The translations under genes and the position numbers were made by a program. Shown here piece after piece: positions 1 through 34,930 of a stretch of DNA of 34,930 nucleotides. The DNA comes from Deferribacterales bacterium. Lineage in GTDB: Bacteria > Chrysiogenota > Deferribacteres > Deferribacterales > Geovibrionaceae. Below the pieces are notes generated by a model, which worked only from the letters and a program-made list of their open reading frames with translations, was not told where the DNA came from and ran no database searches. Numbering within the stretch: position 1 is the stretch's first letter; every line of letters begins with the position of its first letter. The stretch is taken from positions 1-34,930 of the forward strand of contig JBFWJG010000023.1 of the NCBI GenBank assembly GCA_050253335.1. Direction: 5' to 3'.

Positions 1-84
1 GTCGAAATAGCTGACGGCGTTAAAGTCAAATCCGCTAACAGCGGTGTAGCAAGTGTTGCCTCCGCTGCCGCCGGGGAGAAATAA
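1..84 (+). CDS. yajC: 3' end of preprotein translocase subunit YajC (partial)
   Basis: Frame 1 reads VEIADGVKVKSANSGVASVASAAAGEK* (TAA 82-84). This resembles the YajC C-terminus and lies directly upstream of secD-secF. Confidence 0.8.
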   Translation, partial: VEIADGVKVKSANSGVASVASAAAGEK

Positions 85-89
85 ACCTA

Positions 90-1634
90 CTGAAACTAAA
101 GACCAGATGGATCATCATTTTGATTGTAGCGGTCTGGGCTGTTATTTCCGTTCTGCCGTATGGCAAGAATATGAAACTCGGACTGGACCTTCAGGGCGGT
201 ATGCATGTCGTTCTCGGCGTGGATACCGAAAAGGCGGTTGAGGGAAGGCTTGAGGGCTTTACCGTAAAAATAAGAAAAGAACTCGCCGCGGAATCGGTCA
301 ACTTCGGCTATGTACAGATGGATGACAAAGGCAGAATCAACATCGCCCTCAACAACACGGACGATGCTGACAAGGTCAAAAAAATCATCTCTGACAGATA
401 CGATACACTCGAAGAAGTCGCCTCTTCAGGCACTAACATTCTCAGCTACCGCTTCAACAGCGCCGCTGTCAGACAGATTAAGGAATACGCTGTTGAGCAG
501 TCGCTTGAAGTTGTCAGAAACAGGATCGACCAGTTCGGCGTTACCGAACCTGTCATCCAGCGTCAGGGGCAGAATCAGGTTGTGGTTCAGCTTCCCGGGG
601 TAACGGAGCCTGAAAGAGCAATCAGCCTCATCGGCAGAACAGCTCAGCTCAAGTTTCATATAGTTAATGAAACAGTGAACCCTGAGGATGCGGTGAACGG
701 CAATGTTCCCTTTGACTCAATCCTGCTTTATCAGAAAGTTACAGATAAAAACACAGGCAAGGTACTGAGCAGCGTGCCCTTTGTTCTCAAAAGAGAGGCT
801 GTTCTCACCGGAGACTACCTTGTGGACGCTTCCGTTTCCTTCACGCAGAATAACCTTCCCGCTGTCCAGTTCACTCTGGATTCCGCAGGGAGCAAACTGT
901 TTGAAGAGGTTACAGGCCAGAACGTAAACAGAAGGATGGCAATTGTCCTGGACGACAATGTTTACTCCGCACCTGTGATCAAATCAAAAATAGCGGGCGG
1001 CAGCGCCATAATCGACGGCATAGGCACCCTTGAGGAAGCCAAAGAGATAGCTATAGTTCTGAGAGCGGGCAGCCTTCCTGCGCCTGTCACCATTGAAGAG
1101 AACAGAACTGTCGGCCCCTCACTCGGTCAGGACTCCATCAACTCCGGCCTTAAAGCCGCAATCGCAGGCATAGCCGCGGTTGTAATATTCATGGGGATTT
1201 ACTACCGAATCGCGGGACTCATAGCAAACGTTGCTGTTCTTTTCAACTTCCTGCTTATCTTCGCCGTAATGAGCCAGTTTCAGGCAACGCTCACCCTTCC
1301 GGGCATAGCGGGCATGATACTTACCCTTGCCATGTCGGTTGATGCAAACGTTCTTATATACGAGCGAATCAGGGAAGAGATACGCATAGGCAGAACATCG
1401 CTTAATGCTGTGGAATACGGCTATGAGAAAGCCCTTTCCACAATCCTTGACTCAAACATAACAACAATCATCGCGGCTATCGTTCTCTTCCAGTTCGGAA
1501 CAGGACCCATCAAAGGCTTCGCGGTAACGCTCTCCATCGGTATTCTTGCGTCTCTCTTCACGGCGCTGTTCTTCACAAGAACCGTTTTCGCCACCATTCT
1601 CGGCGGAAGCGAAACAAAATCCGTGAGCATATAG
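90..1634 (+). CDS. secD: Protein translocase subunit SecD
   Basis: Motifs LGLDLQGG, RNRIDQFGVTEP, LRAGSLPAP, VGPSLG, DANVLIYERIREE and GPIKGFAVTL. The ORF track starts at TTG 120; an in-frame CTG at 90 with GGGGAG upstream (73-78) restores the expected basic N-terminus. Confidence 0.97.
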   Translation: MKLKTRWIIILIVAVWAVISVLPYGKNMKLGLDLQGGMHVVLGVDTEKAVEGRLEGFTVKIRKELAAESVNFGYVQMDDKGRINIALNNTDDADKVKKIISDRYDTLEEVASSGTNILSYRFNSAAVRQIKEYAVEQSLEVVRNRIDQFGVTEPVIQRQGQNQVVVQLPGVTEPERAISLIGRTAQLKFHIVNETVNPEDAVNGNVPFDSILLYQKVTDKNTGKVLSSVPFVLKREAVLTGDYLVDASVSFTQNNLPAVQFTLDSAGSKLFEEVTGQNVNRRMAIVLDDNVYSAPVIKSKIAGGSAIIDGIGTLEEAKEIAIVLRAGSLPAPVTIEENRTVGPSLGQDSINSGLKAAIAGIAAVVIFMGIYYRIAGLIANVAVLFNFLLIFAVMSQFQATLTLPGIAGMILTLAMSVDANVLIYERIREEIRIGRTSLNAVEYGYEKALSTILDSNITTIIAAIVLFQFGTGPIKGFAVTLSIGILASLFTALFFTRTVFATILGGSETKSVSI

Positions 1635-1646
1635 GGGGAGGCTGAA

Positions 1647-2561
1647 ATGTTTGAGATAATTAAATCAGGAACGAAAATAGACTTTCTCTCCTACACAAAA
1701 TACTACTTCACGGCGAGCATCATACTCACCGTAATCTGCCTTGGAATCCTGTTTTCAAAAGGCTTTAACTACGGAATCGATTTCGCGGGCGGAACTGTAA
1801 TTCAGGCGCACTTCGAGAAAGATCCCAACCTTGATGAAATCAGAAATGCCATGAACAGTGCCGGAATCGGCGATGCCGTGATCCAGAACTTCGGCGAAGA
1901 GAATGAAGTTCTGATACGCCTTGAGAAGCTGGATAAAGAGCTTGATGTGATTTCCAATAATGTCCAGAACGCACTTGTTCAGACATTCGGCAATGAAAAA
2001 GTTGAGATAGTCCGCATTGAGCAGGTCGGCCCGCAGGTCGGCGAACAGCTTAAATCAAAAGCCTTTTACGCCGTTATCTACGCTCTCATAGGTATGCTTA
2101 TCTATATTGCAGTGCGTTTCAGGCCTATTTACGCGGTAGGCGCTGTGGCTGCTCTCGCCCATGACGTTATCATTACGCTGGGCGTGCTGAGCGTCACAGG
2201 CAGAGAGATCGACCTCACGATTGTTGCGGCTATCCTCACTATCGTGGGTTACTCCATCAACGACACGGTTATAGTTTTTGACAGGGTGCGTGAAAATCTT
2301 AAAGCCGAAGGCGGTTCATCCCTTTCAGTTAAAGATATTCTTAACAGAAGCCTTAACGAAACACTGACCAGAACCGTTATCACCTCCGGCACAACACTGT
2401 TTGCCGTAATCGCCCTTTACTTCCTCGGCGGTGAGGTCATTAACGGATTTGCCTTTACCCTCCTCATAGGTATCGGCTTCGGAACCTACTCATCAGTATG
2501 CGTGGCAGCAGCCATCGTCTATATACTCATGACAAGGAAAGCCACAGGCGCAGTTGCCTGA
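1647..2561 (+). CDS. secF: Protein translocase subunit SecF
   Basis: Motifs GIDFAGGT, VGPQVG, GYSINDTVIVFDRVRE and GTYSS; RBS GGAGG upstream; follows secD. Confidence 0.97.
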   Translation: MFEIIKSGTKIDFLSYTKYYFTASIILTVICLGILFSKGFNYGIDFAGGTVIQAHFEKDPNLDEIRNAMNSAGIGDAVIQNFGEENEVLIRLEKLDKELDVISNNVQNALVQTFGNEKVEIVRIEQVGPQVGEQLKSKAFYAVIYALIGMLIYIAVRFRPIYAVGAVAALAHDVIITLGVLSVTGREIDLTIVAAILTIVGYSINDTVIVFDRVRENLKAEGGSSLSVKDILNRSLNETLTRTVITSGTTLFAVIALYFLGGEVINGFAFTLLIGIGFGTYSSVCVAAAIVYILMTRKATGAVA

Positions 2562-2587
2562 GCTCATGTAAAAAATTAAGACGTCAG

Positions 2588-2618
2588 GGCCGTCTCCTTC
2601 AGGGGGCGGCCTTTTTTT
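2588..2618 (+). terminator. Rho-independent terminator of the secDF operon
   Basis: GGCCGTCTCC-TTCA-GGGGGCGGCC stem (with G-U pairs) followed by T7. Confidence 0.85.
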
Positions 2619-2680
2619 GTGCCTTATAGAGTTGAAACAGGGATTTCTGAAGAGTAATATAGATATACCGGAGGCATACA

Positions 2681-2983
2681 ATGTCATATGATACCAAATA
2701 CTGCACTGAGTGCGGAGAAGTGATCAGACGCAGTGCTGAAATATGCCCTAAATGCGGAGTGAGGCAGTATCCGGTCAGAGGGCGGAACAGGCTGGCCGCG
2801 GCACTTCTGGCCTTTTTCCTCGGCGGCTTCGGCATACATAAGTTTTATCTGGGTAAAACAGGCTGGGGAATCGTTTATCTGCTTCTCTGCTGGACATTCA
2901 TACCCGGGCTGATCGCAATCGCAGAATCTGTGTTTCTCTTAATTATGAGTGATCAGGAATTTGACGCGAAATACAACAGTTGA
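2681..2983 (+). CDS. Zinc-ribbon + TM2 (NINE-like) domain membrane protein
   Basis: CxxC-x10-CxxC at the N-terminus, then AALLAFFLGGFGIHKFYLG, which is the TM2 signature; GGAGG RBS. Confidence 0.85.
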   Translation: MSYDTKYCTECGEVIRRSAEICPKCGVRQYPVRGRNRLAAALLAFFLGGFGIHKFYLGKTGWGIVYLLLCWTFIPGLIAIAESVFLLIMSDQEFDAKYNS

Positions 2984-2987
2984 AATC

Positions 2988-3010
2988 AAAAAGCCCCGCC
3001 GAAGCGGGGC
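2988..3010. terminator. Terminator between convergent TM2 and IclR genes
   Basis: GCCCCGC-CGAA-GCGGGGC hairpin. The A5 on the left side is the U-tract for the minus-strand iclR transcript; the right side is AT-rich. Confidence 0.8.
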
Positions 3011-3021
3011 CTTAATATTTT

Positions 3022-3807
3022 TTATTCGTGGTAGCCTAAGCGTTTGCTTATCTCTCGGGCGTATTTTCTCGCCACGGGGAGAATCTGGTTCATGATCCTC
3101 TCATCCGTCATGCGGCAGGCGGGGCCTGTAACGCTGAGCGCGGCGACGGGGATTCCCAGATAATCCTTAACGGGAACAGCAACGCAGCGCACCCTTTCCT
3201 CAAACTCCTGATTGTCCAGAGCGTAATCGTCCTCGGCAACCCCTTTCAGTTCCTTCTTCAGAACAGGGAGAGAGGTGATTGTGCTGTCTGTATATCTCTT
3301 GAGCCTTGCGCCCATGTATATTTTGTTTATTTCTTCCTCGGAGGAATAAGCAAGCTGAACCTTGCCTATTGCCGTGCAGTATGCGGGAACATCCTTGCCG
3401 ACGCGGGAAACAACCCGCACGGGGAGATTGGTCTCAACTATATCGAGGTAGATAACGTTGCCTTCACGGAGTATCCCTATATAAACAGACTCGTTCACCT
3501 CTGTGACTATCTTCTCCATGAAGGGTCTGGACAGTTTGAGTATGCCGAGCTTGCTGACAAACTTCTGTCCGAGATTGAAGATGCCTATTCCCAGACGGTA
3601 GTTCTCTGTGTTGTAGTTCTGCTCTATGTAGCCTCTGGAAGCGAGGGTAGCAAGCAGCCTGAACACATTGTTTTTGTGCAGTCCCAGAGACTTACTGAGT
3701 TCGGTAACGCCGAACTCGTCTTTATTTTCCGCAGTCCTGAACACCTCAAAAAGCTGAAGGGCGTGATATACGGACTGAACAGGTTTTACATCCGGCTTAT
3801 AAACCAT
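3022..3807 (-). CDS. IclR family transcriptional regulator
   Basis: N-terminal HTH (GVTELSKSLGLHKNNVFRLLATL) and IclR effector motifs (CTAIGK, RCVAVPV, AALSVTGP). Start moved to ATG 3807 because of an AGGAG RBS at 3814-3818. Confidence 0.93.
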   Translation of the reverse strand: MVYKPDVKPVQSVYHALQLFEVFRTAENKDEFGVTELSKSLGLHKNNVFRLLATLASRGYIEQNYNTENYRLGIGIFNLGQKFVSKLGILKLSRPFMEKIVTEVNESVYIGILREGNVIYLDIVETNLPVRVVSRVGKDVPAYCTAIGKVQLAYSSEEEINKIYMGARLKRYTDSTITSLPVLKKELKGVAEDDYALDNQEFEERVRCVAVPVKDYLGIPVAALSVTGPACRMTDERIMNQILPVARKYAREISKRLGYHE

Positions 3808-3984
3808 AAAATACTCCTTAAAAATACCCACTGAGGGCTAATGAAACATATATTGTGCTCAATCGCACAGGTATAACGTTTATCTTATAATAACAGGCTA
3901 ACGTTTGAAAGAATATAAAATATCGTTATAAACAAAACAAGTTTTTTCTTTATTATAAGAAAAAATTATTGCTGTTTACATAAA

Positions 3985-5220
3985 TCAGTCATTAACCAGC
4001 TTAATACTGAGCTTATCCGCCAGATCCGAAATGTCGTAACCGCCGGGATTCTGGAATACTCTTAAATCGAATTCCTTAACAGCGGCAAGCAGATGATCGA
4101 AAATATCCGACTGAATGCCTTCGTAGTTCACCCAGTTTATATCGTTCGAAAAAACATAAACCTCAAGGGGGAGACCTTCAGCAGTCGGAGCCAACTGTCT
4201 TACCAGAAAGGTCATGCTCTTGTCTATCTCTTTTTTCTGTCTCAGATATTCAAGGATGTAAGCCCTGAATGTGCCTATGTTCGTGAGCTGGCGTCCGTTT
4301 ATCCCGCATCCGCCCGAAACGCATTTGTTGGCCTCTGCCAGTTCATCCTGCTTGCGTTTCAGATAGTCCCTCAGGATATCTATTTTTTCGAAATTTTTAA
4401 TATCCTGTTCCGTTAAAAAACGGATGCTCTTTTGATCTATCAGGATAGAACGCCTTATCCTTCTTCCGCCGGATTCGCGCATTCCTCTCCAGTTTTTGAA
4501 AGAGCCGTCAATCAGCTTGTGAGTCGGGATCGAGACTATGGTGTTGTCAAAGTTCTGCACCTTAACAGTGTGCAGAGCCATTTCAGTCACGGTTCCGTCA
4601 GCACCGGTTCCCGGAACCTCTATCCAGTCGCCGACATGGATAAGGTCATTAAAAATAATAAGTATGCTGGCCACGAAATTCATGATGGTGTCTTTGAACA
4701 CCAGCATGAGTATAGCCGTCATTGCCCCTATTCCGCTGAGAATAGCCCACGGGGATTTGCCGAGGAAGAAGCAGATAACCAGAATCGCGCCCATGGTAAA
4801 AAGGAATATCTCAACGAGCTGAACATATCCCTTTATGGGTCTGGTCACCGCCACAGGGAATTGCTCATAAACCTCAACGGCGGAACGCAGGAGCCTTCTC
4901 ACAAAAACCACAACCATCAGCGTTATATAGACATTAAGAAGCCTGACAAGAGGAGTCTCAAGCACAGGAAAAAACTGCATCCCGTAATGGATTACAAACA
5001 CGGGGGGCAGTGTGAAAACTATATTAAATACCTTGTGTTTAAGGAAAACATCATCCCAACCCGCAGAACTCCGCTTCACGGCGGCATGTATAAGCCTCAG
5101 TATGAAAAATCTCGGTACAGCGTAAGCCAGAAAAACAAAGAAGAGAATCACACATGCCTTAATCAGGCCTTCCAGCGGGATGTTCATGTAGGAAAGTATT
5201 TCAATCATTTTTTCTTTCAT
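3985..5220 (-). CDS. MscS-family mechanosensitive channel (YbdG/MscM-like)
   Basis: Several TM helices plus GDWIE, VKVQNFDNTI, FKNWRGM.ESGGRRI and YEGIQSDIFDHL, typical of YbdG-type channels. Confidence 0.92.
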   Translation of the reverse strand: MKEKMIEILSYMNIPLEGLIKACVILFFVFLAYAVPRFFILRLIHAAVKRSSAGWDDVFLKHKVFNIVFTLPPVFVIHYGMQFFPVLETPLVRLLNVYITLMVVVFVRRLLRSAVEVYEQFPVAVTRPIKGYVQLVEIFLFTMGAILVICFFLGKSPWAILSGIGAMTAILMLVFKDTIMNFVASILIIFNDLIHVGDWIEVPGTGADGTVTEMALHTVKVQNFDNTIVSIPTHKLIDGSFKNWRGMRESGGRRIRRSILIDQKSIRFLTEQDIKNFEKIDILRDYLKRKQDELAEANKCVSGGCGINGRQLTNIGTFRAYILEYLRQKKEIDKSMTFLVRQLAPTAEGLPLEVYVFSNDINWVNYEGIQSDIFDHLLAAVKEFDLRVFQNPGGYDISDLADKLSIKLVND

Positions 5221-6359
5221 GCCGTGGCGTCAAAACCTCCCAAATGCATTGCGGTATCCTTTTTTACCTCGAAAACAGATTCATCCTTTGGTTCATATTT
5301 TTTCCAGCGGACGAGTGCGTTCTCAACCTCGATATCTTTCAGCATTTCCGATATATCGGCTTCGCTTTTCACCAGTATATCAAAAACATCCTTAATCTGC
5401 CTTACGGTTATGAATGTTTTCCCTATTCTGCTGAATTCAAGGGAGATATACATCACTCCGCCGCCTTTGTCATCTTTTTTATATCTGACAAGGGCATCGC
5501 TGACATCCTCATCCTTTGTTTTAAGATAGCTCACAAGTCCGTCCGCCATGAGGACGTTGACAAGCTGGAGCCTTGTTATGGCTTCTCTGGCGGGCACATC
5601 CCTTTCCGTATATGCGCGGAACTTTTCATCACCTGTGACCTGTTCATTATTAGCCAGCTTATTCTCAAAGAAGATGCCGCTTTCCTTTATGGCCGCTTTT
5701 ATATCATCCGCACTGAGGTCAAGGAGGCTGAGACTCGAAAATTTTCCGGTGCTTTTCAGGAGCGCCGCGAAATCGAACTTGCCTACCTCTGTTTTTACAC
5801 TCAGCGGATCCAGATTTTCTATCGGGGTTTTCATCACCATGAGTTCAAGGAAAGGGTCTGTCTTAATAATCTGCGCTTTCAGCGTGTTGAGAACTGTCTG
5901 GCCGATATCCGCCTTGAACAGATAGCCGTCCGCATCAAGAAGCTTCAGCCCGTCCGCCATTGTCCGGACTATGCTGAGATTCAGCGTACCCCCTTCCTTA
6001 GCCCCGGGGATTGTGCCTTTCAGCAGACGGAATATAACAGCGTCCGCTCCGTTCTCCGTCTCCGCACCGGTTCCGGGTGCAGGCTTCACAACAGCAGAGT
6101 TAAAACTGTCTTCAAAATTTCTGATTATTTTAAGTTCGACCTGAGAACCGCTCCGAACCACCTGAGCCCGGAAACGGGCGCTTTCGCCAAGCTCAGTATC
6201 CAGAGTCGCGGTGACCTGACGGCCTTTGAGATTTATAAGATACATCCCGTTGTTCATTCTGCGGACAACGGAACCGCCGAGTTTTTCCCCTTCCATCAGT
6301 TCGAGGAGCTTCCCGCTTTGGTCTGTGAAACCCGGCTGCCCGCCGGAACCAACTTTCAT
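5217..6359 (-). CDS. Hypothetical protein, possible flagellar hook-length-control (FliK-like) family
   Basis: SGIFFENKL motif and a C-terminal ISLEFSRIGKTFITVR segment resembling FliK_C; last flagellar gene of the cluster; overlaps both neighbours by 4 bp. Confidence 0.5.
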   Translation of the reverse strand: MKVGSGGQPGFTDQSGKLLELMEGEKLGGSVVRRMNNGMYLINLKGRQVTATLDTELGESARFRAQVVRSGSQVELKIIRNFEDSFNSAVVKPAPGTGAETENGADAVIFRLLKGTIPGAKEGGTLNLSIVRTMADGLKLLDADGYLFKADIGQTVLNTLKAQIIKTDPFLELMVMKTPIENLDPLSVKTEVGKFDFAALLKSTGKFSSLSLLDLSADDIKAAIKESGIFFENKLANNEQVTGDEKFRAYTERDVPAREAITRLQLVNVLMADGLVSYLKTKDEDVSDALVRYKKDDKGGGVMYISLEFSRIGKTFITVRQIKDVFDILVKSEADISEMLKDIEVENALVRWKKYEPKDESVFEVKKDTAMHLGGFDATA

Positions 6360-6772
6360 GCGCCCATGCTGCGCACTATCTTGACCTCTGTGGTGGAGAT
6401 GCCCAGCTTTCTGGCTATTTCAGAATCGGGCATACCGTCCTCTGCCAGCTCCCTTATCTTTTCTTTAAGGGTCTTCTCCGGCTTTGCCTTTTCCGCCGCC
6501 CTGCCGTAGTCCGCAAGTTTGGAATCGGCAAGCACAGTGAGGTCTTCCAGCACGCTCTCCCTTTCTTTTATGGAGTTTTCAAGCCTTGCGGCCACATGCT
6601 CGCTCTCTATCACCAGTTCCCTGAGTTCTTCTATGAACGGATACAGATCAGACGGGGTGACCTCGATGAGCCTTTTCTCCAGCCTGCGCACCTTTGCCGC
6701 AAGCGCCGCCACAACCAGCACCAGAATAAGAAGAATTATATATGTAATGATAAGAAGTGTGGAGTTGGTCAT
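6356..6772 (-). CDS. Membrane-anchored coiled-coil protein with C-terminal HTH-like tail (DUF6115/DUF2802-like)
   Basis: N-terminal TM, coiled coil and C-terminal GMPDSEIARKLGISTTEVKIV. This architecture is commonly seen at the end of fla/che operons. Confidence 0.65.
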   Translation of the reverse strand: MTNSTLLIITYIILLILVLVVAALAAKVRRLEKRLIEVTPSDLYPFIEELRELVIESEHVAARLENSIKERESVLEDLTVLADSKLADYGRAAEKAKPEKTLKEKIRELAEDGMPDSEIARKLGISTTEVKIVRSMGA

Positions 6773-7554
6773 CTATCCCTCGCCTCTTTCAGAAGCTCTC
6801 TGTCTTTTTCAAAAACATATCTTATTATGTTTTCCTTAACTGCCTCTTCCATATCAGTAAACTCCAGATCCGCCAGTATGCCCAGCTTTGTCTTCCGTCC
6901 GCCCGCCACTTTGCCCACTGCGGCAAAACGCAGTCTGCCGCCCGTGTCAAAGGATCTGGCCTCCAGAAAGATGAGCTCGCCCGCTTTCAGAGAGCCGTCT
7001 GTGAAGAATCCGCAGCCTTCGCTGCTTATATAAAGTGCTTTAACTGTCTGGAGATCCTGTTCTCTGCTGTCCGCCTCTGCCAGATAAACCAGCCTGTCCA
7101 GCTTCGCGTCCATCTCAATGAGAAAACGGAAAAGATGCTGGTTGCTGATGGTTTCATTCGGTATTACAGACTGAATTTTATTGACTATGCTGTTCTTGTT
7201 GGACAGGTTCAGCCTCTCCGCCCTGCGGGCGTATGAGGAATATTCTTCTGCGGAAATTTTCTTTATATCAAAAGAGCCCTTGTACTCAACCCTGTGGGCG
7301 CATTCCGCCTTTCCCCTAAGATCCTTGACCGCCCTGAACGTAAGCAGGCTTCCCTCGGCTTTCACCAGCTCCGCCTGAACACACTTTGAGCTTCCCGCCT
7401 CGTGCCACTGAAGGGTCATCTCCAGACTTTCATCTGTCATTGCGGGTGAATATGAGGCAAGCTGAAGCACAAGGGGCGCCTTGGACGCAAGCTGACCGTA
7501 AACAGTTCTTATGTCATCAGGATAAACTATGCTCAGCCTTGCCCTTACAATCAC
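6769..7554 (-). CDS. PilZ-like domain protein
   Basis: MDAKLDRL helix, YISSEG at the (D/N)xSxxG position and a C-terminal EFTDM..ENIIRYVFEKDRE PilZ-type helix. Confidence 0.65.
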   Translation of the reverse strand: MIVRARLSIVYPDDIRTVYGQLASKAPLVLQLASYSPAMTDESLEMTLQWHEAGSSKCVQAELVKAEGSLLTFRAVKDLRGKAECAHRVEYKGSFDIKKISAEEYSSYARRAERLNLSNKNSIVNKIQSVIPNETISNQHLFRFLIEMDAKLDRLVYLAEADSREQDLQTVKALYISSEGCGFFTDGSLKAGELIFLEARSFDTGGRLRFAAVGKVAGGRKTKLGILADLEFTDMEEAVKENIIRYVFEKDRELLKEARDR

Positions 7555-7557
7555 TTA

Positions 7558-7842
7558 TCATGCCTCGATATCTATTAGGTGCCCCGACTTGCTTTCCGGC
7601 GGTGCTTTGCGCTTCTTCCTGCCGTCGTCCCGCTTCTTGCGGTTTTTTTCATCAATGTTGGGATTTTCCGAACGGGGCACATTTGTAACCGAGCGGGCAT
7701 TCTGCTCATTCTGCCTCGCCATTTCCGACGCCAGATGAGCATGACGCTGTTCCGCGTTTCTTTCCATCACTTCCTGAACCTTTTCGGTCACAGGAGTTTT
7801 ATTCATTATGACCTGAACATCCATCGGACCGGGAGCCATCAC
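7558..7842 (-). CDS. Small hypothetical flagellar-operon protein
   Basis: GGAGG RBS; hydrophilic 94 aa ending in GHLIDIEA (G-x-x-I-D tail seen in small flagellar-cluster proteins). Confidence 0.7.
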   Translation of the reverse strand: MMAPGPMDVQVIMNKTPVTEKVQEVMERNAEQRHAHLASEMARQNEQNARSVTNVPRSENPNIDEKNRKKRDDGRKKRKAPPESKSGHLIDIEA

Positions 7843-7891
7843 TTCACCTCCGACTCAGCTGGCGCATAAAAATGCGGCTGTCCTGATCTGC

Positions 7892-7920
7892 TTATCGGCA
7901 CAAATTCATATTATATAAAT
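7892..7920 (-). promoter_or_regulatory. Candidate sigma28 (FliA) promoter
   Basis: Perfect -10 GCCGATAA (minus strand, 7899-7892) about 50 nt upstream of the 7842 ORF. The -35 is imperfect and a TATAAT is also nearby, so sigma70 is an alternative. Confidence 0.45.
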
Positions 7921-7961
7921 TAAGCCGTTGCGCATGAAGCGCCAGATGAGATCCTTCGTCC

Positions 7962-8186
7962 TTATAGTTCAGAAAAACCTGCGTCCTGCGGTACGCGCTC
8001 CGCGGGCACATCTGTCTTGCCGCAGAAAAGGGCACATCTAACCTGACCATTGTTCAGAAAAACCTGCGTCCTGCAGTTTTTCTTCACTCGCAGCCTGCGC
8101 GGTAAAACCGCTTGCTGCTCTGGCTGCGCTATGCGTTCCTCGCATTCGCTGCGGTACGCGCTCCGCGGGCACATCCATGTGCCTGA
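7962..8186 (-). repeat. Structured intergenic repeat element, locus A (one full unit plus an internally deleted unit)
   Basis: 8186-8052 aligns with 34013-34147 (about 15 substitutions and 2 indels in ~135 nt, counted by eye). Internal exact duplications: 7967-7989 = 8052-8074 and 7986-8012 = 8149-8175. Confidence 0.9.
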
Positions 8187-8216
8187 GCAAACGCGCCCCG
8201 ACTGTCATATGGCTGT

Positions 8217-9047
8217 TTATTTCAGGTAAACTATGCCGCCGCCGAAGTTCTTCATCTGGAATTTATCGCTTATCTTGTTCAGGGTCTCGGAGTGGCCGAG
8301 GAACAGATAGCCCGGGTCATTCAATGTTTTATGGAAGGTCTCGATCACCTTGATCTTGGCTTCCATATCGAAATATATCAGCACGTTGCGGCAGAAGATA
8401 ATATCAGCCTTGCCGAACTTGGAAGCGACCATAGGGCTCAGCAGGTTCCCCTGAAAGAACTTCACCTGCGAGGCTATCGCAGGATCAAGCTTAAATGAAA
8501 AGCCGTCCTTGGTGAAATATTTATCCACTATGGGCTGAGGAACTCCCCTGAAAGACACGCTGCGGTATATCCCCTGTCTTGCTGTTTCCAGCACTTCGGT
8601 GTTTATATCGGAAGCGTAGATTTCGATGTTCATCCTGTTCAGAAGCCCTGCCTCGTTCAGCAGGATAGCCATCGAATAAGGCTCCTCGCCGGAGGAACTG
8701 GCGGAGGACCAGATCCTGATGCTTCTTTTCCCCTTAGCCTGCAGTTCGGGGATCACAGTTTTGATCATGTAATCCATCTGCGCGCGCTCACGGAGGAAAT
8801 AGGTTTCGTTTATGGTCACAAGATTGAGAAGAATCTCCATCTCCTCTTTCTTTTTCACATTATATTTAAGGTAGTAGATGTAGTCCTTGAAGCTGCTGAA
8901 GTTCAGTTCCTGAAGCCTTTTTGTCAGCCTGTTTTCCAGAAGATACTTTTTGCTGTCTGAAAAAGATATGGCGGAACTGTTATAGATGATATCCTTCAGC
9001 TCTACAAATTCGTCATCCTTTATTTTTATAGTTCCGATCTGAATCAT
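8217..9047 (-). CDS. cheR: Chemotaxis protein-glutamate O-methyltransferase CheR
   Basis: Motifs TINETYFLRE, IWSSASSSGEEPYSMA, DIIFCRNVLIYFD and LFLGHSE. Confidence 0.96.
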   Translation of the reverse strand: MIQIGTIKIKDDEFVELKDIIYNSSAISFSDSKKYLLENRLTKRLQELNFSSFKDYIYYLKYNVKKKEEMEILLNLVTINETYFLRERAQMDYMIKTVIPELQAKGKRSIRIWSSASSSGEEPYSMAILLNEAGLLNRMNIEIYASDINTEVLETARQGIYRSVSFRGVPQPIVDKYFTKDGFSFKLDPAIASQVKFFQGNLLSPMVASKFGKADIIFCRNVLIYFDMEAKIKVIETFHKTLNDPGYLFLGHSETLNKISDKFQMKNFGGGIVYLK

Positions 9048-10462
9048 AACACTTCCAGTATATTCTGAATCTTTTCGCGGACATATTTGTTATCTTCCGC
9101 TGTCAGTCTGCTCCGGAGAACATCCTTGTAGCCCTCCGGCCTGATGGTGTCCAGAATCTCCACGGCTTTAAAGCGCACAAGCCAGCTTTCATCCGCGGAA
9201 ACAAGTTCGGCGGCGGTTGCGGCGGCGGCCTCCGGCCTGATTTTCAGAAGAGAACCGAGAACCTCCTTGCGGACATCCTCGTTGTCATCCTTAACCAGCT
9301 TCTGAAGAAATGCCGAGGAATCATATTTTATTTTGCCGAGAGCCTCAATTATGGCGAGACGCACATTCTCCTCAACATCGCCGTAAGCTTCTATGAGCTT
9401 TTCCGCGCTGACTTCGCTGTGCATCTCTCCCAGAGCCTTAACGGCGAAGTAGCCTACCCAGCTGTCTTTATCAGTGATGCGCTTGAGTATCTCCTCAACC
9501 TTGTCCTTGGCTTTTATGCGCACAAGACCGCCGGCGGAAGCTTCCCTGACTTTTAGAGACTCGTCATCAAAACCGGCGAGAAGGATATCGGCAACCCCGG
9601 GTTTGTTGAACCCTGCAAGGCTTTTCACAGTGAATGCCCGCACATCCTCGCTCTTCTCTGTTTTGAGGTGTTCCATGAGGATTGCATAGCTCTGAGAATC
9701 ATTAATCAGGGAAAGAGCCTGAGAGGCAACAATACGCAGGCGGGGGGAATCTGCTTTGAGAAGCGCGCCGATCTTCTCAGCGTCGCTGTCGTCAGCGAGG
9801 AGAGCTATTGAACCCGCCGCGGCTTCCGCCACTTCGCTTACACTGCTTTTCAGAAATTCATAAAGCCTTTCCTTCACGGAAAGCTCGCCGAACCAGCCGA
9901 GAACAAGAATGGCCGCTCTGACCACCGAGCCTGAATCGCTGTCGAGGCATTCCCTGATCTTGTCCGTCGCGTCATAGTCATGCGCCTTGCCTATTGTAAG
10001 CACTGCGTATTCTTTCAGCAGAGGGTCATTCAGCGAGAGCACTTCATAGAGTCTGGCTTTTATATCATCAGTATAATTTTCCGCTATGTAGTCGGAAACC
10101 CTGTCCGCCTCTTCGGGATCCAGAAACTTTTCCAGAAGCTCATCGGCGGTGAAGGATGTGTAGTCCTGAGTGATGGTGAACAGCGGGAGAAGGTTTGTCA
10201 TCTCAAAAAGCTGGTAAACCTCCTCGCTCACATTAACAAGGAGAAGCTCCGCCTTCTTTTTCTGAACCTCTTTCTTAAAAGCCAGTATTGTGGCCAGTGA
10301 TTTGCTCTGAAGAAAAAAGCAGTTTTTGAGATCGAGAATGACTTTGTAGATTCCCGTTTCCGCCCTTACGGCTGCAAGACCCTCGTTCAGGCCGTCCACA
10401 TGACTTTCTGCGCCGATGACGACACGAAGCGTGTCTTTATTTCTGGCAAGTTCAACGTTCAT
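9044..10462 (-). CDS. STAS domain + HEAT-repeat protein
   Basis: N-terminal STAS-like segment (VILDLKNCFFLQSKSLATIL...VYQLFEMTNLLPLF) followed by many HEAT/PBS repeats (VRAAILVLG, VREASAGGL, VRLAIIEALGKI). Confidence 0.85.
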   Translation of the reverse strand: MNVELARNKDTLRVVIGAESHVDGLNEGLAAVRAETGIYKVILDLKNCFFLQSKSLATILAFKKEVQKKKAELLLVNVSEEVYQLFEMTNLLPLFTITQDYTSFTADELLEKFLDPEEADRVSDYIAENYTDDIKARLYEVLSLNDPLLKEYAVLTIGKAHDYDATDKIRECLDSDSGSVVRAAILVLGWFGELSVKERLYEFLKSSVSEVAEAAAGSIALLADDSDAEKIGALLKADSPRLRIVASQALSLINDSQSYAILMEHLKTEKSEDVRAFTVKSLAGFNKPGVADILLAGFDDESLKVREASAGGLVRIKAKDKVEEILKRITDKDSWVGYFAVKALGEMHSEVSAEKLIEAYGDVEENVRLAIIEALGKIKYDSSAFLQKLVKDDNEDVRKEVLGSLLKIRPEAAAATAAELVSADESWLVRFKAVEILDTIRPEGYKDVLRSRLTAEDNKYVREKIQNILEVL

Positions 10463-10465
10463 TTC

Positions 10466-10786
10466 CTACCCCAGTGCCTGTGCCTCTGTTTCGTATATCT
10501 TAAAAACTTTATCAAGACCTGTAAAAGCAAACATCTCCCTTATATCGGAGGACATTTCGCAGAGCCCGAGCTCTTTTTTCATTTTGTTGGCGTTTTTAAG
10601 CAGATCAATTATTTCCCTCAGTCCGGAGCTGTTCATGTAGACAACGCCTTTGAAGGAAAGAACCGCCGCATTGTGCGATGCGAACATTTCAAGAACCTTT
10701 TTTTTCAGTTCCCCGCCTGTCTGCGCGTTAACTTCACCTTTGATGTAAACTACCTGCTTTCCGTTTTTACCCTGAACGTCGAACAT
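10466..10786 (-). CDS. Anti-sigma-factor antagonist (STAS, RsbV/SpoIIAA-like)
   Basis: IKGEVNA, FKGVVYMNSSGLREII (phospho-Ser motif) and FAFTGLDKVFKIY; GGAGG RBS. Confidence 0.92.
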   Translation of the reverse strand: MFDVQGKNGKQVVYIKGEVNAQTGGELKKKVLEMFASHNAAVLSFKGVVYMNSSGLREIIDLLKNANKMKKELGLCEMSSDIREMFAFTGLDKVFKIYETEAQALG

Positions 10787-10795
10787 CGCCGCCTC

Positions 10796-12370
10796 CTAAA
10801 TCTTTTTGAATGCCAGTATGGTTATATCGTCCTCGAACGGAATTCCCTCGGCGAAGAGCTTAACATCGTCCATAATGTTTTTAATCATCTCGCTGACGGG
10901 CAGTTCGCTGAACATCATTATTTTTGAAATCAGCCTGTCATAGCCGTACTGTTCCCTTTGCGCGTTCATGGCTTCGTTCAGTCCGTCGGTGTACATAAAC
11001 ACAATATCGCCGGAATCTATCTCAAAGCCGCCCTGCTCATAGTCCACACTGTCAAAAGCGCCGAGGAACAGCCCCTGCGCAGTCACCTTGCGGACAAGCA
11101 TTTCAGATTTGTCGTAAAACAGCATGGGGTTGTGACCCGCGCTGGCGAAGTTGCATCTGCCGGTTTTTGAATCCAGCACCACGTAAAACATGGTAACGAA
11201 GTCATTTGTATGTATATTGTCGCAGAGGATCTCGTTCACCATCGCAAGCGCCTCGGAAGAAGCCACTATGTCATAGGTGTACGATCTCATTATTGCTCTT
11301 GTTATAGCCATTATAACAGATGCGGGGATTCCGTGCCCGGAAACATCCGCAACACCCAGCCCCCAGTATCCGTTGCTCATCTCTATGCAGTCGTAATAGT
11401 CGCCGCCGGCATGTTCCGCCGGAGTGTAGAAGGCGCCGAAATCATAGTCCTTTATGGCGGGCAGTGTCTCCGGAAGAAGGCTGGCCTGTATCTCGCCCAC
11501 CTGCCTGAGTTCCTCGTCAATGATCCTCTGCGCCTCTTTCAGCCTTTCGTTCATACGGAGGAGATCCTTGTTCAGCAGAGACATCTGCCTCTGTTTCTCC
11601 TCAAGAACCGACTGCTGGTTCTTTATCTCGTCAATGAGCTTCAGCTCTTTTGTGGTGTCCCTTACGCTTTCGACTATGTACTGGTCAAAGCGGTTGAAGC
11701 TCACAGTGAGCTTTTTCCCGAACGCTTCCCTGAAAGAGCGTGTGACCTTTTTGTCCAGCATCGGACAGTCCCTGCACTGCTCAGTATAGCCGTACATTTC
11801 ATAGCACTTTTCAGGTCTGCCCTCGGAGCCGCCCGCTCTGGACATTTCAATCAGGTTCTGGTTGGCGATATTGACGGACATGTCCGGATTGACAACCATA
11901 ACACCCTCGTTAAGGGAGTTTACGGTGTTCATGATAAACTTGTGCTCCTTCTCCGTTTCCTTGCGGCGGAGATTGAGGATGACGTTTGAGGCCTTGAGCT
12001 CTTTTGTATGGTGGGTAAGCTTGTCTATGAGCTTTTTTGTGCTTGTGATATCGTCCAGAATTTCGGCGTACATGCCGTCTGAAAGTTTCTGAAATTTTGC
12101 TGAAAGAAGCTTCCTGAAGCCTCGGTGAGTTATTGTGTCGTGCTCTATGTCCACTGCCATTTTGCCGTTTTTAAGCAGCTCAAGCTGGCAGTTGGCGCAG
12201 GGTTCCAGTCTGTTGAATATGACAAGATGGCATTTCTTGCCTATCAGTCTTTCAGCGGGTTTCCCTGTGATGTTCTTCATCGGGGTGCTGCAGAACATGA
12301 TTTCGTATCTGTCATTAACTACCATGACTATTTCATTCATGTAGTTGAGAATTTCCTGGTTAAACTCCAT
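10796..12370 (-). CDS. PAS-PAS-SpoIIE/PP2C (RsbU-like) serine phosphatase
   Basis: C-terminal GGDYYD, DVSGHG, SAGHNP, YTDGLNEA and DDIT motifs; two PAS-like segments and coiled coils at the N-terminus. Confidence 0.93.
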   Translation of the reverse strand: MEFNQEILNYMNEIVMVVNDRYEIMFCSTPMKNITGKPAERLIGKKCHLVIFNRLEPCANCQLELLKNGKMAVDIEHDTITHRGFRKLLSAKFQKLSDGMYAEILDDITSTKKLIDKLTHHTKELKASNVILNLRRKETEKEHKFIMNTVNSLNEGVMVVNPDMSVNIANQNLIEMSRAGGSEGRPEKCYEMYGYTEQCRDCPMLDKKVTRSFREAFGKKLTVSFNRFDQYIVESVRDTTKELKLIDEIKNQQSVLEEKQRQMSLLNKDLLRMNERLKEAQRIIDEELRQVGEIQASLLPETLPAIKDYDFGAFYTPAEHAGGDYYDCIEMSNGYWGLGVADVSGHGIPASVIMAITRAIMRSYTYDIVASSEALAMVNEILCDNIHTNDFVTMFYVVLDSKTGRCNFASAGHNPMLFYDKSEMLVRKVTAQGLFLGAFDSVDYEQGGFEIDSGDIVFMYTDGLNEAMNAQREQYGYDRLISKIMMFSELPVSEMIKNIMDDVKLFAEGIPFEDDITILAFKKI

Positions 12371-12572
12371 CTATTCCAGCCGTAATTTTTTATTTTCCGC
12401 AAAGCCGCCGCAGGCAGTTAGCCTGATTATAATATAATGCTCCGTCAAAGTTAACAAATAATACCACTCTTATCAGGAATTTTCAGGATTTTCCTTTCAT
12501 TCCCGCAAAGCCGCCGTTCCGCAGTTATAGCAGAATTAAGTATCATTATAAACATTTAAGGCTGAAAATCTC

Positions 12573-13544
12573 TTACTCGTTCATCATAAGAAGAAAGAAA
12601 AACCCGAAAAAAACTATTACTGCGATGGACATATACAGAAGTTTCCATGCGATTTTCTGCGCTCTCTCCATGAGTGAAATCTTGTACTCGTCCACACTGG
12701 CTTCCAGAGTTTCCAGATACTGAAGATCAAGCTCGACCTGTTCTCGGCTGCGTTTCATCTCGTCTTCAGATTCGTATTCTATGACTGCTCCGATATATAT
12801 CAGAAGATACTGCATAAGCGAAAACAGGCGGGTCTTAACATCGTAGAATTTATCAGTGAAGTTAAAAACCGATACTTTAAGCACTTCAGGAAGAATATCA
12901 TGCTGAATCTTCTTGAACTTGTCCCTTATTTCCGGGGTGATGTTGTTGATATCTTCCATGCGGTCAATTTCGTCCAGAATATTTCTGGTCATTTTGCAGT
13001 ATTTCTCGGCAATCATGGTAACTTTGCTTGTGGGAACCGTAACCAGCCCCCGCTCAGCCTGCCTGCCTTTCAGATAGTTTTTCAGAAGTGTGTACCCGCT
13101 GGGAACACCTTTTGCCTTTCTCTTTTTCTGGTGCTTGTATTTTTTCTTCTTTTCGAGAGCGTTGATGGTTTCCAATATGTCAGTGGGGGTAAAGATATAA
13201 TGATCCCTGCCGTCAAGGACATCCTTCTCTTTCTTTTCCAGATTGCCGTTGGTGAAGAAGAAAAGCTTGGTGACGTTCTCTTCGTTCATTGTGCGCAGAA
13301 CATCGGTGCTTATGTAGGGATCGACATCCTTCTCCCCCTCCACAACCTCAATCCAGACAAGGGCATTGTCGTTTTCATCCTTTGACGAGCGCCACACTTC
13401 AATCCGTCTTTTACCCTGACCGTCGAAAACGGATCTGTGAACGGCGAAATGGAAGTCGTGGAGGATCTCCGTTATCAGCTCATAGAAATTCTTCAGGCTG
13501 ATATTATAAAAATCCTCATACCTGATCAGATCATTTTCGCTCAT
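12573..13544 (-). CDS. Hypothetical protein with degenerate Mrr-like N-terminal fold and C-terminal TM anchor
   Basis: 323-aa ORF overlapping the upstream gene; hydrophobic C-terminus (LLYMSIAVIVFFGFFFLLM); N-terminal pattern resembles Mrr_cat (see findings). Confidence 0.7.
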   Translation of the reverse strand: MSENDLIRYEDFYNISLKNFYELITEILHDFHFAVHRSVFDGQGKRRIEVWRSSKDENDNALVWIEVVEGEKDVDPYISTDVLRTMNEENVTKLFFFTNGNLEKKEKDVLDGRDHYIFTPTDILETINALEKKKKYKHQKKRKAKGVPSGYTLLKNYLKGRQAERGLVTVPTSKVTMIAEKYCKMTRNILDEIDRMEDINNITPEIRDKFKKIQHDILPEVLKVSVFNFTDKFYDVKTRLFSLMQYLLIYIGAVIEYESEDEMKRSREQVELDLQYLETLEASVDEYKISLMERAQKIAWKLLYMSIAVIVFFGFFFLLMMNE

Positions 13545-14253
13545 AGAGATCAGCTCTCCTGTTCATGGGCTGGCCGTTTACGGTATTTTCCGCCGCAGGC
13601 ATCAGTGTGCCCATGCCCTTAGCGGCTATATTCACCGCGGACACACCGTCCGCAGAAAGAACAGACTTCAGGAACTCCGCCCTCTTGCGGGCAAGATCAA
13701 AGTTTGTGTCGAAGCGTTCGTTTTCCATAACACGCAGTGTGTCCGTATGCCCCAGTATAAGATACTCCCCTGAGTCATTAAGAGAGGAAATTTTTGCGCT
13801 GAGTTCCGCAGGAACCTCTGCCTGAAACCGCCCTATGGCGAAATAAAGGGTGCCTATGTAGGTGTAGTTGTCGTCAGTGAGCATGGCGGGGGAACCCGGA
13901 GGCAGAGAAGAAGAGGAACCCGCCTGCTGCGGGGGCAGTTCTCCGGCGGAGACAGCTTTATCACGATCACTCCCCGAGGGGGATTTGCCGTTGTCTCCTG
14001 TGTATCTGAACTTATGGTTGGGGGGAAAAGGCTCTGCTGTTTCCTTCTCTTCAATCCTGATCAGTTTCCAGCCGTTCAGCACAATCTGGCTGCGCGCTTC
14101 GTCAATATCTTCCGCGCGGACATGCATTGTGGTCACAGCCGAACTCCCCTCACGGGTTATGTGGATGAGGAAAAGCTTGCGTCCGTCAGCGGCGGCTTTT
14201 TCAGCGCCACCAGTTAAAACGGATATAATTAGAATCGGCAGGAGGATTTTCAT
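13531..14253 (-). CDS. Secreted OmpA/MotB-like peptidoglycan-binding domain protein
   Basis: Signal peptide MKILLPILIISVLTGGAEKAAA (start reassigned to ATG 14253); OmpA_C motifs GHTD, NFDLARKRAEFL and NRRADL. Confidence 0.85.
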   Translation of the reverse strand: MKILLPILIISVLTGGAEKAAADGRKLFLIHITREGSSAVTTMHVRAEDIDEARSQIVLNGWKLIRIEEKETAEPFPPNHKFRYTGDNGKSPSGSDRDKAVSAGELPPQQAGSSSSLPPGSPAMLTDDNYTYIGTLYFAIGRFQAEVPAELSAKISSLNDSGEYLILGHTDTLRVMENERFDTNFDLARKRAEFLKSVLSADGVSAVNIAAKGMGTLMPAAENTVNGQPMNRRADLYERK

Positions 14254-14539
14254 AAAGAAGCGGACGGTAGTTTGCATTCCCAAGCCTGTTTTCCTCCAGA
14301 ACTTTATTGAAATCATTTCCGGGATATTTCTGAACAATTTTCAGGTTTTTGATTATGTCGCTTCCGCCGTTATGAAACAGAAAAGCTTTCGGACCGAGCA
14401 TGGAGGCGGTCTGAAAGCGGCGGCTTACGGTTGTAACCTCGTAGACATAAACAGCGGAGTGCGCTTCCCCCGCAAAGAGGAGAAGCGCCGTAATGCTAAT
14501 GAGAAGCTTTCTGGGCAAGCAGCTCATCAATCTTATCAA
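14201..14539 (-). CDS. Small secreted hypothetical protein
   Basis: Signal-peptide-like RKLLISITALLLFAGEAHSA; fills the gap between cheA and the OmpA-like gene, overlapping both; exact start uncertain. Confidence 0.55.
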   Translation of the reverse strand: MIRLMSCLPRKLLISITALLLFAGEAHSAVYVYEVTTVSRRFQTASMLGPKAFLFHNGGSDIIKNLKIVQKYPGNDFNKVLEENRLGNANYRPLLYENPPADSNYIRFNWWR

Positions 14540-16604
14540 GCATTGTCTGCAGGTTCAGCGGTTTAAGAAGGAAAGCGTTTATGCCGGCGGCGCTCACTTT
14601 CTTCCTGTCCGTAACTTCGGATCTGCCTGAAACTGCGATAATGGGTTTTTCATATCCTCTTTCCCTGATCATTTTGGAAAGATCATATCCGTCAAGATCA
14701 GGCATCATAATATCAGTCACTATGATGTCGGGATCGTTGGTCTCAAGGTATTTAAGGGCATCCCTTCCGGCGGATACTTCGTCAACATTTATCCAGCCTG
14801 TCGAAGTAAGGAGGCGGTTCATTATCTTCCTGTCCGTAGCTGAATCATCCACCACGAGAACGTTTACGCTGTTGGCGCTCTTCTTGACCGCTCCGGTTTT
14901 CTTTTTCTTGCGTGAGCGTCTGGGCATTTTACCGGCTATGTCGATTACTCCGGCAACGTCAATAATAAGCCTTACACGGCCGTCACCCATGATGGTTGCG
15001 CCCGCTATGCCCACATTGCCGCTGAGATACTCGCCGAGGGATTTGATAACAATCTCTTCCTGACCCACGAGCTTATCGACTATGAAGCCGAGCTTCTTCT
15101 CCGCAAGCCCCACAACAACAACGTATATATCGTCCTTGTATGAGCCTTCGAGTTCGTATATCTCGTCAAGGCGGAGCAGACTGAGAACGGAATCCCTGAG
15201 TTTAAGGACTTCTCTGCCCTCGAAGTTATGCACTTCCTTGAGGTTGATGCGCACTGTTTCAACAACGGAAACAAGGGGAATCGCGAATGTCTCGCCGGAA
15301 ACATCCACAAGCAGTGCCTGAATAATGGCAAGGGTGAGGGGAAGTTTGAGGCGGAAGCGGGTTCCGTGTCCGAGTTCGGATTCTATATTTATGATTCCGT
15401 TAAGTTTTTCTATGTTTGTCTTAACAACGTCCATCCCGACGCCGCGGCCGGAGATGCTGGTTATTTTCTCCGCAGTGGAGAAGCCGGGCTTGAAGATAAG
15501 GTTAAAAGCGCCCTCGTTGTCAAGGTTTTTGGCTTCTTCGGGGGTGATGACTCCTTTTTCGACAGCTTTCTTTTTAAGCTTGCCGGGGTCCATCCCTTTT
15601 CCGTCATCCCTGATTTCAACCACAATATGGTTGCCTTCATGGTAAGCGGAAAGATGAACAGTGCCTTTCACAGGCTTGCCTGCTTTCCTTCTTTCCTCAG
15701 GACCTTCCACTCCGTGGTCAACGGCGTTTCTGATCATGTGGATAAGCGGATCGCCTATCTCCTCAACAACGGACTTGTCAAGCTCGGTTTCTTCACCGGT
15801 GATGACAAGCTCTATCTCCTTGTTTTTCTCTCTGGAGAGGTCGCGCACCATGCGGGGGAATTTATTGAAAACCTTGCCGATGGGAACCATTCTTGTTTTC
15901 ATCACGGCAAGCTGAAGCTCGGTTGTGATGAGCCCTATCTGGGAAGTGGTTTCCATAAGCTGTTCTATGAGGAATTCGCCTTCAAACTTTTTCTCAAGCT
16001 CGCTTGAAATCTGGCCTATTCTGTTTCTGCTGAGGACAAGCTCGCCCACAAGGTTCATAAGCGAGTCAAGCCTTGAAACATCCACTCTTATGGTCTGCTC
16101 GATGGACATGGCGGCTTTCTTCACCTGATTAACATCATTGTCCACGCGCTTTCCTGAGGGAGCGGGCGCAGCGGATTTGCCTGAGGATTCGCCGCCGCCG
16201 TCTATTTCGTCAAAGTTGCCGTCATTGGCAAGCTTCAGCTTTTTGACGGTTTCATCTATTTTCACTGTGTTTTTGCCGGCTTTAATGTCCGCAAGGATAT
16301 GCTTGGTAACATCCACAAACTCAAGGAGGATGTCCATGATAACCGCATTGACCTGCATCTCGTTTTTGCGGAGCTTGTTAAGAATCTCCTCCGCGTGGTG
16401 GGTGAGGTTCGCCATTTTATCGAACCCGAGGAAGGAGGATGCCCCTTTCATTGTGTGGGCAGCGCGGAAAATCTTGTTCAGGAGGTCGAGATCATTTTTG
16501 CTGTTCTCAAGCTCAACAAGGTCATGGTCGAGACTTTCTATAATTTCATCTGTTTCAAGAATAAAATCCTGTACAAGATCCTGCATGTCGCCGATGCCGT
16601 CCAT
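14496..16604 (-). CDS. cheA: Chemotaxis histidine kinase CheA with C-terminal receiver domain
   Basis: HPT IFRAAHTMKG, dimerisation RLDSLMNLVGELV, HATPase (HMIRNAVDHG, DDGKG, GRGVGMDVV), CheW-like domain, then REC (VVDDS, TDIMMP, FLLKP). No P2 domain apparent. Confidence 0.97.
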   Translation of the reverse strand: MDGIGDMQDLVQDFILETDEIIESLDHDLVELENSKNDLDLLNKIFRAAHTMKGASSFLGFDKMANLTHHAEEILNKLRKNEMQVNAVIMDILLEFVDVTKHILADIKAGKNTVKIDETVKKLKLANDGNFDEIDGGGESSGKSAAPAPSGKRVDNDVNQVKKAAMSIEQTIRVDVSRLDSLMNLVGELVLSRNRIGQISSELEKKFEGEFLIEQLMETTSQIGLITTELQLAVMKTRMVPIGKVFNKFPRMVRDLSREKNKEIELVITGEETELDKSVVEEIGDPLIHMIRNAVDHGVEGPEERRKAGKPVKGTVHLSAYHEGNHIVVEIRDDGKGMDPGKLKKKAVEKGVITPEEAKNLDNEGAFNLIFKPGFSTAEKITSISGRGVGMDVVKTNIEKLNGIINIESELGHGTRFRLKLPLTLAIIQALLVDVSGETFAIPLVSVVETVRINLKEVHNFEGREVLKLRDSVLSLLRLDEIYELEGSYKDDIYVVVVGLAEKKLGFIVDKLVGQEEIVIKSLGEYLSGNVGIAGATIMGDGRVRLIIDVAGVIDIAGKMPRRSRKKKKTGAVKKSANSVNVLVVDDSATDRKIMNRLLTSTGWINVDEVSAGRDALKYLETNDPDIIVTDIMMPDLDGYDLSKMIRERGYEKPIIAVSGRSEVTDRKKVSAAGINAFLLKPLNLQTMLDKIDELLAQKASH

Positions 16605-16735
16605 ATAGGAACCTCCTTAATGTTTAGCCGTTCAGGCCGCCCCGGGTAGAGGCTTATTGTGTCTGAAAGTAAGATAACAGCGGGGAAAATTACTTCAAGA
16701 CAATTTACAGTAAAAAAGTGTGAATTAACCGCTTA

Positions 16736-17374
16736 TTATATACCGAATTCCTTCAAAAGCTCGTCAACGAGGTTCTGGTTCTCCATTATACCGTCTTTTG
16801 ACTTGAGTTTCTCAAGGGTTTCAACATCAATTTTTCTATCTTTAACCCCGAGCATAAGAACGAGGTGTGTAAGTCTTTCCTGAAGGTCGTAAATAATTTT
16901 GATAAGCTTGTCGATTTTCTGCTTGGTTATGTCCTGAAATTCAAGGGAGGCTATTATATCGAAGCTGATGTCCTGACCTGCAAGCCCTTTGTCCCGCAGA
17001 CGGTCAAGTACGCCGTTGATTTTGCTGAAGTCGCCGCTTTCGGCATATTTCCTCAGAGAACCGAGATTTTCCTTTATATCGTCAATGTTGAAATTGATTT
17101 TATCCACGCATTCAAGAACGTTTTCGGAAGCTTCCTTGGAGTCTTTAATCACGCTGTGAAGAATGCTCTCGAAACCGGGCAGATCTTCATACGCATCCTC
17201 AACCGCAGAACTGACAGTCTGAAGCTTTTTAACAGCCTTGCTGAAATATTCTGCTATATGAAAGAGTTCGCTCTCGGGATTGACGTCGATTCCCACAACG
17301 TCATAGTTTCCGTTACTGATGTTTCTTGCAATATCAAGAAGCTCATTAACGTCCTTAAAATGGTTCATAATCAC
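16736..17374 (-). CDS. cheZ: CheZ-like chemotaxis phosphatase
   Basis: LEFQDITKQ (DxxxQ catalytic motif) and C-terminal QNLVDELLKEFGI CheY-binding tail; coupled to cheY. Confidence 0.8.
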   Translation of the reverse strand: MIMNHFKDVNELLDIARNISNGNYDVVGIDVNPESELFHIAEYFSKAVKKLQTVSSAVEDAYEDLPGFESILHSVIKDSKEASENVLECVDKINFNIDDIKENLGSLRKYAESGDFSKINGVLDRLRDKGLAGQDISFDIIASLEFQDITKQKIDKLIKIIYDLQERLTHLVLMLGVKDRKIDVETLEKLKSKDGIMENQNLVDELLKEFGI

Positions 17375-17748
17375 AGACCCAGAAGTTTGTCTATCTTCTC
17401 TTTAAGAGTATCGGGGGTAAAGGGTTTTACCACATAGTTGTTCACACCGCTTCTGAGTGCGGTAAGAATGTCTTCCTTGGCGGCTTCAGTTGTTACCATG
17501 AGAATCGGCATTGTTTTGTACTCTTCTTTGGATCTGAGAGTTTTAACAAAAGTGAGACCGTCCATCTCCGGCATGTTCCAGTCGGTAATAACAACATCTA
17601 CCTTGTTTTTAGCCATGACATCAAGAGCCTCCACACCGTTTCCGGCTTCGAGTATGTTTGAGAAGCCGAGCTTGAGAAGAGTGTTCTTGATAATTCTTCT
17701 CATAGTGGAAGAGTCGTCCACTGTTATTACAACGTGATGATGAGCCAT
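17371..17748 (-). CDS. cheY: Chemotaxis response regulator CheY
   Basis: VDDSSTMRRII, TDWNMPEMDG, MVTTE and YVVKPFT. Confidence 0.96.
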   Translation of the reverse strand: MAHHHVVITVDDSSTMRRIIKNTLLKLGFSNILEAGNGVEALDVMAKNKVDVVITDWNMPEMDGLTFVKTLRSKEEYKTMPILMVTTEAAKEDILTALRSGVNNYVVKPFTPDTLKEKIDKLLGL

Positions 17749-17805
17749 TCAATCCTCCGCCTTGAGATGTCATAATATCATATTATTTATATTATAACAC
17801 CAATG

Positions 17806-18732
17806 TCAATCCTTTAATTTCTTCAATCTCTCTGCCCTGCTTACGATTTCCTTGATGCGGAAACCGAAGTAGCCGTCGACTATGACCACCTCTCCGCGGG
17901 CTATTACCTTATTGTTTACAACAAGTTCAACAGGTTCGTCCGCCGATTCGTCAAGCTCCACTATGTTTCCTGAGCCCATAGTAAGTATATCCTTTAGAAA
18001 CATCCTTGTAGAGCCCATTTTTACACTTACCGGAACATCAATGTCCAGCAGCATGTCCATATTCTGATTGCCGCTGCCGGATGAAGAGCCCATGGAGCCC
18101 ATGGAATCGCGCATTCCGTCGTCCGGATCGTCAGGGAAGGTGAACGCGGAAGCGAAGTCCGGTTCATCGTCACTGCCGGCAGAAGAGGCCGCTCCCTTCC
18201 CCGAGAAAAGAGAAAGCAGATCTTCATCCATAAAAAAACGCATTGCCGTTTTGCGTTCGCCGATTGTAAATTTCATATCGGCTATAAAATAGCTCTCAGA
18301 CTGGAAGAGAGCGGAGTTTTCGTTTTTGAGCACATCGTCAACCTTAAAGCTGACTTTTTTGCCCAGTCTCTCCTCAATGGGAACGCTCAGTGACGCCAGA
18401 AGCTGTTGACAAAGCTCCTTCACGGCATCCGGATCGTCCTCTCCCAGCTCCTCCGTGCCTTCTGAATCCATCATAAGCATCAGAGATGCCAGCATTGTTA
18501 TGTCTTTTGTATAAAAAAACAGCCCTGCGTCAAAACCCGACATTTCCTCAGTGTGGGAAACGGCTGTATGCGTCTCGTACCCATACATAAGCTCTTCCGC
18601 TCCGCCCGCATATGCATCGGACAGAGAGATGCTTATCTCTTTATCAAACATGCTGCCGAAGGTTGAGGCAAACATGTCGGTTATCACTCCTGTAAAAGCG
18701 GCGTATCTGCCTTTATCCAGTTCTTTCCTCAT
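17806..18732 (-). CDS. fliY: Flagellar motor switch protein FliY/FliN (N-terminal CheC-like part plus C-terminal FliN domain)
   Basis: C-terminal SpoA/FliN domain (LLDIDVPVSVKMG, ARGEVVIVDGYFGFRI) with a ~200 aa N-terminal extension. Confidence 0.85.
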   Translation of the reverse strand: MRKELDKGRYAAFTGVITDMFASTFGSMFDKEISISLSDAYAGGAEELMYGYETHTAVSHTEEMSGFDAGLFFYTKDITMLASLMLMMDSEGTEELGEDDPDAVKELCQQLLASLSVPIEERLGKKVSFKVDDVLKNENSALFQSESYFIADMKFTIGERKTAMRFFMDEDLLSLFSGKGAASSAGSDDEPDFASAFTFPDDPDDGMRDSMGSMGSSSGSGNQNMDMLLDIDVPVSVKMGSTRMFLKDILTMGSGNIVELDESADEPVELVVNNKVIARGEVVIVDGYFGFRIKEIVSRAERLKKLKD

Positions 18733-19723
18733 TACCTTCTTCCGTTATTATTTCATTTATCCGCACAGCCTTGCGCACGCCGAGCGTGCCGATATGACCG
18801 TAAAACTTCTTTTTGTTGTTGATAAAGATGTCTGACGGCGTGCCCGCCTTAACATCCATCATAACCAGATCCCCCTCATGGAGATTCATAATCTCCTCAA
18901 TGGTAAGGGTCGTCCGCCCTATGGAGGTGCGGAAGGGAATCTTTATTTCCTCAAGCATGTCGAGAATGTGCTTCTCATTGTCGCCGAACTTGCCTTTTTT
19001 AGCGCCTATCAGCCAGTCCTGACTGCTTATTTTACCGAGAACAGGCTCAAGAACGATCGCCGGGATGCAGAGGTTCATCATGCCTGTCGCCTCTCCGAAC
19101 TTTATCTCAAACACCACAAGGATCACAACCTCGTTCTGTGCAACGATCTGAATGATATGCGGGCTGTTTTCGCTCAGTTCCTTCTTAAAGCGGATGTTCT
19201 GGACAATCTGCCGCCAAACCTCTTCAAGATCTTTAAGGATGAGGGTTATGATCCCCTCTATTATGTGCTGTTCAAGACTCGTAAGCTCACGGGTCTGGAA
19301 CAGGGGCTGGCCGGGACCGCCCAGAAGCTTGTCGACTATGGGGAAAACCAGCGAAGGGTTGATCTCCAGAACCGCGTTCCCCTCCATGGGTATCATGCTT
19401 ATAATATTGAAACTGGTAGGGTCAGGCAGAGACATAAGAAACTCGCCGTATGTCATCTGATCCACGCTCACCAGAGTTATATCCGTAATGGTTCTCAGAA
19501 AGTTTGACAGAGAAGAGGAGAAGTTGCGCGCAAACTTATCATGAAGGTTGCGGATCGAACGAAGCTGCTCCTTTGAAACCCTGTCCGGCCTGCGGAAATC
19601 GTAGACCGAAATCTTCTTAGGCACAAAGTCAAGCTGCTGTATCGAATTGTCCGATAAATCATCCTCCGTTGACACAGTGGACAATAGAGCATCAATCTCT
19701 TCCTGACTTAAAATATCTGCCAT
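18713..19723 (-). CDS. fliM: Flagellar motor switch protein FliM
   Basis: LSQEEIDALL, YDFRRPDRVSKEQLR, VDKLLGG and GMMNLCIP. Confidence 0.97.
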   Translation of the reverse strand: MADILSQEEIDALLSTVSTEDDLSDNSIQQLDFVPKKISVYDFRRPDRVSKEQLRSIRNLHDKFARNFSSSLSNFLRTITDITLVSVDQMTYGEFLMSLPDPTSFNIISMIPMEGNAVLEINPSLVFPIVDKLLGGPGQPLFQTRELTSLEQHIIEGIITLILKDLEEVWRQIVQNIRFKKELSENSPHIIQIVAQNEVVILVVFEIKFGEATGMMNLCIPAIVLEPVLGKISSQDWLIGAKKGKFGDNEKHILDMLEEIKIPFRTSIGRTTLTIEEIMNLHEGDLVMMDVKAGTPSDIFINNKKKFYGHIGTLGVRKAVRINEIITEEGNEERTG

Positions 19724-19914
19724 ATATTAATCCGTTACTCCGTTTATAACCGTATATTGTCCACAGGCGTTCCCACGAACGGGAACACGCCGTGCGAAGC
19801 GAAGCCGCATACATGCGGCGCGAGCGTGTGCGGAAAAAAGACAGGAAGTGCTTTTTTCCGTATCAGGACAGACAATAGAGCATCAATCTCTTCCTGACTT
19901 AAAATATCTGCCAT
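19680..19914. repeat. Exact 44-bp direct repeat (19680-19723 and 19871-19914) duplicating the fliM 5' end
   Basis: GACAATAGAGCATCAATCTCTTCCTGACTTAAAATATCTGCCAT occurs twice, flanking a 147-bp insert. Confidence 0.97.
19724..19870 (+). mobile_element. Structured non-autonomous element, locus B
   Basis: Core 19767-19870 shares the GTTCC..GGAAC hairpin, CGCCGTGCG, GCGAGCGTGTG and the terminal A-tract/T-tract hairpin with 33931-34012; flanked by a long direct repeat. Mobility is inferred. Confidence 0.7.
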
Positions 19915-19944
19915 TTGTTACCTTAAATGCTTTTTTTATTTAAT

Positions 19945-19980
19945 GAGAAACCCTTTTTTAACGAAAAAAAAGTGTTTCTC
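19945..19980. repeat. Imperfect AT-rich palindrome (REP-like)
   Basis: GAGAAAC-C-CTTTTTT...AAAAAAG-T-GTTTCTC inverted repeat in the cheB-fliM spacer. Confidence 0.5.
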
Positions 19981-19991
19981 AAACTCTTCCC

Positions 19992-20026
19992 AAAAAACTG
20001 CACTCTATAATTAAAAAGAGTACAGT
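19992..20026 (-). terminator. Probable terminator after cheB
   Basis: Minus strand ACTGTACTCT-N10-AGAGTGCAGT followed by a T-tract, starting just after the cheB stop. Confidence 0.6.
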
Positions 20027-20031
20027 GCCGT

Positions 20032-21126
20032 TTACCTGCAATGGAATATGATTCTGTTAAATATATCGTCCAAAGGAACGATTTCATCAGCTATTCCCGC
20101 TTCGACCACAGCGCGGGGCATTCCGTAAACTATGCTTGATTCCTCATCCTGCGCTATGACGCTGCCGCCTTTGAGCTTGAGAAGCTGGAGCCCTTTCTTT
20201 CCGTCTGCGCCCATTCCGGTCATTATAACGCCGAGGGCGTCTTTCCCCGCCACTTCAGCGACAGAAGCCGCAGTCACGTCCACACTGGGAACATGAAGGT
20301 GTCCGGCCGCATCGGGATTAAGCTCTGTAACGTAGTTTGCGCCTATCTTTTTTATCCTGAGGTGCTGTCCGCCCTTTGCGATGTAAACCGTGTTGGCCTC
20401 AAGCTTTTCATTTCCCTGAGATTCCACCACGTTCAGCTTGCTCAGCGAATTCAGCCTCTGGGCGAGCGACTGCGTGAAGTTGGGGGGCATGTGCTGAACC
20501 ACGACTATCGGAACGCCGATGTCGCCGGGCAGTCTCGGTATAACCTTCTGGAGAGACTGGGGGCCGCCTGTGGAGGTTCCTATCACAACAATCCTTTTGT
20601 GACCGGGTTTGGAGATGGTTCTCCCTGCGGCCGAAGGTGCGGAGGGAGCCTGAACCCCGCCGAACGGAGCGGAAGGCGCCGACGGCCTTGTGAATGATGA
20701 AGGGCGCAGTCTGCGCATAAGGTTTGTTCTTCTGGCGAACTGCTTTATCTTATTGCGCAGGTCGTCCTCTATGTTCATGACGCCGAAGCTGGCGAATGAT
20801 TTCTCTTTCGGAATGAAGTCCACGGCGCCCAGATCAAGGGCTTTCATTGTGGCTTCCGCGCCCTCTGTGGTAAGCGAGCTGACCATAATGACGGGCAGAG
20901 GGTTTTCGCTCATTATTTTTTCAAGGGCGCTCAGTCCGTCCATTCTGGGCATCTCGATATCGAGGGTCATGACATCGGGTTTAAGGTTCTTAGCCATCTC
21001 AACCGCGTCCAGACCGTTCCGCCCCTGACCGATTATCTCAATTTCGGAATCCTTGGCGAGCATGGATTCAATGGCTTTTCTCATAAATGCGGAATCATCA
21101 ACAATAACAACTTTGATTTTATTCAT
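20032..21126 (-). CDS. cheB: Chemotaxis protein-glutamate methylesterase CheB
   Basis: REC (VDDSAFMR, TLDIEMP) plus esterase motifs GTSTGGP, QHMP, PSVD, MTGMGADG and VYGMP. Confidence 0.97.
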   Translation of the reverse strand: MNKIKVVIVDDSAFMRKAIESMLAKDSEIEIIGQGRNGLDAVEMAKNLKPDVMTLDIEMPRMDGLSALEKIMSENPLPVIMVSSLTTEGAEATMKALDLGAVDFIPKEKSFASFGVMNIEDDLRNKIKQFARRTNLMRRLRPSSFTRPSAPSAPFGGVQAPSAPSAAGRTISKPGHKRIVVIGTSTGGPQSLQKVIPRLPGDIGVPIVVVQHMPPNFTQSLAQRLNSLSKLNVVESQGNEKLEANTVYIAKGGQHLRIKKIGANYVTELNPDAAGHLHVPSVDVTAASVAEVAGKDALGVIMTGMGADGKKGLQLLKLKGGSVIAQDEESSIVYGMPRAVVEAGIADEIVPLDDIFNRIIFHCR

Positions 21127-21859
21127 AGAACTCTTTCAGCCTCCTTTTGAGTTTTGTCACGGCCGCAGAGTGGATTTGCGAAACCCTCGATTCTGTGATA
21201 TTCAGAACCTCTGCAATCTCTTTCATGGTAAGTTCTTCGTAGTAGTAGAGAGTAATGGCATATTTCTCTTTCTCGGGGAGGCTGTCTATCTCCTCGCCGA
21301 GTCTTTCTATGAGCTTGTTCTTCACTGCTTCGTCTTCCGGAGTGAGCCCTTTGCTTTTTATGAAATCGATCAGGTTGCTCTCGCCTTCGCCGCCGACAGA
21401 CTCATCAAGGCTGAGAAGCTTGTCATTATCCTGAAGCTCAAGAAGGCGGTAGACCTCCTTCGCCTCGAAGTCGCTTCCTGCGACTATTTCCTCCACGGAA
21501 GGGCGTGCACCCTGCTCACGGTAGGTTCTTTCTATGAAGGCCTCAAGCTGTTTAAGCCTTGTGCGCACGTTGCGGGGAAGAAAGTCGAGGCTCCTCAGAG
21601 TATCGAGGATTGAGCCCTTTATTCTTCTCTCGGCAAAGGTGTAGAAATTAACATTTCTGTCCTTGTCAAAGCGGTCCATACTTTCTATCAGACCCACGCA
21701 GGCCGAGGAATAAAGGTCATCAAGATCAACGCTGTCAGGAAGAGACGCACTCATACGGATAACCCAGGATTTTATCCTGGGCATGAACTCCTGAATAATT
21801 TTCTCCCTCTCTTCAGGGGAAAATCTGTTTACAGCGCCGCCTGCCTCATAGTGCATCAA
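21119..21859 (-). CDS. fliA: RNA polymerase sigma-28 factor FliA/WhiG
   Basis: DLDDLYS, RIKGSILDTLRSLD and LYYYEELTMKEIAEVLNITESRVSQIH; follows flhF-flhG. Confidence 0.96.
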   Translation of the reverse strand: MMHYEAGGAVNRFSPEEREKIIQEFMPRIKSWVIRMSASLPDSVDLDDLYSSACVGLIESMDRFDKDRNVNFYTFAERRIKGSILDTLRSLDFLPRNVRTRLKQLEAFIERTYREQGARPSVEEIVAGSDFEAKEVYRLLELQDNDKLLSLDESVGGEGESNLIDFIKSKGLTPEDEAVKNKLIERLGEEIDSLPEKEKYAITLYYYEELTMKEIAEVLNITESRVSQIHSAAVTKLKRRLKEFYE

Positions 21860-22059
21860 AGTATCTTCCTGTAGTTAATCATAATCTTGTCTATGTAGAG
21901 GAAAAGTTTTTCGGTCACGTAATAAATAATGAAAAACATTATAATATCCCTCGTCACATAAGTCAATTTTACCTCAAGCAGAAAGAACTTGTAAACAAAT
22001 GAAGAAACAAAGGCAACAGTGGCCAGCATTAATGCCAGTTCCCTGTGGAGGAAGTTCAT
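21856..22059 (-). CDS. Small two-TM hypothetical protein
   Basis: 67 aa hydrophobic ORF overlapping both flhG and fliA by 4 bp, which suggests translational coupling. Confidence 0.7.
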   Translation of the reverse strand: MNFLHRELALMLATVAFVSSFVYKFFLLEVKLTYVTRDIIMFFIIYYVTEKLFLYIDKIMINYRKIL

Positions 22060-22901
22060 TTAAACACCCCCCTGAGAAGGCTGTACAGCCCCTCCTTGCG
22101 GGTGTTTTCGGCGGGGAGCCCCAGTATATTTCTGGCTATGTTGTAAATATCCCGGGAGTACGCGCCGTTCTGGTTTATTTCGCATACGGGCTTCTGAAAT
22201 TTCACGGAGCTAATAACCTGCTTGTCCTCCCGCAGATGCCCGAGAAGGTCAAGCTCAACATCGAGAAACTTCTTCGCAACGTTTTTCATGCTCATATAAA
22301 TATTTTTCACACCGTTCACATCGTCCACCCTGTTGAGCACAAAGCGGATGCGGTTTATGCCGTGGTCGAAGTGAACCACTTTCATAAAAGCATAGGCATC
22401 AGTAATAGCCGTGGGTTCCGGCTGGGTGATGACAATAACAGTGTCTGCTATGGCGGCGAATTTTGTCACAGTTTCGGATATGCCTGCGCCGGTATCGAAC
22501 AGAATATAATCGTAAGCTCCGTCAAGGCCTACGAATATTTCCACAATCTTTTCAAACTCGCTCTCGCTGAGGTTGGTCAGGTCGGAAAATCCGCTGGAGG
22601 CGGGGATCACGTCAAAGCCGTAAATATCTTTTTTTATTACGTTTTCTATCTCCGCTTCGCCCTGCATATATTTTCTGATGGAAGCGGTCACGGTGAGATT
22701 AAGCAGTATATCAACATTGGCGAGCCCTAAATCCGCATCGAAAACAAGAACTTTTTTCCCCATTTTCGCAAGCCAGTAGGCAAGGTTTACCACAAAGTTG
22801 GTCTTGCCGACCCCTCCCTTGCCGCTGGAGACGGAAATATACTTTGCCCGCCGCTTTTTATCCCATGCTTTTCGTCTTAAATTGTGCGCCTGATCTGTCA
22901 T
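22056..22901 (-). CDS. flhG: Flagellar number regulator FlhG/FleN (MinD-like ATPase)
   Basis: DQAHNLR N-terminal motif, SGKGGVGKTN, DADLGLANVD, DTGAGI and PEPTAITDAYA. Confidence 0.95.
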   Translation of the reverse strand: MTDQAHNLRRKAWDKKRRAKYISVSSGKGGVGKTNFVVNLAYWLAKMGKKVLVFDADLGLANVDILLNLTVTASIRKYMQGEAEIENVIKKDIYGFDVIPASSGFSDLTNLSESEFEKIVEIFVGLDGAYDYILFDTGAGISETVTKFAAIADTVIVITQPEPTAITDAYAFMKVVHFDHGINRIRFVLNRVDDVNGVKNIYMSMKNVAKKFLDVELDLLGHLREDKQVISSVKFQKPVCEINQNGAYSRDIYNIARNILGLPAENTRKEGLYSLLRGVFK

Positions 22902-24235
22902 CTTTCACTCCAGAACCCCGGAATATCCCTGAGGATCTGACTAGCAATCTTCCTGCCATCGGGAATCTCCATGTCATCAGGGACATTCTGACCCGTGGAA
23001 AGAAGAAGAACTGGTGTTTTCTTGCGGATGGGCAGGTTCACCATCGGCCCGAAGTATTTTGTTTCGTCCAGCTTGGTGAAAACAACATATTCCGGCATGA
23101 GTGCGCCGTAGTTTTCGAAAGTTTCCGCCATTTCGGCGTGGTTGCTGCTCATGGACATGACAAGGGCGACGGTCATCCTGTCCCCTGCGCTGAGGAATCT
23201 GCGGAGATCACCTATCTGTTCCGTGTCGAACTGGCTTCTGCCCATGGAATCCACAAAGACGTAGTCATAGCCTTCCGTGCGGGCGAGTATCGCCTGAAGT
23301 TCCTCTGGGCTTGAAGCCACCTGAAGAGGGATATCCACTATCTCGGCGTATGTCTTGAGCTGTTCCACTGCGCCTATCCTGAAATTGTCTATGGTGATGA
23401 GGCTGACTCTTTTTTTAAGTTTGAGAGAGAGATTAGCGGCGATTTTTGCCACTGTGGTGGTTTTCCCCACACCAGTAGGACCCACAAAGGCGACTATCTT
23501 CCTGTTGAGGGAAGAAAAATAATCCTTCTCGATGGGGATGAGATCCCCGAGAAGCTGAACAATCAGGTTGCGTATCTGGCTTCTGGTAAGCCCCGCCGTG
23601 GCGCGTTTTTCTATGCGTTTGAGAAATTTATATGCGATAACGTCATCCACGCCGTTCTTCACCATAAGAGAGTAAAACTCTTTGAGCTGCTCCGGCAGGT
23701 CGACTACTATATTTTCGGTGAGTGCGCTCTTCATCTCAAGCATCTGCTTTTTGATTTCGGCGACATCGGAAATAAGGCTCTCGAAGCGGTTCAGCCCGAG
23801 GGTGTTAATGAGCTCGGCCAGCTTGTCCACACCGCCCTGCTGATAGGTTTCGGGCTTGGCTTGATTAGCCTGTCTGGATGTTTCCGATCTGTAGACTTTT
23901 TCCTGCGCGGGGCGGCGTATGTCCGCGGCGAAGGTTTCCGGTCTGAAATCGTCCTCGTCTTTCGGTGCTGCCATTTTGCCGAAGCCGTTGTAGGTGGAGT
24001 CTGCCCCCTGAGGCTTGGGTCTCGCGGCCTTTGCCTTGGCTGTTTTTTCCATGAGAATGCGCTCGTCCATGTCCACCGCGGCGGTGACCTCAAGGAGGGG
24101 TTTGGAGAAAAGACCGAAGCTGTTGTTTTTAACGACTTTTCTGGTGGAGAGAATCACAGCCTCGGAGCCGAGCTCCTGCTTGATCATTCTCATCGCTTCA
24201 GCCATGTCGTATGCTTCGTACTTCTTTATCTTCAT
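22898..24235 (-). CDS. flhF: Flagellar SRP-family GTPase FlhF
   Basis: GPTGVGKTTTVAKIAA, DNFRIGAVEQL, DSMGRS, TKLDET and GQNVPDD. Confidence 0.96.
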   Translation of the reverse strand: MKIKKYEAYDMAEAMRMIKQELGSEAVILSTRKVVKNNSFGLFSKPLLEVTAAVDMDERILMEKTAKAKAARPKPQGADSTYNGFGKMAAPKDEDDFRPETFAADIRRPAQEKVYRSETSRQANQAKPETYQQGGVDKLAELINTLGLNRFESLISDVAEIKKQMLEMKSALTENIVVDLPEQLKEFYSLMVKNGVDDVIAYKFLKRIEKRATAGLTRSQIRNLIVQLLGDLIPIEKDYFSSLNRKIVAFVGPTGVGKTTTVAKIAANLSLKLKKRVSLITIDNFRIGAVEQLKTYAEIVDIPLQVASSPEELQAILARTEGYDYVFVDSMGRSQFDTEQIGDLRRFLSAGDRMTVALVMSMSSNHAEMAETFENYGALMPEYVVFTKLDETKYFGPMVNLPIRKKTPVLLLSTGQNVPDDMEIPDGRKIASQILRDIPGFWSER

Positions 24236-26313
24236 ATCTTAATCTCCAGCATGCCGAGGCTTTCAATCCTGACATTCTCGCTTATTTCATTGTGGGATAT
24301 AACATTAATGTTCTTGATAAACTTCTCCGCGAAGCGCCTCATGGCAGAGCGCAGCGGCGGCGAAATAACAAGAACGGGGCTGAAGCCTTTCTGAGCCACC
24401 TCATCCACCTTGGCAATCATTTTTGAAAGTATCTTCTGCGCCGCAAGGGGATCTATAAGTATATCCTTTCCTTCGTCCCCCTGCTGAAGATTTTTCGCAA
24501 GAAGCTGCTCAATCTCAGACGGCAGGGTAAAAACATAAAGAGCGCCGTCCGGCGCGAGGAGGCTTTCGGTTATCTGCCTTCTTAAAGAAAGACGCACCCT
24601 CTCCGTGAGGTTTTCCACATCCTTGGTCTGCACGCCGTAAGCGGCCAGAACCTCCAGAATGCTCCGCAGGTTGCGGATGGAGATCCTCTCCCTCAGCAGA
24701 TTCTGAAGCACCCTGTTCACTGTGCCGAGATCCAGTATATTGGGGATGAGATCCTCCACCAGCTTGGGATACTTCTCTTTCACGCCGTTTACAAGCTCAA
24801 GGGTTTCCTGTCTGCCTATAAGCTCATTGGCATAGGACTTGATGACTTCTGTCAGGTGGGTCGCAATCACAGTGGCGGGGTCGACTATGGTAAAGCCGTT
24901 AAGCTCGGCCTTCTCCTTCTGCCTTTCATCCACCCACTTGGCGGCAAGCCCGAAGGCGGGCTCTTTGGTGGCGATGCCGTCTATTTTGTCCACGTTTCCT
25001 TCAGGGTTCATCACCAGAAACTTGTCGGGAAAGATTGTTCCGGTGGCGACTTTCACTCCTTTGAGGAGTATGTTGTATCCGTTTCCGTCAAGCTGGAGAT
25101 TGTCCCTTATCCTCACAGGGGGGACAATGATCCCCATCTCAAGAGCTATCTGCTTGCGTATTGATTTTATGCGGTTAAGAAGGGTTCCTCCCTGCGCGGA
25201 ATCCACAAGGGGGATAAGACTGAAACCTATCCCAAGCTCCATTGTGTCCATCTCCAGAAGTTCCCTTACCTCTTCCTCCTCGGTTGCGGGCTTGCGCTCC
25301 TCCTCCTGTTCCTCCTCCTCTTCCTCGGGCTTTTCCGCCGCTTTTTTTGCGGAATGCGCTATGGCAAAGAAAATTCCTGAAAGAAAAAGAAAAGGGAAAA
25401 AGGGCATACCGGGAACGACCGCGAAGAAAAGAAGTATGCCGGCAGTGATATAGAGCACCCTTGTGCTGCGGAAAAGCTGTCTGGCAAGCTGGCCGCTGAG
25501 ATCCTTGTCTCCGCCGCCCGCACGGGAAACTATAAGACCAGCCGCGGTAGAGACAATAAGCGAGGGAATCTGGCTGACCAGACCGTCCCCCACGGTGAGT
25601 ATGGTGAACACGCCTGCCGCCTCGCCGACATCCATTCCGTTCTGGAGAACGCCAATGGCAAGACCGCCGATTATGTTTATGCCTGTAATAATAAGACCCG
25701 CCACGGCATCGCCGCGGACAAACTTGCTCGCACCGTCCATGGCTCCGTAATAGTCCGCTTCCTGCTGAATTTTAGCTCTCTTCGCCTTCGCCCCCGCCTC
25801 GTCTATGAGCCCCGCGTTAAGATCCGCGTCGATGCTCATCTGCTTTCCGGGCATAGCATCCAGTGTGAATCTGGCCGCCACTTCCGCTATACGGCCGGAA
25901 CCTTTGGTGATAACCATAAAGTTAATCAGTACAAGAATCAGGAATATGATAACGCCCACGGCATAGTTCCCGCCGACCACATACTGCCCGAAGGCCTGAA
26001 TAACATGCCCCGCCGCTCCTTCCCCTTCTGAACCGTTAAGGAGAATCCTCCTTGTTGAGGCAACGTTTAGGGAGAGCCTGAAAAGGGTTATTATCAGAAG
26101 AACCGAAGGGAAGGTGGAGAACTTCAGCGGTTCATCGGCGTAGATAGCCACCATGAGAATGAGAACAGAGAGAGCTATGCTGCATACAAGGAGAAGATCC
26201 AGAAACACGGCAGGCATCGGCAGAATCATGACTATGATTATACCGATAAAAAACAGACCGAAGCCTATCTCGCCCTGCTTTACCATTTTTGTCATAAGAC
26301 CGGACTGTGCCAC
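24232..26313 (-). CDS. flhA: Flagellar export protein FlhA
   Basis: RIAEVAARFTLDAMPGKQMSIDADL and GAMDGASKFVRGDA; GTG start. Confidence 0.97.
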   Translation of the reverse strand: MAQSGLMTKMVKQGEIGFGLFFIGIIIVMILPMPAVFLDLLLVCSIALSVLILMVAIYADEPLKFSTFPSVLLIITLFRLSLNVASTRRILLNGSEGEGAAGHVIQAFGQYVVGGNYAVGVIIFLILVLINFMVITKGSGRIAEVAARFTLDAMPGKQMSIDADLNAGLIDEAGAKAKRAKIQQEADYYGAMDGASKFVRGDAVAGLIITGINIIGGLAIGVLQNGMDVGEAAGVFTILTVGDGLVSQIPSLIVSTAAGLIVSRAGGGDKDLSGQLARQLFRSTRVLYITAGILLFFAVVPGMPFFPFLFLSGIFFAIAHSAKKAAEKPEEEEEEQEEERKPATEEEEVRELLEMDTMELGIGFSLIPLVDSAQGGTLLNRIKSIRKQIALEMGIIVPPVRIRDNLQLDGNGYNILLKGVKVATGTIFPDKFLVMNPEGNVDKIDGIATKEPAFGLAAKWVDERQKEKAELNGFTIVDPATVIATHLTEVIKSYANELIGRQETLELVNGVKEKYPKLVEDLIPNILDLGTVNRVLQNLLRERISIRNLRSILEVLAAYGVQTKDVENLTERVRLSLRRQITESLLAPDGALYVFTLPSEIEQLLAKNLQQGDEGKDILIDPLAAQKILSKMIAKVDEVAQKGFSPVLVISPPLRSAMRRFAEKFIKNINVISHNEISENVRIESLGMLEIKI

Positions 26314-26318
26314 TTAAA

Positions 26319-27380
26319 CTACCTTCTCATATGCTTAAATTTCCCTACAAGGGCAAGTATTTCTGCTACTGCTTTATACAAATTCTCAGGTATTTCATCA
26401 CCTATGTCAACTGTTTTGAAAAGCGTTCTGGCAAGGGGCGGGTCCTCATGGATAAGCACTCCGTTCTGTTTCGCGAGTTCCCTGATCCGAAGCGCCAGAA
26501 GCCTCTGCCCCTTGGCAACCACCATCGGAGCCTTGTCCTCTCCGGGGCGGTATCTGAGGGCAACCGCGAAGTGTGTCGGGTTTGTCACCACAACATCGGA
26601 CTTAGGAACGTCAGACATCATCCTCTTGCGCGCCATCTCCCTCTGCATGCTTCTTATTTTCTGCTTGATAAGTGGATCCCCCTCCATCTGCTTGAACTCC
26701 TCCTTGACCTCCTGCTTTGTCATCTTGAGGTCTTCGGTGTTCTGCCATTTCTGATACATGAAATCGATGATCGCAAGTATCAGTACAAGGACGCCTATCT
26801 TGAGGAAGAGCTCAAAAATCAGCATGAGAAAAAAAAGTATGCTGTCTATGGGTTCGGAATCACCGAGGCGGAGGATTGTGGGAATCTTCCCTTTTATTAT
26901 GTAAAAGGAGGCAAGCCCGACAACGAATATCTTGAACAGCGATTTAAAAAGCTCCACCAGACTGCGTTTGGAAAATATCCTGCCAAAGCCTTTTATTGGA
27001 TCAAGCCTGTCAAGCTTAACGGCAAGCGCCTTCGGACTGAAAAGAAAGCCGAACTGCATTATATTGGAGGCGATATTCACCACGAACAGCATCAGCAGCA
27101 CAGGAGCGAGAAGCTTCGTCATGAAAACAATGACAAAGAACATAAGCTTTATGGTGCTTTTCTCGTCCAGCACATAATCAAGGGACATGAATGATTCACG
27201 CATGAACCGCATCAGCTCGTCCGCCATTGTGGAAATATAGAAATACATGAATATTGCAGTGGCAACAAAAGTCACGGCTGCGCTGAGCTCCCTTGTCTTG
27301 GCTACGTTGCCTTCTTCTCTGGCTTTCTCAATCCGCCGCCCCGTGGGCTGTTCGGTCTTTTCCGAATCGTTGTCAGCCAT
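26319..27380 (-). CDS. flhB: Flagellar export protein FlhB
   Basis: EKTEQPT, EGDPLIK and the autocleavage motif NPTH. Confidence 0.97.
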   Translation of the reverse strand: MADNDSEKTEQPTGRRIEKAREEGNVAKTRELSAAVTFVATAIFMYFYISTMADELMRFMRESFMSLDYVLDEKSTIKLMFFVIVFMTKLLAPVLLMLFVVNIASNIMQFGFLFSPKALAVKLDRLDPIKGFGRIFSKRSLVELFKSLFKIFVVGLASFYIIKGKIPTILRLGDSEPIDSILFFLMLIFELFLKIGVLVLILAIIDFMYQKWQNTEDLKMTKQEVKEEFKQMEGDPLIKQKIRSMQREMARKRMMSDVPKSDVVVTNPTHFAVALRYRPGEDKAPMVVAKGQRLLALRIRELAKQNGVLIHEDPPLARTLFKTVDIGDEIPENLYKAVAEILALVGKFKHMRR

Positions 27381-28162
27381 CAGTTACCGCCGAAAATATG
27401 AAACAGGGTCGCAACCCGCATGAAATACTCATGAAGAAGCTTCTCGAAAACAATGAAGAAATAGTTCAGACTCAGGCTCAGTATGGAGAGCCCCACCGCT
27501 ATCTGGAGAGGAAAACCCACTATCATAAGGTTGAGCTGAGGCACAAGCCTGCCCATTATCCCCATTATAACGTGAGTGCAGAGCATCACCACGAATATGG
27601 GAGCCACTATTTTAAGCGCAGTAAGAAAGGATGCGCTGAGCATTTTTGTGATGTAGAGAAAGCCCTCCGCCCTGAAAGTGAAAACCCCCAGAGGTACGGC
27701 ACGGAATGATTCGCTCATTGCCCCTATCACCATAAGGTGTCCGCCCAGACCTATGAAAAAGAGAATCATCGCTATGTTTTTAAGCTGGGCTATGATGGAA
27801 AGCTGCATGTTCATGGAAGGGTCAAAGGAGTTCACCATGCTGAAGCCCATCTGAAAACCCGCAAGTTCGCCCCCTATCTGCACACCCACAAAGAGAAGCT
27901 GAGCCATCATTCCCGTGGCGATACCGAGAAGAATTTCCTTTGCTATGAGCAAAATAAGCAGAAGCGGATGGATATCGGAAAGCCCTATGGACTGCACATT
28001 GGGAAAGATCACAATGGCAAGCACAAAGGAGGCGGCAACTTTTACATTGTCCGGAATAAGCTGGCTGCTGAACATGGGGGCGCTGAAAACTATGCCCGAA
28101 ATGCGGAAGAAAACCATAATAAAAGTCAGCAGCAGATCCGTCTGATAAAGGAACTCAAACAT
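27380..28162 (-). CDS. fliR: Flagellar export protein FliR
   Basis: Multi-TM protein with RISG...APMFS, GFQMGFS...FDP and PQLNLMIVGFP; coupled to flhB. Confidence 0.95.
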   Translation of the reverse strand: MFEFLYQTDLLLTFIMVFFRISGIVFSAPMFSSQLIPDNVKVAASFVLAIVIFPNVQSIGLSDIHPLLLILLIAKEILLGIATGMMAQLLFVGVQIGGELAGFQMGFSMVNSFDPSMNMQLSIIAQLKNIAMILFFIGLGGHLMVIGAMSESFRAVPLGVFTFRAEGFLYITKMLSASFLTALKIVAPIFVVMLCTHVIMGIMGRLVPQLNLMIVGFPLQIAVGLSILSLSLNYFFIVFEKLLHEYFMRVATLFHIFGGN

Positions 28163-28167
28163 ACGGC

Positions 28168-28196
28168 AGTGTAATACTTCCGCCCTTTTTACACAA
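28168..28196 (-). promoter_or_regulatory. Candidate sigma70 promoter immediately before the fliR ATG
   Basis: TTGTGT-N17-TACACT, then 5 nt and ATG; no clear SD. Confidence 0.45.
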
Positions 28197-28217
28197 GGCT
28201 AAAGCTTTTCTGCCGGC

Positions 28218-29021
28218 CTACTCTCCCGAAGCCATGCGGGAGCTGAGTTCTTTTTTCTGATTTACCCTGTGTTCATGAGATGACAGGCGGATGTACCGCT
28301 TTTTCATCCAGTAAACCCCCAGAAGATCGGCCATGCCGACCCACAGGCGGCTGTTTATGCCCGCACCGTATTTGCTGATTCCTTTGTTTCTCGGCCTGTG
28401 CCGAACAGGCATTTCAGCAACTGTGTATCCTGCCATCTGCACCAAAGCGGGAAAAAATCTGTGTGCGTTGCGGAAAAAACGGAACCCCTCCAGACACTCC
28501 CGTCTGAAGCCTCTGCTTGAGCACCCCACATCGCTTATATTATCCCCGAGAAGACGTGAGCGCAGCCTGTTTGCCAGACGGCTGGAGAACCTGCGGACAA
28601 AGTTATCGTTTCTTTCGGCGCGTACCCCGCACATCATGTCCACTCCAAGCTCCGTCATCTTTTCCAGAATAAGGGGGATATCCGCCGGGTCATTCTGTCC
28701 GTCCCCGTCAAGGGTGAAGATATACTTTCCGCGGGCTGCACTGAACCCCGCAAAAAGCGCGGCCGACTGCCCCATGTTTCTGCCGAGATGCACTGCTCTG
28801 AAAAAAGGAATCTCAGCCCACCTGTTTATTTCCTCACCCGTGCCGTCGTCTGAGCCGTCATTAACGAGAACAGCCTCCCAACTCTGCTTCAGTGAAGATT
28901 CAAGCACAGAGCGGAGTTCTCCGCATACGGTGCTGATATTTTCGGCTTCATTATAAAACGGAATTACCACTGATATTACAGGTTCAGTTAATTTTTCCTG
29001 TTTATTACGTATACCTTCCAT
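28218..29021 (-). CDS. Glycosyltransferase family 2 (ArnC/polyprenol-phosphate sugar synthase-like)
   Basis: SVVIPFYNE, VNDGSDDGT, GQSAALFAG, DGDGQNDPADIP and HRFFPAL. Confidence 0.92.
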   Translation of the reverse strand: MEGIRNKQEKLTEPVISVVIPFYNEAENISTVCGELRSVLESSLKQSWEAVLVNDGSDDGTGEEINRWAEIPFFRAVHLGRNMGQSAALFAGFSAARGKYIFTLDGDGQNDPADIPLILEKMTELGVDMMCGVRAERNDNFVRRFSSRLANRLRSRLLGDNISDVGCSSRGFRRECLEGFRFFRNAHRFFPALVQMAGYTVAEMPVRHRPRNKGISKYGAGINSRLWVGMADLLGVYWMKKRYIRLSSHEHRVNQKKELSSRMASGE

Positions 29022-30586
29022 TGTTTACCCGTCTCCGTTGAATATGTTTTCAGCAGTTCGGCCGAAAGAGCTTCCCTTTCCAAAAGTTCCCTGTTCAATT
29101 CTCCGAGTGTTATAAAAACTGCCGACTTTTTTGTTTTGTTATCAATAAACTCGTTCAGAGGACGAACCTTTCTTCCCGCCGCCCAAATCTCTTTTATGCT
29201 GAGACTGCCGTAAAAATCCCCATCATAGGCTGATGCCGCATCTGTCCTTAAACCCTCCAGAACCCTGAAGCCCTTGCCGGAAACAAAAACTTCCGCCGCT
29301 GGGACTGCGACAATAAGGGCGATGCAGAACACGGCAGCCGACAGAGGAATATATTTATCCGCTTCCCGTCTGATAAAACTGCCTGCCAGAAGAATAAGCG
29401 CATAAATTCCTGATGTTTCGGCTATTATGAAAAAAACAGCGCCGTATGGACTGAACCATACCTGAACCGCGGCAGCAGCAGCAAAAACGAAAACCGCAAT
29501 TGAGAATGAGATTCCGCTCCATAACCCGAGAACAATATAATCTGCCGTCTTTTTTTCAAACTTCCCTGTGAGCAGACTCAGGTACTCTCCCGTCATCAGT
29601 GCGCAGGGGATAATAACAGGAAGAAGGTAGCGGTCTTTCTTTTCAGGTATGACCGAAAGAAGAATGAGGGAAACGAATATCCAGATCAGATAAAAAGCTG
29701 CCCTCCGCCTGCCGAGGCGTAAGGAAGAATACCCCGGAACAAGCAGAGGGAGCAAAAACACAGCCCAGAGACCGGACATGAGCGGAAACTGGAAATAGTA
29801 CCAGAAGGGTTTAACATGCCTATCCGCCCACGCTGAAGCCTCTGCGGCGGCAGTGCCGAGAGCGGACTGTGTTTCATGAAAATATATATACAACGGCCAC
29901 AGGAGGGATAGCGCGGCCGCAACAGCCAGAAAAACAGTCAGGCCGTAAAAGCTGACGGGCTTGAGCCTGAAAAGATAAAAGCCCGCGGCAAGAAAAGGCA
30001 CAAGCAGTCCGTAAAAAGCCACGGGGCCTTTGCTCATAAACGAAAGAGCGGCAAAAAGACCCGCAAGGGCGTACATAAGCATCCTTTTTCCCGGGAGGCA
30101 GGCAGACAAAGCGCCCAGATACGCCGCTATGGATGCTGTCATAAAAGCCTGCGCGTAGATATCCCATGTGTTTTTGCGGGTCATGTAGAAAAAAAGGTAG
30201 CTAGTGCTCAGAACCAGAACAGAATAGAAAGCGGACTTTCCTGAACCGGTGATATGAAAGGATATGAAATATGCTCCCGCAAGCATGACAAGCCCTGCGA
30301 GTGCAGACGGAATACGGCTTGCGGAAAGGTTATTGTCAGTTCCCGAAAGCCGGAACGCAAAAGCGGTAATCCATGTGGGCAGAGGCGGTTTGGCGATTCT
30401 CAGTTCCCCGTTGAGCGTGGGGAAAACCCAGTTTCCGTCTTGAACCATCTCCCTTGCGGTAACATAGTTGCGTGCCTCCATAATATCCACCGAAAGCACG
30501 TCGCGGTGAACAAAGGCTCCAGTGTAAACCGCAAGAAGCAGAACAAAAATCAGGCTTTTGGTTAAAGAAAATCCTTCATCTCTCAT
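28988..30586 (-). CDS. ArnT/PMT-like (GT-C) lipid-carrier-dependent glycosyltransferase
   Basis: MEARNYVTAREM, PTLNGELRIAKPPLPTW, SKGPV and PEKKDRYLLP; many TM helices. Confidence 0.88.
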   Translation of the reverse strand: MRDEGFSLTKSLIFVLLLAVYTGAFVHRDVLSVDIMEARNYVTAREMVQDGNWVFPTLNGELRIAKPPLPTWITAFAFRLSGTDNNLSASRIPSALAGLVMLAGAYFISFHITGSGKSAFYSVLVLSTSYLFFYMTRKNTWDIYAQAFMTASIAAYLGALSACLPGKRMLMYALAGLFAALSFMSKGPVAFYGLLVPFLAAGFYLFRLKPVSFYGLTVFLAVAAALSLLWPLYIYFHETQSALGTAAAEASAWADRHVKPFWYYFQFPLMSGLWAVFLLPLLVPGYSSLRLGRRRAAFYLIWIFVSLILLSVIPEKKDRYLLPVIIPCALMTGEYLSLLTGKFEKKTADYIVLGLWSGISFSIAVFVFAAAAAVQVWFSPYGAVFFIIAETSGIYALILLAGSFIRREADKYIPLSAAVFCIALIVAVPAAEVFVSGKGFRVLEGLRTDAASAYDGDFYGSLSIKEIWAAGRKVRPLNEFIDNKTKKSAVFITLGELNRELLEREALSAELLKTYSTETGKQWKVYVINRKN

Positions 30587-30592
30587 GCCCCC

Positions 30593-30624
30593 TTTATACA
30601 GGACTTAAATGAAGATTTGATGAA
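30593..30624 (-). promoter_or_regulatory. Candidate OmpR/PhoB-type tandem box and -10 for the arnT-like gene
   Basis: Minus strand TTCAT-N6-TTCAT (11-bp period), 10 nt, TATAAA, 6 nt, ATG. Confidence 0.55.
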
Positions 30625-30636
30625 CACGGATTTTTT

Positions 30637-32052
30637 TCAGAAAGCAGATAAAACCACAGTCACAGTTACCGATTCCCCCTGCACGCTTTCCACTGTTATC
30701 TCACCCTTATGCAGATCAATAATTCTTTTAACAATGGCAAGCCCCAGCCCCGAACCGCCGTAACGGGAGGAACGTGACTCCTCCACTCTGTAAAACTGCT
30801 CAAACACCCTTCCGACTGATTCGGGCGGGATGCCCGCCCCTGTATTAAAAATTTTTATTTCAGCTTTTTCCCTTGTCCTCGTTCCGGTTATGCGGATCAC
30901 TCCGCCGTCCGGCGTGTATTTTACTGCATTGTCCAATATATTTGAAAATGCCCTGAACAGCTTATCATAATCGCCCCTGACGCTGAGCCCGCCGCTTAAT
31001 TCCGAAAAAATATTTATCCCCCGTCCGGAGGCAAGAAATGAGTAATCCTCTTTCAGCAGTCCCAGCATTTCCCCAAGATCCGCCTTCTCAAGCTTTACAC
31101 CGCTGTCCAGTTCAAGGGAGGAAAGGCTGAGTATGTTTTTCACCAGTCTCTCCATGCGGTGAACCTGCTCGGAAAGCCTTCCGGCATCATCTGCTGATAT
31201 ACTGCCGGATGTATTAAACTCATCCGTTATAAGGCGCATAATGCTCAACGGGGTTTTCAGCTCGTGGGAGGCATCAGCGATTAGCCTCTTCTGCTTGTCA
31301 AAAGCATTCTCAAGGCGGTCAAAAACACCGTTGAGGGTCAGTGCCAGAGCATTGAACTCATCCGATGCCCCTGCCTTCTCCTTCAGGGGTATCCTCAGGT
31401 TCAGCTGCCGTTCGGTAATGTTCCTTGTGCGCGCGTTCATAATCCTTACCGGACGGAGGATATACCCTGCTATAATGTAGCTGACCGCGGTAAGAACTAT
31501 TACCGAAAGAAGGAGTCCCGCCGCCACGCTGAGAACCAGCTCGGTTATCTCATCGCTGACTCTCTCTGCGGACAAAGCTGCGTACACCACATAACTCCGC
31601 TTACCGCCGTTTTCCTGTCCGGAACCCCCCTTATCCTCTTCAAGCAGACCTGATGTCTGTTTTTCTATGACAAACCGGCGGACTCTGAAAGCCGTTTTCC
31701 CACCGCTGTCATGTTCTATATATGAAAGCTCTTCAGGCACATAAGCAAAAACGAGGCTTTTTCTGCTGCTGTTTTCGGGAATATCTATTATTCCGGCTAT
31801 ATGCGAAACATAAAGAGGTTCCTGTTCACCCTGACCGTATATCTTAATCCAGTATCTCCTGCTGTCCTTCATTCCGGAAGCTCCTGAATGATCAAGAACC
31901 GTCACCGATTCAAATGCAACAGTGCGGAGTTCTGCGTCCATAACCCTGAAAGGCTGTTCGAGCATTTCAAAAAGAACAGATACGGAGAAAATAAGCGCTG
32001 AAACAAGCCCTGCGGAGGCAATCAGTATTGAAATCTTGAGTCTGACGCTCAT
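30637..32052 (-). CDS. HAMP-domain sensor histidine kinase
   Basis: Two TM segments, HAMP, ADASHELKTPL, NILDNAVKY and GGSGLGLAIV. Confidence 0.95.
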   Translation of the reverse strand: MSVRLKISILIASAGLVSALIFSVSVLFEMLEQPFRVMDAELRTVAFESVTVLDHSGASGMKDSRRYWIKIYGQGEQEPLYVSHIAGIIDIPENSSRKSLVFAYVPEELSYIEHDSGGKTAFRVRRFVIEKQTSGLLEEDKGGSGQENGGKRSYVVYAALSAERVSDEITELVLSVAAGLLLSVIVLTAVSYIIAGYILRPVRIMNARTRNITERQLNLRIPLKEKAGASDEFNALALTLNGVFDRLENAFDKQKRLIADASHELKTPLSIMRLITDEFNTSGSISADDAGRLSEQVHRMERLVKNILSLSSLELDSGVKLEKADLGEMLGLLKEDYSFLASGRGINIFSELSGGLSVRGDYDKLFRAFSNILDNAVKYTPDGGVIRITGTRTREKAEIKIFNTGAGIPPESVGRVFEQFYRVEESRSSRYGGSGLGLAIVKRIIDLHKGEITVESVQGESVTVTVVLSAF

Positions 32053-32732
32053 TCCTGCCCGTCCTTGATTATATAACCCACGCCCCGTATGGTTTTGACG
32101 ACTGACTCGCCGTCTGAAGCGTTTATCTTTTTCCTGAGATTTTTGATATGAACATCCATGAAATTGGACATGCTGAACGGCTCAAAATCATCCCCCCACA
32201 CATGCTCCGCCAGACTGAAGCGGGTCACCGCGCGGTTTTTATTATACATGAGAAACTCCAGAATAGAGAATTCTCTCTGGGTAAGCTCAACCGGTTTCCC
32301 CTCAACCGTAACCTCTCTCTTCACAGTGTCCAGAGACAGACTGCCCGCACAGAGCAAAGACGAGCTCTGTCCGCCGGAACGCCTGAGAAGCGCCCTGACC
32401 CTTGCCAGAAGTTCGTCCGTGGAAAACGGCTTTGTCAGATAATCATCCGCGCCGGAATCAAGGCCTTTGATTTTATCATCCGTTCCGGTTCTGGCAGTGA
32501 GCATAAGAACCGGAGAACTGATACCCATATTTCTTGTTTCTCTCAGCACTCCGAAACCGTCAAGCTTGGGCAGCATTATATCCAGAATAATAAGGTCATA
32601 AGGAACTTCCGCCGCTCTGTCCAGCGCCTGCTCGCCGTCATAGGCACAGTCCGCCGAATATTTGTGAGCCTCAAGAGTTCTACGCAGCTGTTCATTAAGT
32701 TCGGGTTCATCTTCAACAATCAGTATTCTCAT
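32049..32732 (-). CDS. OmpR-family response regulator
   Basis: ILIVEDE, LDIMLP, GADDYLTKPF and the winged-helix VHIKNLRKK/TIRGVGY. Confidence 0.96.
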   Translation of the reverse strand: MRILIVEDEPELNEQLRRTLEAHKYSADCAYDGEQALDRAAEVPYDLIILDIMLPKLDGFGVLRETRNMGISSPVLMLTARTGTDDKIKGLDSGADDYLTKPFSTDELLARVRALLRRSGGQSSSLLCAGSLSLDTVKREVTVEGKPVELTQREFSILEFLMYNKNRAVTRFSLAEHVWGDDFEPFSMSNFMDVHIKNLRKKINASDGESVVKTIRGVGYIIKDGQE

Positions 32733-32896
32733 TTTTTCACCGTTTAACGAATATAACTGTTTTCAGCCTCTTTTGAAATATGAAGAAGAGTCCGAAACCC
32801 GCACCGGAAGCAAAAAACTCTTTTAATTGCTTTCCTGATATGCGATATTCAGGATTAAACGGTTTTATAAAACAAAAAGAACGGCAGATACAAATA

Positions 32897-33928
32897 ATGA
32901 CAAAAAAAAGGTTAACAAAACAGGACGCCGTGCGGATGCTCGAAACGGCCGACCTGTATGAACTCGCCCGCGAAGCGGACGGAATAAGAAAATTGCTCCA
33001 CCCTGAGGGTGTTGTTACTTTTGTAATAGACAGAAACATAAACTACACAAATATATGCACATGCAAATGCTCTTTTTGTGCCTTTTACCGTGAGGCGGAT
33101 GAAGAGGGCGCTTATGTTCTTGATAAAGAAGAACTCAAAAAGAAGATAGACGAGACAAAAGCCCTCGGAGGCACGCAGATTCTCCTTCAGGGCGGGCTTC
33201 ACCCGACCTTGGGCATTGAGTTTTATGAGGAGATGCTCTCCTACATGAAATCTCTCGGGGTATGGCTGCACGCTTTCAGTCCTCCTGAGGTGCACCACAT
33301 AGCGAAGATAAGCGGGCTTTCCGTGGCAGAGACCATCTCAAGGCTTGTTAAGGCGGGGATGGACTCAATCCCCGGCGGCGGGGCGGAGCTTCTGGTGGAC
33401 TCGGAAAGAGTGCGCATCAGCCCGAACAAAATCCTCTCCGATAAGTGGCTTGGGGTTATGGAAGAGGCGCACAGACAGGGGCTCAAAACCAGTGCCACCA
33501 TGATGTTCAAGGCTGATGACGAATATGAGAAAATAGCGGAGCATTTTGACAGAATCCGCACACTTCAGGATAAAACAGGCGGTTTCACGGCGTTTATCCC
33601 CTGGCCTTTTCAGCCTGACAACACAGAGCTGGGCGGGCAGAAGGTCAGCCCTGTGGAATATTTAAGGATATTTGCCGCAGCGCGCATTTATCTGGACAAC
33701 ATAAAAAACCTTCAGGTCTCATGGGTGACTCAGGGACCCAAGATCGGGCAGACTGCCCTTCGCTTCGGCGGAAACGACTTCGGCAGCCTGATGATAGAAG
33801 AGAATGTCGTCGCCTCCTGCGGAGCATCCTTCCGCATGAGCGTTGAGGAGATTGTTCACAACATCGAACGCGCCGGCTTCAAAGCCGCTCAAAGAGACAT
33901 GGAATATAATATAGTCAGACGCTTTTAA
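32897..33928 (+). CDS. mqnC: Cyclic dehypoxanthine futalosine synthase (radical SAM, futalosine menaquinone pathway)
   Basis: VTFVIDRNINYTNIC, CxxxCxxC, LLQGGLHP, SIPGGGAE, SWVTQGPK and FGGNDFGSLMIEENVV. Start placed at ATG 32897 (MTKKRL). Confidence 0.88.
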   Translation: MTKKRLTKQDAVRMLETADLYELAREADGIRKLLHPEGVVTFVIDRNINYTNICTCKCSFCAFYREADEEGAYVLDKEELKKKIDETKALGGTQILLQGGLHPTLGIEFYEEMLSYMKSLGVWLHAFSPPEVHHIAKISGLSVAETISRLVKAGMDSIPGGGAELLVDSERVRISPNKILSDKWLGVMEEAHRQGLKTSATMMFKADDEYEKIAEHFDRIRTLQDKTGGFTAFIPWPFQPDNTELGGQKVSPVEYLRIFAAARIYLDNIKNLQVSWVTQGPKIGQTALRFGGNDFGSLMIEENVVASCGASFRMSVEEIVHNIERAGFKAAQRDMEYNIVRRF

Positions 33929-34193
33929 TACAGTTCCATGGACGGAACTGCGCCGTGCGGTGCGAGCGTGTGAAGAAAAACAACAGAGACGCTGGTTTTT
34001 CTGAGCTATCAGTCAGGCACAGGGATGTGCCCGCGGAGTGCGTACCGCAACGAACGTGAGGAACGCAAGCGAAGCCTGAGCAGCAAGCGGTCTTACCGCG
34101 AAGGCTGCGTGTGAAGAAAAACAACAGGGATGTTGGTTTTTCTGAACTATAAGTCAGACAAGACATGGAATATAATATAGTCAGACGCTTTTA
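33895..34193. repeat. Exact 33-bp direct repeat (33895-33927 and 34161-34193) duplicating the mqnC 3' end
   Basis: AGACATGGAATATAATATAGTCAGACGCTTTTA occurs twice, flanking a 233-bp insert. Confidence 0.97.
33928..34160 (+). mobile_element. Structured non-autonomous element, locus C (two tandem units: 33931-34012 B-type, 34013-34160 A-type)
   Basis: Homology to loci A and B; both units end in GTGTGAAGAAAAACAACAG..GGTTTTTCTGA; flanked by a long direct repeat. Mobility is inferred. Confidence 0.75.
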
Positions 34194-34284
34194 GCGTGCA
34201 TAATGTTTTAATAAGGTTAATATACTAATAAACACAATAGAATATCCGATAACATAATTATAAATAATTACCAAGGGTTGACAT

Positions 34285-34930
34285 TTGAAGAACGATTTAC
34301 TGGAAGTTCTTTTAGAGATTTCCGAGAAAATGAACAGTATTTTCGATGTGAACGATCTTCTGCCCTCAATTATTTCCATCGCAAGGGAATATCTGGGGGT
34401 GAAGCGGTCCTCCCTTATGCTCATTAACGGAAAAAGGCTGAGCATCTCCGCCCATTCCGGTTTTGAGATAGACCCCGACAATATAGAGATAGCCCTAGGC
34501 GAAGGCATAGCAGGCAGAGTGGCTGAAACCGGCATGGAAACAGTGGTCAACCTCTCGGAGGAATCCCGCGAGGAGATGGGCTACAGAGCTTCTTCCTTTA
34601 TGTCGGTTCCGGTGAAAACCAACAATAAAGTAATAGGCGTGCTGAACCTCACAGACAAGGAGCATGATTACTTCACCGAGGACGATGTGCGCATAGCCCG
34701 CTATATAGCGTCCCAGTGCGCTCTGGGCATTGAGCGGTTCAACCTCATGAAGGATATGCGCAAGAGCGAGAACCTCCGTGTCATAGGGATGCTTAACAGT
34801 TCCATCGCCCACGATATTAAAAATCTTCTCAACATAGTGCAGAGCTATCTTGAACTGATAGACATATCAGAGCTTGACCCCGAAGTGGCGGACTATATCG
34901 AATCCATCCACTCGGAAGTGAAAAGGATAC
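34285..34930 (+). CDS. GAF-domain sensor histidine kinase (5' part, runs off the window)
   Basis: Open frame from TTG 34285 (MKNDLLEVLLEISEKMN...); GAF motifs GEGIAGRVAETG and SFMSVPV...VIGVLNL; HisKA SIAHDIKNLL. Absent from the ORF track because it has no stop in the window. Confidence 0.88.
   Translation, partial: MKNDLLEVLLEISEKMNSIFDVNDLLPSIISIAREYLGVKRSSLMLINGKRLSISAHSGFEIDPDNIEIALGEGIAGRVAETGMETVVNLSEESREEMGYRASSFMSVPVKTNNKVIGVLNLTDKEHDYFTEDDVRIARYIASQCALGIERFNLMKDMRKSENLRVIGMLNSSIAHDIKNLLNIVQSYLELIDISELDPEVADYIESIHSEVKRI

Follow-up and report, generated by a model that had tools for sequence, protein, structure and literature searches.

We describe a family of small, non-coding repeats, present as about 157 units at 99 sites (clusters) in the genome of a Deferribacterales bacterium. 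The fixed 3' end of the units is usually joined to a GA dinucleotide, and part of the sites carry long duplications of host sequence that vary in length. Among the enzyme genes searched none tracks the family. We tentatively favour a route in which the element would be copied from a single-stranded template at a nick, the long gene-end copy being made on landing, with recombination between the repeats following later.

Inserts at fliM and mqnC

The window, i.e. the whole stretch of DNA that was analysed (34,930 nucleotides of contig JBFWJG010000023.1), contains three sites of the family. At two of them, the start of fliM and the end of mqnC, an insert lies between exact direct repeats of the host gene (44 and 33 bp, respectively), with a mismatch on either side of each repeat; in 100 shuffled windows no direct repeat within 400 bp exceeded 15 bp. 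The features are as follows.

18713..19723, - strand: fliM (TIGR01397), intact; the left repeat copy forms its start
19680..19723, + strand: left 44-bp repeat, nucleotides 1-44 of fliM read on the reverse strand, with GA at its start
19724..19768, + strand: 45-nt linker carrying the current fliM ribosome-binding site
19769..19786, + strand: hairpin 1 of the type A unit at fliM; its GGA loop is mutated here and intact in G002
19788..19829, + strand: conserved core CGCCGTGCGNAGCGAAG, hairpin 2 (19804-19819) and GCGAGCGTGT
19830..19870, + strand: hairpin 3 (CAGGAAG loop) and the 3' tail of the fliM insert, joined to GA
19871..19914, + strand: right 44-bp repeat, the older fliM start, with the old ribosome site beyond (19915-19924)
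32780..33928, + strand: mqnC (TIGR03699), intact; stop TAA
33895..33927, + strand: left 33-bp repeat, the final codons of mqnC
33931..34015, + strand: type A unit of the mqnC insert, hairpin 2 lost
34016..34160, + strand: type B unit of the mqnC insert (GGA hairpin, longer core, GGA hairpin, tail ending in AAGTCAGACA)
34161..34193, + strand: right 33-bp repeat; the next base, G, gives TAG
7956..8183, - strand: third family site, a type B unit and partial units behind cheR

The original prediction, made from the window alone, thus holds for the exact repeats, the intact genes and the long, unequal duplications at unrelated genes, as well as for the lack of an enzyme gene inside the inserts and of a terminal inverted repeat common to the two (local scores of 4-6 over 25 nt). 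It had also called the two inserts related and hairpin-rich. They do belong to the same family and fold beyond shuffled sequence (z -3.0 to -4.7 on the + strand), but they represent two subtypes: the fliM insert (19724-19870) is the linker plus a type A unit, and the mqnC insert (33928-34160) a type A unit minus its middle hairpin plus a type B unit. At the third site, behind cheR and overlooked by the prediction, no host duplication was found.

The ribosome-binding site of fliM is today GGAG (- strand, 19738-19741), within the linker. The linker occurs once in the genome and is likely a diverged piece of a once longer duplication. A remnant of the ribosome site is common to both sides past the ATG, so the duplication would once have been longer, with identity kept only in its coding part. 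Therefore, while the repeat of exactly 44 bp stands, its neat end at the ATG, which the prediction had stressed, is likely secondary. The right copy starts a 56-codon open reading frame (19914-19744, - strand) that stops just ahead of the new ribosome site. The fliM arrangement is present in all three congeners, one of them a single-contig genome, and in all three mqnC stops with TAG, as with the right 33-bp copy.

The repeat family

Searches for the core returned 155 type A and 20 type B matches in this genome, compared to 2 and 0 in the reversed-genome control, and exact cores number 92-267 in each of the four genomes of the genus (267 in the complete genome G003). A dispersed non-coding element, as originally proposed, is therefore what these copies represent. 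The unit has three hairpins, two of them with CA(N)GGANG loops (five-base forms also occur in the family), and no terminal inverted repeats. The stems of hairpins 1 and 2 are 90-100% Watson-Crick with heavy covariation and hold only 4 G-T pairs per 540 positions each, which suits folding as DNA. An apparent strand asymmetry of G-T versus A-C (26 vs 4 in hairpins 2 and 3, 3 vs 11 in hairpin 1) was lost with anchored counting. The core contains GCGNAGC, known as a stable DNA mini-hairpin (PMC13037366), in which N is free (44 A, 41 C, 26 G, 23 T).

Elements are sense to the upstream gene at 64 of 75 sites, against 44% expected; this count supersedes a cruder 56 of 76 based on crude ORFs, and any leading-strand bias of the elements cannot be told apart from gene direction. 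With GGA loops on hairpins of the transcribed strand, and with a CsrA gene in the genome, the loops would qualify as candidate CsrA sites. The strong sense bias and the CsrA-type loops would suit an RNA role equally well. Tandem arrays of units occur, and in element-only tandems the tail is joined to the GA in the loop of hairpin 1 itself.

A Mu-like prophage of G002 harbours three elements, and at one of them there is a repeat with the GA junction; a search of plasmids and phages gave no family match. Twelve viral core matches and single matches in two further genomes (G032 and G033) were without the hairpins. Outside Deferribacterales, loci with both GGA hairpins amounted to 0 of 89 in a scan of 35 of the 64 parts of the genome set. 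Rfam had no match for the element in the window, and the RF01731 model none in this genome, the control genomes being silent too. Neither the family nor its GA-junction rule was found in the published literature, as covered mainly by open papers and by queries other than the organism name.

Junctions and duplications

The 3' end is fixed (..AAGWCA) and, as a rule, is joined to a GA from 16-82 bp upstream, the 5' junction being variable. The tail motif is found in 40 of 73 clusters (14% background), and after it at least 10 nt match upstream sequence in 15 of the 40 and in 0 of 40 controls. Duplications are 16-82 bp long (median 42.5) in a set of 44 that includes some element-tail and array-internal cases, and 25 of the 44 have GA within their first 4 nt (20% background). 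Matches anchored at the junction are either long or at chance level, so decay must proceed by deletion.

The original prediction took the duplications to be a regular flank of the element and named copies without them as counting against it. Host duplication is indeed seen at 27 of 81 non-edge clusters in this genome, but the other 54 are without, and in one relative a clean terminal duplication was found at 0 of 23 loci. In this genome the trailing copy is clean at 15 sites, 5 of 20 terminal duplications have an element remnant behind it, and in 7 clusters the duplication occurs only inside arrays. At one cluster (C41), with a 61-bp duplication, a DUF1385 gene restarts in frame from the trailing copy.

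Alleles and renewal of the copies

Sequencing runs were compared here as assembled contigs. An empty orthologous site with a single copy of the repeat, which the prediction had proposed looking for, is found at mqnC: in a contig of a close strain from another study (X2), exactly 266 bp are absent and one repeat copy is left, with 11 differences from this genome over about 350 nt. Recombination between the two repeat copies could, however, have produced this empty allele by excision. Contigs of another run (X1), possibly the source data of this assembly, break at the mqnC repeat and show no differences from the assembly. Elsewhere mqnC is filled without a repeat (G002) or ends in the element (G003).

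The copies of the fliM repeat (2-3 per genome) are identical within each of four genomes, with differences at 2 positions between genome pairs, and those at mqnC are likewise identical within a genome and different between species. Such uniformity inside a genome, combined with divergence between species, means that the copies are renewed after insertion. Another site has the same GA start in a second species with a different unit type. Across species, empty sites have diverged so far that a clean duplication on arrival could no longer be recognised.

Search for a partner enzyme

The original prediction suggested looking for a reverse transcriptase (RT), HUH or other nuclease gene near the copies, and none tracking the family emerged from those searched. 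An RT is encoded in one of the four genomes of the genus; PF00078 found nothing in G000 (this genome), in G002 or in G003, which is complete, and the 1.5 kb around the RT genes of G001 and G010 are free of elements. All four genus genomes lack a match for a Y1 transposase or TnpB gene, PF01609 (DDE_Tnp_1), NF033559 and NF033551 (IS1634, IS1182) and PF01548 (IS110). Y2 transposases (IS91 / rolling-circle) gave 0 of 16 matches, with a control that was silent as well.

Among nucleases, four small GIY-YIG loci carry GTCA-type repeats and none a unit of the hairpin family. DUF559 genes, in two of the four genus genomes, lie amid CCCCCTT-type repeats, with one family unit adjoining in G003, and were rejected. 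So was a small HNH gene, kept also in the element-free G004 and with no element nearby. A weak lead is an HNH gene of 253-261 aa directly upstream of an element in both G003 and L231; G000, G001 and G002 gave no match for it, none of six other homologues examined has an adjoining element, and viral contigs gave one weak 22-residue match. Of 201 element-adjacent ORFs in relatives, 22 have no homologue in this genome, and among the 11 scanned against Pfam this HNH was the only nuclease. We infer that the enzyme is a nuclease or polymerase of the host, or else a partner nuclease, either since lost or visiting.

Possible mechanism and alternatives

How could such an element arrive and leave a gene end behind it? 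In the route that we tentatively favour, a nick opposite the target GA would act as the primer and a single-stranded copy of the GGA strand (DNA being likelier than RNA) as the template. The fixed 3' end of the element would thus be joined to the GA, and the next 16-80 bases would be duplicated, as set by a second break at a variable distance downstream. The duplication would rebuild the gene, so that an insertion shortly inside its end or its start would be tolerated. Recombination between the repeats might later expand, delete and re-homogenise them, with units swapping hairpins with other members, and the GGA loops would allow transcripts predicted CsrA binding. A bolder version, speculative and on the whole unlikely, is a SINE-like replicator run by host enzymes without a partner gene: a three-hairpin single strand, target-primed at GA, that rebuilds the gene end and scatters putative CsrA sites in housekeeping operons. 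If true, the same route would cover YPAL and other GGA-loop repeats of unexplained mobility.

The most serious contender, although a doubtful one, is a later local duplication: the element arrives without a long repeat, its 3' end rejoins an upstream GA, host tail and element are doubled together, and the last element decays. The two thirds of sites without duplication, the seven clusters duplicated only inside arrays, the five remnants behind a trailing copy, the tandems joined at the loop of hairpin 1 and the mqnC alleles of G002 and G003 all speak for it. However, the trailing copy is clean at 15 sites, the X2 contig holds an exact empty allele, and spread to new sites is left unexplained. 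The in-frame restart of the DUF1385 gene is also poorly explained, since it would need an insertion within the gene and a precise later excision.

A fixed 3' end with short target homology and a variable 5' end and duplication is the geometry of non-LTR retrotransposition. Together with the sense bias, it agrees with the RT-like copying through RNA that the original prediction had put forward, a bacterial SINE moved by target-primed reverse transcription. This idea is unsupported by the search for RTs, however: three genomes, among them a complete one with 267 cores, have no PF00078 match, the RT genes of G001 and G010 stand apart from elements, and G-U pairs are rare, making an RNA intermediate improbable. 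Very improbable is the import of gene tails, in which DNA of a related strain enters the gene end by recombination, with resolution at the 3' end of the element, the left copy being foreign and the right one the old end. In one contig (X5) 6 of 33 positions of the left copy differ, compared to 3 of 145 upstream (p = 0.0015), the changes being silent or conservative on reading by eye, and 13 silent to 10 replacement differences separate copies over 251 codons. That contig, though, is a single one of depth 3.4 that does not show the right copy, the 13:10 ratio, from automatic frames, does not clearly exceed the expected 38% (p = 0.055), and many copy pairs are identical. A MITE moved by a DDE transposase of the IS1634/IS1549 or IS1182 kind could draw on repeats of 8-514 bp reported in the part of PMC2266710 available to us for IS1549 and IS1634, but it is extremely improbable given the lack of terminal inverted repeats and of the matching transposases in the genus. 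Finally, the assembly consists of 142 contigs, many breaking at this repeat, but an artefact is practically ruled out by the same arrangement in three other genomes and the agreement of the X1 contigs.

Comparison with known systems

The footprint of the family is sharp: the 3' end is fixed, the target is GA and the duplications measure 16-82 bp. Together with hundreds of copies, with alleles both filled and empty, and with one complete genome that lacks all of the searched RT and transposase families, this makes the route testable. Insertion into gene ends can occur without harm and rewire ribosome sites, and possibly CsrA control.

Classical MITEs have terminal inverted repeats, a short fixed duplication and a cognate transposase; the first two are lacking here, and the DDE and IS110 families searched gave no such transposase. 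To our knowledge, long duplications are not a described feature of REP/RAYT or Ssn repeats. These resemble our family in their hundreds of palindromic intergenic copies, tandem mosaics and likely recognition of single-stranded DNA (for Ssn, PMC11893778); in contrast, the genus here has no Y1 gene, and the repeats on either side of its small GIY-YIG genes are of other kinds. Besides the hairpin family, the genus has two repeat types that adjoin DUF559 and small GIY-YIG genes. The sponges CsrB/RsmZ also expose GGA loops on hairpins (PMC4333381, in part), but each is a single sRNA, whereas here the copies are mobile, dispersed in transcription units and without an Rfam match.

That known elements make no such duplications was too strong a claim of the original prediction. 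IS1549 and IS1634 have long variable direct repeats, their origin unexplained in the sections of PMC2266710 seen here, although these elements are autonomous and code for a transposase, and ours has neither an ORF nor terminal inverted repeats. YPAL/RU-2 of Yersinia, in the excerpts of PMC2229807 available to us, makes target duplications of 3-26 bp (16-82 bp here) and is likewise small and non-coding, with internal rather than terminal inverted repeats, variable duplications, co-transcription behind genes and no known enzyme; the GCGNAGC core and GA-junction rule are absent from that part of the description. By eye, the YPAL sequence has two hairpins with AAGGA/ATGGA loops (PMC2759123 Table 1b, in part); in this by-eye comparison with the 168-bp unit, GGA loops were common to both and no shared core was seen. 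TwoAYGGAY (RF01731), in the portions of bioRxiv 10.64898/2026.09.22.753630 and PMC4333381 consulted, is also multi-copy and intergenic, with two GGA-loop hairpins, strain-variable copy number and proposed CsrA binding. Its hairpins are adjacent on one stem, whereas ours are separated by the core and hairpin 2, and the same portion of the bioRxiv description mentions no target duplications. The family bears on the origin of long variable duplications and on the means by which YPAL, TwoAYGGAY and similar enzyme-less repeats spread. Of the known systems YPAL/RU-2 and TwoAYGGAY come closest to it, and its long variable duplications have a precedent in IS1549/IS1634.

Results

Anatomy and distribution of the repeat family

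Type A units of this protein-free repeat run in the order hairpin 1, conserved core, hairpin 2, GCGAGCGTGT, hairpin 3 and A-rich tail, and type B units have a longer core. CA(N)GGANG loops cap hairpins 1 and 3. Stem pairing, compared over 90 distinct full units, is 90-100% Watson-Crick in hairpins 1 and 2, where many columns show all four pair types and G-T pairs are few; in hairpin 3 it is 69-97% Watson-Crick and the register is noisier. Within the core lies GCGNAGC (N free), given in the available part of PMC13037366 as the sequence of a very stable DNA mini-hairpin.

A BLAST search of the studied genome (G000) with both inserts gave 85 loci, of which 37, many of them array-internal, carry an exact repeat of at least 14 bp, versus 2 of 300 random sites. 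Motif counting yielded 155 type A and 20 type B cores; 157 validated units were grouped into 99 clusters. Copies of the exact core number 111, 122, 92 and 267 in the genomes of the four members of the genus and 2-3 in two genomes of a sister genus; otherwise 68 genomes of the phylum returned nothing but two chance matches. A CAGGATG hairpin with another core, upstream of fliM in G007 (L006), from a genus without the exact motif, may represent a diverged sister family.

At 64 of 75 scorable clusters, a count that leaves out 24 clusters at contig edges, the element is oriented with its GGA strand in the sense of the upstream gene, and the same holds for 41 of 49 co-directional gaps. Judged from N-termini, neighbouring genes are largely housekeeping, and CsrA is encoded in all five genomes tested, element-free ones included. 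Three family elements lie between Mu-like prophage late genes (L179:2080-3480 of the congener G002, and L273).

Host duplications and junctions

Features in the window:
19724-19870: insert at fliM, its first 45 nt (19724-19768) being the linker
33928-34160: insert at mqnC
19744-19914, minus strand: 56-codon ORF opened by the spare fliM start
19940-20000: AT-rich palindromic segment
16711-16736: 3' site of cheZ

The exact host duplications originally noted were confirmed, with lengths of 44 bp (fliM) and 33 bp (mqnC) and mismatches at both limits; the longest direct repeat in shuffled windows was 15 bp. Both genes are whole, as had been claimed. The ORF from the spare fliM start runs through the element and stops 3 nt short of the new fliM ribosome site, which could allow translational coupling.

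Flanking duplication proved to be a trait of only part of the family: with 18 of the 99 clusters at contig edges, host duplication was found at 27 of the remaining 81 (clean terminal at 15, terminal and followed by an element remnant at 5, solely inside an array at 7) and was lacking at 54. In the same order, the congener G003 (400 kb, 23 loci) gave 6, 2, 2 and 13, and another relative (23 loci) 0, 1, 3 and 19.

Duplications measure 16-82 bp (44 loci). At the 3' side the junction is constant, with a tail ending near AAG(A/T)C(A/G) that abuts GA; this GA is present at 25 of 44 duplications (background 20%) and the tail motif at 40 of 73 clusters (background 14%). Element-only tandems have the same tail joined to GA within the loop of hairpin 1. 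The 5' junction is variable: in 27 of 44 loci the called element start follows without a gap (0 nt), and the largest gap is 88 nt. Where targets read GATC or GATA, the junction copy has GC or GT instead of GA, at:
C26:4465, C41:5267-5641 and C79:7260 in the studied genome
loci L055 and L057

Directly behind several trailing copies (19940-20000 in the window; L002-L004, L055, L068) stands an AT-rich palindromic segment of the GAGAAACCC..TTTT..GTTTCTC type, possibly a further repeat family.

History of individual sites

The empty orthologous site to be looked for was found at mqnC, where a close strain in X2, a run from another study, lacks the insert and is short by exactly 266 bp. In X1, possibly the source data, the mqnC repeat is the end point of contigs, with 0 differences. 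Among the congeners, G001 is empty here, the element of G002 lacks a repeat, and four units are present in G003, with repeats that begin at the same base as in the studied genome and carry G003's own sequence. At a site other than these two genes, the GA start is identical, the repeat is species-specific and the unit type differs between species.

The fliM arrangement is present in all three congeners, G002 having it once and G001 and G003 twice. Within any one genome its repeat copies do not differ, and between genome pairs they do so at two silent positions; the linker is common to the genomes, so the fliM arrangement is one old event that has since been homogenised. The start context of the outgroup L013 equals that of the right-hand copy. 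Behind this copy lies a ribosome-site remnant that recurs in the linker, so the duplication probably once extended past the ATG. The cheZ 3' site has no element in the studied genome; in G003 (L062) it holds a type B unit and 39 bp of the cheZ end are duplicated, and in L137 it holds a type A unit without duplication.

Search for an enzyme

The proposed reverse-transcriptase route found no support, and of nine nuclease, transposase or RT families searched for, not one follows the distribution of the element. Such absence is weak evidence, because the studied genome retains two further types of repeat for which partner-like genes (DUF559, small GIY-YIG) were found in relatives and not in it. 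These repeats, CCCCCTT..AAGGGGG arrays and GTCA-type palindromes, often adjoin the GGA element and flank the partner-like genes in relatives at:
L163, L164, L165
L171, L176-L178

An AT-rich HNH endonuclease gene, with a weak type IV restriction match, immediately precedes an element in two lineages (L225:973-1734, L231:177-962), in a position between genes for a zinc phospholipase C-domain protein and a membrane protein; it is absent at the same site in the studied genome (C1, about 18900) and L105. As the element's enzyme it is a weak lead, since its other homologues examined do not abut an element. Sites of the element may be entry points for foreign genes.

Discussion

The junctions are of the kind that nick-primed copying yields in non-LTR elements: the 3' end is constant and shows short target homology, and both the 5' end and the length of the duplication vary. 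The element would insert in this manner, duplicating host sequence on arrival, a reading that we put forward tentatively as a serious possibility. Alternatively, it might arrive without a long duplication, the repeats forming afterwards by local duplication, as the many sites without duplication and the element remnants behind trailing copies would suggest; we consider this less likely. Duplication on arrival, with continued mobility, is favoured by the elements in the Mu-like prophage and by the gene-start cases, above all a DUF1385 gene (C41 of the studied genome) that the trailing copy restarts in frame. The reaction of the 3' end with GA is required by both and is a solid result. That the left mqnC copy is DNA from a related strain, recombined in at the gene end, is very improbable: an X5 contig in which this copy differs at 6 of 33 positions speaks for it, but this is a single low-depth contig.

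We prefer DNA over RNA as the template, since the stems are near-perfect, the core holds the mini-hairpin sequence and no RT tracks the family. Given the sense bias and the CsrA-type loops, an RNA form may matter for retention.

A literature search returned no description of this GGA-hairpin family, and the available parts of PMC10969869, PMC3184786 and PMC11893778 offer no further mechanism. According to the accessible part of PMC2266710, IS1549/IS1634 provide a precedent for long variable repeats. As far as the available parts of the sources go, the element works like YPAL/RU-2 (PMC2229807; PMC2759123) and has GGA hairpins in common with TwoAYGGAY (bioRxiv 10.64898/2026.09.22.753630; PMC4333381), membership being established in neither. 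The family is real and, without an enzyme, belongs to a known but unexplained kind of repeat, with a footprint that is testable.
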